Of a stretch of 32,000 nt of DNA, positions 1 to 32,000 are shown in pieces. The position numbers were made by a program, and so were the translations under genes. This DNA is from Nonlabens ponticola (GTDB lineage Bacteria; Bacteroidota; Bacteroidia; Flavobacteriales; Flavobacteriaceae). How positions within the stretch are numbered: the stretch's first letter is position 1; each line of letters begins with the position of its first letter. The notes below the pieces were generated by a model. It had not been told where the DNA came from. It worked only from the letters and a program-made list of their open reading frames with translations, and made no database searches. Location: positions 1,620,001-1,652,000 of the forward strand of contig NZ_CP034549.1 of NCBI RefSeq assembly GCF_003966335.1, written 5' to 3'.

Positions 1-51
1 ACAAAGAGGGCATTTTAATGAAAGCACTAAACACTTTAGGGAATAGTAGGT

Positions 52-804
52 TTAAGCATTAAAATATTTTGAATTCCAGATGCTGGTATTAAAATTCTTT
101 CCAGCTGCAAATGCGTAATATAATATCATGCTTGCGATGGATTTAAACGTAAAAAAGAATATAAGTACAAATTGTACACCAGTTGTATCCTTAGAAAACA
201 AACCGTTAGGAACTGCCCAAGCGGCTAACAAGCTTATAAGTATGGTAACGACAATGAGATTTTCTAATGATTTGAACGGCCATGCCCATGCTTTTCTAAA
301 AGCATTGAGGTCATTGCCCCATTTATGGATAAGATAAAAGTAACCATTACCTATAGGTGCAAATAACAATGGATCATCTGCATTCTCTAGCTTGAACATT
401 TTTGAAGGCGCCACGATTTTAAAACCCTTGAGTGTGATGTCGTGATCTTTCTCTAGCTGCTTCACTTTGTTGATAGCTTCTAGTGGTATTTCGTTTTTAA
501 AATACTTGGTATCTAGAAATCGCAATCTATAGTTCACGCAAATCTCACGTATCTGATCTACATGATAGATGCGATCTGTCTCCATGAGATCTAGATCAAA
601 GTTGTTGCGAGGTGTAGGCTTTTGAGGGCTTTTCATCCTTGCGATGATATCATCCTGTTTTCTACCTTCTTCTTGAAGTATGTTGGCTACCTGTTTCAGT
701 AGATCACCTTCAGTCACAGATTTGTTGCGCGCTTTTTGTAGCTTTTCCTCAATATTGGTACGACCTAGCATAGTGGTGGAATTAGGGTAATAATGTCCTT
801 TCAA
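52..804 (-). CDS. hypothetical membrane-associated protein
   Basis: 250-aa ORF with TTG at 804 and the first ATG at 771. A soluble N-terminal part is followed by two hydrophobic helices near the C-terminus (LIVVTILISLLAAWAV, FVLIFFFTFKSIASMILYYAFAA). I recognise no family. Confidence 0.55.
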   Translation of the reverse strand: MKGHYYPNSTTMLGRTNIEEKLQKARNKSVTEGDLLKQVANILQEEGRKQDDIIARMKSPQKPTPRNNFDLDLMETDRIYHVDQIREICVNYRLRFLDTKYFKNEIPLEAINKVKQLEKDHDITLKGFKIVAPSKMFKLENADDPLLFAPIGNGYFYLIHKWGNDLNAFRKAWAWPFKSLENLIVVTILISLLAAWAVPNGLFSKDTTGVQFVLIFFFTFKSIASMILYYAFAAGKNFNTSIWNSKYFNA

Positions 805-883
805 GATACGGATATTTCCTCACCTTAAAATGGTTGTCGTTACTCTCCTAATAACCTATCAGCAGGATCCTAAAAATCTTGAA

Positions 884-3307
884 TTATCGCAATACGGCAC
901 CTGCCTGTTTCTCCAGTTGAGCTTGCAACTTGCCCATTGTCTTGTCGATTTGCTTATCAGTGAGTGTTTTTACTGGATCCTGTAGTGTAAAACTTAGTGC
1001 ATAGGACTTCTTACCATCGGGTAGATTATCACCTTTGTAAACGTCAAATAGACTCACCTCCTTAAGTAGTTTCTTTTCAGTTTGTCTAGCTATAGTTTCT
1101 AGTTCTTTAAAGCTCGTTTGCTCATCAACAAGTAGCGCAAGATCTCGTTGCACTTCTGGAAACTTGGGTATGCCATTAATTGCCTTGCTGCCTGAGTCAA
1201 GCGTTTTCACAACTTCATTCCAATAGATATCTGCATAGAATACAGTTACATCAATACCGAATTTTTTGAGAACACTCTTTCTTACCACACCTAGATCTAC
1301 CAATTTACCGCCACTATTGAGCGCCAAACCTTCACTTAAGAAATCTGATTTGGTTTTTTTCTCAGTAAGATTATTGATTCCCAATCTATTGAGCAATGCA
1401 ACGACAACACCTTTTAGGTAAAAGAAATCTGCAGCAGCATCAGTAGCTTTCCAGCTATTGGCTTGTACCTGACCGGTTGTAAGAATGGTCAAGTGTTTTT
1501 GTTCTGTAAAGCTGCGCTCTTGATATTGATGATAGCTGTTACCTAATTCAAACAACTTCAGGTTATTCTGTTTACGGTTCAAATTATAGGCAATGGCTTC
1601 TAGACCACCGTACAGCAAACTCTGACGCATGACTGATAAGTCCGTACTTAAAGGATTGAGTATGCGCACTTCGTTCTTTGGATCAATTTGATCGGTGAGT
1701 TCGTGATGTTTTTCTGCTGTAAGACTATTTGCCATCATTTCTCTAAAACCTAATCCTACCAGCTGATTAGCAGCTGCATTCTCTAGCTTATAATTATCGA
1801 GTCTAGAGCTAGGTGCGATGGTGGCATTAAGTTTCACAGGAATATCGATGCGATCATAACCATAAACTCGCAGAATTTCCTCAATGACATCGACAGGTCG
1901 CTTTACATCATTGCGGTAAGCAGGTATTTGTAAACCCAGTCCACTTTCAGTAACGTTGCGTACCTCTATGTCTAGTGTTCTTAGAATACTTTTGATTTCT
2001 GCACGATCAATTTCTTGACCTATAAGAGAATTGATTTTCTCAAATGGCAGGAACACCTCAAACGACTCCATTTTTACTGGATAAACATCTGTTATGTCGC
2101 TTGATATCTCGCCACCGCCCAATTCTTTCATAAGCAAGGCAGCGCGTTTCAAGGCATACTCTGTAATATTGGGATCAATGCCGCGCTCAAATCTAAAGGA
2201 CGCATCAGTATTAAAGCTGTGTCTCTTTGCCGTTTTACGTACACTTACTGGATTAAAGTATGCACTTTCTAGAAATACACTAGTTGTAGAATCTGTCACG
2301 CCACTATTCTCGCCGCCGTAAACTCCTGCTATACACAGAGGTTTCTCTTCATCACATATCATTAAGTCTTCCTCATGCAGCTCATGCTGTTCACCATCCA
2401 GTGTGGTAAATGGCGTGCCTGCTTCTAGCGTTTTTACTATAATCTTATTCCCAGCAATCTTAGCAGCGTCAAACGCATGTAACGGTTGTCCCAATTCATG
2501 CATCACATAGTTGGTGATGTCCACTAGATTATTTTTGGGCACAATTCCTATCGCTAGAAGTCTATTCTTAAGCCAATCTGGTGATGGTGCAACAGTTAAT
2601 CCAGTCAAGGTAACACCACAATATCGCGGCGCACGTTCTGTATCCTGCACATCAATATCTACTCGTGCAGATCGTGATTCTACATGAAAACTACTCACGC
2701 TAGGTGTTATAAATTCTGGTGCAGCCTCGTTCACAGCGATACCTGCACGCAAGTCACGAGCAACGCCCATATGTGACATGGCATCAGCACGATTAGGCGT
2801 GAGACCTATCTCAATGACCTTATCTTGTTCCACCTCAAAGACTTGGGACATAGGCGTGCCTACTTCAAGAGTGTCATCTAGAATCATGATGCCGTCATGT
2901 GAGGCACCTAGTCCCAGCTCATCCTCAGCGCAGATCATACCGTGACTTTCCTCACCTCTTATCTTGCCTTTTTTGATTTTCCACGGCTCACCATCCTTGT
3001 CATAAAGTGTTGTGCCTATTGTGGCTACGGGAACTTTTTGGCCAGCGCCCACATTGGGTGCGCCACAAACTATTTGTACGACCTCGTTGCCTAGATCGAC
3101 TTTGGTTAATTTCAATTTGTCCGCATTGGGATGTTTTACACATTCCAGGACGTGTCCCACCACGATTCCCTGCAATCCACCTTTTACACTTTCAAAATCT
3201 GTAATTCCTTCTACTTCAAGTCCCAAGGCCGTTAATAACGACTCGTGTTTTTCTATATCGTCGGGAATATTTATAAACTGTTTGAGCCAGTTGTAGGAAA
3301 TTTTCAT
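884..3307 (-). CDS. pheT: phenylalanine--tRNA ligase beta subunit
   Basis: 807-aa ORF. It has an N-terminal tRNA-binding domain (HPNADKLKLTKVDLG...VCGAPN) followed by B3/4- and B5-like regions. The length and C-terminal domain are typical of bacterial PheT. Confidence 0.95.
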   Translation of the reverse strand: MKISYNWLKQFINIPDDIEKHESLLTALGLEVEGITDFESVKGGLQGIVVGHVLECVKHPNADKLKLTKVDLGNEVVQIVCGAPNVGAGQKVPVATIGTTLYDKDGEPWKIKKGKIRGEESHGMICAEDELGLGASHDGIMILDDTLEVGTPMSQVFEVEQDKVIEIGLTPNRADAMSHMGVARDLRAGIAVNEAAPEFITPSVSSFHVESRSARVDIDVQDTERAPRYCGVTLTGLTVAPSPDWLKNRLLAIGIVPKNNLVDITNYVMHELGQPLHAFDAAKIAGNKIIVKTLEAGTPFTTLDGEQHELHEEDLMICDEEKPLCIAGVYGGENSGVTDSTTSVFLESAYFNPVSVRKTAKRHSFNTDASFRFERGIDPNITEYALKRAALLMKELGGGEISSDITDVYPVKMESFEVFLPFEKINSLIGQEIDRAEIKSILRTLDIEVRNVTESGLGLQIPAYRNDVKRPVDVIEEILRVYGYDRIDIPVKLNATIAPSSRLDNYKLENAAANQLVGLGFREMMANSLTAEKHHELTDQIDPKNEVRILNPLSTDLSVMRQSLLYGGLEAIAYNLNRKQNNLKLFELGNSYHQYQERSFTEQKHLTILTTGQVQANSWKATDAAADFFYLKGVVVALLNRLGINNLTEKKTKSDFLSEGLALNSGGKLVDLGVVRKSVLKKFGIDVTVFYADIYWNEVVKTLDSGSKAINGIPKFPEVQRDLALLVDEQTSFKELETIARQTEKKLLKEVSLFDVYKGDNLPDGKKSYALSFTLQDPVKTLTDKQIDKTMGKLQAQLEKQAGAVLR

Positions 3308-3342
3308 GAAGGTAATTTAATGGTGTAAAGATAGTGGTAATC

Positions 3343-3360
3343 ACGCTTTCGCGAAAGCGT
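3343..3360. repeat. perfect 18-bp palindrome ACGCTTTCGCGAAAGCGT (window-wide repeat family), intergenic
   Basis: Read directly from the sequence. It lies between the pheT start and the acyltransferase stop. The same 14-bp core recurs at 9781, 10402, 14834, 16383, 18944 and 28574. Confidence 0.9.
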
Positions 3361-3400
3361 AACCATCCATAAACAGCGCTGCACAAATACTAGATAGAGA

Positions 3401-4204
3401 CTAATATTCCCATTGACGTTTCTTGTTGAGTTCTTCCATCTCGTTCAATTCTTCTAAAGGAATGACCTTTAAGAAAGATTGATGTTGCTCAATGGCGTAC
3501 TCGATTTGCTCAACGATCTTCTCAACGCTGTCGTTCTCATAATCAATGTCCAGTGGTTTTTTGATCACCATGGATTGCAGAATGTTGCGCTTTTTAATAC
3601 GCAGGCCTTTCTTGTCAAAACTGCGTCTAAAGCCATCAATGACGACTGGCACAACAATAGGTTTGTACTGCTTGATGATGTGGGCAGTTCCCTTACGTAT
3701 AGGCTTGAAAGGCTTGGTGGTTCCTTGAGGAAAGGTAATGACCCAACCGTCTTCTAATGCAATACCTATGTTTTTGGTATCATCTGGATTGACGTTGCGG
3801 TTGACTTCTTCACCTTTGGCGCGCCATGTGCGTTCTACGGTCACCGCACCAGCATAGGCCAGGATCTTGGGTAGGATACCGCTTTGCATGGTTTCCTTGG
3901 CAGCTACATAGTATATATTGAGTTTGGGATTCCATAAGTATCCTATGTTCTTGATGCTGTCCTCGCGACCAGACAGTGATGCATTAAATACATGAAACAT
4001 ACTCACGACATCTGCAAAATAGGTCTGGTGGTTAGAAACAAACAGAACGCCTGTATCGGGTAGATCTTTAATGATCTCACTACCATCAATGTGCAGCTCA
4101 TTAAAACCACGATAGCGCCTGTGAGAAAGTGCTCCCAAAATCCTGATGAGCCAGCGTTTTACAAATAATATATGACCAAAAGGATTTGTCTTGAACAACC
4201 CCAT
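3401..4204 (-). CDS. lysophospholipid / 1-acyl-sn-glycerol-3-phosphate acyltransferase family protein
   Basis: 267 aa. It carries the acyltransferase blocks VSNHQTYFAD (His/Asp block, with slightly atypical spacing) and ITFPQGTT (FPEGT-like block). Confidence 0.75.
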   Translation of the reverse strand: MGLFKTNPFGHILFVKRWLIRILGALSHRRYRGFNELHIDGSEIIKDLPDTGVLFVSNHQTYFADVVSMFHVFNASLSGREDSIKNIGYLWNPKLNIYYVAAKETMQSGILPKILAYAGAVTVERTWRAKGEEVNRNVNPDDTKNIGIALEDGWVITFPQGTTKPFKPIRKGTAHIIKQYKPIVVPVVIDGFRRSFDKKGLRIKKRNILQSMVIKKPLDIDYENDSVEKIVEQIEYAIEQHQSFLKVIPLEELNEMEELNKKRQWEY

Positions 4205-4288
4205 AAAATTTCAAAATTTTACCGAAGGCTAATATAGTGCATGTGGGTAGAACATGCGTTAAAGCTTATCTGGCTTTATTGAAATATC

Positions 4289-4933
4289 CTACAATCCTGC
4301 TTGCTTAAACATGGCTTTGAATTCGCTAAGCATCATCGCTGTCGCACCCCAAACAATTTGCTCCTGTAAAAGAAAACAAGGCACTTCTACCTTGCTTAAA
4401 TAACTGGTAGATAATATTTGGCTACTCACATTTGCTTCATCCATTAGTTGTTGAAGAGGCACTTCAATAACTGATTTTACCTCAGTTGCTTGAAGTTTGA
4501 AAATAGGTGAGTGATCAAGATATCCTAAATAAGGTCTAACCATAAAGTTACTAGGAGGAATGTACAGCGGTGTGCCAGCGGTAATCACTTTTTGTAGGGA
4601 TATGGGAATCCCTATTTCCTCTTCAGTTTCTCGCAGCGCTGTGTATTCAAAATCCTTATCACCTTTTTCTGCTCGACCGCCAGGAAAAGCGATTTGACCA
4701 CTGTGTTTACCAGTGGAAATCATTCGCTCAATCAAGACGAAATAGGATTCATCATTTTTAGGATATAAAAGCATCATGGTGGCTGCTTGCTTTGCATCTT
4801 TGCTTTTTTTAGCTACTAATTTCAATTCGTCAAGACGTTCCATGGCTGCCATGGATAATTGTGCTTCTTGACCAGGCAACGGCATATTGCTTAATTTTGA
4901 AACTTGAGATAAAAAATCATTGAATGAACTCAC
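4289..4933 (-). CDS. Nudix hydrolase, CoA pyrophosphatase-like
   Basis: Nudix box GGRAEKGDKDFEYTALRETEEEIG. The N-terminus (FNDFLSQ) resembles the NudL family. GTG start at 4933. Confidence 0.8.
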   Translation of the reverse strand: MSSFNDFLSQVSKLSNMPLPGQEAQLSMAAMERLDELKLVAKKSKDAKQAATMMLLYPKNDESYFVLIERMISTGKHSGQIAFPGGRAEKGDKDFEYTALRETEEEIGIPISLQKVITAGTPLYIPPSNFMVRPYLGYLDHSPIFKLQATEVKSVIEVPLQQLMDEANVSSQILSTSYLSKVEVPCFLLQEQIVWGATAMMLSEFKAMFKQAGL

Positions 4934-5637
4934 GACTGCTGATAGGTTTAATCATCGTTTTACTAGCGATGTCATGTAAAGATAATGAGGAAAGGCCAAT
5001 GCCTGTGGTAGAGGAAAAAGTTGAAGTTGAAAAAAAAATTGATCTAGACGAGTTCTACCAACCCATGATCACCGAAGATGGCGATACCTTACTCAGCTAT
5101 ATACCACAAGATAGCGTTGAGCTGTTTTTTACTAGATACGGTAAGAAGAATCCAGAGAAGCGTGTCGAAATAGAAACCAAATATGGCAAGATTCAATTAG
5201 AGCTTTTTGAACAAACGCCGCTGTATCGAGCTAGCTTTATCTATCTGGTAAAAAATGGATACTATGATGAGACAGTTGTGCATCGTGTCGTACCTGACTT
5301 TATCGTACAAGCAGGCGATAGCGATAGACGAATCACCGCAACCAAGCGCAGCAGTGCAGGAAATTACATGTTACCACCAGCGATTCTAGATAATGTTCAA
5401 CATACTTATGGAACGGTAAGCGCTGCAAAGCGCTGGGAAGACAATCCAGAAAACTGGCATAACCCTTTTGATTTTTTCATAACGTTGGGTAGCGCGAGCC
5501 ATCTTGATGGCGAGCATACTATTTTTGGTAAAGTCACGAGCGGTATGGATGTGGCAGAAAAAATATCTAGGCTCAATCGCGATGAAGGCGACTGGCCTAT
5601 TGAGACGGTTTATATTGATATGAAAGTAATCGACTAG
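4924..5637 (+). CDS. peptidyl-prolyl cis-trans isomerase, cyclophilin type, lipoprotein
   Basis: Cyclophilin core (HRVVPDFIVQAGD ... GEHTIFGKV). N-terminal signal with lipobox LLAMSC. Confidence 0.85.
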   Translation: MNSRLLIGLIIVLLAMSCKDNEERPMPVVEEKVEVEKKIDLDEFYQPMITEDGDTLLSYIPQDSVELFFTRYGKKNPEKRVEIETKYGKIQLELFEQTPLYRASFIYLVKNGYYDETVVHRVVPDFIVQAGDSDRRITATKRSSAGNYMLPPAILDNVQHTYGTVSAAKRWEDNPENWHNPFDFFITLGSASHLDGEHTIFGKVTSGMDVAEKISRLNRDEGDWPIETVYIDMKVID

Positions 5638-6386
5638 AGATCGATCTCAACAACTTCTGCACGAGAGCCAAACCTGATAGGCACTCTACTGGTACCAATG
5701 CCTCGAGAAACATACATCGGTACTTTGTCCTCGTACCAGCCTTTTAAATAATCACCGCTACCACGAGGTGTGATAGGCGCGTAGCCCAGGAATGTCACTT
5801 GACCACCATGAGTGTGTCCAGAGAGAATGAGATCTATGCGATCAGCAAATTGAGAATCCTTTATGACATCGCTGTATTGCGGGCAATGATTGAGAACTAT
5901 TGTTTTATCTGTTTCGGATAATTTTTTCATAGCTGTCATAATATCTGGGCGACCACCTAAAAAATCATCGGTGCCTGCTATGGCGATGCTTTGATTATTC
6001 ACATTAATGGTAGCATTTTCATTGACGAGCAATTGGCAATTATGAGATGTATAAACTTCGTTCAATTGCTTCAAATCAACATTACCCCAATATTCCCAGT
6101 TTCCCAGAATAGCGAACTTGGGTATGTCCTGATCAATAAGTTTCAAAAAGCTATCGAGATACTGAATTTCTGTAGTTAGATTGATACTATCACCTGTAAA
6201 AACTATCAGGTCTGGCTTGATTTCATTAATCTTACGAGCAATGGACTTGTGAAAGGATCGCAGTCCGGTTATGTGTAAATCGCTTATTTGGATGAGTTTG
6301 ATCTTAGATTCGGCTTCGTTTTTAGAACGATCAAAGTAGCTCCAGTCGATGACATACTTCTCAAACCAAAACATGTCTAGCAGCAA
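5634..6386 (-). CDS. metallophosphoesterase (YkuE-like); N-terminus probably longer than the called ORF
   Basis: Calcineurin-like motifs ISDLH, GDSIN, GNWEY and GHTHGG. The called start is TTG at 6386. The frame stays open upstream to 6482 and encodes a twin-arginine-like signal (see finding). Confidence 0.85.
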   Translation of the reverse strand: MLLDMFWFEKYVIDWSYFDRSKNEAESKIKLIQISDLHITGLRSFHKSIARKINEIKPDLIVFTGDSINLTTEIQYLDSFLKLIDQDIPKFAILGNWEYWGNVDLKQLNEVYTSHNCQLLVNENATINVNNQSIAIAGTDDFLGGRPDIMTAMKKLSETDKTIVLNHCPQYSDVIKDSQFADRIDLILSGHTHGGQVTFLGYAPITPRGSGDYLKGWYEDKVPMYVSRGIGTSRVPIRFGSRAEVVEIDL

Positions 6387-6457
6387 TAAAGCTGCCGTAC
6401 CAGATAGGATAAGAGTTATGAATTTACGTCTAGAAAGTTTTGACTTGATAATTTTAG

Positions 6458-7075
6458 CTATTGTTTGATCAAGCGCCTTCTCTTACCAATATCTAAATCC
6501 TTAATTATTAACATATCATCCTTGATACGTAGAATTTTCCAATTGGTCACATATTCTTCTCGCTCATCTATTTTGACCTCGACATCGTAATTCTTGCCAG
6601 CTGATACCTCAAACTCAGCAAGAGTATTTTGGTATATATTTTCAAGATAAAGAGTTCTTGATCTCGGCATTAATTTAAGTTCCGAAGGATTGTCGATTCG
6701 TTCACGCGATATTTCGCCTTTTAAAAAATATGTATTAAAAGACATAGAATCCCTATGGTTTATAATGCGAACATTAAAGTACTGCCAACCTTCTATTCGT
6801 TTGCTGTCTGTAATCTTTATATCAAAAACTTTAGGATTTTTAGACATCTCACGAACTGTACTCAACTTTATGTTTTGTTCATCTAAAGAATAAGTTCCGT
6901 TTTCAACAATTCCTAATCCGCAGTATTTGCCAAAAAACAGTGTTTGAAAACTACCGTCGGAATTAAAAGTCACCTCAAAATTAGAATTCTTGTCCTTATA
7001 AGTTCCTACCAAATCCTGACTAAAAACTTGAGATGAAGCCAATAGAAGAAAGACAAGAAAAAATCGGAAAATCAT
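6458..7075 (-). CDS. hypothetical secreted protein
   Basis: 205 aa with a clear signal peptide (MIFRFFLVFLLLASSQVFSQ). No recognisable family. Confidence 0.6.
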   Translation of the reverse strand: MIFRFFLVFLLLASSQVFSQDLVGTYKDKNSNFEVTFNSDGSFQTLFFGKYCGLGIVENGTYSLDEQNIKLSTVREMSKNPKVFDIKITDSKRIEGWQYFNVRIINHRDSMSFNTYFLKGEISRERIDNPSELKLMPRSRTLYLENIYQNTLAEFEVSAGKNYDVEVKIDEREEYVTNWKILRIKDDMLIIKDLDIGKRRRLIKQ

Positions 7076-7080
7076 AGATA

Positions 7081-8139
7081 TTAATACCTATAAACAATCG
7101 CATTGATATTCATGCCAGCGCCTACACTCGCAAACATGACTACATCACCTTTATTAACCTGGTGATCGTCCATCTTTCCTTTTACCACTAGATCCATAAC
7201 GGTTGGTACTGTTGCAACGCTGCTGTTTCCTAGCTTATGAATGATCATGGGCATGATATGTTGAGGTACTTCCATATCATACAGCTTATAGAAACGCTGT
7301 ACTATGGCCTCATCCATTTTTTCATTGGCCTGGTGGATAAAGATTTTTTTCAAATCCTTAATGTCAACACCAGAAGAATCTAACGCAGCCTTCATTCCTT
7401 CAGGAACCTTGGATAGTGCAAAATTATAGATACGACGCCCGTACATCTTGATGTACTTTGTCTTGTTCTCCAGTTTGGTGTTGTAGGATTCCTTATTAAA
7501 TATGAAATAAGTTTCTTCTTCAGTATAAGTAGCTGTGGCCTGTCCTATAATGCCGTGATCATCATCACTGGATTCTACAATGGCAGCACCAGCACCATCA
7601 CTATAAATCATGCTATCGCGATCATGCGGATCAACAACTCTTGAAAGAGCTTCTGCGCCTATGACTAGAACTTTTTTTGCAAGACCAGATTTGATAAAGC
7701 TATCGGCTTGAGTCAATCCCAACACCCAACCAGGACAACCAAATAACACATCGTACGCTACACAAGCTGGATTTTTAATACCCAACTTATTTTTGACACG
7801 ACTGGCGAGGCTAGGTACCATATCGCTAGAACCACCATCTGGTTTTACATCACCATAATTATGCGCTACGATAATAAAGTCGATGGTTTCTGCGTCGATT
7901 GCTGCGTCAGCGATAGCGTTACGACCTGCAATAGCTGCAATATCACTTGTAAATAGATCGTCACTGATGTAACGACGTTCTTCAATACCTGTGATAGCGA
8001 CAAACTTTTTGATGATCGTCGCGTTGTCACTACCAAAAGAGCTCCCATCATTATTGAGAAATTCATGATTCATGAACTCTTCATTCTTTCTAACGACATC
8101 AGGAATGTGACTTCCTATTCCAGTGATTTTAGCTCTCAT
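7081..8139 (-). CDS. 3-oxoacyl-ACP synthase III family (FabH-like)
   Basis: 352 aa. It has a thiolase-fold catalytic triad context: FGCPGW (Cys), IHQANEKM (His), LGNSSVATVP (Asn). Confidence 0.85.
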   Translation of the reverse strand: MRAKITGIGSHIPDVVRKNEEFMNHEFLNNDGSSFGSDNATIIKKFVAITGIEERRYISDDLFTSDIAAIAGRNAIADAAIDAETIDFIIVAHNYGDVKPDGGSSDMVPSLASRVKNKLGIKNPACVAYDVLFGCPGWVLGLTQADSFIKSGLAKKVLVIGAEALSRVVDPHDRDSMIYSDGAGAAIVESSDDDHGIIGQATATYTEEETYFIFNKESYNTKLENKTKYIKMYGRRIYNFALSKVPEGMKAALDSSGVDIKDLKKIFIHQANEKMDEAIVQRFYKLYDMEVPQHIMPMIIHKLGNSSVATVPTVMDLVVKGKMDDHQVNKGDVVMFASVGAGMNINAIVYRY

Positions 8140-8256
8140 AAATAAAGTATAATTAACAAAAGAAGAAATAATTACTCAAAGTTCCTATTTCTACTCCTGT
8201 TTTCTATGCGTGCATAGTATTCTAGCTGATATTTAATAATCAACATTCCGCAATCG

Positions 8257-11094
8257 TTACAAGTATTCTTCCATAGGTGCGCAAGTGCACATCAAGTTCC
8301 TGTCGCCATACGCATCATCTGCGCGGCGCACGGTAGGCCAGAATTTATTGTCTGCCACCCATTCTAGAGGATACGCAGCTTTCTCTCTTGTGTAAGGTAA
8401 ATTCCAATCGTCTGCTGTGAGCATCTGCATGGTATGCGGTGCATTTTTCAATACGTTATTCGGCTCATCTTTATCTGCCGCCTCGATTTCCTTTCTTATA
8501 GCAATCATGGCATCACAAAAACGGTCAATCTCGGCCTTGCTTTCAGATTCCGTAGGTTCAATCATCATAGTGCCGTTTACAGGAAAGGACACTGTTGGTG
8601 CGTGAAAGCCGTAATCCATAAGACGTTTGGCGATATCAACAACCTCAATACCTTTTTCTTTAAATGGACGACAATCAATGATCATCTCATGAGCAGCACG
8701 ACCTTGTTCACCAACGTACAAACAGTCATAGCTTCCATCCAGACGTTCCTTAATATAATTTGCATTTACAATGGCATACTCCGTTGATCTCTTCAAACCA
8801 GCGGCACCCAACATGCAGATGTACCCATATGAAATCACACAGGCAAGCGCGCTACCAAATGGCGCAGCACTAATAGGTGTAATCGCTTGATCGCCACCAG
8901 TAGGAATAATCGGGTTGGTAGGCAAGAAAGGAACCAACTGTTCTGCTACACAAATAGGGCCTACACCAGGACCACCACCACCGTGAGGTATGGCAAAAGT
9001 CTTATGCAGATTCAGGTGACAAACGTCTGCGCCTATATTTCCTGGATTGGTAAGACCAACTTGTGCATTCATATTAGCACCATCCATGTAAACCTGACCA
9101 CCATTCTCATGAATGATGCCCGTAATTTCTTTAATCGCACTTTCATAAACGCCATGTGTCGATGGGTAGGTCACCATTAACGCTGCAAGATTGTCCTTAT
9201 GCTCCAGTGCTTTGGCTCTCAAATCGTCTACGTCAATGTTCCCGTTTTCAAGCGCTTTGGTGACCACAACTTTCATCCCAGCCATCACCGCACTCGCTGG
9301 ATTGGTTCCATGTGCGCTGGATGGTATCAAACAAATATTTCTATGATCATCACCTCTTGATAAATGGTAGGCGCGTATCGCCATAAGTCCTGCAAACTCA
9401 CCTTGGGCGCCAGAATTAGGTTGTAATGAGGTTCCTGCAAATCCAGTTGCTTCATTGAGCTGTTCCTCCAGTTTTTTAAGCATGGTTTGATAACCTTGAG
9501 CTTGATCCAGCGGCACAAATGGGTGAATATTTCCCCATTGTGGATCTGACAACGGCAGCATTTCTGACGCCGCATTCAGCTTCATGGTACATGACCCCAA
9601 GGCAATCATTGAGTGGTTGAGTGCGAGATCTTTGCGTTCTAATTTCTTGATGTAGCGCATCAATTCGGTCTCACTGTGGTAGGAATTGAACACCTCATAG
9701 GTCATGAATTCTGTCTGGCGGCCTATTCCCAGGTGCTCAGTTTCCAGCAATTCTGTAATGGGTGTAAATTCTTTTTGTAACGCTTTCGCGAAAGCGGAAA
9801 CAATATCATTCAAATCTGCAAGTGACGTAGTCTCGTTGATAGAAATCTGAATCGTATCTGCATCAGGATAGTAAAAGTTCAATTCTTTTTCTAATGCTAT
9901 CTCACGGACTGGTAGCGTCGCAGTCTTAAAACATAAAGTATCAAAAAAGTTCTCATTAGTCTGATAAACGCCTAGTTTCTCAATAGCATCGGCTAGGGTA
10001 GCGGCGTGTTGGTGAACTTTTGTTGCAATGTATTTCAAACCACGTGGCCCATGGTAGACACCGTACATACCAGCCATAACCGCAAGTAAAACCTGTGCGG
10101 TACAAATATTAGAAGTTGCTTTATCTCTTTTAATGTGTTGCTCGCGCGTTTGTAGCGCCATACGCAAGGCACGCTTACCATCGGTATCTTTGGTCACACC
10201 AATGATACGTCCTGGAATTTGTCGTTTATATGCTTCACGAGTTGCAAAATATGCCGCATGCGGACCGCCATAACCCAATGGTATTCCGAATCTTTGTGTT
10301 GTTCCCACGACAACATCGGCACCCCAATTTCCAGGTGCTTCCAGTAGAACTAGGGACAGGATATCTGCCGCTACTGCTATCTTGATGTTTTTTTGAGAGC
10401 ACGTTTTCGCGAAAGCGGTATAATCCACTACATTACCACTCGCACCAGGATATTGCAGTAAAATGGCATAGTAGCTATCGTCCAGATCCATTTCTAGTGG
10501 ATTTCCCTCGACAAGTTCTATTCCCAGCGGTATGGCACGCGTTTTAAGAAGCTCTTTGGTCTGTGGCAGGCAGTCCTGATCGACAAAAAACTTAGAGTAG
10601 TTATTCTTCTTTTGATCACGCTCACGAACGGAAAAGAGTAGCGTCATCGCCTCGGCAGCGGCTGTGGACTCATCTAGCAATGAGGCATTTGCTAGCTCCA
10701 TACCTGTAAGATCAGTAATCATTGTCTGGTAATTGAGCAGCGCTTCTAGTCTTCCTTGAGCAATTTCTGCCTGATATGGAGTGTAGGCCGTGTACCATCC
10801 TGGATTTTCAAGAATATTGCGCTGGATCACGGCTGGCGTGATGGCAGCATTATATCCCAAACCTATGTAGGATTTAAATTGCTTGTTCTGGTTGCCCAAA
10901 GCAGTTATATGCTGTGCAAACTCATATTCACTCATCGCTGGATCGAGATCCAGATCCTTTGAAAGTCTGATGCCGGCCGGCACCGTTTGACCAACCAATT
11001 CATCGATGCTGTCAACACCTATAGTGTCTAACATTTCTTTAAGGTCTGACTTGCGAGGACCTATATGTCTAAGGGCAAAACGATCTGTATTCAT
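8257..11094 (-). CDS. gcvP: glycine dehydrogenase (decarboxylating), single-chain P protein
   Basis: About 945 aa. The PLP-lysine context is HLNLHKTFAIPHGGGGPG. The N-terminus MNTDRFALRHIGP is typical, so I prefer ATG at 11094 over the ORF-track TTG at 11127. Confidence 0.95.
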   Translation of the reverse strand: MNTDRFALRHIGPRKSDLKEMLDTIGVDSIDELVGQTVPAGIRLSKDLDLDPAMSEYEFAQHITALGNQNKQFKSYIGLGYNAAITPAVIQRNILENPGWYTAYTPYQAEIAQGRLEALLNYQTMITDLTGMELANASLLDESTAAAEAMTLLFSVRERDQKKNNYSKFFVDQDCLPQTKELLKTRAIPLGIELVEGNPLEMDLDDSYYAILLQYPGASGNVVDYTAFAKTCSQKNIKIAVAADILSLVLLEAPGNWGADVVVGTTQRFGIPLGYGGPHAAYFATREAYKRQIPGRIIGVTKDTDGKRALRMALQTREQHIKRDKATSNICTAQVLLAVMAGMYGVYHGPRGLKYIATKVHQHAATLADAIEKLGVYQTNENFFDTLCFKTATLPVREIALEKELNFYYPDADTIQISINETTSLADLNDIVSAFAKALQKEFTPITELLETEHLGIGRQTEFMTYEVFNSYHSETELMRYIKKLERKDLALNHSMIALGSCTMKLNAASEMLPLSDPQWGNIHPFVPLDQAQGYQTMLKKLEEQLNEATGFAGTSLQPNSGAQGEFAGLMAIRAYHLSRGDDHRNICLIPSSAHGTNPASAVMAGMKVVVTKALENGNIDVDDLRAKALEHKDNLAALMVTYPSTHGVYESAIKEITGIIHENGGQVYMDGANMNAQVGLTNPGNIGADVCHLNLHKTFAIPHGGGGPGVGPICVAEQLVPFLPTNPIIPTGGDQAITPISAAPFGSALACVISYGYICMLGAAGLKRSTEYAIVNANYIKERLDGSYDCLYVGEQGRAAHEMIIDCRPFKEKGIEVVDIAKRLMDYGFHAPTVSFPVNGTMMIEPTESESKAEIDRFCDAMIAIRKEIEAADKDEPNNVLKNAPHTMQMLTADDWNLPYTREKAAYPLEWVADNKFWPTVRRADDAYGDRNLMCTCAPMEEYL
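9781..9796. repeat. palindrome CGCTTTCGCGAAAGCG inside gcvP coding sequence (encodes S-AFAKA-L)
   Basis: Read directly. The reverse strand reads tcc gct ttc gcg aaa gcg tta, which matches the ORF translation VSAFAKAL. Confidence 0.9.
10402..10417. repeat. one-mismatch copy of the palindrome (CGTTTTCGCGAAAGCG) inside gcvP (encodes T-AFAK-T)
   Basis: Read directly. It matches the ORF translation YTAFAKTC. Confidence 0.8.
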
Positions 11095-11232
11095 AGTACT
11101 TATATGGGCTATTAATAGATGATGCAAAAGTAGTCGATATTGCTGTGGTAACTAACAGTTGAAGCGGTTGTGAGAGCATCATTTTTCAACGATTTATCGT
11201 GAGTTGTTAACCGCTGCGATTACATTTGTTTT

Positions 11233-12048
11233 ATGAACTTATCAAGGCGCTTGATTAAATTTTATGTGGACAGTAGTTTGCATGTTGCGCTTGGGCTCAC
11301 ATCGCTTACCATCGTTAGCTTTTTGAAGTTTAATTTGCCGATCGAATTGAAGACTATAGCGTTGGTATTTTTTAGCACAGTCTCAGGGTACAACTTGATC
11401 AAGTATAGTCACCAATGGCGCACAGATTTGAACCACCATTTGGCTATATTATGTTTGAGTACCGTTTTTGCCCTATTTAGTATGGTGCTATTGTCGTTTC
11501 ATAATTGGTTGACAATTGCAATAATTGCTAGTGTTACATTTATCAGTGTTTGGTATGTCTTACCAAAACAATATGGCTTGAGCCTGCGTAGAATGCCCAT
11601 AATGAAATTGATTGCCGTAGGTATAACGTGGGCATTGATGAGTATAGCGCTGCCAATTGCGGAAAGTGAGCTACTCTTCTTTTTTCTTAGAGTGCCTAGT
11701 TTTTTAACAATTTTATTTACACAGACAGTGCTGCTAGTAATGGTGTGGTGCTTGCCATTTGAAATAAGAGATCTTAAAGTTGATGACCCTAACTTAAAAA
11801 CGTTGCCGCAACTTATCGGAGTTCCTTTAACAAAGGTTGTGGGCTACATATTATTGATCGCTTGTGGATTACTTGGGATTTTAGTCGACAATTATGACAA
11901 TGGATGGAACGAGACTGATATATTAATTTATCTCTTAACAGCCCTGTTACTTTACTTTTCAACTCAAAGCAGGTCAGATTATTATGCCTCGCTTGTTGTG
12001 GAATCCATACCTGTCTTATGGATGATTTTGCTAATTATCGCTGATTAG
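11233..12048 (+). CDS. polytopic inner-membrane protein (possibly UbiA-like prenyltransferase fold)
   Basis: 271 aa with about 8 hydrophobic helices. An Asp-rich loop (FEIRDLKVDD) is reminiscent of the second UbiA motif, but I see no clear first motif, so the function is uncertain. Confidence 0.55.
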   Translation: MNLSRRLIKFYVDSSLHVALGLTSLTIVSFLKFNLPIELKTIALVFFSTVSGYNLIKYSHQWRTDLNHHLAILCLSTVFALFSMVLLSFHNWLTIAIIASVTFISVWYVLPKQYGLSLRRMPIMKLIAVGITWALMSIALPIAESELLFFFLRVPSFLTILFTQTVLLVMVWCLPFEIRDLKVDDPNLKTLPQLIGVPLTKVVGYILLIACGLLGILVDNYDNGWNETDILIYLLTALLLYFSTQSRSDYYASLVVESIPVLWMILLIIAD

Positions 12049-12293
12049 CGGCTCATGTGCTTTTCTAGCAATTTCTTGATACGCAGTTTTTCCTTATCGG
12101 TTAATCTTACCCATTTGAGTTTATTGAGATTGCGCGAGAATGTAGCATTATTGGTATGAAAGGATCTACAACCTGGGCAATGCGTTTTATGAAGTTTGAG
12201 CCTGAATTTCTCCTTTGGGTTCAAGTCCCGATATTGATCGCGAGTGCTTAAAACCTGTGCGTCGTCGCACTTGATAAATATTCTTCCTGCCAT
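12045..12293 (-). CDS. small soluble zinc-binding anti-sigma factor (ZAS, HxxxCxxC)
   Basis: 82 aa with no TM segment. It contains Cys9 plus H35-x3-C39-x2-C42. Its ATG overlaps the sigma-factor stop (TAATG). Confidence 0.6.
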   Translation of the reverse strand: MAGRIFIKCDDAQVLSTRDQYRDLNPKEKFRLKLHKTHCPGCRSFHTNNATFSRNLNKLKWVRLTDKEKLRIKKLLEKHMSR

Positions 12294-12859
12294 TACTCGT
12301 TCTCGTTAAACCATTTATCTTTTAAGCATTCCATCAGCTGCACTCTAGCGCGGTGCAATATTACCCATAAATTTGACGGCGTCACATCATGTTCCTTACA
12401 GATAGTTTCTGTATCAATATTGTCAATAGACTTTTTCACAAAAATGGTAGCGTATCGTTCAGGTAGGTTTTGAATACAAGCGTTGAGTGCATCACCTAGC
12501 TCTTGCTGTTCAATCTCATCCTCGATGGTAGGATTGCGCATATCCTGTACACGTTCTTCCAGCCAGTCGCCCTCTTGATCTGATGTCTCCAGGTAGCTTA
12601 CCCGCACTTCGGCGCGACCTTTTTTTGAATTTTGCTTGCGGTATTGATCAATAATCTTGCGTTTGAGAATTGAGACCAGCCATGTGCGCTCAGTACTATT
12701 TCCCTCAAAACGATGCGCACTTTTAAGTCCTGCGAGAAAAGTTTCTGAAACTATATCCTGCGCCAATGCCGAGTCATTCACTCGAGTAATGGTGTAATTG
12801 AATAGGTAGTCGCCGTAGCGATCTACCCATTTGTTAGGATCTAGTTTTACTTCTGGCAT
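12293..12859 (-). CDS. RNA polymerase ECF-type sigma-70 factor
   Basis: 188 aa. It has region-2-like (DIVSETFLAGL...ERTWLVSILKRKIIDQYRK) and region-4-like (TICKEHDVTPSNLWVILHRARVQL) segments. Confidence 0.9.
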   Translation of the reverse strand: MPEVKLDPNKWVDRYGDYLFNYTITRVNDSALAQDIVSETFLAGLKSAHRFEGNSTERTWLVSILKRKIIDQYRKQNSKKGRAEVRVSYLETSDQEGDWLEERVQDMRNPTIEDEIEQQELGDALNACIQNLPERYATIFVKKSIDNIDTETICKEHDVTPSNLWVILHRARVQLMECLKDKWFNENE

Positions 12860-12883
12860 CGGGTTTTTAAGTTTAGTACTAGA

Positions 12884-14938
12884 TTATGCGACGAGACCAG
12901 CTCTTTTGAGCAGCGCGTCTATTTTGGGTTCGCTTCCGCGGAAGCGAGTATATAACAACATTGGATTTTCAGTTCCACCTTTTGATAGCACATGGTCTTT
13001 AAACCTAGTGGCTACCTCACGGTTGAAAATGCCTTTCTCTTTAAATAATTCAAAAGCGTCAGCATCCAAGACTTCGGCCCATTTGTAAGAATAGTATCCT
13101 GCACTATATCCACCTTGAAAGATATGCGAGAAAGCGGTACTCATGCAACTACTTTCTACATCTGGATATAAATCTGTGTGTTCAAAGGTCTTGCGCTCAT
13201 ATTTCTTTACATTGTCAATTCCTGATGGATCTACACCATGCCAACTCATATCCAGCATACCAAAGGATAGTTGTCGTAATGTTTGCAAGCCCTCATGAAA
13301 GTTGGATGCTTTCTTGATTTTGTCGATATACTTTGCTGGAATGACTTCACCAGTCTCATAATGTTTGGCAAAAAGTTCTAGAGATTCTTTTTCATAGCAC
13401 CAGTTTTCCAATACTTGACTAGGCAACTCTACAAAATCCCAAAATACTGATGTTCCTGACAATCCTTTATAGGTCGTGTTTGCAAGCATACCGTGAAGCG
13501 CATGTCCAAATTCATGAAATAGGGTCGTCACCTCATTGAATGTGAGCAGAGACGGTTTGGTTTGGGTTGGCTTGGTAAAATTACAGACGATAGATACATG
13601 CGGTCTCACGTTTTTATCGCTATCCATGTACTGTTCTTTGAAACTAGTCATCCACGCACCATTTCGCTTCCCTTTACGCGGAAAGAAATCTGCGTAGAAA
13701 ATGCTGTTAAGTGAGCCATCTTCATTGCGTGCCTCATACACCATTACATCCTCGTGATAGGTGTCTATTTCTTTATTCAACTTAAAGCTCAGTCCATACA
13801 ATCGCTGTGCAATTTCAAAGGCGCCATCAATTACATTTTCTAGCTTGAAATAAGGTTTGAGCAATTCATCATCAAGATCAAACCGCTGTTTTTTCATTTT
13901 CTCGACAAAATAAGCACCATCCCATTTTTGTAATTTCTTGATGGATGGCAGTTTATTTTCTTTAAGATATTGATGGGCAAAGCCAGTTAGTTCTTCAAAC
14001 TCTGATTTGGCGGCCGGCTTTGCTTTCTCCAGCAATTCTTGTGAGAACTCATTGACGCGCTCTGGTGACATGGCCATGCGTTCTTCCAGCACAAAATGTG
14101 CATGAGTCTCATATCCTAGTAATTGCGCACGTTCATAACGCAGCTGTACAATTTCCAAAACATTATCCTGATTGCTATGCTCTCCGCTGTAGGCTCTAGC
14201 ACCAAAGGCTTTCGATAATTTCTCACGCAGCTCACGATTGTCTGCATAAGTCATAAAAGGTAGGTAACTAGGATAATCCAATGTAAAAACGTAGCCCGAT
14301 TTCTCGCGGCTTTTTGCCTCATCTGCTGCAGCTTCCAGCGCGGTATCTGGCAAACCAGCGAGTTGATCCTTGTCTTCAATGTGCAATTCAAATTCCTGCG
14401 TTGCGGCAAGAACGTTCTCACCAAATCCTAGCGTCAATTGCGCTAGGCGCACGTCAATCTCGCGTAATCTTGTCTTGCTTTCTTCTGTAAGATTGGCACC
14501 GTTGCGAGCAAATCTCTTGTATTGTTTTTCTAGTAGCGTTGCTTGTTCAGGATCAAGTGTTAACTCGTCGCGCTGATCATAAACGCTTTTGACTCGTTTG
14601 AAAAGCTCCTGATTGAGCGTCACATCGTTCCCAAATTTGGAGAGAATAGGACTCACCTCACGGGCGATGCGTTGGATCTCGTCAGTGGTTTCGGCACTGT
14701 TCAAATTGAAAAATATGGAACTTATACGGCTCAATGTATCACCGCTGCTGTCCAGCGCCTCGATGGTATTTGTGAATGTCGCTGGCTGGGAATTATTGAC
14801 TATGTCGTCTATTTGAGATTGGGCTAGGGATATCGCTTTCGCGAAAGCGGGCTCAAAATGCGCCTCATCGATAGCGGAAAATGGTGCGGTATCAAACGGT
14901 GTCTTAAACGTGGACAGTAATGGATTGCTTTTACTCAT
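12884..14938 (-). CDS. dcp: M3 family metallopeptidase (peptidyl-dipeptidase Dcp / oligopeptidase A-like)
   Basis: About 684 aa. Zinc motif HEFGHALH with a downstream E (FVELPSQ). I prefer ATG at 14938 (MSKSNPLL) over TTG at 14959. Confidence 0.9.
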   Translation of the reverse strand: MSKSNPLLSTFKTPFDTAPFSAIDEAHFEPAFAKAISLAQSQIDDIVNNSQPATFTNTIEALDSSGDTLSRISSIFFNLNSAETTDEIQRIAREVSPILSKFGNDVTLNQELFKRVKSVYDQRDELTLDPEQATLLEKQYKRFARNGANLTEESKTRLREIDVRLAQLTLGFGENVLAATQEFELHIEDKDQLAGLPDTALEAAADEAKSREKSGYVFTLDYPSYLPFMTYADNRELREKLSKAFGARAYSGEHSNQDNVLEIVQLRYERAQLLGYETHAHFVLEERMAMSPERVNEFSQELLEKAKPAAKSEFEELTGFAHQYLKENKLPSIKKLQKWDGAYFVEKMKKQRFDLDDELLKPYFKLENVIDGAFEIAQRLYGLSFKLNKEIDTYHEDVMVYEARNEDGSLNSIFYADFFPRKGKRNGAWMTSFKEQYMDSDKNVRPHVSIVCNFTKPTQTKPSLLTFNEVTTLFHEFGHALHGMLANTTYKGLSGTSVFWDFVELPSQVLENWCYEKESLELFAKHYETGEVIPAKYIDKIKKASNFHEGLQTLRQLSFGMLDMSWHGVDPSGIDNVKKYERKTFEHTDLYPDVESSCMSTAFSHIFQGGYSAGYYSYKWAEVLDADAFELFKEKGIFNREVATRFKDHVLSKGGTENPMLLYTRFRGSEPKIDALLKRAGLVA
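12930..12947. repeat. variant 18-bp perfect palindrome TCGCTTCCGCGGAAGCGA inside dcp (encodes RFRGSE)
   Basis: Read directly. It has the same arm architecture as the main palindrome, with a CCGCGG centre instead of TCGCGA. Confidence 0.6.
14834..14849. repeat. palindrome CGCTTTCGCGAAAGCG inside dcp coding sequence (encodes P-AFAKA-I)
   Basis: Read directly. It matches the ORF translation EPAFAKAISL. Confidence 0.9.
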
Positions 14939-14998
14939 GTAGGTAAAAGTACCATCCAAAAGATGAATGATGTATAGGGATTTGTTAAATACCGTGCG

Positions 14999-15238
14999 TT
15001 ATAAGAAGATGTAACCGTAAGCGAAAAATATCATAGTAGCTGCTATATGTGCGTTGCCTAGCCAATTAATCCTGGCACTTGTGAATTGGCGATTGATAAT
15101 GATGGCAAGTATAAAATGAATTGAGCCAGTGGTGAGAAAATGCCAGCGAACTTGATGGCGTAATGTTAGTTCATAACATAGCCATGCCGCGGTTAATATC
15201 AATGAAATAATAGAAAACCAGCGGTAATTGCTAGCCAT
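14999..15238 (-). CDS. small hypothetical membrane protein
   Basis: About 79 aa from ATG 15238 (MASNYRWFSIISLILTAAWL...), with 2-3 hydrophobic helices. Its ATG overlaps the purE stop (ATGGCTAG). The only support is an open frame plus hydrophobicity. Confidence 0.4.
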   Translation of the reverse strand: MASNYRWFSIISLILTAAWLCYELTLRHQVRWHFLTTGSIHFILAIIINRQFTSARINWLGNAHIAATMIFFAYGYIFL

Positions 15239-15725
15239 TATCACGCAGTTGCTTTGATCCTGCAATCACTTTTTCCTTGAGCGATTGCTTGTAGGCCATA
15301 ATTCTAGATCGCATATCTTCTTGAGTGGCACCAATTATTTGCGCTGCGAGAATACCTGCATTTTTACCACCATCAAGGGCTACCGTTGCCACAGGAACGC
15401 CACCTGGCATTTGTAGGATGGACAGCACGCTATCCCAGCCGTCGATGCTATTGCTAGACTTTACAGGAACACCGATTACAGGTAATGGTGATAAACTCGC
15501 CACCATACCAGGCAAGTGAGCTGCGCCGCCAGCGCCAGCGATAATTACAGCAATGCCACGCTCGTGAGCTGTGGTGCCAAAATCAAACATTTTCTCTGGT
15601 GTGCGATGCGCACTGACCACATCAACCTCGGTCTCGATGTCCAATTCCTTAAGAATATCAATGGCTTGCTGCATGATGGGCAGATCGCTGGTACTACCCA
15701 TGATAATGGCGACTTTTTTATTCAT
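15231..15725 (-). CDS. purE: 5-(carboxyamino)imidazole ribonucleotide mutase
   Basis: Motifs VAIIMGSTSDL and AGGAAHLPGMVAS. I prefer ATG at 15725 (MNKKVAIIMGS) over the longer ORF. Confidence 0.92.
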   Translation of the reverse strand: MNKKVAIIMGSTSDLPIMQQAIDILKELDIETEVDVVSAHRTPEKMFDFGTTAHERGIAVIIAGAGGAAHLPGMVASLSPLPVIGVPVKSSNSIDGWDSVLSILQMPGGVPVATVALDGGKNAGILAAQIIGATQEDMRSRIMAYKQSLKEKVIAGSKQLRDNG

Positions 15726-15844
15726 AGAGTAAAAGTATGAAATATGAAAAGTATAAGCAGGTGTGATCCATAGTTTTGACAGGATTAACATAGCCGCAAC
15801 AGTACATGGTATGGTTGTGGATTAATTTTAGAAAAAATAGAACA

Positions 15845-16372
15845 ATGATCAAGCAATTTATAGCAGCTGCAATCCTGGTAAGTGCCGTTTCCTGTAAGTC
15901 TAACGCACAGGAAGGCAATGAAACTGCCATGGCAGACGACCAGCGAAAAGAATATGAAATCACTAAAACGGAGCAAGAATGGCAAAAGCAACTCACCGCC
16001 GAGGAATTCAATGTACTGCGCGAGGCAGGAACTGAGCGACCGTTCACAAGTCCGCTGAATGATGAGACGAGTCCAGGAACACTGGTTTGTGCAGCTTGCA
16101 AGGCGCCTGTTTATGACAACAAACACAAATTCAAGTCAGGAACTGGATGGCCTAGTTATGACCGCGCCATCGATGGTCAAGTAGAACGTGATGTAGATTA
16201 TAAAATTGGCTATGCTCGTACGGAGCTCAAATGCGCGACTTGTGGTAGTCATTTGGGTCACGAGTTTGACGACGGACCAAGAGATACAACGGGTAAGCGT
16301 CACTGTATAAATGGTGTGGCACTGGATTTTGTGCCAGAAGGACAGGAACTGCCACCATTGAATAGAGATTAA
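15845..16372 (+). CDS. msrB: peptide-methionine (R)-S-oxide reductase MsrB, exported lipoprotein form
   Basis: Zinc CxxC pairs (CAAC, CATC) and the catalytic RHCING. The signal with lipobox (AILVSAVSC) starts at ATG 15845. The resolving-Cys position reads GTGWPS. Confidence 0.85.
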   Translation: MIKQFIAAAILVSAVSCKSNAQEGNETAMADDQRKEYEITKTEQEWQKQLTAEEFNVLREAGTERPFTSPLNDETSPGTLVCAACKAPVYDNKHKFKSGTGWPSYDRAIDGQVERDVDYKIGYARTELKCATCGSHLGHEFDDGPRDTTGKRHCINGVALDFVPEGQELPPLNRD

Positions 16373-16376
16373 TACT

Positions 16377-16396
16377 GGTTACGCTTTCGCGAAAGC
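16377..16396. repeat. palindrome copy GGTTACGCTTTCGCGAAAGC, intergenic between the two msrB genes
   Basis: Read directly. The 14-bp core is at 16383-16396. Confidence 0.9.
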
Positions 16397-16415
16397 AAAC
16401 TATCAAAATAGCATC

Positions 16416-16790
16416 ATGACAGAAGAAGAATTCAAGAGTAAACTCACGCCAGAACAGTATCATATCCTTAGAGAAAAAGGCACTGAGCGACCATTTACAG
16501 GTGAGTATAACACACATTATGAAGATGGCGTGTATAGCTGTGCTGCTTGCGGTAACGAGCTCTACAAATCTGAAGCAAAATTTGACAGTGGTTGCGGCTG
16601 GCCATCCTTTGACGATGAGATTGAAGGTGCTATCGAGCGCAAACGCGATGCCACACACGGCATGATACGCACCGAGATTTTATGTGCCAATTGCGGTAGC
16701 CATTTGGGTCACGTATTCAATGATGGACCTACCAACACAGGCATCAGACACTGTGTAAATAGTTTGAGTCTTGACTTTGAGAAGAAGTAG
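16416..16790 (+). CDS. msrB: peptide-methionine (R)-S-oxide reductase MsrB, cytoplasmic form
   Basis: 124 aa with no signal peptide. It has CAAC and CANC zinc pairs, the resolving Cys in GCGWPSF, and the catalytic RHCVNS. Confidence 0.92.
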   Translation: MTEEEFKSKLTPEQYHILREKGTERPFTGEYNTHYEDGVYSCAACGNELYKSEAKFDSGCGWPSFDDEIEGAIERKRDATHGMIRTEILCANCGSHLGHVFNDGPTNTGIRHCVNSLSLDFEKK

Positions 16791-16993
16791 TTTGAGTAGT
16801 TTAAGTAGTTAGTATGAAGTATTAAGACGGTTTTGTTTTTGATTTTTAGTCACAGTTCGCAGTGTTAAGTTTCGGTTTACAGTTTTCAGTCGCAGATTTC
16901 AGTTCTTAGTTGCTGTTTTTATGATCACTGAAAAAAGACAATTCTATTCAGGCATGGTCAACTATTAATCGATAACTGATAACTAAATACTAT

Positions 16994-18133
16994 TTAGCTG
17001 TTCCACTCTGGTAAATCTTCCATCCAGACTTTCATTTTGGTTTTTTTCTGGATGACACGCATATGGTGGGATTCATCCGGCGTTACTAGATTGATAACCG
17101 TTCCTGGATTCTCGGCACGACCTGTGCGGCCTATGCGGTGAATGTAATCTTTTGGTGATCGAGGCAATTCATAGTTTATGACGTAAGGCAAGAACTCAAT
17201 GTCAATACCACGAGATAGCAGATCTGTCGTTACTAGACAGCGCACACCAGTTTCTGCATAGTTTTTAAAGTCATTTAAATGACCTTGTCGTGTTCCTTGC
17301 GCTTTCTTACCGTGAATGGCTTTGGATTTGATTCCGTTAGTGTTGAGTTTGTCATTCACGTGTTCTACTTGATAAGTAGATGAACAAAATATCATGACCT
17401 GTTTCATGTCGTGCTGCTCAATTAAATGCCTGAGTAATACACCTTTCTTTTCAGGTGTTACTCGGTAGCCTAATTGCTTGATCAGTGATAGGTCCTCTTC
17501 AGGTACTTGAACGTTGATGACGACTGGATCAATTCCCATGCGCTGAATAACCAGCGATACTTTTTCTGTAAAGGTGGCAGAAAATAATAAGGATTGCTTT
17601 TTTGATGGTAAGTGGTCCAGAACCTTATCCATCTCATCCTTGAAACCCATGGATAGCATTTTGTCGGCTTCATCCAAAACAAGAATCTCAGTTTTCTTAA
17701 GACTTACCGCGTTTTTCTCTACCAATTCCAACAAACGGCCTGGCGTGGCAACTAGAATATCCACACTATTGATAATCATCATTTGCGGATTGATACTCAC
17801 ACCACCATAAACAGGCATGGTAATGAGTGGTTGCTTCATCGCTTTTGAGAAATGAATTAGCGCATCACTTACTTGGACGGCAAGCTCTCTAGTTGGAACC
17901 ATCACCAGCGCAGCTATTTCTCTGTTTGCCGATTTTTTGCCATGCAATCGTTGCAAAAGCGGTAGGGCATAGGCAATCGTTTTTCCCGAACCAGTTTTAG
18001 CAATTCCCAGCACGTCCTTTCCATCAAGAATAGGCGGTATCGCCTGTTGTTGGATAGGTGTTGGATTAGGGAAATTATCCTTTTCAAGTTGGCTAATGAA
18101 CGCGCCGTCAAGCTTTAAATCGCTAAAAGTCAT
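16994..18133 (-). CDS. DEAD-box ATP-dependent RNA helicase
   Basis: Motifs AKTGSGKT, VLDEAD, SAT and HRIGRTGR. It is a compact 379-aa core without a C-terminal extension. Confidence 0.9.
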   Translation of the reverse strand: MTFSDLKLDGAFISQLEKDNFPNPTPIQQQAIPPILDGKDVLGIAKTGSGKTIAYALPLLQRLHGKKSANREIAALVMVPTRELAVQVSDALIHFSKAMKQPLITMPVYGGVSINPQMMIINSVDILVATPGRLLELVEKNAVSLKKTEILVLDEADKMLSMGFKDEMDKVLDHLPSKKQSLLFSATFTEKVSLVIQRMGIDPVVINVQVPEEDLSLIKQLGYRVTPEKKGVLLRHLIEQHDMKQVMIFCSSTYQVEHVNDKLNTNGIKSKAIHGKKAQGTRQGHLNDFKNYAETGVRCLVTTDLLSRGIDIEFLPYVINYELPRSPKDYIHRIGRTGRAENPGTVINLVTPDESHHMRVIQKKTKMKVWMEDLPEWNS

Positions 18134-18235
18134 AAAGTGTTGTGAGATGCAAAGGTAATGGTAAGAATTGCTAAACCTATGCTAAGTCACTGGATGGATA
18201 ATTCAGTCTGATAGATCACTCTTTATATTTAGAGT

Positions 18236-18835
18236 ATGAACAAATTACCGCAGTCCTATTATGAGAAACAAGACGTTGTTTTTCTCGCCAGAGATTTAAT
18301 AGGTAAAACCATTGTATCTATAATTGATGGCAACCGCACTAGCGGAATCATCACAGAGACTGAAGCCTACAGAGGTTATGATGACAAAGCTTGTCATGCG
18401 CATTTAGGCAGGTTTACAGATCGCACCAAAATTATGTATGAGACTGGTGGCGTGGCTTACGTTTACCTATGTTACGGAATCCATCATTTGTTCAATATCA
18501 TTACCAATACTCAGGATAATGCAGATGCGATATTAATACGAGCTGTGGAGCCTATTGATGGTATTGACATTATGAAGCAACGTCGTGGCAAGGAAAAGCT
18601 GGACAAGACTTTGACCTCAGGTCCTGGTAATTTTAGCAAGGCCTTTGCGCTGGACAAATCTCATTACGGCGCAGATCTTACCGGCGATACCGTATGGATT
18701 GAAGAATCAAATAAATCCATTGATCCTGAGGAAATCATTATAAGCAAGCGCATAGGTATTGACTATGCCGATGAGGATAAAGATCTACCGTGGCGTTTTT
18801 ACCTCAATACTTCAAAATTTGTGAGCAAGCGTTAG
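18236..18835 (+). CDS. mpg: DNA-3-methyladenine glycosylase (AAG/Mpg family)
   Basis: 199 aa with ITETEAYRG...DKACHA, a family signature. Confidence 0.85.
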   Translation: MNKLPQSYYEKQDVVFLARDLIGKTIVSIIDGNRTSGIITETEAYRGYDDKACHAHLGRFTDRTKIMYETGGVAYVYLCYGIHHLFNIITNTQDNADAILIRAVEPIDGIDIMKQRRGKEKLDKTLTSGPGNFSKAFALDKSHYGADLTGDTVWIEESNKSIDPEEIIISKRIGIDYADEDKDLPWRFYLNTSKFVSKR

Positions 18836-18943
18836 ACCGTGATCTTTTGACAGGTTTTAGTTAGGAATTCCAGGGCTAATCTGCCAGCATGTCAAAAAAC
18901 TAGTTTGGTACTTGATTTGACCAGTGAGGTTGGTTGTGTTTTT

Positions 18944-18962
18944 GCTTTCGCGAAAGCGTAAC
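18944..18962. repeat. palindrome copy GCTTTCGCGAAAGCGTAAC, 30 bp upstream of htpG
   Basis: Read directly. Confidence 0.9.
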
Positions 18963-18991
18963 TATCACAATTAAATTTAAACACATAAAAT

Positions 18992-20884
18992 ATGTCACAA
19001 CAAGGAAAAATTAATGTTGCTGTAGAGAACATCTTCCCATTAATCAAGAAGTTCCTGTATAGCGATCACGAGATTTTTTTAAGAGAATTGATATCCAATG
19101 CGACCGATGCTACACTAAAATTGAAGCACCTAGCCAGCATAGGCGAGGCGAGTGTAGAGTTGGGCGACCAGCAAATTGAAGTGAAGATCGATAAGGACGG
19201 CAAGAAGCTGCATATTATTGATCAAGGTATAGGTATGACCGAGGATGAGGTGCAGAAGTACATCAATGAGGTGGCCTTTTCTGGAGCTGAGGAATTTCTA
19301 GAGAAATATAAAGATACGGCTAGCGATAGTGGTATTATTGGTCACTTTGGTCTTGGGTTTTATAGTGCCTTTATGGTGGCTGATAAGGTTGAGATCATGA
19401 CCAAATCATATAAGGACGAGCCAGCAGTGCACTGGAGCTGTGATGGATCACCTAACTATACGATCGAGGCGGCAGATAAGAAAGACTTTGGTACCGAGAT
19501 CATTTTGCACATCTCTGACGATGAGCAAGAGTTTCTAGAAGAAAGCCGCATACGTGAGCTATTGGTCAAGTACAATAAGTTCATGCCAGTGCCTATCAAA
19601 TTTGGTACGAAGACTATCACGCTAGACAAGCCAGAAGACGCCAAAGAAGATGATCCAGCACCGACTGAAGAAGTCGATAATATCATCAATAATCCTAATC
19701 CAGCATGGACCAAGCAGCCTAGCGAGCTAGAAGACAAGGATTATAAGGAGTTTTATATAGAGTTGTACCCAATGCAATTTGAGGAGCCTCTCTTTAATAT
19801 TCACCTGAATGTAGATTATCCATTCAACTTGACGGGTATCCTGTATTTCCCAAAAATGACACAGGACCTAAACGTGCAAAAGGATCGCATCCAGCTGTAT
19901 CAAAATCAAGTGTTTGTAACGGATAATGTGGAAGGAATCGTACCAGAATTCCTGACTATGCTGCGTGGAGTCATCGACAGTCCAGATATACCACTGAATG
20001 TTTCTCGTTCTTATCTGCAAGCTGATGGTGCTGTTAAGAAAATATCCAGCTACATCACCCGTAAAGTAGCAGATAAGCTCAAGTCCTTATTCAACGAAGA
20101 CCGCAAGGCTTTTGAAGAAAAGTGGAACGATATCAAGATCGTCATCGAGTACGGTATGTTGAGTGAGGAGAAATTCTTTGAGAAGAGCGATGCCTTTGCA
20201 TTATATCCTACGGTCGATGGTACTTATTACACCTGGAGTGAGTTGATGGACAAGATCAAACCTACTCAAACTGATAAGGATGATAAGACGGTCATATTAT
20301 ATGCATCTAACAAGGACGAGCAGCACAGCTACTTGAAAGCTGCTAAAGACAAAGGTTATGAAGTTTTATTGTTAGACTCGCCGATCGTGAGCCACTTGAT
20401 GCAAAAGCTAGAAACCTCTAAAGAGAAAGTAAGCTTTGCCCGTGTGGATGCAGATCATGTAGATAATTTGATTAAGAAAGAAGAAGATCAAATATCAAAG
20501 TTGTCTGATGACGAGAAGGAAGAATTGAAAACCAGTATCACAGAAGCTATAGACAACAGCAACTTCACTGTTCAAGTAGAACCTATGAGCAGTGATGCAG
20601 CGCCATTCATCATCACACAACCAGAGTTCATGCGTCGCATGAAAGAGATGCAGGCAACTGGTGGCGGTGGCGGCATGATGGGCTTTGGTAACATGCCAGA
20701 CATGTACAATCTTGTAGTCAATGCAAACCATGAGTTGGTTCAAGAGATATTTAGTACTAAAACGAAGAAGAAAAAGGATCGATTGATCCAGCAATCTTTT
20801 GATTTGGCCAGGTTATCCCAAGGACTTTTAAAAGGTGAAGCGTTGACTCAATTTGTCAACAGAAGTTATGAGTTGATCAAGTAG
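18992..20884 (+). CDS. htpG: molecular chaperone HtpG (Hsp90)
   Basis: 630 aa. GHKL ATPase motifs ELISNATDA and GHFGLGFYSAF. The length is typical of bacterial HtpG. Confidence 0.95.
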   Translation: MSQQGKINVAVENIFPLIKKFLYSDHEIFLRELISNATDATLKLKHLASIGEASVELGDQQIEVKIDKDGKKLHIIDQGIGMTEDEVQKYINEVAFSGAEEFLEKYKDTASDSGIIGHFGLGFYSAFMVADKVEIMTKSYKDEPAVHWSCDGSPNYTIEAADKKDFGTEIILHISDDEQEFLEESRIRELLVKYNKFMPVPIKFGTKTITLDKPEDAKEDDPAPTEEVDNIINNPNPAWTKQPSELEDKDYKEFYIELYPMQFEEPLFNIHLNVDYPFNLTGILYFPKMTQDLNVQKDRIQLYQNQVFVTDNVEGIVPEFLTMLRGVIDSPDIPLNVSRSYLQADGAVKKISSYITRKVADKLKSLFNEDRKAFEEKWNDIKIVIEYGMLSEEKFFEKSDAFALYPTVDGTYYTWSELMDKIKPTQTDKDDKTVILYASNKDEQHSYLKAAKDKGYEVLLLDSPIVSHLMQKLETSKEKVSFARVDADHVDNLIKKEEDQISKLSDDEKEELKTSITEAIDNSNFTVQVEPMSSDAAPFIITQPEFMRRMKEMQATGGGGGMMGFGNMPDMYNLVVNANHELVQEIFSTKTKKKKDRLIQQSFDLARLSQGLLKGEALTQFVNRSYELIK

Positions 20885-20904
20885 ATAAACTATATATTTT
20901 GATT

Positions 20905-20931
20905 AAAAGCTCCTATACGGGAGCTTTTTTT
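20905..20931 (+). terminator. rho-independent terminator of htpG
   Basis: aaaAGCTCCtatacgGGAGCTttttttt. A 6-bp GC-rich stem is followed by a T7 run, 20 nt after the stop. Confidence 0.8.
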
Positions 20932-21389
20932 ATGCTCTAAATCTAAAGCCTGAAGTTTCTTAAAATTATGTTTACTTTTTTATGGTAATTACTTCAACAA
21001 AAATTCCTTTTAAGATTCACATTTGCTAATTGCAGTTGTAGGAAATATTGTCAAACATTGTATTTCAACGTGTTAACAAAGATTTAACATATTCTTCTAA
21101 TCCATTGATTTTGCAGATAAAATTTTATGTAAAAATTAGTCAAAAGCAATTATTCGATAAACGGTATTAGGAATATAGGTAGGAAGTAATGCTATATTTG
21201 ACATGTCTGATTTGTAGTTGAGATCATGCCCCTTTTGATCTTAAAAATTAGCCAATGGTTATCCCCAAACTGTTGAAAGTGAAATTCCCTTGTTGAAATG
21301 GACTTGTGTCCCTGTAAATGTTGAATTAGATGCGTAAGATCTAATTTGATAGCTCATAATGTGTATTTATTAATTCTAAATATTTAATT
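20932..21389 (+). promoter_or_regulatory. 458-bp AT-rich non-coding leader / regulatory region of the curli-like locus
   Basis: No credible ORF. Direct repeats TGTTGAAA (21271-21278), TGTTGAAA (21291-21298) and TGTTGAAT (21319-21326) are present. Inverted GTTGAA copies lie at 20993-20999 and 21063-21069. One Bacteroidetes-type -7 box candidate, TATATTTG (TAnnTTTG), is at 21193-21200, but I see no convincing -33 TTG. Confidence 0.45.
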
Positions 21390-22703
21390 ATGAAAAGAGT
21401 AATTCTTTGTGCTTCGGCACTACTGGCAGGCGGCTTTGCGATGGCACAGCAACCAGCACCACAGACTGTTCCCACAAGAACAGCTCAAACTATCGCACCA
21501 CGCGTGGTCACCATACCTACTGCAGGTGCAAGCGCAGGAAGCAACTATTCTGACATCGATCAGGCCGGTATAGGTAGTGATGCCACTGTGAAACAACAAG
21601 GTACAGCACAGGGCTCCTTTATTTCTCAAGTAGGAAGCGACAATGCCAATCGTAATGATGTTGTTGTAAGACAATGGGGTAATGTAACTGCTCTTAGTGG
21701 TGAAGGAAACTATGGAGAAGTTGATCAAAATGGTGCAGGTAATACATTTTACGGTACCCAAGAAGGTGACTTTAACCAGATGTTCTCTACTCAAGTAGGT
21801 CTAGACAATGATGTATACGTACAACAAGGTGATGACACTGCTGAGCAGGCTGAAGGGAATTTAGCAATAGTCGATCAGGATGGATCAATCAACGTAGCCT
21901 CTGTTGAGCAACGTTTTGATAACAATCAGTCATCAATCACTCAAAGAAATAGTGTTGGCGCGATCAGTGGTAACGTTTCCTACCAAGATCAGGTAGCTAA
22001 TCCAAATCAGTCTGCGGGTCATGTAGCAATAGGTGAGCAATGGGGTGAAGGTAATGAATTGGCGCAATTTCAGGTAGGGCCTGGTGACGGTAACTATGCT
22101 GAGGCCTTACAAGGTAATGCAACAGATGCTGCTCAAGGAGGATTTGTGCAACAAGTTCAAACTGGTTCATTAAATGAAGCTTACGCAACTCAAATAGGAG
22201 TAGATAACACATTGTATCAAGAACAAGACGGTAGCGGCAACACAGCACAAGCTATTCAGGCTGATAATCCTGCAAGTGGTAATGATATGGTTGCTATGCA
22301 ATATCAAAGTGGAGATGATCACAGTGCCTATGTAAAGCAAAATGGTTCTTTGAATGAGGCATATCAAGAACAATTTGGTGAAGGCAACATTTCTAACATT
22401 GAGCAAAGAGGTGGCGTGAATCCACTAGAAGCAAATCTAGCAACTACTTTACAAAGTGGAGCGTTGAACCAATCTGATATACTTCAAAAAACAAGAGGTA
22501 ACGTATCATTTGTTGACCAATTAGGGAATGGTCACCAATCAATAATTAACCAAAATGCTAACGGAACATCAGCTCCAGGAGCACAAGGATTCAATACTGC
22601 AACTGTTTCTCAACGTAATGCAAACGTTTCTTTCTCGCCAGCTCAATCTCGCACTTTTGTAGGAACGCCAGCTGCTCAAAGAGTACGTAACAATAACAAC
22701 TAA
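21390..22703 (+). CDS. giant curlin-repeat protein, paralog 1 (CsgA-like functional amyloid subunit)
   Basis: 437 aa with a signal peptide (MKRVILCASALLAGGFAMAQ). The mature part is Q/N/G/A/D-rich and Cys-free. It is built from many Q-x-G-x-x-N-x-(A/F)-x3-Q modules, e.g. VDQNGAGNTFYGTQEGDFNQMFSTQVGLDNDVYVQQG. Confidence 0.8.
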   Translation: MKRVILCASALLAGGFAMAQQPAPQTVPTRTAQTIAPRVVTIPTAGASAGSNYSDIDQAGIGSDATVKQQGTAQGSFISQVGSDNANRNDVVVRQWGNVTALSGEGNYGEVDQNGAGNTFYGTQEGDFNQMFSTQVGLDNDVYVQQGDDTAEQAEGNLAIVDQDGSINVASVEQRFDNNQSSITQRNSVGAISGNVSYQDQVANPNQSAGHVAIGEQWGEGNELAQFQVGPGDGNYAEALQGNATDAAQGGFVQQVQTGSLNEAYATQIGVDNTLYQEQDGSGNTAQAIQADNPASGNDMVAMQYQSGDDHSAYVKQNGSLNEAYQEQFGEGNISNIEQRGGVNPLEANLATTLQSGALNQSDILQKTRGNVSFVDQLGNGHQSIINQNANGTSAPGAQGFNTATVSQRNANVSFSPAQSRTFVGTPAAQRVRNNNN

Positions 22704-22711
22704 AACATTTT

Positions 22712-22741
22712 ATCCAGGTGAGGTTTTTATCTCATCTGGAT
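22712..22741 (+). terminator. intercistronic stem-loop after curlin 1 (possible partial terminator / mRNA stabiliser)
   Basis: ATCCAGGTGAG-gtttttat-CTCATCTGGAT. The 11-bp stem has one G-U pair and is followed by a weak T-tract (tcttt). Confidence 0.5.
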
Positions 22742-22757
22742 CTTTAAAACACACATT

Positions 22758-24026
22758 ATGAAACATTTAATTATAACTGCTTCAGCTCTATTGGTAGGAT
22801 CGATAGCTGCAGCACAATCGCAACAACCTATAGTGGCACCTGTTGCACAGACAATTTCAACTGCGAGCGCTGCGCAAGGTGGCAACTCTTCTAAGGTTGA
22901 TCAATCAGGTATAGGTAGTGATGCTGTTGTGGCACAACAAGGTACCGCAAACGGTTCATTCATTGCTCAGGCAGGTACTGACAATGGAAATCGCAACGTG
23001 GCTGACGTACTACAACATGGTAATGTACAGCCTAGCATTAGCGGTCACTTAAACTACTCAGACATCGCACAGGTAGGAGCTGGAAATGAGTTTATGGTGA
23101 CTCAACAAGGTGATCTAAACCAGATGTTTGGTACTCAAGATGGTGTTGATAATGCCGCACTGGTACAACAAGGCGCTGATGGACCGCAGCAAGCTGAAGG
23201 TAATTTAGCTTTAGTAGATCAGTCAGGTCTAGGCAATGATGCGGAAGTACAGCAGCGTTGGGATAACAATCAGTCAAGCATTTTACAAAGTAATGATGCG
23301 GTTGCGGGTGTAGGTAACAAATCATTCCAAAGTCAAAAAGCTAATCCTAACCAGTCTGCAGGACACCGTGCAATAGGTGAGCAGTATGGTGATGGTAATC
23401 AATTGGTCCAAATTCAAGAAGGTCCAGGTTCTGGAAACTACGCGCAATCTAATCAAGGTAATGCAACAACTGCAGCAACAACTGCTTTTGCACAGCAGGT
23501 ACAGTCTGGTGAAGGAAATGAAGCATACAATACCCAATTTGGTGTGAATGATGAATCTTTCCAGGAGCAAGTTGGGTCTGACAACCTTGCAGAAGTAAAG
23601 CAAAATACACTTCCTACTATTGGTGCAGATAACTATGCGGCACAGTTCCAGGATGGATCTGATAATGAAGCTCGTGCTGATCAAAACGGATTTAATCAAG
23701 ATGCTTTTCAAGAGCAGTACGGAACTAATAATGTCTCTACAATCAAACAACGCGCTGGACAAGTTGCTGGTAATCTAGCTCTTTCTATTCAAAGAGGAGA
23801 TGCTAATATATCTGCAATTACTCAAAACCTTGATGGAAATAGTGCTATGGTAGATCAGTTAGGAGATGGCCATCACAGTGTGGTAAATCAAAATGCCTCT
23901 CAAAATGCATCTGCGAGACCTAATGCTGGCTTCAATACGGCAACCGTAACTCAAAGAAATGCAAACGTTTCATTGACTCGTGCGACTCAAAGAGCAGCAG
24001 CTGTCAAGAGACACTTCAACAATTAA
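22758..24026 (+). CDS. giant curlin-repeat protein, paralog 2
   Basis: 422 aa with a signal peptide. It shares conserved blocks with paralogs 1 and 3 (GIGSDA.V.QQGTA.GSFI.Q; ANPNQSAGH.AIGEQ.G.GN.L.Q.Q.GPG.GNYA; GFNTATVTQRNANVS). Confidence 0.8.
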   Translation: MKHLIITASALLVGSIAAAQSQQPIVAPVAQTISTASAAQGGNSSKVDQSGIGSDAVVAQQGTANGSFIAQAGTDNGNRNVADVLQHGNVQPSISGHLNYSDIAQVGAGNEFMVTQQGDLNQMFGTQDGVDNAALVQQGADGPQQAEGNLALVDQSGLGNDAEVQQRWDNNQSSILQSNDAVAGVGNKSFQSQKANPNQSAGHRAIGEQYGDGNQLVQIQEGPGSGNYAQSNQGNATTAATTAFAQQVQSGEGNEAYNTQFGVNDESFQEQVGSDNLAEVKQNTLPTIGADNYAAQFQDGSDNEARADQNGFNQDAFQEQYGTNNVSTIKQRAGQVAGNLALSIQRGDANISAITQNLDGNSAMVDQLGDGHHSVVNQNASQNASARPNAGFNTATVTQRNANVSLTRATQRAAAVKRHFNN

Positions 24027-24037
24027 TCAACCTTTTT

Positions 24038-24063
24038 TAATCCACCAGTGAACACTGGTGGAT
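24038..24063 (+). terminator. intercistronic stem-loop after curlin 2
   Basis: AATCCACCAGTG-aa-CACTGGTGGATT is a perfect 12-bp inverted repeat. Realistically this is a 10-bp stem with a 6-nt loop. An A/T-rich tail follows. Confidence 0.55.
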
Positions 24064-24085
24064 TATTAATATTAAAAAACGAATT

Positions 24086-25360
24086 ATGAAGTACACAATA
24101 ATAACGGCTGCTATCCTTTTAGGTGGATCAGTAGCTATGGCTCAAGGTCCGGTACGTAAAGCGGTAACCACGCCAGTTGTAAAGACAAATCCTAAGGCAG
24201 GTGCTACTGTAGGTAGCAACTACTCTGAAATTGATCAGGTTGGAATAGGTAGTGATGCCTTTGTAGAACAACAAGGAACTGCAAATGGATCATTCATCCT
24301 ACAAACAGGAGCTGCTAAAATGAACCGCAACTCGGTTGATTTACGTCAATGGGGTAATGTAACTGCCGCAAGTGGTGAGGCAAATTATTCATCAGCTATT
24401 CAAGATGGCTCTGGAAATAGTCTTGTTGCAGATCAATCTGGTGATGCAAACAGTCTATTCAGTACACAAGTAGGTCTTGATAACGAGGCAATTCTTGCGC
24501 AAGGAAGCATGACTGCTCAAAAGGCAGAAAATAACATATCTGTCATCGATCAAGACGGTAAGGATAACTTTGCCACCGTTTTTCAAGGATTTGATGATAA
24601 TGAAGCATCTATCCTTCAAAGAAATGATCAAGTGACTGGTGTTGGTAATCGCGCTTTTCAAGATCAGCGCTCTAATCCTAATGGTAGTGCTCTCGCTAAT
24701 ACCGCGATAGGTACTCAGTATGGTGACGGCAACGACCTTGTACAAATTCAAAGTGGTCCTGGAAACGATAATTATGCTGAGGCCAATCAAGGTGATGCAG
24801 CAACAGCTGCTTCTGGAGCATTTGTACAACAAGTACAAACTGGAGACGGTAACGAGGCATTTGCTGATCAATTCTTGACTGGTGATACGGCCTTCCAAAC
24901 GCAATCAGGTTCTGACAACGTTGCTGTGGCGAGACAAAATACCGCTGGTGTATCAACTGGAGGAAATAATTTGACCGATCAATGGCAAGAAGGAGAAAAC
25001 AACAGAGCTACCTCTAATCAATTTGGAAACAACAACAGTTCTTTCCAGGAGCAGTACGGTGAGCGTAATAGTTCTGTAACTACTCAGGCGATGGGTCAAG
25101 ATGCAGGAAATCTAGCAAATAGCATTCAATCTGGGATCAGAAATATTTCTCGTATTGATCAAGGAGCACATGGTAATGTATCATTTGTTGACCAGACAGG
25201 TGATAGACAACACAGTATCATAAAGCAAAATCGTCCAGGTATTGGTGGTACGGTAGCAGAAGGTTACAACACTGCAACTGTTACACAACGCAACGCAAAT
25301 GTTGCTTTGACTGCTCAAACTCAAAGAGCAGCAACAATCAAGCGTCGTTTTGATGACTAA
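24086..25360 (+). CDS. giant curlin-repeat protein, paralog 3
   Basis: 424 aa with a signal peptide, the same module architecture, and the conserved C-terminal block YNTATVTQRNANVALTAQTQRAATIKRRFDD. Confidence 0.8.
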   Translation: MKYTIITAAILLGGSVAMAQGPVRKAVTTPVVKTNPKAGATVGSNYSEIDQVGIGSDAFVEQQGTANGSFILQTGAAKMNRNSVDLRQWGNVTAASGEANYSSAIQDGSGNSLVADQSGDANSLFSTQVGLDNEAILAQGSMTAQKAENNISVIDQDGKDNFATVFQGFDDNEASILQRNDQVTGVGNRAFQDQRSNPNGSALANTAIGTQYGDGNDLVQIQSGPGNDNYAEANQGDAATAASGAFVQQVQTGDGNEAFADQFLTGDTAFQTQSGSDNVAVARQNTAGVSTGGNNLTDQWQEGENNRATSNQFGNNNSSFQEQYGERNSSVTTQAMGQDAGNLANSIQSGIRNISRIDQGAHGNVSFVDQTGDRQHSIIKQNRPGIGGTVAEGYNTATVTQRNANVALTAQTQRAATIKRRFDD

Positions 25361-25374
25361 TTAATTTAATAAAT

Positions 25375-25411
25375 AATGTTGGGATGTGAAGTAGGGTAGC
25401 ATCCCAACATT
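25375..25411 (+). terminator. intercistronic stem-loop after curlin 3 (terminator-like)
   Basis: AATGTTGGGATG-(13 nt loop)-CATCCCAACATT is a perfect 12-bp stem followed by ttataatt. Confidence 0.6.
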
Positions 25412-25426
25412 TTATAATTGAAGCTT

Positions 25427-25933
25427 ATGAAATGGTATCTGATTTTAGTTTTATTCTTTTCCAGTTTTCTTGCAGTTGCTCAGACTTATAAAGAAGACAA
25501 GAAAGTCGTGAATTCAAACTCTTTAGAAACATCTAATGAGCAACTCAATTTTATTTCAAACAATCAAGCTAATGCCTCTAACAATCCTGTTACTAGAGGT
25601 AATTCTGTGTTTATTGAACAGGCAGGTTTTGGTAATCAGGCATCTGTTACGGCAGCGTCTGATAATAGCGAAATCAATCTATTCCAATCTGGAAATTTTA
25701 ATCAAAGTTTTATAAAGCTTAATGCTACATCTATTAGAGAGAATGTATTGCAAAGGGGAAATAGCAATTTATTCATTGATTATAGTGTGCATGGAGCAAG
25801 AACACATAATGTTGATTTAATTCAAGACGGTAGTTACAATACGGTAATAAGTGCTGGTAGAAATAGCATTTCTGAAAGATTGCAAATCAATCAAACTGGT
25901 AACGGTGCTGCGGCATTTGTAATTCATTTTTAG
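25427..25933 (+). CDS. small five-repeat curlin (CsgB/CsgA-sized; candidate nucleator)
   Basis: About 168 aa from ATG 25427 (MKWYLILVLFFSSFLAVAQ). There are about five 22-aa units (GNSVFIEQAGFGNQASVTAAS / DNSEINLFQSGNFNQSFIKLNAT / ...LQINQTGNGAAAFVIHF). Its stop lies 1 nt before the next ATG. Confidence 0.7.
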   Translation: MKWYLILVLFFSSFLAVAQTYKEDKKVVNSNSLETSNEQLNFISNNQANASNNPVTRGNSVFIEQAGFGNQASVTAASDNSEINLFQSGNFNQSFIKLNATSIRENVLQRGNSNLFIDYSVHGARTHNVDLIQDGSYNTVISAGRNSISERLQINQTGNGAAAFVIHF

Positions 25934-25934
25934 A

Positions 25935-26666
25935 ATGGCTAGAATCATTTTATTCTTATTAATGATCCCATGTTCAATGGTGCATGCTCAAGAAAGTTTT
26001 TACAATAGGGAAGTAAAGGCTGTTATTGAATTAGAGGATAAGGAAGGATTTGTAAACATTACCGGTATAGCAACTAATCTTACAAGTGCTGATCAGGGAA
26101 TCAGGTATGAACTCGCAGTGATAAGAAAAGATACCGCAAGTGGTAACAGTACTAAAAATAAGCAAACAGGAAGAACAGTTCTCAAGGCTAGTGATAAGGT
26201 ACTGTTGTCAAAAACAAGTGTCAATCTCAATATACCAGATTTGATAACGATCATGTTGTTAATATATGATGTTGATGATAAGTTACTAGGCAAGGAGATT
26301 AAAAGAATAGAACCCAATACTCGAGAAATCGCGGTAGTCCAATCAACAGCGTATGATGGTATAGAATTTAAAGGTATCGTGCTCAAAAAATTGCGCACTG
26401 CGCCTGCTCGCAAATTCTATGACTATTTCTATGAGAAATATAGGTTTTACAATATCAACGGTAGTGAAATCGTGACCATCAAAGAAGTATTTGGTCAAGG
26501 TAGAACTTCTAAGGTAGAAGTACTGGTAGGTAGAGATCTCGTATTTGAATTTTTTCTGAATCCTACTGAAAAGTATATAGAACAAATGGGCGATAATGCC
26601 ATCTACAAAGTGTATAACAAATTTGAATCACTCAAGGCGCAAGAAGCCGCCATTAAAAATTATTAA
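25935..26666 (+). CDS. csgE: CsgE-like curli secretion specificity factor with an N-terminal CsgC/CsgH-like extra domain
   Basis: 243 aa with a signal peptide. The C-terminal ~100 aa align by eye to E. coli CsgE (ARKFYDYFYEKY vs GHDFYRAFSDKW; IVTIKEVFGQGRTSKVEVLVGRDLVFEFFLNP vs [31 protein letters not shown]). The N-terminal ~105 aa resemble CsgC (see finding). Confidence 0.7.
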   Translation: MARIILFLLMIPCSMVHAQESFYNREVKAVIELEDKEGFVNITGIATNLTSADQGIRYELAVIRKDTASGNSTKNKQTGRTVLKASDKVLLSKTSVNLNIPDLITIMLLIYDVDDKLLGKEIKRIEPNTREIAVVQSTAYDGIEFKGIVLKKLRTAPARKFYDYFYEKYRFYNINGSEIVTIKEVFGQGRTSKVEVLVGRDLVFEFFLNPTEKYIEQMGDNAIYKVYNKFESLKAQEAAIKNY

Positions 26667-26668
26667 TA

Positions 26669-27094
26669 ATGCTCAACAAAATTACAACACCGCTCACGTT
26701 GTTAATTTTACTTTGCCTTGCGGCAACAAGTAACGCTCAACAACTTGTTTATAAACCTATCAATCCAGCCTTTGGCGGTGATACGTTTAATTATCAGTGG
26801 CTTATTCAAAGTGCTGAACAACAAAATAAATTCACAGATCCCGCGCAACGTGGACTCAACGATCCACAATCAGAGCTTGATAGCTTTGCAGACGGACTTA
26901 ACCGACAAATCTTAAGTCAATTATCCAGATCATTAATCAATGCTCAAATTGATCTTAATGATGGGTTAGAACCAGGAACTTTCAGTTTTGGTAGTCTAGA
27001 GGTAGAAGTTCTAGAGTCGTTAGATGGACTTGTGGTAAACATTCTCGATACTAACACAGGAGACACCACTCAAGTAGTTATACCTACAAATTAA
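26669..27094 (+). CDS. csgF: curli assembly component CsgF
   Basis: 141 aa with a signal peptide. The mature N-terminus QQLVYKPINPAFGGDTFNYQWLIQSAEQQNKF matches the E. coli CsgF signature [26 protein letters not shown]. Confidence 0.85.
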   Translation: MLNKITTPLTLLILLCLAATSNAQQLVYKPINPAFGGDTFNYQWLIQSAEQQNKFTDPAQRGLNDPQSELDSFADGLNRQILSQLSRSLINAQIDLNDGLEPGTFSFGSLEVEVLESLDGLVVNILDTNTGDTTQVVIPTN

Positions 27095-27104
27095 AACGGT
27101 GTCC

Positions 27105-28616
27105 ATGAAAAAATCAATCAACCCAATAGGGCTCGTACTCTTGTGCTTACTTTTTTCAAGTTGTGGAGCCTACTTTAATCAGCCACTTGATACTCAAAAT
27201 GCGCGAGTAGGAGAAACTACAGACGCCACGTTGCGTTTGAGAGAATTGCCGCCACCTGTTGCACCAGCGGTTGTAGGCGTATATAAATTTGAGGATCAAA
27301 CAGGACAGTTCAAACAGGCAGAGTCTGGTTCAACCTTTAGCAATGCCGTTACTCAAGGTGGTACTACTATTCTTGTAAAGGCACTAGAAGATTCTAAATG
27401 GTTCACACCGATAGAGCGAGAAAACTTAGGTAATCTTATTAATGAACGCAATATTATTCTTTCAACTCGCAAGGATTTTGCACAAAAGACAAACACCCAG
27501 GTAAAAGACTTGCCACCATTACTTTATGCGGGTGTCTTGATAGAAGGTGGTATCGTTTCTTATGATACTAATGTACTTACCGGTGGTGTCGGCGCGAGAT
27601 ACTTTGGCGCTGGTGGTTCTACAAAATATCGTCAAGATCGAGTTACCGTTTACTTAAGAGTAGTCTCTACTAAGAATGGTGCCATCATGAAAACGGTTTA
27701 TGTTTCTAAATCTATTTACTCACAAGCTGTAGATGCGAGCCTTTTCAGGTACGTGAACTTCAAACGATTACTAGAGGCAGAAACCGGTTTCACGCGCAAC
27801 GAGCCAGGACAATTAGCTGTAAAAGAAGCTATTGAAAAGGCCGTAGAAGCTCTTATAGTAGAAGGTATCAGCGCAGATTTATGGTATCCAGCAGGTGGCG
27901 AGCCAGTCGCTAATAAGATGATTGCTGACTACCGTCAGGAAAAAGAAGTGGCAGAGCGTACTGACGTTTATCAACGCGATCTTCTTGATCGACGCAGTCG
28001 CTGGAGACTGGATATAGGTGCTGGTGGAACCTATGCTAACAACGATTTACCTGACCCATACTATGAATATTCTATCACGGGTGGGTTGAAATATAATTTC
28101 TCACCACATCTGGGAATTTATGGTAGTATTAATAGATATCGATTGAAGAATACTGATTTATTCAATAGAGAATTTAGCAGTAGTGATCTCAATCTAGAGT
28201 TGACCGTGTTACCGTTTGAAAAATTCACTCCTTATGCCTATGGTGGCGCTGGACTCAATTATGCTAATTCTTTACAAGTAGTGGATTTTAAAGCTCAAGC
28301 AGGCCTAGGCTTTGAATACATGGCCACGCCAGCTATCGGGCTCAAGGTTTATGGAGAGTACAATGTCGTATTTTCTGATGAACTGGAAAACCTCGTTGCA
28401 GGACAGCAGGATGATCACTATTACAAATTTGGCGCTGGTATCAATATATACATTGGTGGTAGCAAGGCAAAGGATAATTCCGCGCGCTATCAACGTCGCA
28501 GGGCAGCTCGAGATGCAAGAAGAAAGAGTCGTCTAGAACCGCCCATTGATAGTAGTAATGATACTACGATTCCGCTTTCGCGAAAGCAAAATAATAACAC
28601 ATCTCAACAACTTTAA
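27105..28616 (+). CDS. csgG: curli secretion channel lipoprotein CsgG fused to a C-terminal 8-strand OMP beta-barrel-like domain and basic tail
   Basis: Lipobox LLFSSC. Residues ~50-265 align closely to E. coli CsgG (VYKFEDQTGQFK, WFTPIERENLGNLINERNII, GGVGARYFGAGGSTKYRQDRVTVYLRVVS, FTRNEPGQLAVKEAIEKAV). Residues ~301-454 form 8 alternating amphipathic strands. The tail is RYQRRRAARDARRKSR. I prefer ATG at 27105 over GTG at 27099. Confidence 0.9.
   Translation: MKKSINPIGLVLLCLLFSSCGAYFNQPLDTQNARVGETTDATLRLRELPPPVAPAVVGVYKFEDQTGQFKQAESGSTFSNAVTQGGTTILVKALEDSKWFTPIERENLGNLINERNIILSTRKDFAQKTNTQVKDLPPLLYAGVLIEGGIVSYDTNVLTGGVGARYFGAGGSTKYRQDRVTVYLRVVSTKNGAIMKTVYVSKSIYSQAVDASLFRYVNFKRLLEAETGFTRNEPGQLAVKEAIEKAVEALIVEGISADLWYPAGGEPVANKMIADYRQEKEVAERTDVYQRDLLDRRSRWRLDIGAGGTYANNDLPDPYYEYSITGGLKYNFSPHLGIYGSINRYRLKNTDLFNREFSSSDLNLELTVLPFEKFTPYAYGGAGLNYANSLQVVDFKAQAGLGFEYMATPAIGLKVYGEYNVVFSDELENLVAGQQDDHYYKFGAGINIYIGGSKAKDNSARYQRRRAARDARRKSRLEPPIDSSNDTTIPLSRKQNNNTSQQL
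28574..28587. repeat. palindrome core GCTTTCGCGAAAGC inside the csgG 3' tail (encodes P-LSRK-Q)
   Basis: Read directly. It lies 27 nt before the csgG stop and 32 nt before the next ATG. Confidence 0.9.
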
Positions 28617-28618
28617 TC

Positions 28619-30088
28619 ATGAGAGCAAAAATCATATTTATTGTATCGATCCTAGTATTGGCTATTTCCTGTACGGAAGATACCGTTGAGGTCAACGGCA
28701 AGGGAACTGTAACAGGTAGAGTAGTGGCCGATGAAAGTTTTGAGCCACTAGCAAATGTCAAAATATCGACCAACCCAAATACGAGCACTACATTTACTGA
28801 TGCAGATGGACAGTTCTCACTAGAAATTGAGAATGGCACCTATGCCGTAAAAGCAGAGAAAGATGGATTTCTAGTGGACTTTGAAAGTGCCGATGTAGAG
28901 ACAGATGAGGAAACGACTCTCGTGTTTGAGTTAAAAGTAAGCACGGCAAATAATCAACCGCCTAGCGCACCAGAACTAATTTTTCCTGAGGATGAAGCGG
29001 TAGAAATACCCTTCAACTTTACGCTAGAATGGGAGTCTCTTGATGTAGATCAAGACAGCCTTACTTACACGGTTACCTTGAGGAATGCGAGCGATAACAG
29101 TGTTAGAACTTTTGAAGATATTGAGGAAGATGAGCTTGAGGTGACCGTTGAGTACGGCACTACCTATTTCTGGCAAGTGACGGTTAATGATGGTATCAAC
29201 GATCCAGTAAATAGCTCTTTAAACAGCTTTACTACTCAATCAATACCTGCTAATCGATTCTTGTACGTGCGTAAAGATGATGACAATAATGTCATTTACA
29301 GTGCAGATCGTGATGGCAACGAGATTGCCCTTACGGACGAGTCGCGCAATAGTTGGCGCCCACGAGTCAATAAGCAAGTAGGGCGCATTGCTTTCTTGCG
29401 CAGTGTAGGTAGTAATACACAGCTTTTTACCATGAATTTAAACGGCAATGATGTACGACAGGTGAGTAGCAGTGTTCCCGTACGTGGTTTTAATCTGGAT
29501 GAGATTGATATAGCTTGGGCAAACAATGGTTCGGCTATATATTATCCATCACAAAATCGACTTTACCGCATCAACACCAATGGTAGTGGCTTGACTCAAG
29601 TTTATCAAACGGTTAATGGCAATCTTATTAGTGAAGTTGATTATAATAATGGCGTCATAGCTTTAAAAACCAATGATCTAGATGGGTATAATGTTGAGAT
29701 ATTTACCATTAATGAGAGTGGTACGAGACTCAATACTGTTTTGACAGGAATCGATGGCGCTGCTGGTGGTCTTGATTTGAGCATCGATAATACACGCCTG
29801 TTATATAGCCGTGATGTGTCTGGGTTTGAAAGTAGTGATTACCGCAGATTAGACAGTCGCGTTTTTATACATCAGTTTAATAATCAATCAAACACTGAAA
29901 TCTCCTTTAATAAACCTGGTGGTACTAATGATCTAGATCCTAGATTCTCACCTACTGATGCTCAAGTGATTGTTACCAATCGAGATAATGATGATACAGG
30001 CGTTGGTACAATTGATATACTAGAGTTGGGTCAGGTTGATCCACGTAATAACACCTTTGAAAATGCATTTATGCCAGATTGGGAATAG
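28619..30088 (+). CDS. lipoprotein with CarboxypepD_reg-like, Ig/FN3-like and TolB-like (PD40) beta-propeller regions
   Basis: 489 aa with lipobox LAISC. Residues 26-106 read GKGTVTGRVVADESFEPLANVKIS...TDADGQFSLEIENGTYAVKAEKDGF (carboxypeptidase-regulatory-like fold). Residues ~112-206 form an Ig-like module (TYTVTL...TYFWQVTVNDG). The C-terminal part has repeated IYSADRDGNEIALTD / RIAFLRS..NTQLFTMNLNGND motifs, as in TolB/PD40 propellers. Its ATG is 2 nt after the csgG stop. Confidence 0.7.
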   Translation: MRAKIIFIVSILVLAISCTEDTVEVNGKGTVTGRVVADESFEPLANVKISTNPNTSTTFTDADGQFSLEIENGTYAVKAEKDGFLVDFESADVETDEETTLVFELKVSTANNQPPSAPELIFPEDEAVEIPFNFTLEWESLDVDQDSLTYTVTLRNASDNSVRTFEDIEEDELEVTVEYGTTYFWQVTVNDGINDPVNSSLNSFTTQSIPANRFLYVRKDDDNNVIYSADRDGNEIALTDESRNSWRPRVNKQVGRIAFLRSVGSNTQLFTMNLNGNDVRQVSSSVPVRGFNLDEIDIAWANNGSAIYYPSQNRLYRINTNGSGLTQVYQTVNGNLISEVDYNNGVIALKTNDLDGYNVEIFTINESGTRLNTVLTGIDGAAGGLDLSIDNTRLLYSRDVSGFESSDYRRLDSRVFIHQFNNQSNTEISFNKPGGTNDLDPRFSPTDAQVIVTNRDNDDTGVGTIDILELGQVDPRNNTFENAFMPDWE

Positions 30089-30107
30089 CATCCTTTTATC
30101 TATAAAT

Positions 30108-30127
30108 GGGATGCGTATCCCGTTTTT
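30108..30127 (+). terminator. candidate terminator of the curli-like operon
   Basis: GGGATgcgtATCCCgttttt. The stem is short (5 bp) but GC-rich, with a T5 run, 20 nt after the stop. Confidence 0.45.
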
Positions 30128-30226
30128 AAGTCTTGAATCTCTGAGCAAGGTTCAACGGGCTAGATAACTGAATATGATACTTACGCAACATCAATATTTA
30201 TGATGCTGTTCCTTCTGCATAAAATT

Positions 30227-30270
30227 GAAAAAGCCTAGCTGGATCTTAGGGAATCCGACTAGGCTTTTAT
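30227..30270. terminator. bidirectional terminator-like hairpin between convergent genes
   Basis: aaaaAGCCTAGctGGAT-cttaggga-ATCCgaCTAGGCTtttat. An 8+4 bp stem is flanked by an A-run and a T-run, so it is usable on both strands. Confidence 0.6.
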
Positions 30271-30456
30271 TCTAAATATTAGTCAAATATAACACCCAAA
30301 AGCAAGAAACAGCGATTAAAGTATGTATTTACCAAAAATTTTGCTTTTAGTCGGTTAATCGATGGTTTCCAAATAAGCTTTAAGCTTTAATGTAGCAGGT
30401 CTATTAGGCTACTTTGCTATAGTTGACCAATTATAGAGATAGCAAGGATTTGGTAA

Positions 30457-31998
30457 TTAGTCCTCTTCAAAAGTTACGCTCTCATAAGCGCCAGCATCTG
30501 GTGAGCCAGCATCGCGAGCCGCTTGAGTTATATCTAGAGACGCCACGGTCGCTGGATTTCCTAGTCCATTTGCCGCACTTTCATTGCTTATCTGCAATTC
30601 ATTGCGAGCAGCGTTCTTGAAGAATGGTTCCTCATTGAGAATGACCTGCTCGTATAAATCTGTATTACTAAAATCATAAACAGAAATATCTTCCAACTCG
30701 CCAAATCGATCCTCAAACTTGATCAATGAGTTTTCAAATTTGAAATTTAGGTCACTCACCTCGTCATCAAGTATCAACAGTTCTAAATCTCTATCGCCAT
30801 AGATGATGCAGTTGGTGAAAACCGCATTCTCCAAGGGTTCGCTCAATCCACTATTAGGAATTGTATTAGAAATGAATAACGCTGGATCCTGGCGTAGACC
30901 ATTTGGGAAAAAGTTTGCGATCGTACAATTATTGAAGTTGTATTCACCACCTAACCGCAATACTACCGATGATTGACCAGAGTTATTGATCACAAGATTC
31001 TCCGCATCAATACTAGCTGTAGATGCAAGTATGCCGTTATTAGCGCTATTATAAATTTGCGTGTTATCTATGCGTAATGTAGCTCCATCATCGTCATCGC
31101 TCTGACTATCCATGATAATCCCAACACTCGAGTTGCGTATGGTAAGGTGTGAGATTTCATGATCTTTGCTACCTGCCGTAAGCCAGATGGCAGTCCATTG
31201 TCCAGGTAGGTCATTAAATGCAGGCTCTAGCCTGTCGCCTTGAAAGATCACCTCATTTTCTAATGCTTCGGTTAGGCTAGGAGCACCATTTACTTTAAGT
31301 GTTGATTCATTTGAGGCGATAATACCGCTGCCATCATGAAAAAATAATCTAGCGCCAGCTTCAATAGTTAGCGTTTGATCATTGGGTATGGCAGCAAATC
31401 CATAAATCACATATGGTTTTTCATTAGTAAAGGTGAGTTCATCCTCGTCTAGAACAAATCCTCTTATACGTATTTCATTCTCATCTTGGTCAACGCCTAA
31501 TAACAAGGATTCCTCAATGCCTTCATCATCTCGCTCTGGGAAAAGAAAAATTGCATCCTTAATCAAGGTCACTAATTCTACAGATTGGAAATCACCTGAA
31601 CTACCAAAATCGATCGTATCCAGATAAAGGAACTCATCATCATCGGTCTGTGTATTAATATCGACAGTGGTTTCAATAAAGACAAATAGGGAATCGTTTG
31701 CCAGTAATTCTACATTTTCAAAAACTCTACCAGGCACTCCATCAACAGCAAGTCGATACAGCGATTCATCACCTTGTCTTAATCGTACCTGTGGTATGAG
31801 AATATCCTCATCGCTGCGATTATAAACCTTTACGGTTCTCGTACTGCTACCTATATTGGTAAATACCGTGTCCAGAAAAACAGTGTCCTGTGAGAATTCT
31901 AGCGCGCCGACACTTTCAGTAAATTCAAAATCGTTGCGACAAGAAGCCAACAGAATAATTACAGTACCTAATAATATGGAGTACGCTATGTTTTTCAT
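30457..31998 (-). CDS. lipoprotein with right-handed parallel beta-helix repeats
   Basis: 513 aa with lipobox LLASC. An N-terminal Ig-like region is followed by repeated N-x-(S/T)-hydrophobic turns (IRNSSVGIIMDS, IYNSANNGILAS, INNSGQSSVVL, FNNCTIANF, FTNCIIYGD), as in pectate-lyase-fold proteins. The function is unknown. Confidence 0.6.
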   Translation of the reverse strand: MKNIAYSILLGTVIILLASCRNDFEFTESVGALEFSQDTVFLDTVFTNIGSSTRTVKVYNRSDEDILIPQVRLRQGDESLYRLAVDGVPGRVFENVELLANDSLFVFIETTVDINTQTDDDEFLYLDTIDFGSSGDFQSVELVTLIKDAIFLFPERDDEGIEESLLLGVDQDENEIRIRGFVLDEDELTFTNEKPYVIYGFAAIPNDQTLTIEAGARLFFHDGSGIIASNESTLKVNGAPSLTEALENEVIFQGDRLEPAFNDLPGQWTAIWLTAGSKDHEISHLTIRNSSVGIIMDSQSDDDDGATLRIDNTQIYNSANNGILASTASIDAENLVINNSGQSSVVLRLGGEYNFNNCTIANFFPNGLRQDPALFISNTIPNSGLSEPLENAVFTNCIIYGDRDLELLILDDEVSDLNFKFENSLIKFEDRFGELEDISVYDFSNTDLYEQVILNEEPFFKNAARNELQISNESAANGLGNPATVASLDITQAARDAGSPDAGAYESVTFEED

Positions 31999-32000
31999 GA

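Follow-up and report, generated by a model that had tools for sequence, protein, structure and literature searches.

The genome of the marine flavobacterium Nonlabens ponticola encodes eight co-directional genes on the plus strand (21390-30088 of the window, by which we mean the whole 32,000-nucleotide stretch of DNA analysed here), and our analysis confirmed at the sequence level that they form a real, conserved cluster with curli-type amyloid fibres as the predicted product. We consider it probable that they constitute a functional-amyloid system of the curli type (type VIII secretion), encoded on the chromosome and inherited vertically. What the sequence data show directly is which genes are present, the identities of their domains, the fusions, the hairpins, and the conservation of the locus. 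The Csg names at NCBI (CsgE family, CsgG/HfaB family) precede our analysis, and the curli system class is already known. The genes and non-coding elements are as follows:

20929-21389, plus strand: non-coding leader upstream of A1, the presumed promoter region
21390-22703, plus strand: A1, curlin-repeat subunit paralogue, 437 aa, signal peptide ending AMAQ
22712-22741, plus strand: hairpin in the A1/A2 gap (RNAfold -18.7 kcal/mol, z = -5.6 against shuffles)
22758-24026, plus strand: A2, curlin-repeat subunit paralogue, 422 aa
24038-24065, plus strand: 12-bp hairpin in the A2/A3 gap (terminator scan; RNAfold -18.1 kcal/mol, z = -7.1)
24086-25360, plus strand: A3, curlin-repeat subunit paralogue, 424 aa
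25375-25411, plus strand: hairpin in the A3/B gap with TTTTAT on its 3' side (RNAfold -18.3 kcal/mol, z = -4.9)
25418-25933, plus strand: B, small curlin of 171 aa with 4-5 repeats, each 22-24 residues long
25935-26666, plus strand: E, 243 aa, predicted CsgH/CsgC-like domain, linker, and CsgE domain
26669-27094, plus strand: F, CsgF, 141 aa
27099-28616, plus strand: G, lipoprotein, 505 aa, lipobox LFSSC
28619-30088, plus strand: H, lipoprotein, 489 aa, lipobox AISC followed by T-E-D
30104-30127, plus strand: terminator-like hairpin with T-run, 3' of H (RNAfold of 30089-30200)

All eight ORFs of the initial annotation (three long curlins, a small curlin, CsgE, CsgF, CsgG, and a lipoprotein) were found on the plus strand. 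The A genes are followed by gaps of 54 nt (A1/A2), 59 nt (A2/A3), and 57 nt (A3/B), and the remaining gaps measure 1 nt (B/E), 2 nt (E/F), 4 nt (F/G), and 2 nt (G/H). The F/G gap becomes 10 nt if G starts at 27105 (ATG), the start used for the 503-aa protein at NCBI, in agreement with the 1-10 nt originally given for the last five genes. In related loci, the B-E-F-G-H gaps have medians of 4-21 nt, compared with 1-4 nt in the window. The interval delimited earlier begins at 20932 because the htpG terminator (20905-20928) ends there, and its end at 30127 is the T-run of the hairpin after H, in which a GGGAT/ATCCC stem lengthened by A/T pairs precedes TTTTT (RNAfold and direct reading). Both flanks were as described, with htpG upstream and a convergent lipoprotein gene (beta-helix) downstream; a scan of 20 flanking ORFs (the larger ones in the window) recovered neither a LuxR/CsgD-type regulator nor a mobile element, matching the absences noted before.

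The four curlins all exceed the Pfam Curlin_rpt cut-off of 20.7 bits (A1, 58.5; A2, 52.7; A3, 43.0; B, 23.6), with eight matching stretches in A1 and seven in A2. Canonical xxQxGxxNxxx motifs number 13, 12, and 13 in A1, A2, and A3, respectively, and recur in A1 with an 11-residue base period; A1 shares 51-54% identity with A2 and A3. The three paralogues are long, as first reported, but "giant" overstates their size, which is about three times that of E. coli CsgA and compares with 205-939 aa in relatives. The triplication likewise stands for the window but is not general: an A gene was detected in 72 related loci, of which 57 carry just one, and three copies were seen only in two Nonlabens genomes, the present one and that carrying locus L004. 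B, whose ORF starts with TTG (an alternative ATG lies three codons downstream), matches the NCBIfam CsgA model at E = 2.8e-11 and in related loci is single-copy, about 150-200 aa long, and directly 5' of E; it is presumed to be the nucleator or minor subunit. As NCBIfam places B nearer CsgA and A1-A3 nearer CsgB, we assign major and minor subunits only by copy number and gene position. No curlin matched a T9SS C-terminal-domain model in the NCBIfam scan, which fits export through CsgG.

CsgE, CsgF, and CsgG domains, whose recovery had been proposed as a check, all scored above their Pfam cut-offs. In E, the CsgE domain (34.9 bits at residues 146-238; cut-off 25) is preceded by an additional domain:

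25992-26318, plus strand: CsgH/CsgC-like domain of E, residues about 20-128
residues 129-145 of E: disordered linker
26370-26663, plus strand: CsgE domain, residues 146-243

An N-terminal domain on CsgE had been claimed initially, and the AlphaFold2 model of E (pLDDT 80) resolves it as a seven-strand beta-sandwich, followed by the linker and a beta-alpha-beta3-alpha domain. Its resemblance to CsgH and CsgC had gone unnoticed. CsgH of Alphaproteobacteria and CsgC of Enterobacteria are periplasmic inhibitors of curlin nucleation (PMC4838910); Taylor et al. (PMC4838910) described CsgH-like subfamilies in Bacteroidetes and defined CsgC-like and CsgH-like proteins by cysteine patterns. Searches with the full E protein recovered NCBIfam CsgH at E = 2.7e-6 (residues 30-112) and CsgC at 0.004, and the N-terminal domain on its own recovered CsgH at E = 6.5e-7. 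Among 22 orthologous domains, 19 matched the CsgH model (best 6.4e-12) and 11 the CsgC model. In Foldseek, CsgH (R. palustris, 2n59) ranked first and CsgC (2xsk) fourth (TM 0.77, rmsd 2.9). On these profile and model comparisons, we identify the domain as a putative cysteine-free CsgH/CsgC-like beta-sandwich. It resembles both chaperones in its seven-strand Ig-like fold, which spans about 100 residues, in showing significant similarity by HMM, and in its adjacency to curlin genes, but differs in its covalent attachment to CsgE and in having neither the CxC motif nor the distant cysteine pair.

Alternatively, the domain could be a generic Ig-like spacer or oligomerisation module that resembles CsgC/CsgH by fold only and has no chaperone activity, with Bacteroidetes curbing premature aggregation otherwise, for example through CsgE alone or gatekeeper residues. 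Consistent with this, the window domain scores below the curated NCBIfam cut-offs (CsgH, 29.3 vs 35 bits; CsgC, 19 vs 75 bits), its profile matches PDB sequences best at CsgC but over only about 47 residues (E = 0.005), it is free of the cysteines of either defining pattern, and many unrelated Ig-like domains, including those of GH2, score nearly as well in Foldseek, such sandwiches being common. Nevertheless, we regard this explanation as unlikely: the two curli chaperones are the only recurrent matches among 18,950 NCBIfam models, CsgH is the best structural match, and the domain is placed like csgC in csgBAC, directly after the curlin genes. It is also modular: relatives encode it as a gene product by itself, in fused form, or, in Olleya, in duplicate. 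A frameshift at a run of 10-12 A residues (A10-A12) separates the CsgH-like part from the CsgE part in 13 Flavobacterium relatives.

F matches Pfam CsgF over its full length (131 bits), and its alignment to E. coli CsgF (6l7a) retains the N-terminal NPxFGG plug motif as INPAFGG. G scores 209.5 bits against Pfam CsgG and, over residues 29-280, aligns to the solved E. coli CsgG at E = 6e-57. Of the three residues forming the E. coli constriction, the Phe is kept, and Y51 and N55 are not conserved. Its domains are as follows:

residues about 22-290 of G: CsgG channel domain
27993-28454, plus strand: small OMP beta-barrel domain of G, residues about 299-452
residues 453-505 of G: basic low-complexity tail

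The C-terminal barrel reported initially was borne out by OMP_b-brl (PF13505), which scores 25.3 bits on the whole protein and 29.5 bits on the isolated domain (cut-off 28.7) and matches 22 of 24 orthologues; on these profile matches, we assign the extension as a predicted OMP barrel. The N-terminus of G (C-G-A-Y-F-N-Q) has no lipoprotein-export-type motif.

The propeller lipoprotein described as appended to the machinery is likewise recovered, both in the AlphaFold2 model of H (pLDDT 82.7) and in TolB-like Foldseek matches (E about 1e-11, target TM 0.54):

residues 28-105 of H: CarboxypepD_reg-like sandwich (Pfam CarboxypepD_reg, 41.4 bits)
residues 119-205 of H: FN3-like sandwich (PF00041, FN3, recorded in homologues)
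residues 214-487 of H: TolB-like beta-propeller

After the lipobox Cys, H orthologues read C-S-E-(D/E), of the lipoprotein export signal type, with E at +3 in 54 of 72 and D/E at +4 in 56 of 72. The motif C-S/T-E-D/E agrees with the polar-plus-two-acidic rule for this signal and with SDDFE of F. johnsoniae (PMC5080379), and H is therefore predicted to be probably surface-exposed. Orthology to TolB itself was ruled out by the TIGR02800 TolB model (25 bits vs a cut-off of 343). H shares with TolB of the Tol-Pal system a similar-fold propeller of about 24 strands, but, being a lipoprotein, it has an export-type motif; it also carries two beta-sandwiches at its N-terminus, and its gene lies in a curli operon rather than with tol-pal.

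We compared the locus with 79 related Flavobacteriaceae loci from about 15 named genera, comprising the best-scoring relatives of a barrel-containing query. The genes proved syntenic, in the order A(1-4 copies)-B-E-F-G-H wherever the contig lets order be seen, with H 3' of G in every locus with enough contig, and 68 of the 79 share one chromosomal position. The barrel-CsgG fusion is present in all of them; because the query included the barrel, constant co-occurrence of the barrel with H cannot be judged from these 79 loci. Outside Nonlabens, median identity to the window proteins is 53% for F, 53% for G, and 45% for H. Judged by gene order and position, the architecture is family-wide and positionally fixed rather than peculiar to the Nonlabens ponticola genome.

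In related loci, 86% of the 81 gaps that come after a subunit gene contain a hairpin comparable to those in the window (median dG -21 kcal/mol, z -5.7). The leader, which holds no ORF longer than 44 aa and no Rfam family, has blocks in common with locus L004 of Nonlabens, located at about 21050-21110 (where TTAACA repeats lie), 21190-21210, and 21360-21389. Within the second block, TATATTTG (21193-21200) resembles the Bacteroidetes -7 box and marks a candidate promoter. Across the window, TAnnTTTG is no more frequent than expected by chance. One could read the locus as a decaying or silent remnant with no product of consequence in Nonlabens ponticola, a view that the lack of a dedicated regulator among the scanned window ORFs would fit. 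We find this very improbable given eight intact ORFs with retained signal peptides, an order and domain architecture constant across about 15 named genera at the identities given above for F, G, and H, A paralogues that keep their repeat motifs with only 51-54% identity among them, and conserved intergenic hairpins.

From these features we infer every functional step of the following pathway, amyloid formation included. All eight products carry predicted Sec or lipoprotein signal peptides, and A1-A3 and B would be translocated across the inner membrane in an unfolded state. The CsgH/CsgC-like sandwich, covalently tethered to CsgE, would prevent subunit nucleation in the periplasm, while the CsgE part would cap the CsgG channel and pass subunits into it. 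CsgG would be anchored by its lipid and, in this lineage, by the small outer-membrane barrel fused at its C-terminus. CsgF would insert into the CsgG barrel via its NPxFGG N-terminus and display B at the surface, where B would template the polymerisation of A1-A3 into fibres. H, probably flipped to the cell surface, may act with the channel and the extra barrel in fibre anchoring or organisation, and the hairpins after each subunit gene could maintain a high subunit-to-machinery ratio.

The same machinery could instead export curlin-repeat proteins that form no amyloid and work at the cell surface as beta-solenoids, such as adhesins or a coat that H holds in place, so that the apparatus is curli-like but the product is no amyloid fibre. 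A1-A3 are long and irregular, their 11-residue period being broken by non-canonical stretches, compared with the regular 22-residue repeats of B; channels of the CsgG family also handle cargo of other kinds, as HfaB does in holdfast anchoring (NCBIfam HfaB match, E = 2.8e-7); and the system is accompanied by a conserved, predicted surface lipoprotein with binding-type domains. We nonetheless judge this reading improbable, as Curlin_rpt scores lie well over the cut-off and Q-x-G-x-x-N, the amyloid-core motif of CsgA, is retained 12-13 times per protein. Moreover, a complete nucleation set (B and CsgF) is conserved together with an amyloid-inhibitor-like domain, which is sensible chiefly if early folding of the cargo is dangerous.

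Set against the curli of Escherichia coli and Salmonella (csgBAC with divergent csgDEFG), the amyloid system proposed here has the same Q-x-G-x-x-N curlin subunits, small second curlin, lipoprotein CsgG channel, CsgF with NPxFGG plug, CsgE domain, and CsgC-type beta-sandwich, the last with a coding sequence that immediately follows the curlin genes. Unlike those systems, it runs in one gene direction in the order A...B rather than B-A, has no CsgD among the scanned window ORFs, and contains three subunit paralogues of 422-437 aa in place of one 151-aa CsgA. Its cysteine-free chaperone-like domain is fused to CsgE, its CsgG carries an extra OMP barrel, a basic tail, and the altered constriction, and an eighth gene encodes the propeller lipoprotein. 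Further parallels come from Alteromonas and Pseudoalteromonas, which have single-operon csgBAEFG loci, and from the catalogued Bacteroidetes loci. In these, curlin genes and csgEFG are likewise co-directional, the subunits are rich in repeats, and multiple CsgA/B paralogues may be present.

Dueholm et al. 2012 (PMC3521004) and a 2025 survey (PMC12822426) list curli loci of Bacteroidetes that are reported to have neither csgC nor csgD, and the window locus belongs to this group. These surveys, which were based on whether Csg HMMs were present or absent, reported CsgC to be lacking in Bacteroidetes and CsgG size to be independent of subunit size, and made no mention of a CsgH-like domain in CsgE, a CsgG extension of ~230 residues, or a conserved downstream lipoprotein. 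In the literature searched, Bacteroidetes curli operons were known by comparative genomics only (PMC3521004, PMC12822426), and we found no experiments on any flavobacterial curli locus and no description of this machinery architecture. This is in line with the earlier statements that many-repeat curli homologs of Bacteroidetes have been reported by comparative genomics and that the combined architecture is not known to have been characterised experimentally. The operons themselves were already known from surveys; the CsgE-fused chaperone-like domain, the CsgG-fused barrel, and the eighth lipoprotein are new relative to the literature searched, and the sandwich preceding the CsgE domain in E is a candidate for the chaperone reported to be missing from Bacteroidetes.

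The curli-like locus comprises eight contiguous, co-directional genes in which subunits and secretion machinery are clustered, bounded on one side by the terminator of htpG (20905-20928) and on the other by a terminator-like hairpin (30104-30127). The proteins E, G and H match NCBI entries for Nonlabens ponticola at 100% identity.

Genes of the curli-like locus (window positions)
21390-22703, + strand: A1, long curlin-repeat paralogue, 437 aa
22758-24026, + strand: A2, long curlin-repeat paralogue, 422 aa
24086-25360, + strand: A3, long curlin-repeat paralogue, 424 aa
25418-25933, + strand: B, small curlin, 171 aa
25935-26666, + strand: E, CsgE, 243 aa
26669-27094, + strand: F, CsgF, 141 aa
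27099-28616, + strand: G, CsgG, 505 aa
28619-30088, + strand: H, lipoprotein, 489 aa

In Pfam searches, A1-A3 and B matched Curlin_rpt and F matched CsgF along its whole length; the C-terminal half of E matched CsgE, the N-terminal half of G matched CsgG, and H begins with a CarboxypepD_reg match, every score lying above the gathering cut-off. The ORFs, their order and these domains bear out the eight-gene, co-directional curli-like locus proposed in the initial annotation, with its CsgE, CsgF and CsgG homologs all retrieved. Of the span first assigned to it (20932-30127), the gene-bearing part holds, but positions 20932-21389 form a non-coding leader; likewise, describing the long subunits as giant was an overstatement, as each of A1-A3 is about as long as three CsgA proteins. 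Gaps of 54, 59 and 57 nt follow A1, A2 and A3, and the remaining genes are separated by 1 (B/E), 2 (E/F), 4 (F/G) and 2 nt (G/H). All genes lie on one strand, and the arrangement that defines the enterobacterial regulon, an adjacent CsgD with divergent csgBAC and csgDEFG operons, is not found here: the 20 flanking window ORFs scanned include no GerE/LuxR (CsgD-type) regulator and no mobile-element gene, in agreement with the first reading on both counts.

The flanking genes are of a housekeeping character, including htpG, a methylpurine glycosylase and a DEAD-box helicase, among others, and the downstream neighbor is a convergent gene encoding a beta-helix lipoprotein. Elsewhere in the window, two adjacent genes each carry a SelR domain (MsrB, methionine sulfoxide reductase B; 15806-16372 and 16416-16790, + strand), an ECF-type sigma factor gene (Sigma70_r2 and r4_2; 12293-12859, - strand) is found some 8.5 kb before the curli locus with nothing linking the two, and three ORFs of 205-271 aa (52-804, -; 6458-7075, -; 11233-12048, +) match no Pfam family at E <= 0.001.

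A scan with the CsgG alignment, using one genome per species, retrieved relatives in at least 595 species, from which we inspected the 79 best-scoring loci. These span Nonlabens, Mesoflavibacter, Olleya, Aquimarina, Bizionia, Flavobacterium, Gillisia, Lutibacter, Winogradskyella, Salegentibacter, Gilvibacter, Allomuricauda, Polaribacter, Joostella and Mariniflexile. When the window domains were compared with their ORFs, the order A-B-E-F-G-H recurred in every one of the 79 loci wherever the contig allowed, and both parts of G and all three parts of H were present throughout. As the loci were ranked by likeness to a query that itself contained the barrel of G, they cannot reveal whether this barrel is ever found in the absence of H or the reverse. 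Compared with the window proteins, relatives outside Nonlabens show the highest median identity in F and G (53% each); the value falls to 45% for H, 35% for E, 31% for A and 29% for B. The same two neighbor genes flank the cluster in 68 of the 79 loci (for example, L005:4607-6793 upstream and L005:13105-14283 downstream); by our own reading of their N-terminal sequences, these look like a glutamine-synthetase-III-like protein of ~728 aa upstream and a purM-like protein of ~392 aa downstream, whereas Nonlabens has htpG and the beta-helix lipoprotein gene instead. A mobile-element or horizontal-transfer origin was therefore rejected, given this fixed chromosomal position in the relatives, the housekeeping flanks and the unremarkable GC content. 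Among the related loci, that of Flavobacteriaceae bacterium RhTr2 (L009:6635-20105) carries two complete curli loci in tandem on a single contig, the first reading A-B-E-F-G-H and the second A-A-B-E-F-G and onward. Typical flavobacterial curli loci, with a G identity of 51-52%, were also recovered from metagenome-assembled genomes labeled Acidimicrobiia (L047) and Porticoccaceae (L068), labels that probably reflect binning contamination.

The curlin subunits fall into two kinds. Curlin_rpt (PF07012) scores 58.5, 52.7 and 43.0 bits in A1, A2 and A3 and 23.6 bits in B, against a cut-off of 20.7. The three long paralogues, 51-54% identical in pairwise comparisons, each hold 12-13 canonical xxQxGxxNxxx motifs, with a base period of 11 residues; in B, as in a classical curlin, the repeats are 22-24 residues long and number four to five. 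In the related loci, B occurs as a single copy of about 150-200 aa, always directly 5' of E, and A occurs in one to four copies whose products are 205-939 aa long. Most commonly there is one A copy (57 of the 72 loci in which an A gene was detected), and triplication was seen, among the loci examined, only in the window and in the Nonlabens locus L004. From the gene position and constancy of B, we infer that it is a nucleator-like minor subunit and that A1-A3 are the fiber subunits. The NCBIfam models place B closer to CsgA and A1-A3 closer to CsgB, and such sequence models cannot settle subunit roles; CsgA and CsgB are distinguishable only within Gammaproteobacteria (Dueholm et al., PMC3521004). 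The idea that B bears a beta-signal was dropped because its C-terminal Phe is kept in only 22 of 73 orthologues.

In the machinery component E, the CsgE domain (PF10627; residues 146-238, 34.9 bits against a cut-off of 25) is preceded by an additional domain. In NCBIfam searches with the whole protein, CsgH matches residues 30-112 (E = 2.7e-6) and CsgC follows at E = 0.004; the N-domain alone scores 29.3 bits with CsgH (E = 6.5e-7) and 19 bits with CsgC, below the curated cut-offs of 35 and 75, respectively. Among 22 aligned orthologous N-domains, CsgH matches 19 at E <= 0.01 (best 6.4e-12) and CsgC matches 11, with no other recurrent NCBIfam family. A profile of the N-domain searched against PDB sequences gives CsgC as the top match (E = 0.005), which, covering only 47 residues, is insufficient by itself. 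The AlphaFold2 model of E (mean pLDDT 80) places a seven-strand sandwich at residues 27-125 and a beta-alpha-beta3-alpha domain at 149-242, with a disordered linker (131-145) between them. The strands of the sandwich (27-36, 39-48, 54-66, 72-83, 88-97, 102-111 and 117-125) form the seven-stranded Ig-like beta-sandwich characteristic of the CsgC/CsgH family. The extra N-terminal domain initially noted on CsgE is upheld, and sequence and model together mark it as CsgH/CsgC-like. Foldseek ranks Rhodopseudomonas palustris CsgH (2n59) first and Escherichia coli CsgC (2xsk) fourth (target TM 0.77, rmsd 2.9 A), and the generic Ig-like domains of GH2 enzymes score almost as high. The mature N-domains have no cysteine in 20 of the 22 orthologues and a single one in the other two. 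By the assignment of Taylor et al. 2016 (PMC4838910), CsgC-like proteins carry a CxC motif and CsgH-like proteins have distant cysteines; the N-domain of E shows neither disulphide pattern, and these cysteine-free domains therefore fit neither definition. Combining the profile matches with the modeled fold, we read the N-domain as a putative third, disulphide-less branch of the CsgC/CsgH fold, fused to CsgE.

A profile search against 1.84 billion representative proteins returned 983 matches at E <= 1e-3, with 121 of them at E <= 1e-30. Among the top 150 that were listed, the majority are full-length (230-270 aa), and stand-alone N-parts, stand-alone C-parts and longer forms also occur among the matches. 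Judged by these sequence matches, the CsgH-like/CsgE fusion is common. A longer form is seen in the Olleya orthologues (L006:8372-9559 and L008:8360-9547; protein P0150), in which two tandem CsgH-like domains precede CsgE over 395 aa. CsgH-like subfamilies in Bacteroidetes are mentioned, without a fusion, in the portions of Taylor et al. available to us (PMC4838910).

In 13 Flavobacterium loci (L026, L032, L037, L042, L043, L053, L058, L061, L062, L067, L070, L071 and L079, near 9200-9260 of each), E is split between two reading frames, the CsgE part being at -1 relative to the CsgH-like part, and the junction is in every case a genomic run of 10-12 A. That these represent two ordinary separate genes was rejected: at the junction in the 13 split loci, the CsgE part lacks a start codon and has no signal peptide, and the two parts overlap at the A10-A12 run in a fixed -1 frame. 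In sister species (L038, L041, L050 and L076), an in-frame A11 run, one base longer, yields a fused E, and the flanks are identical between L042 (A10, split) and L038 (A11, fused); the window E is without such a run. A homopolymer error in assembly could in principle produce the same split, but is less likely because 13 independent assemblies shift in the same direction. What the A-run suggests at this boundary between chaperone and adaptor is either transcriptional slippage, which might give the CsgH-like protein on its own as well as the fusion, or homopolymer phase variation, which might turn CsgE on and off.

The channel component G carries a lipobox (LFSSC) and a CsgG domain (PF03783) scoring 209.5 bits, and its residues 29-280 match the solved E. 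coli CsgG at E = 6e-57. Its score against the NCBIfam E. coli-type CsgG equivalog is 204 bits against a cut-off of 505, and G is therefore a distant orthologue rather than the enterobacterial equivalog. At the constriction, the Phe of E. coli F56 is kept, N55 is replaced by Thr and Y51 is not conserved. In E. coli, the NPxFGG peptide of CsgF inserts in the CsgG barrel; F matches CsgF (PF10614) over its full length with 131 bits, and its N-terminal INPAFGG aligns with the E. coli RNPNFGG, retaining NPxFGG. The C-terminal part of G matches OMP_b-brl (PF13505) with 25.3 bits in the whole protein and 29.5 bits when residues ~295-460 are isolated, which reaches the gathering cut-off of 28.7, and the same family matches the C-domain in 22 of 24 G orthologues (best 1.3e-12). 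The C-terminal barrel first proposed for CsgG thus stands at the level of sequence. A profile of this C-domain run against PDB sequences found only weak matches (E >= 0.025; designed barrels and OmpW), and hence no solved relative detectable by sequence. A Lys/Arg/Glu-rich low-complexity tail follows the barrel domain (residues 453-505; window 28455-28613), ranging from 0 to ~90 residues in orthologues. Since the C-terminal helix lies in the periplasm in the E. coli CsgG structures, the appended barrel could sit in the membrane beside the pore, one per protomer. The extension has apparently gone unremarked, as Dueholm et al. (PMC3521004) described CsgG size as unaffected by subunit size.

The eighth gene encodes a protein with an AISC lipobox, and its AlphaFold2 model (pLDDT 82.7) shows beta-sandwiches at 28-105 and 119-205 followed by a propeller of ~24 strands at 214-487, confirming the appended propeller lipoprotein. 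Foldseek matches H to TolB at E ~1e-11, and to YWTD-type propellers too. Identity as TolB was nevertheless rejected: the TIGR02800 model scores 25.2 bits, far below its cut-off of 343, and H is therefore not a TolB orthologue; its context is a curli operon rather than tol-pal, and the propeller fold alone is shared. The Bacteroidetes lipoprotein export signal consists of a polar residue followed by two acidic ones, with the consensus SDDFE in Flavobacterium johnsoniae (PMC5080379). The mature N-terminus of H, C-T-E-D, has this composition (lipobox Cys, then a polar residue and two acidic ones within about +2 to +4), and its orthologues follow C-S-E-(D/E), with E at +3 in 54 of 72 and D/E at +4 in 56 of 72; the N-terminus of G (C-G-A-Y-F-N-Q) does not match the signal. 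Because its N-terminus fits, H is predicted to be surface-exposed, where, more speculatively, it might act in fiber anchoring or organization, possibly together with the extra barrel of G.

The gaps 3' of A1, A2 and A3 form stable hairpins (-18 to -19 kcal/mol, z -4.9 to -7.1), and similar hairpins occur in 86% of 81 subunit-gene gaps of the related loci (median dG -21 kcal/mol, z -5.7); the gaps among B, E, F, G and H have medians of 4-21 nt across these loci. Hairpins that act as attenuators or stabilizers are known after the major-subunit genes of other fiber operons, and those seen here may likewise give a high ratio of subunits to machinery. No promoter was identified by sigma-70 or TAnnTTTG motif scans or by comparison of the leader with that of L004: the sigma-70 scan gave 34 sites against 27.5 expected, representing the wrong promoter type for Bacteroidetes and hence uninformative, and the Bacteroidetes -7 motif TAnnTTTG gave 27 sites against 32 expected, its single leader site (21193-21200) being a candidate only. 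An Rfam search of 20800-30500 at E <= 1 returned a sole, sub-threshold match on the htpG terminator, with no riboswitch or sRNA in the 460-nt leader. A leader block at 21050-21110, conserved with the Nonlabens locus L004, contains repeated TTAACA elements (GTGTTAACAAAGATTTAACA) and could be an operator for a regulator.

Taken together, every sequence-level hallmark of a curli, or type VIII secretion, system is present, and only the enterobacterial ones (csgD and the divergent operons) are missing; we consider it likely that the locus is a working curli-type system. Function throughout is what we infer, and the individual mechanistic roles carry less confidence than this overall claim. More tentatively, and on balance without favoring it, the locus may represent a structurally distinct Flavobacteriaceae branch of type VIII systems, combining satellite barrels, a chimera cap, an obligatory propeller lipoprotein and, in Flavobacterium, control through an A-run. 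Under this joint reading, each subunit of the nonameric CsgG would contribute its own small transmembrane barrel, placing nine satellite barrels around the pore; the CsgH-like/CsgE chaperone-adaptor chimera, as the periplasmic cap, would hold 420-residue subunits, too long for an E. coli-type cage; and H, as a surface-exposed propeller lipoprotein, would be an obligatory eighth component anchoring the fibers. In a Flavobacterium clade, the A10-A12 run at the CsgH|CsgE junction would, through transcriptional slippage or phase variation, determine how much chaperone is free and how much is fused to the adaptor, or turn curli export on and off.

The locus belongs to the Bacteroidetes curli loci already cataloged by genomics (PMC3521004; a 2025 survey, PMC12822426), and NCBI labels for the CsgE and CsgG/HfaB families are already in place. 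In the literature found, with subscription journals mostly out of reach, the fusions of CsgE with a CsgH-like domain and of CsgG with a barrel, the conserved export-motif lipoprotein and the family-wide constancy of these three added features are undescribed, and we found no work on flavobacterial curli machinery, including experiments or fiber tests on such loci. Curli serve as the reference for controlled amyloid assembly, with mechanistic knowledge drawn almost entirely from E. coli, and their secretion system has further uses as a nanopore and for engineered living materials. Candidates for new parts of this secretion system are the CsgG-fused barrel and the conserved lipoprotein, which is probably exposed at the surface, and a natural chaperone-adaptor fusion would offer a means to study subunit hand-over to the channel. 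Flavobacteriaceae are major colonizers of marine particles, algae and fish, and the augmented architecture is present in all 79 best-scoring loci inspected; a CsgH-like domain within CsgE would account for the reported absence of csgC from Bacteroidetes (Dueholm et al., PMC3521004).

What the first reader, a model, noticed from the sequence alone, without database searches (positions are those of the whole stretch)
25992..26309. Apparent CsgC/CsgH-like chaperone domain fused to the N-terminus of CsgE
**Two-part protein.** The 243-aa protein is about twice the length of E. coli CsgE. Its C-terminal half aligns to CsgE.

**N-terminal half.** Residues ~20-125 align by eye to E. coli CsgC as I remember that sequence:
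- query: GFVNITGIATNLT...YELAVIRKDTASGNSTKNKQTGRTVLKASDKVLLSKTSVNLNIPDLITIMLLIYDVDD
- CsgC: GDVYTIIPEVTLT...RVQILSLREGSSGQSQTKQEKTLSLPANQPIALTKLSLNISPDDRVKIVVTVSDGQ

The CsgC CxC motif is absent here, as it is in CsgH.

**Why it matters.** CsgC and CsgH are sub-stoichiometric inhibitors of periplasmic curlin amyloidogenesis. CsgE caps and gates CsgG. A covalent fusion would put the anti-amyloid activity at the secretion pore. That would be a plausible solution for handling very long, highly amyloidogenic substrates. No separate csgC or csgH gene is visible in the locus.
Basis: inference. Interest (0 to 1): 0.75.

Follow-up and report, generated by a model that had tools for sequence, protein, structure and literature searches.

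The report
CsgH-like chaperone domain fused to CsgE
In the curli (bacterial amyloid fibre) operon of the marine flavobacterium Nonlabens ponticola, two proteins that are separate in E. coli-type systems are made as one: an anti-amyloid CsgC/CsgH-type domain is joined to CsgE, the plug of the secretion pore, and this arrangement is common in Flavobacteriaceae but absent from the literature I could search.

Summary
The observation and its structural reading hold.

**The gene.** Window 25935-26666 (+) encodes a 243-aa secreted protein in a tight curli operon: 3 long curlins, a short curlin, this gene, csgF, csgG.

**C-terminal half.** Residues 146-241 are a CsgE domain (Pfam above its cut-off; solved CsgE 2NA4, E=7.8e-6).

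**N-terminal half.** Residues 27-125 form a confident seven-stranded beta-sandwich.
- Its best two matches among 350,542 PDB chains are CsgH and CsgC.
- A family profile hits only CsgC significantly in the PDB.
- 46 of 54 relatives match NCBI's CsgH model.

The domain has no cysteines. It therefore fits neither the CsgC nor the CsgH disulphide definition.

**Electrostatics.** The domain is basic (pI 8.9) and the cognate curlins are acidic (pI 4.1-4.5). This is the electrostatic pattern of CsgC/CsgH.

**Distribution.** The fusion is conserved across Flavobacteriaceae: 127 fused and 5 double-domain proteins out of 187 collected. No paper found describes it.

**Function.** Anti-amyloid activity tethered at the pore is inferred, not shown.

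**Bonus finding.** In some Flavobacterium relatives the two halves are split at an A9-A12 tract. The CsgE part is usually in the -1 frame, has no signal peptide, and is still conserved. This suggests slippage-dependent synthesis of the fusion.

The parts
25935..26666 (+). csgH-csgE fusion gene (243 aa plus stop). It starts 1 nt after the preceding curlin gene and ends 2 nt before csgF.
   Evidence: the ORF is conserved full-length in 26 aligned homologues, with invariant residues in both halves
25935..25988 (+). Sec-type signal peptide (aa 1-18, MARIILFLLMIPCSMVHA|QE). It is the only signal peptide of the protein.
   Evidence: Read directly from the sequence: a basic n-region, a hydrophobic core, and an A-Q/AQ| motif conserved in the family alignment. 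No signal-peptide predictor was available. The Cys13 context (MIPC) is not a lipobox, and the Cys is not conserved.
26013..26309 (+). CsgC/CsgH-family seven-stranded Ig-like beta-sandwich domain (aa 27-125). It is cysteine-free, with pI about 8.9.
   Evidence: AF2 models; Foldseek ranks 1-2 are CsgH and CsgC; NCBIfam CsgH E=2.7e-6; family profile against PDB CsgC E=2.9e-5; hhalign 86.7%; pI
26310..26369 (+). Acidic flexible linker (aa 126-145, EPNTREIAVVQSTAYDGIEF). It contains no poly-A tract, so the fusion is hard-wired.
   Evidence: pLDDT below 50 for aa 131-145 and pTM 0.47 for the two-domain model; DNA read; length varies among homologues
26370..26663 (+). CsgE domain (aa 146-243): strand, helix, three strands, long C-terminal helix.
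   Evidence: Pfam PF10627, 34.9 bits against cut-off 25; solved CsgE 2NA4 E=7.8e-6; secondary structure
21390..25360 (+). Three paralogous long curlin (CsgA-like) genes: 437, 422 and 424 aa. The mature proteins have pI 4.1-4.5. They are the presumed substrates.
   Evidence: Curlin_rpt hits; NCBIfam CsgA/CsgB hits; pI
25418..25933 (+). Short curlin (171 aa), a CsgB/CsgA-like protein and candidate nucleator.
   Evidence: Curlin_rpt E=5.1e-5; NCBIfam CsgA E=2.8e-11
26669..27094 (+). csgF
   Evidence: Pfam PF10614 E=3.8e-38
27099..28616 (+). csgG with a C-terminal outer-membrane beta-barrel extension (505 aa)
   Evidence: Pfam PF03783 E=4.6e-62 at aa 57-264; OMP_b-brl at aa 299-447, E=1.9e-5, below the Pfam cut-off

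Best explanation
**What it is.** The gene encodes a periplasmic two-domain curli accessory protein. It is a fusion of a CsgC/CsgH-family amyloid-inhibitor domain (N-terminal) with the CsgE secretion adaptor and pore cap (C-terminal).

**Shown here.**
- One signal peptide at the N-terminus.
- A seven-stranded Ig-like domain homologous to CsgH/CsgC.
- A disordered linker of about 20 residues.
- A CsgE domain.
- The gene sits in the csgE slot of a tight operon, directly before csgF and csgG.
- The architecture is conserved across Flavobacteriaceae.
- No separate csgC or csgH gene lies in the window.

**Inferred.**
- The CsgE domains assemble as in E. coli into the multimeric (nonameric) cap under CsgG.
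- Each subunit therefore carries a basic CsgH-like domain on a flexible tether.
- A ring of anti-nucleation modules then surrounds the pore entrance.
- There they would transiently engage the very acidic, 420-437-aa curlins through charge, as CsgC and CsgH do. This would keep the curlins disordered until CsgE hands them to CsgG.
- So the fusion would couple 'keep soluble' and 'deliver to the pore' in fixed 1:1 stoichiometry and at one location.
For: **Architecture.** ORF and operon. CsgE domain: Pfam above the gathering score and 2NA4 E=7.8e-6.

**N-domain homology.**
- NCBIfam CsgH E=2.7e-6 and CsgC E=0.004 on the protein itself.
- 46/54 diverse relatives hit the CsgH model (best 2.9e-14); 26/54 hit the CsgC model (best 3.9e-8).
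- 15/54 hit Pfam Tafi-CsgC and 6/54 hit Pfam CsgH.
- The family profile has only CsgC as a significant PDB hit, E=2.9e-5.
- hhalign 86.7%.

**Fold.** AF2 gives pLDDT 92.6 and seven strands. CsgH and CsgC are ranks 1 and 2 of the PDB.

**Functional residues.** CsgC R40 and K57 are critical for potency (PMC4838910). They align with R57 and K76 here, and Q58 aligns with the near-invariant Q77.

**Electrostatics.** N-domain pI 8.9 against curlin pI 4.1-4.5. This meets the '>2 pI units above CsgA' pattern of PMC4838910.

**Conservation.**
- 127 H-E and 5 H-H-E proteins among 187 family members.
- 38 of the 48 genome loci, plus L001 and L002, carry the fused gene, across Nonlabens, Aquimarina, Salegentibacter, Salinimicrobium, Lutibacter, Aureibaculum, Polaribacter and Flavobacterium.
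- Invariant residues occur in both halves.

**Linker.** Flexible: pLDDT below 50.
Against: - No biochemical test exists.
- The domain lacks both disulphide patterns used to define CsgC-like and CsgH-like proteins. However, the CsgC C37S mutant kept its potency (PMC4838910).
- The protein scores below NCBI's curated CsgH cut-off (27.4 against 35 bits), and its N-domain has no Pfam hit.
- The fold is a generic Ig-like sandwich. GH2 enzyme domains score only about tenfold worse in Foldseek E-value.
- The basic-domain/acidic-substrate pattern is not universal. Only 16 of 45 loci have a pI difference above 2. Where a free paralogue coexists (L001, L002), the fused domain is acidic and the free one is basic. 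In some lineages the tethered domain may therefore do something else.
- It is unknown whether nine extra 12-kDa domains are compatible with the CsgE cap.
Confidence: 0.65

Rival explanations
1. The N-domain descends from CsgH but has been repurposed. Tethered to CsgE, it would act as a spacer, a substrate-selectivity or docking module, or a regulator of cap assembly. It would not be a sub-stoichiometric nucleation inhibitor.
For: N-domain pI ranges from 4.4 to 9.6 across the family. In genomes that also carry a free basic paralogue (L001 pI 9.65; L002 pI 9.01), the fused domain is acidic (5.16 and 4.55). 44 of 54 domains lack cysteines. Some proteins carry two tandem N-domains.
Against: In this window the domain is basic (pI 8.9) against curlins of pI 4.1-4.5. 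It keeps residues aligned with CsgC R40, K57 and Q58. No free csgC/H-like gene lies in the window, so the inhibitor role would otherwise be unfilled locally.
Confidence: 0.2
2. The fusion is only a precursor. The linker is cut in the periplasm, releasing ordinary free CsgH-like and CsgE proteins from a single signal peptide.
For: The linker is disordered and varies in length and sequence. In split Flavobacterium relatives a free CsgH product is encoded by standard decoding.
Against: No conserved cleavage motif is evident in the linker. Nothing in the data calls for processing. H-H-E proteins exist.
Confidence: 0.08
3. The N-terminal half is an unrelated generic Ig-like domain, and its resemblance to CsgC/CsgH is convergent or due to chance.
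For: Many GH2 Ig-like domains have Foldseek E-values within about tenfold of CsgH and CsgC. Pairwise phmmer against CsgC gives E=1.7. The narrow family profile did not reach CsgC or CsgH.
Against: Four independent curated sequence models recognise the family: NCBIfam CsgH and CsgC, and Pfam Tafi-CsgC and CsgH. CsgC is the only significant PDB sequence hit. CsgH and CsgC are the top two structural hits. The domain occurs only in curli operons.
Confidence: 0.03
4. The long ORF is an assembly or annotation artefact that joins two genes.
For: In some Flavobacterium genomes the two parts are annotated as separate genes (PMC12781566).
Against: The window junction has no homopolymer. The fused frame is conserved in 26 aligned homologues and in 38 of the 48 independent genome loci. 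The CsgE part never has its own signal peptide.
Confidence: 0.01

Closest known systems
CsgH (R. palustris, PDB 2N59) and CsgC (E. coli, PDB 2XSK/2Y2T): the CsgC-like family of periplasmic curli amyloid inhibitors (Taylor et al. 2016, PMC4838910)
   Same: - Seven-stranded Ig-like sandwich of about 100 residues.
- Detectable profile homology.
- Secreted, and encoded in a curli operon.
- Basic domain facing acidic curlins.
- Residues aligned with CsgC R40, K57 and Q58 are retained.
   Different: - Not a free monomer: it is covalently joined to CsgE.
- No cysteines, so neither the CxC motif nor the N-/C-strand disulphide is present.
- About 16-20% identity.
- Below NCBI's CsgH cut-off, with no Pfam hit for this particular sequence.
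- Activity is untested.
CsgE (E. coli, PDB 2NA4; Pfam PF10627), the curli secretion specificity factor and nonameric cap of CsgG
   Same: - The C-terminal 98 residues match the family above the Pfam threshold.
- Same operon slot, directly upstream of csgF-csgG.
- E42 is conserved as E184.
- A conserved arginine lies in the head loop.
   Different: - E. coli CsgE is about 108 residues when mature, with a short disordered acidic N-tail. Here that N-tail is replaced by a 20-residue linker and a 100-residue domain.
- The conserved Arg (R190) aligns one position away from the essential R47.
- Oligomerisation and capping are untested.
Separate csgH and csgE genes of Flavobacterium species as annotated by PGAP (e.g. 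strain B330r, PMC12781566)
   Same: The same two modules, in the same order and at the same operon position. They are homologous to the two halves of the window protein.
   Different: There the halves lie in different reading frames, separated by an A9-A12 tract. In the window they form one uninterrupted frame without a homopolymer.
Recoding at A-rich slippery sites that yields two products from one gene: E. coli dnaX A_AAA_AAG -1 frameshift, and Thermus dnaX / IS-element transcriptional slippage (recalled from general knowledge, not checked in a paper here)
   Same: This applies to the split Flavobacterium relatives only. They have a zero-frame A_AAA_AAG/A/C heptamer inside an A9-A12 run, followed by a stop codon either at once or within a few codons. 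The downstream domain is open in the -1 frame.
   Different: It is not present in the window gene. No experimental evidence exists for either product. One locus (L055) has the +1 frame.

Membership tests
CsgC/CsgH (CsgC-like curli chaperone family) | Seven-stranded Ig-like beta-sandwich of about 100 residues, superimposable on CsgC/CsgH | tested here: met
   AF2 N-domain model: pLDDT 92.6, seven strands. Foldseek PDB rank 1 is CsgH 2N59 (TM 0.60/0.66); rank 2 is CsgC 2XSK (TM 0.67/0.79, rmsd 2.6 A, 97 columns). The full-length model gives the same result.
CsgC/CsgH (CsgC-like curli chaperone family) | Sequence-profile homology to CsgC/CsgH models | tested here: met
   Window protein: NCBIfam CsgH E=2.7e-6, at 27.4 bits below the curated cut-off of 35; CsgC E=0.004. 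Family: 46/54 hit CsgH (best 2.9e-14) and 26/54 hit CsgC; 15/54 hit Pfam Tafi-CsgC and 6/54 hit Pfam CsgH. Profile against PDB CsgC E=2.9e-5. hhalign 86.7%. Homology is met at family level. The window sequence alone is sub-threshold.
CsgC/CsgH (CsgC-like curli chaperone family) | Disulphide pattern used by Taylor et al. [quoted passage not shown] | tested here: not met
   The mature protein has no cysteine, as the sequence shows. 44 of 54 family N-domains have none, and only 1 has two or more. The CsgC C37S mutant retains potency (PMC4838910), so this argues against membership of either named subgroup, not against the mechanism.
CsgC/CsgH (CsgC-like curli chaperone family) | Positively charged sheet; pI more than 2 units above the cognate CsgA | tested here: met
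   N-domain core pI 8.9 against mature curlins at 4.09, 4.40 and 4.46. R57 and K76 align with CsgC R40 and K57. Family-wide, only 16 of 45 loci exceed 2 units. The surface location of the charge on the model was not computed.
CsgC/CsgH (CsgC-like curli chaperone family) | Secreted to the periplasm and encoded within a curli operon | tested here: met
   N-terminal signal peptide identified by inspection. The gene lies between curlin genes and csgF-csgG.
CsgC/CsgH (CsgC-like curli chaperone family) | Free-standing monomeric protein | tested here: not met
   The domain is fused in-frame to CsgE.
CsgC/CsgH (CsgC-like curli chaperone family) | Sub-stoichiometric inhibition of CsgA primary nucleation | not testable with these tools
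   This needs ThT kinetics with purified proteins.
CsgE (PF10627) | Match to the family model above the curated threshold | tested here: met
   PF10627: E=1.9e-8, 34.9 bits against cut-off 25, residues 146-238, covering model positions 2-94 of 105.
CsgE (PF10627) | Homology to the solved E. coli CsgE structure | tested here: met
   Family profile against 2NA4: E=7.8e-6, 84 columns. The fold of the C-domain was not searched separately, because the Foldseek list for the full model is dominated by N-domain hits.
CsgE (PF10627) | Essential head arginine (E. coli R47) and the conserved R43/E42 region (PMC6050966) | tested here: inconclusive
   The alignment pairs invariant E184 with E42. It places the invariant G189-R190 opposite R47-W48, so the arginine is offset by one position, and R43 is not conserved (V185).
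CsgE (PF10627) | Gene directly upstream of csgF-csgG | tested here: met
   Stop at 26666, csgF starts at 26669, csgG starts at 27099.
CsgE (PF10627) | Forms a nonameric cap on CsgG and delivers CsgA | not testable with these tools
   This needs biochemistry or cryo-EM.
Programmed -1 frameshift or transcriptional slippage site (considered for the split Flavobacterium relatives only, not for the window gene) | Slippery X_XXY_YYZ heptamer or a run of at least 9 A in the zero frame, with the downstream ORF open in the -1 frame across the site | tested here: met
   All 11 split loci have an A9-A12 run. 10 of 11 have CsgE in the -1 frame, open through the run. The zero frame reads GAA AAA AAA AAG followed at once by a stop codon in 5 loci, and an A_AAA_AAN variant in the others. 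The window gene has no such tract.
Programmed -1 frameshift or transcriptional slippage site (considered for the split Flavobacterium relatives only, not for the window gene) | Both products are actually made | not testable with these tools
   This needs cDNA amplicon sequencing and proteomics.

The most novel reading that the evidence does not exclude
**Core reading.** In Flavobacteriaceae, CsgE is never made as a stand-alone protein. It reaches the periplasm only as the C-terminal part of a CsgH-CsgE fusion. The secretion cap is then a ring of tethered anti-amyloid domains. That makes the fusion a natural 'Rosetta-stone' proof that the CsgC/H step and the CsgE step act on the same substrate molecule at the pore.

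**Constraint on CsgE topology.** The CsgE N-termini would have to point away from the centre of the cap, which bears on an unresolved question about CsgE orientation.

**Flavobacterium lineages.** In at least two Flavobacterium lineages a conserved A10 tract in the linker turns the same gene into a two-product recoding device. Standard decoding would give free CsgH. One extra A in the mRNA, or a -1 ribosomal slip, would give CsgH-CsgE. This would set the ratio of free inhibitor to pore adaptor, and it could also act as a phase-variable switch for curli export.
Probability: 0.35. Interest if true: 0.8.

Novelty: new variant of a known kind. Interest (0 to 1): 0.6.

Why it matters
**An open question.** How CsgC/CsgH passes soluble CsgA on to CsgE and CsgG is not settled. 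In E. coli the two are separate, and CsgC acts transiently at ratios as low as 1:1000. A conserved natural fusion argues that the two activities work on the same substrate at the same place. It also offers a ready-made construct for testing this by ThT kinetics and by cryo-EM of a CsgG-(CsgH-CsgE) complex.

**CsgE orientation.** The fusion bears on where the CsgE N-terminus sits in the cap. Two orientations fitted the low-resolution map (PMC6050966). Nine extra 12-kDa domains would be hard to place at the centre of the disc.

**Annotation.** Databases label these proteins only as 'CsgE family'. Surveys have reported Bacteroidetes as lacking csgC (PMC3521004). The inhibitor module has therefore been under-counted in this phylum.

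**Engineering.** A tethered inhibitor-adaptor could help the export of long, highly amyloidogenic proteins through the curli pathway.

**Possible recoding.** The poly-A-split relatives may be a new example of recoding or phase variation that controls a functional-amyloid system.

Tried and rejected
- **Narrow profile.** The Nonlabens-centred profile (A1) against the PDB found CsgE but not CsgC or CsgH. A broader profile of 54 sequences (A3) was needed.
- **Pfam.** On the window protein and on its isolated N-domain, Pfam gives no CsgC or CsgH hit. This explains the plain 'CsgE' annotation.
- **Genome scan.** Scanning genome contigs with the broad N-domain alignment failed, because it had no conserved stretch of 7-10 columns. 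The full-length alignment A1 was used instead. That choice biases the loci towards close relatives and CsgE-containing genes.
- **Lipoprotein reading.** The single Cys (C13, context MIPC) is not a lipobox and is not conserved. Rejected.
- **Frameshift or assembly artefact.** There is no homopolymer at the window junction, and the fused frame is conserved. Rejected.
- **Tandem DNA repeats in the curlin genes.** None were found.
- **The (A)9->10 change in Flavobacterium B330/B330r (PMC12781566).** I first read it as direct evidence of phase variation. The reference is a PacBio-based consensus and the reads are Illumina reads of the ancestor. A homopolymer consensus error cannot be excluded, so I treat it only as weak support.
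- **Universal electrostatic complementarity.** Tested across the family and not upheld.
- **Literature.** Searches for a described CsgH-CsgE fusion found nothing. Subscription-only papers and InterPro or Gene3D architectures could not be checked.
Full report
**1. The observation**

The window carries a compact curli operon on the + strand, downstream of htpG (18992-20884).
- Three paralogous long curlin genes: 21390-22703, 22758-24026 and 24086-25360 (437, 422 and 424 aa).
- A short curlin: 25418-25933 (171 aa).
- The gene in question: 25935-26666 (243 aa).
- csgF: 26669-27094.
- A long csgG: 27099-28616.
- A CarboxypepD_reg-domain gene: 28619-30088.

Intergenic gaps in the part from the short curlin gene to the CarboxypepD_reg gene are 1-4 nt. 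The finding's coordinates, 25992-26309, are residues 20-125 of the 243-aa ORF. The protein is identical to one annotated 'CsgE family curli-type amyloid fiber assembly protein' of Nonlabens ponticola (Flavobacteriaceae).

**2. The C-terminal half is CsgE**

Pfam PF10627 matches residues 146-238 at 34.9 bits, against a gathering score of 25. A profile of 26 homologues hits the solved E. coli CsgE (2NA4) at E=7.8e-6 over 84 columns. The AlphaFold2 model gives strand, helix, three strands and a long helix for residues 149-241.

**3. The N-terminal half is a CsgC/CsgH-family domain**

On the single sequence the signal is weak but specific.
- NCBI's CsgH model matches residues 30-112 at E=2.7e-6, 27.4 bits, below its cut-off of 35. 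The CsgC model matches at E=0.004.

I then collected the family. An exhaustive HMMER search with an N-domain profile found 309 cluster representatives at E<=1e-3. From 54 diverse N-domains (alignment A3):
- The profile's only significant PDB hits are CsgC, at E=2.9e-5.
- 46/54 members individually hit NCBIfam CsgH (best 2.9e-14) and 26/54 hit CsgC (best 3.9e-8).
- 15/54 hit Pfam Tafi-CsgC and 6/54 hit Pfam CsgH.
- hhalign against E. coli CsgC gives 86.7% probability, E=4.4e-6. The CsgC sequence was recalled from memory. It was validated because residues C37, R40, K57, K60 and D93 fall where PMC4838910 numbers them.

Structurally, the N-domain modelled alone is very confident (pLDDT 92.6, pTM 0.84, seven strands).
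- Of 350,542 PDB chains, the top two Foldseek hits are CsgH 2N59 (E=1.6e-5, TM 0.60/0.66) and CsgC 2XSK (E=1.2e-4, TM 0.67/0.79, rmsd 2.6 A over 97 columns).
- The full-length model gave the same answer.
- Generic Ig-like domains of GH2 enzymes follow within about one order of magnitude. Fold alone would not be decisive. The combination with four independent sequence models and the exclusive curli-operon context is decisive.

**4. How it compares with CsgC/CsgH features**

Taylor et al. (PMC4838910) define CsgC-like and CsgH-like proteins by their disulphide pattern. They show that potency depends on positive charge around the beta4-beta5 edge (R40, K57 and K60 in CsgC). Both inhibitors have a pI more than 2 units above CsgA.
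- The mature window protein has no cysteine at all, and 44/54 family domains have none. It belongs to neither named subgroup but to a cysteine-free branch. The CsgC C37S mutant retained activity, so this does not argue against the mechanism.
- R57 and K76 align with R40 and K57. The near-invariant Q77 aligns with Q58.
- The domain core has pI 8.9, against 4.09-4.46 for the three long curlins.
- Across the family the picture is mixed. The long curlins are always acidic, but N-domain pI ranges from 4.4 to 9.6, and only 16/45 loci exceed a 2-unit difference.
- In two genomes that also carry a free paralogue, the free protein is basic (9.65 and 9.01) and the fused domain is acidic (5.16 and 4.55).
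- In this window no second N-domain-like ORF exists, and the fused domain is basic.

**5. Architecture and distribution**

The two domains are joined by a linker of about 20 residues. The linker is acidic, variable in length and predicted to be disordered (pLDDT below 50 for residues 131-145). The two-domain model has pTM 0.47, so the domains have no fixed mutual orientation. There is one signal peptide, at the N-terminus.

Among the 187 family proteins in hand, 127 are H-E, 5 are H-H-E (two tandem CsgH-like domains before CsgE, e.g. P0045, 395 aa) and 55 are H-only. Many of the H-only proteins are contig-end fragments.

In one-genome-per-species contigs, the fused gene occurs in Nonlabens, Aquimarina, Salegentibacter, Salinimicrobium, Spongiivirga, Lutibacter, Aureibaculum, Polaribacter and Flavobacterium poyangense, among others. 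It also occurs in Rasiella (L001, fetched). CsgE of Draconibacterium, Prolixibacteraceae, Mariniphaga and Algoriphagus has a different, shorter N-extension that does not match the N-domain HMM.

**6. Most likely mechanism**

Shown: the domain composition, the homology, the secretion signal, the operon slot and the conservation.

Inferred from the E. coli system (PMC4838910, PMC6050966, PMC5135000):
- The CsgE domains form the multimeric cap under CsgG.
- Each subunit carries a CsgH-like module on a flexible tether.
- A crown of basic anti-nucleation domains therefore surrounds the pore entrance.
- It would keep the very acidic, 420-437-aa curlins disordered until they are handed over.

The fusion fixes the stoichiometry at 1:1 and co-localises the two steps. 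It also implies that the CsgE N-terminus must sit where nine extra 12-kDa domains can fit. This bears on the two alternative CsgE orientations discussed in PMC6050966.

The main rival is that the tethered domain has been repurposed, as the acidic variants suggest. Proteolytic release is a minor rival.

**7. A related finding outside the window**

In four Flavobacterium genome loci, and in seven further loci fetched through proteins ending in '...EKKK', the CsgH-like and CsgE parts are separate ORFs.
- The break always lies in an A9-A12 run.
- In 10 of 11 loci the CsgE part is in the -1 frame and is open through the run.
- In five loci the zero frame reads GAA AAA AAA AAG followed at once by a stop codon, which is a dnaX-type A_AAA_AAG heptamer. 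The other loci have variants: AAG ATG ATG stop, AAA AAA AAC stop, and so on.
- The CsgE part has no signal peptide and usually no plausible start codon. Yet its ORF is intact (109-120 aa) in all the loci where the full E-frame ORF was read (10 of the 11; in L054 only the first half of the domain matched), although these sequences are only 27-63% identical to each other. They fall into at least two clades. It is therefore under purifying selection and must be expressed.
- F. poyangense (A11, fused, '...NEKKKDDVLILPPDDGF...') is sister to Flavobacterium sp. FlaQc-57 (A10, split, -1 frame '...RKKKDDVIIMPADGF...'). One A therefore toggles the two states.
- A/T runs of 9 or more are strongly concentrated in this linker. 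More than a third of the 51 runs in 464 kb lie there.

The simplest reading has two parts. Standard decoding yields free CsgH. One extra A in the mRNA (transcriptional slippage) or a -1 ribosomal slip yields CsgH-CsgE. DNA-level phase variation is an alternative or an addition.

PMC12781566 lists an (A)9->10 difference at exactly this site between a Flavobacterium strain and its phage-resistant derivative. The reference there is a PacBio-based consensus, so I give this little weight.

**8. Novelty**

- Dueholm et al. 2012 reported Bacteroidetes as lacking csgC.
- Taylor et al. 2016 noted CsgH subfamilies in Bacteroidetes without mentioning a fusion.
- Later surveys and reviews count CsgC/CsgH and CsgE as separate genes.
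- No paper in the searchable library contains CsgE, CsgH and 'fused' together.
- Databases name the protein only as CsgE, and Pfam sees only the CsgE domain.

I therefore rate it a new variant of a known kind: two known curli modules in a previously undescribed covalent arrangement that is common in one bacterial family.

Caveats: subscription-only literature and InterPro or Gene3D architectures could not be checked, and no function has been measured.

Noticed in passing
L030:4362-4373, L032:4368-4377, L034:4377-4386, L035:4377-4386, L051:1886-1895, L052:1895-1904, L053:1892-1901, L054:1241-1250, L055:1883-1892, L056:1882-1890, L057:846-855: In Flavobacterium-type relatives the CsgH-like and CsgE parts are split at an A9-A12 tract. 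In 10 of 11 loci CsgE lies in the -1 frame behind a zero-frame A_AAA_AAN heptamer, with a stop codient either at once or within a few codons. The CsgE part has no signal peptide. Its ORF is intact in the 10 loci where it was read in full, despite only 27-63% identity between them. This is a candidate programmed slippage or frameshift that would make both free CsgH and the CsgH-CsgE fusion, or a phase-variation switch.
   Followed up: partly
L024:4365-4375 versus L034:4377-4386: F. poyangense has A11 and a fused 244-aa gene. Its sister sequence, Flavobacterium sp. FlaQc-57, has A10 and a split gene. A single A toggles fused and split between close relatives.
   Followed up: partly
P0045 (395 aa), P0046, P0125; hmmsearch: Some relatives carry two tandem CsgH-like domains ahead of the CsgE domain (H-H-E, 5 of 187 proteins).
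   Followed up: partly
L001:6001-6450 and 8504-9292; L002:6001-6390 and 10753-11493; L017:1167-1514 and 3956-4711: Some genomes have a free CsgH-like paralogue as well as the fused gene. In L001 and L002 the free protein is basic (pI 9.0-9.7) and the fused N-domain is acidic (4.6-5.2). This hints at a division of labour.
   Followed up: partly
window 27099-28616: CsgG is 505 aa long. A CsgG domain (aa 57-264) is followed by a C-terminal OmpA-like outer-membrane beta-barrel region (aa 299-447; PF13505 E=1.9e-5, below the cut-off) and a basic tail. The same extension is seen in relatives (L001, L002, L053).
   Followed up: no
window 28619-30088; L001:4500-5993 and 11099-12450: A protein of about 490 aa with an N-terminal CarboxypepD_reg domain follows csgG directly, with a 2-nt gap. 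It is conserved after both csgG copies in Rasiella rasia. It is a possible additional component of the flavobacterial curli operon.
   Followed up: no
window 21390-25360: Three paralogous curlins of 422-437 aa lie in tandem (mature pI 4.1-4.5), far longer than E. coli CsgA. No DNA-level tandem repeats are detectable.
   Followed up: no
L041-L050 (e.g. L042:1378-2127, 249 aa; L049:3791-4363, 190 aa): CsgE homologues of non-Flavobacteriia Bacteroidota (Draconibacterium, Prolixibacteraceae, Mariniphaga, Algoriphagus, Lewinellaceae) have N-terminal extensions of 58-135 aa. These do not match the CsgH-like HMM, and their nature is unknown.
   Followed up: no
L001:1264-6450: Rasiella rasia has two curli loci in tandem. 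The first has an unannotated 148-aa ORF in the csgE slot with no Pfam hit, and the free CsgH-like gene lies after the CarboxypepD_reg gene.
   Followed up: no
L029 (NVVN01000001.1): A contig labelled 'MAG: Sulfurovum sp.' carries a typical flavobacterial fused csgH-csgE gene. The cause is probably a mis-binned contig or a mislabelled MAG.
   Followed up: no

Follow-up and report, generated by a model that had tools for sequence, protein, structure and literature searches.

A CsgG homologue of Nonlabens ponticola with a predicted C-terminal eight-stranded beta-barrel and a basic tail

The CsgG pore of E. coli is a nonamer with 36 strands. It is the model for energy-independent peptide export over the outer membrane, and commercial nanopore sequencing makes use of it. 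To our knowledge, all of the structural and mechanistic work on CsgG has been done on the roughly 260-residue enterobacterial protein. The E. coli precursor has 277 aa and stops a few residues past the C-terminal helix. The protein is reportedly independent of BamA and TamA.

In the CsgG structure, the regions outside the two transmembrane hairpins are periplasmic, and the constriction loop requires a ring of Phe residues with an H-bond donor or acceptor after it (PMC4594475). A foundational survey of curli diversity stated that the size of CsgG does not vary (PMC3521004). The PorK lipoprotein ring of type IX secretion has two links to the outer membrane, namely its lipid and a disulfide with the 8-stranded barrel PorG, of which the disulfide is essential for secretion (PMC12365241).

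We analysed a window of 32,000 nucleotides from the marine flavobacterium Nonlabens ponticola, and all positions given below refer to this whole stretch (Table 1). Our results support that one ORF in it encodes CsgG, a charged linker, a predicted 8-strand barrel of the OmpX/OmpA-N type and a basic tail. This core reading was examined by Pfam, AlphaFold2, Foldseek, strand amphipathicity and conservation. No paper describing or testing the CsgG-barrel fusion was found in the literature on CsgG in Bacteroidota or flavobacteria, on its barrel domain or on curli diversity; databases annotate both domains automatically.

Table 1. Coordinates of the fusion gene, its parts and the neighbouring curli genes
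Feature	Position	Strand	Evidence
Three tandem large acidic curlin paralogues (437, 422, 424 aa), presumed substrates	21390..25360	+	Pfam Curlin_rpt
Small curlin-repeat protein, CsgB-like, 171 aa	25418..25933	+	Pfam Curlin_rpt
CsgH/CsgC-like N-terminal domain fused to CsgE	25935..26666	+	NCBIfam CsgH, Pfam CsgE
csgF, directly 5' of csgG, same operon	26669..27094	+	Pfam CsgF, E=3.8e-38
csgG-barrel fusion gene	27105..28616	+	503 aa from ATG
Lipoprotein signal peptide	27105..27164	+	ends at lipobox Cys20, LLFSS-C-GAYFNQP
CsgG domain, aa 21-256	27165..27872	+	Pfam, PDB chains, Foldseek
Charged linker, aa 257-299	27873..28001	+	DSSP of AlphaFold2 model, conserved residues
Eight-stranded outer-membrane beta-barrel (predicted), aa 300-452	28002..28460	+	AlphaFold2, Foldseek, amphipathicity, Pfam
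Basic C-terminal tail, aa 453-503	28461..28613	+	charge, pI, predicted helix and disorder
Downstream lipoprotein: CarboxypepD_reg domain and TolB/PD40-like propeller	28619..30088	+	Pfam, NCBIfam

Gene model, curli operon and distribution of the fusion

The public annotation starts the gene at the ATG at 27105 and names the 503-aa product of Nonlabens ponticola a 'CsgG/HfaB family protein' (100% identity). The ORF list gives a 505-codon ORF (27099-28616, forward strand) from a GTG at 27099, two codons 5' of the ATG. The first-pass annotation used this 505-aa numbering, in which coordinates 27999-28613, the barrel and the tail, are ORF residues 301-505. The 503-aa numbering counts from the ATG.

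Pfam CsgG (PF03783) matched ORF residues 57-264 with an E-value of 4.6e-62 (209.5 bits versus a cut-off of 20.8), and the CsgG-homologous part had been placed up to near residue 265 of the 505-aa numbering in the first-pass annotation. The PDB chains of E. coli CsgG aligned with aa 27-278 (503-aa numbering) at E~6e-57, and the identity to these structures was about 37-40% across roughly 250 residues. When the full-length model was searched by Foldseek, ranks 1-18 were all CsgG. The score against the NCBIfam E. coli CsgG equivalog was 204 and stayed below the cut-off of 505, which is expected for a distant orthologue. The domain is made up of the alpha/beta domain in the periplasm, two transmembrane hairpins, the constriction loop with Phe78 and the C-terminal helix, and its mean top-residue frequency in the homologue alignment was 0.86. 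C20 and G21 of the lipobox were invariant in the 57 homologues, and so was F78, which lies in ...SGSTFSNAV... and is aligned with E. coli F56. This loop fits the Phe-ring pattern described for the constriction (PMC4594475), with Thr in place of Asn55; an equivalent of Tyr51 is absent from the sequence. No acidic residues follow the lipobox Cys20 in the sequence, so CsgG itself has no export-signal-like motif there.

The operon order is csgB-like, csgH-csgE, csgF, csgG and lipoprotein gene. The pI values of the three large curlins are 4.2-4.5. The csgH-csgE gene matched Pfam CsgE with E=1.9e-8 and NCBIfam CsgH with E=2.7e-6, the latter below the cut-off. The lipoprotein gene adjoins the 3' end of csgG in 80/80 loci, and it is also present in the operons of Sphingobacterium and Hymenobacter; csgF was found upstream of csgG in 79 of the 80 loci, csgH-csgE likewise in 79, and the csgB-like gene in 74. 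The lipoprotein (pI 4.16) carries C-T-E-D-T after its lipobox Cys, which resembles the Bacteroidota lipoprotein export signal, and C-S/T-E-[DE] almost always follows this Cys in its homologues. The tested export signals of Bacteroidota are SDDFE and SDDDD (PMC5080379), and the lipoprotein motif matches their pattern of a polar residue followed by acidic residues.

The fusion is encoded by a single ORF in 80/80 genomes inspected (at least 596 genome loci matched, and these were the best 80). It was also found in Moheibacter, Sphingobacterium and Hymenobacter, and in the last genus the best 120 matches were all 439-495 aa long (120/120). All of the sampled Bacteroidota lineages had this form (Flavobacteriaceae, Weeksellaceae, Sphingobacterium and Hymenobacter, in three classes), and it always lies inside a curli operon in the loci examined, which were the best 80 and those of Sphingobacterium and Hymenobacter. 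These results show the fusion to be the form that the type VIII (curli) secretion channel takes in Bacteroidota. The architecture is unusual relative to E. coli, but it is not peculiar to this genome. In contrast to the survey that reported a constant CsgG size (PMC3521004), every sampled lineage in three classes has a channel with a second complete barrel.

The fused barrel, its linker and its tail

The AlphaFold2 model contains eight strands behind the linker (503-aa numbering: E300-310, E321-331, E336-349, E353-367, E374-387, E392-406, E411-423 and E437-450). The pLDDT of the barrel was 85-93 in the full-length model, and the barrel-only model reached a pLDDT of 85.1 and a pTM of 0.77. The full-length monomer model had a pTM of 0.51, so the inter-domain orientation in it is unreliable. 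Seven of the eight strands listed in the first-pass annotation coincide with the modelled ones, while the fourth overlaps only partially (362-371 versus 353-367).

The top non-CsgG matches in Foldseek were all 8-strand outer-membrane barrels, namely NspA, the OmpA transmembrane domain, Ail, OmpW, OprF-N, OmpX and PagL. NspA (1p4t) was matched with a TMt of 0.76-0.80 and an rmsd of 3.1-3.4. With the barrel-only model, TMq and TMt were 0.64 and 0.76 for NspA, and 0.60 and 0.64 for the OmpA transmembrane domain. Pfam OMP_b-brl (PF13505) covered residues 299-447 with E=1.9e-5, its 25.3 bits being just below the gathering score of 28.7. The same family reached E<=1e-3 in 38/57 homologues (1.5e-10 at best), and its match is precomputed for many of them. 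In the homologue alignment, the mean Kyte-Doolittle value of the hydrophobic faces was +0.3 to +2.2 (strand 3 was the weakest, and the other seven were at least +0.9), and that of the polar faces was -0.15 to -2.0 in all eight strands. The strands in the model, the fold matches and the amphipathicity all agree with the OmpX/OmpA-N/OMP_b-brl-type barrel that had been proposed for residues 300-455.

On the predicted outer side, L1 (10 aa) and L4 (13 aa) are the two longest connections, and L2 and L3 have 3-4 aa; the predicted periplasmic turns have 4-6 aa. Outside the strands, the barrel is most conserved at residues of two predicted surface loops, L1 and L4, where D314, D425, G433, D436 and D437 do not vary and D428 occurs in 98% of the homologues. 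Conserved polar positions face the lumen (K396, Q398, E404, N363, E365 and N447). In the last strand there is a conserved G-x-N-x-Y motif, similar to a beta-signal. The barrel segment is free of indels, with 161 aa in 56/57 homologues at only 33-65% identity.

The linker has 43 aa, slightly more than the ~35 aa of the charged linker described before, and a helix is predicted at 266-285 (DSSP of the AlphaFold2 model). Its residues Y276, E279, K280, A283, T286, Y289, R291, R296 and R297 are conserved in the 57 homologues. The last two form an Arg pair right before strand 1, of which R296 is found in at least 90% of the homologues and R297 is invariant. The constant barrel length, the conserved linker residues, the breadth of the fusion and its constant curli-operon setting together argue for selection on the fusion. 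Taken together, the CsgG protomer is a lipoprotein with a normal periplasmic domain and two pore hairpins, joined covalently by a conserved charged periplasmic helix to a complete predicted 8-stranded barrel.

That the gene is a product of frameshift or mis-assembly joining two genes, or that a low-complexity C-terminal half only resembles strands, has next to no probability. The sub-threshold OMP_b-brl score of this protein would fit such an artefact, but the structure is predicted with confidence, the fold has clear matches, and the single ORF is kept in 80 independent genomes and in other classes. At the junction, the sequence also shows neither a signal peptide nor the start codon context that a barrel gene of its own would have. 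The conservation of the fusion rules out a frameshift or mis-assembly, and the locus is one gene, as the first-pass annotation had assumed.

The C-terminal tail, which had been described as an Arg/Lys-rich stretch of ~50 aa, has 51 aa with 13 K/R and 5 D/E, a net charge of +8 and a pI of 11.5. AlphaFold2 predicts a helix at about 454-477 (the first ~25 residues) and a disordered end. The disordered end carries a Nonlabens-type motif, D-T/S-(x)-L-S-R-K-Q. Among the 57 homologues the tail is 5 to 124 aa long, several Aquimarina having no more than 5-9 aa, and it is always K/R-rich; the composition is conserved and the sequence is not. The basic tail is absent from the sampled homologues of Hymenobacter, Sphingobacterium, Moheibacter and some Aquimarina, in which the barrel is kept. 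In these sequences, the Arg/Lys-rich tail is specific to Flavobacteriaceae. Since many lineages miss it, the fused design can do without it, and any role would be accessory. Neither OmpA_C nor another peptidoglycan-binding or known domain was found by Pfam in aa 453-503. The tail is predicted to be periplasmic, as proposed before, because CsgG outside the hairpins is periplasmic and a barrel with an even number of strands returns the chain to its starting side.

Standalone barrel paralogues of 205-244 aa exist in several genera of Flavobacteriaceae. They belong to the same barrel subfamily (33-48% identical to the fused barrels) and share a pre-barrel Y-D-x-R-G remnant with the fusions, and a C-terminal T-I-I-N-x-N-x-I..D-N peptide with one clade of them. 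Unlike the fusions, they start with a signal peptide of their own and lack a CsgG domain. Their conserved neighbourhood is unrelated to curli and consists of glutamine synthetase III, the barrel gene, purM, a DUF3078 gene and ribonucleotide reductase. In Winogradskyella ursingii, the block with the standalone barrel merely abuts the curli operon. These paralogues are named 'CsgG' in NCBI and UniRef, which is a naming error of the public databases, as barrel-only proteins are called 'CsgG' without any CsgG domain. In a neighbour-joining tree (no bootstrap, indicative only), the standalone copies were nested inside the fused Flavobacteriaceae barrels. This suggested that the standalone barrels are more likely secondary and the fused form ancestral, and it speaks against deriving the fused barrel from a free outer-membrane protein that these genomes still encode. 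A split curli channel is ruled out for the standalone paralogues by their purM/DUF3078-type neighbours.

Possible arrangement of the barrels and rival readings

We favour, at a probability of about 0.55, a channel whose barrels lie beside the pore as integral anchors and assembly handles, with up to nine BAM-inserted satellites and a tail acting by electrostatics. Each barrel would enter the outer membrane beside the central pore as an ordinary substrate of the barrel-assembly machinery (BAM). If the nonameric state carries over from E. coli, up to nine satellite barrels would surround the assembled channel, with 36 + 72 transmembrane strands. The satellites would serve as the integral membrane anchor and the assembly handle of the ring, and would show the conserved acidic loop cluster at the cell surface. 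In Flavobacteriaceae, the variable, K/R-rich and partly helical tail would hang in the periplasm around the channel entrance. It may contact curlins, CsgE or peptidoglycan, as suggested in the first-pass annotation; most plausible would be non-specific electrostatic contacts with the acidic unfolded curlins (pI about 4.2-4.5), membrane head groups or peptidoglycan. Because E. coli CsgG reportedly does without BamA and TamA, an assembly handle is not obviously needed. The standalone barrels outside curli operons indicate that the barrel could function without CsgG, which argues against a purely passive anchor.

The satellite barrels might instead mainly hold the downstream propeller lipoprotein at the cell surface around the pore exit, which we regard as possible but doubtful. 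Such a docking platform would parallel the PorV-PorU, PorQ-PorZ or SusC-SusD pairs, and PorU and PorZ are indeed anchored via binding to the barrels PorV and PorQ (PMC12365241). The lipoprotein gene right after csgG, its export-signal-like motif (PMC5080379) and the conserved aspartates and glycine in the predicted surface loops are consistent with docking. However, the co-occurrence tells nothing, as every sampled operon has both features, the standalone paralogues have no such lipoprotein neighbour, and loops and lipoprotein are both acidic, so direct contact would need cations or other surfaces. If docking were true, the curli machine of Bacteroidota would be an outer-membrane complex with an extracellular crown. 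A still more elaborate version, which we think unlikely, is a distinct type VIII machine, in which the nine-barrel ring docks the surface lipoprotein, a crown of CsgF and lipoprotein guides or anchors the curlins of about 420 aa, and the tails form an electrostatic funnel. In marine Flavobacteriaceae, the funnel would consist of nine basic tails with about +72 charges in total, facing acidic unfolded substrates. Such a machine would have components without counterpart in the E. coli paradigm.

Two other roles appear quite improbable. OmpA sits in the outer membrane by its barrel and grips the cell wall with its periplasmic part. The barrel and the basic tail could fix the pore to peptidoglycan or the inner leaflet as an OmpA-like envelope tether, in line with the Foldseek matches to the OmpA transmembrane domain and OprF-N, the strongly basic, partly helical tail that is periplasmic by topology, and its length of up to 124 aa in some relatives. 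A tether is hard to reconcile with the unconserved tail sequence and with the Pfam search of the tail, in which no OmpA_C or other peptidoglycan-binding domain was found; the tail is also very short or absent in lineages that keep the barrel, so a tether would explain the tail at most and not the fusion. An autonomous function, with little probability as well, would make the barrel a small channel, an Ail/OmpX/NspA-like adhesin or a PagL-like lipid-A-modifying enzyme that is merely co-expressed with CsgG. The fold is like that of Ail, NspA, OmpW and PagL, the lumen positions are polar and conserved, and standalone paralogues are kept in a conserved neighbourhood unrelated to curli. Nevertheless, no His or Ser for a PagL-type triad occurs among the invariant or near-invariant barrel columns of the 57 homologues, so a lipid A deacylase of the PagL type is rejected and the likeness to PagL is in the fold only. 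The tree nests the standalone copies in the fused barrels, so the free form appears derived, and co-expression alone can hardly explain that the fusion and its conserved linker are kept over three classes.

If satellite barrels do surround the pore, a lipoprotein-derived composite barrel that is reportedly BAM-free and classical BAM substrates would be combined in one complex, and the targeting and stabilisation of such pores would become experimentally testable. The fusion is also a natural scaffold for engineering anchored CsgG pores.

Comparison with known systems

The N-terminal 256 residues correspond to the full CsgG of E. coli (PDB 4UV3, 3X2R, 6SI7 and 6L7A). The lipobox Cys, the periplasmic alpha/beta domain, both hairpins, the constriction Phe and the C-terminal helix are common to both proteins, and so are the operon partners CsgF, CsgE and curlins. 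The difference is about 245 more residues here, which are the linker helix, the 8-strand barrel and the basic tail.

Small 8-stranded barrels (Pfam OMP_b-brl, MBB clan) such as NspA, the OmpA N-domain, OmpX/Ail and OmpW resemble the fused barrel in the eight antiparallel amphipathic strands and the polar lumen, both predicted here. The short periplasmic turns and the longest connections, L1 and L4, on the predicted outer side are alike as well. The Foldseek TM-score is 0.6-0.8 at only 11-17% identity. In contrast to these barrels, which are free proteins with their own signal peptide, the barrel here is fused behind a lipoprotein, and its invariant acidic loop cluster is specific to the CsgG-barrel family. 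OmpA and OprF are similar in having a C-terminal extension in the periplasm behind an 8-strand barrel, and the last strand of the barrel, with the putative beta-signal in the CsgG fusion, is internal in them too. The extension here is a basic helix with a disordered tail and not an OmpA_C peptidoglycan-binding domain.

The nearest analogue is probably the PorK ring with the PorG barrel. NCBIfam PorG (NF052316) matched strands 5-8 weakly (E=0.009, 15.8 bits versus a cut-off of 130), which is no detectable homology, and membership of the barrel in PorG was rejected. By analogy, PorG is a likely functional counterpart of the fused barrel and not a member of the same family. In both cases, and in the same phylum, a secretion system has a ring-forming outer-membrane lipoprotein that is covalently joined to an 8-stranded barrel. 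PorK and PorG are two polypeptides linked by a disulfide, whereas the link in the CsgG fusion is a peptide bond. Unlike the CsgG fusion, PorK has no transmembrane pore of its own, and PorG is sub-stoichiometric.

Domain structure of the fused CsgG

The csgG-barrel gene, encoding CsgG with a C-terminal 8-strand barrel and a basic tail, was located by profile matches within a plus-strand curli operon. Its ORF contains 505 codons from a GTG, and the public annotation begins 2 codons further on, at an ATG (27105). The resulting 503-aa product, whose numbering is used below, was 100% identical to the Nonlabens ponticola 'CsgG/HfaB family protein' and is called 'Outer membrane protein beta-barrel domain...' in UniRef.

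The N-terminal half carried every CsgG feature tested (profile match, lipobox, Phe ring and operon context). Pfam CsgG matched residues 57-264 of the 505-codon ORF (E=4.6e-62), and the first-pass annotation had likewise ended the canonical part near residue 265. Residues 27-278 aligned to the E. coli CsgG chains (E~6e-57) with the constriction-loop Phe kept, and the lipobox context was C-G-x-Y-F-N-Q-P, without acidic residues.

A full-length AlphaFold2 model was built from a 57-sequence alignment. It showed the CsgG fold, a helix (266-285), and then eight strands (300-310, 321-331, 336-349, 353-367, 374-387, 392-406, 411-423 and 437-450) with pLDDT of 85-93, followed by a helix (454-477) and about 25 disordered residues. 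The inter-domain geometry of this monomer model is unreliable (pTM 0.51). A barrel-only model gave the same eight strands (pLDDT 85.1, pTM 0.77), and these are essentially the strands listed from sequence alone by the first-pass annotation, whose extra barrel and tail at 27999-28613 were thus confirmed. When the full model was searched against the PDB with Foldseek, ranks 1-18 were CsgG and only 8-strand outer-membrane barrels came thereafter. The barrel alone matched NspA (TMq 0.64, TMt 0.76, rmsd 3.4), and also the OmpA transmembrane domain, OprG/OmpW, Ail, OprF-N, OmpX and PagL, consistent with the OmpX/OmpA-N pattern proposed earlier. The suggested OMP_b-brl profile search returned 299-447 (E=1.9e-5), at 25.3 bits just below the 28.7-bit gathering score; this match was borderline for the N. 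ponticola sequence and clear for many homologues.

All eight strands were amphipathic among the 57 homologues: mean Kyte-Doolittle values were +0.3 to +2.2 on the hydrophobic side, weakest in strand 3, and -0.15 to -2.0 on the polar side. L1 (10 aa) and L4 (13 aa) are the longest connections and both fall on the predicted extracellular side; the periplasmic-side turns are 4-6 aa. The 43-residue linker contains conserved positions directly before strand 1 (R296 in at least 90%, R297 invariant), and the last strand keeps G445-x-N447-x-Y449. In fold and physico-chemistry, the modelled C-terminal half belongs to the OmpX/NspA/OmpA-N class. Three narrower identities were rejected: PorG on the result of its NCBIfam model, OmpA-family membership because Pfam found no OmpA_C domain, and a PagL-type enzyme because the catalytic residues are missing.

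Distribution of the fusion and of the barrel without CsgG

The best 120 homologues, including Nonlabens, Aquimarina, Olleya, Snuella and Pontimicrobium, were 458-577 aa long except for two truncated entries (330 and 366 aa), and many already carried precomputed PF13505. The 120 best Hymenobacter-type homologues were all 439-495 aa. A scan of species-representative genomes gave at least 596 confirmed relatives. In all of the best 80 loci, which include Flavobacterium, Gillisia, Winogradskyella, Lutibacter, Mesoflavibacter and Bizionia, the query was covered past residue 446. The order csgB-like (74/80), csgH-E (79/80), csgF (79/80), csgG-barrel (80/80) and propeller lipoprotein (80/80) was kept. 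Distant representatives, Moheibacter lacus (Weeksellaceae), Sphingobacterium spiritivorum and Hymenobacter sediminis, were fused too, in operons holding CsgE, CsgF, the long CsgG and a CarboxypepD_reg/PD40 protein. The fusion is therefore the curli CsgG form in every Bacteroidota lineage sampled, covering three classes. The barrel segment was free of indels (161 aa in 56/57 sequences) despite identity down to about 33-40%. Throughout the phylum, purifying selection in curli operons acts on a single polypeptide made of a complete CsgG, a conserved linker and a confidently predicted 8-strand membrane-type barrel. A frameshift or mis-assembly was ruled out by conservation of the fusion in other genomes and classes.

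Curli operon features in the window and examples of barrel-only paralogues
Feature	Position	Strand	Remarks
Three large acidic curlins, tandem paralogues	21390-22703, 22758-24026, 24086-25360	+	437, 422, 424 aa; pI 4.2-4.5
Small curlin, 171 aa	25418-25933	+	after the three large curlins
CsgH/CsgC-like domain joined to CsgE, 243 aa	25935-26666	+	NCBIfam / Pfam
CsgF	26669-27094	+	pI 4.05
csgG-barrel gene	ORF 27099-28616	+	CsgG and OMP_b-brl matches
Lipoprotein, CarboxypepD_reg domain and TolB/PD40-like propeller, 489 aa	28619-30088	+	pI 4.16
Standalone paralogues	L082 9001-9705; L083 9001-9654; L062 1008-1679		barrel-only

The large curlins are about three times as long as E. coli CsgA, whose precursor is 151 aa. 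The 'CsgE' carries its CsgE domain at residues 146-238 (Pfam) and an extra N-terminal domain (30-112) resembling the curli chaperones CsgH/CsgC (NCBIfam CsgH E=2.7e-6, 27.4 bits, cut-off 35; CsgC E=0.004). This long form was present in 79/80 of the best loci, and its Sphingobacterium counterpart measures 253 aa; Bacteroidetes have been said to lack csgC (PMC3521004).

Two fused genes, both of clear Bacteroidota type, carried proteobacterial labels. One, labelled as an Alteromonadaceae MAG (L051, JALUXV010000585.1), lies within a flavobacterial-type operon and shares 54% identity with the flavobacterial query; the other (P0490), labelled as a Janthinobacterium lividum MAG, shares 60% identity with the Hymenobacter query P0203. 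Contamination during binning, not transfer to Proteobacteria, is the probable source of both labels.

On its own, the barrel retrieved only 115 representatives at E<=1e-3 in an exhaustive HMMER search: fusions, fragments and a group of short proteins of 205-244 aa. These short proteins, known from Bizionia, Gelidibacter, Xanthomarina, Lacinutrix, Winogradskyella, Psychroserpens and Pontimicrobium, start with a signal peptide of their own and a linker-end remnant (Y-D-x-R-G), continue into the barrel and finish with P-T-V-I-N-S-N-P-I..D-N. Of the named entries, most go under 'Curli production assembly/transport component CsgG' in NCBI/UniRef, yet lack the CsgG domain; the name looks like annotation carried over from the fused protein. 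Their conserved neighbours are not curli genes: glutamine synthetase III stands on one side of the barrel gene, and purM, a gene with DUF3078 and ribonucleotide reductase on the other. In Winogradskyella ursingii (L062) this block happens to abut the curli operon. Winogradskyella, Bizionia and Pontimicrobium also have the fused gene, with both forms on one contig in W. ursingii only. In a neighbour-joining tree of barrel domains (no bootstrap), the standalone clade nested inside fused Flavobacteriaceae barrels, with Nonlabens, Aquimarina, Sphingobacterium, Moheibacter and Hymenobacter outside it. This nesting suggested that the fused form is most likely ancestral and the free form a secondary duplication or fission.

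The foundational curli diversity survey described CsgG size as unaffected (PMC3521004). The fusion was not mentioned in the 2023 curli survey, the OMPdb paper or the literature found by targeted searches, and both of its domains are already auto-annotated in databases. It is real, widespread, uncharacterised and structurally interesting, and is made of two well-known modules.

Basic tail and possible working of the channel

The Arg/Lys-rich tail, previously put at about 50 aa, measured 51 aa with 13 K/R and 5 D/E (pI 11.5). Among the 57 homologues, it was K/R-rich throughout, varied from 5 to 124 aa and was not conserved in sequence. Since the barrel ends 3-8 residues from the C-terminus in Hymenobacter, Sphingobacterium and Moheibacter, and only about 5-9 terminal residues follow in several Aquimarina, comparison of the sequences indicates that the tail is a Flavobacteriaceae-specific accessory and not ancestral design. 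Short peptides at the extreme C-terminus differ by lineage (28560-28613 in the window; homologues P0022-P0064). That of Nonlabens is D-S/T-L-S-R-K-Q-(T)-N. One clade of fusions ends in K-T-I-I-N-T-N-K-I-E-N-D-E-N, similar to the ending of the standalone paralogues (P0124 and others).

In 8-strand outer-membrane proteins, the N- and C-termini both face the periplasm. We infer oligomeric state, membrane insertion, BAM dependence and the partners of loops and tail in the following model. The barrel would insert beside the CsgG pore, giving up to nine satellites, and the linker would be long enough to span from the periplasmic domain to the membrane. By our own estimate, a ring of about 4.2 nm radius (circumference about 26 nm) would have room for nine barrels of about 2.5 nm. 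CsgG itself is a nonameric 36-strand barrel with a 4 nm inner diameter, periplasmic in all but its hairpins (PMC4594475). As classical BAM substrates, the motif in their last strand resembling a beta-signal, the satellites would anchor the channel integrally and perhaps serve as a handle for its assembly. The basic tails would hang round the periplasmic entrance, where non-specific electrostatic contact with substrates or partners is plausible, because the large curlins, CsgF and the downstream lipoprotein are acidic, though dispensable in many lineages.

Alternatively, the satellites could dock the downstream lipoprotein on the surface, as the PorV and PorQ barrels hold PorU and PorZ (PMC12365241). 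The most conserved non-strand residues are in predicted surface loops and, besides G433, are acidic (D314, D425, D428, D436 and D437). In nearly all loci the lipobox Cys of the lipoprotein is followed by C-S/T-E-[DE], which fits the polar-then-acidic export signals of Bacteroidota, such as SDDFE and SDDDD, that drive lipoprotein surface exposure (PMC5080379); CsgG has no such acidic residues. These features make docking conceivable, but co-occurrence cannot discriminate, as barrel and lipoprotein are both universal in the sample. The lipoprotein gene lies directly 3' of csgG in 80/80 of the best loci and is also in the curli operons of Sphingobacterium and Hymenobacter; its uncharacterised product is probably a part of Bacteroidota curli systems that is exposed at the cell surface.

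The putative beta-signal strand of the fused CsgG barrel is internal, as in OmpA. The closest precedent for coupling CsgG to a barrel is in the same phylum: the type IX PorK lipoprotein ring is held by its lipid and also bonded to PorG, an 8-strand barrel, through an essential disulfide (PMC12365241).
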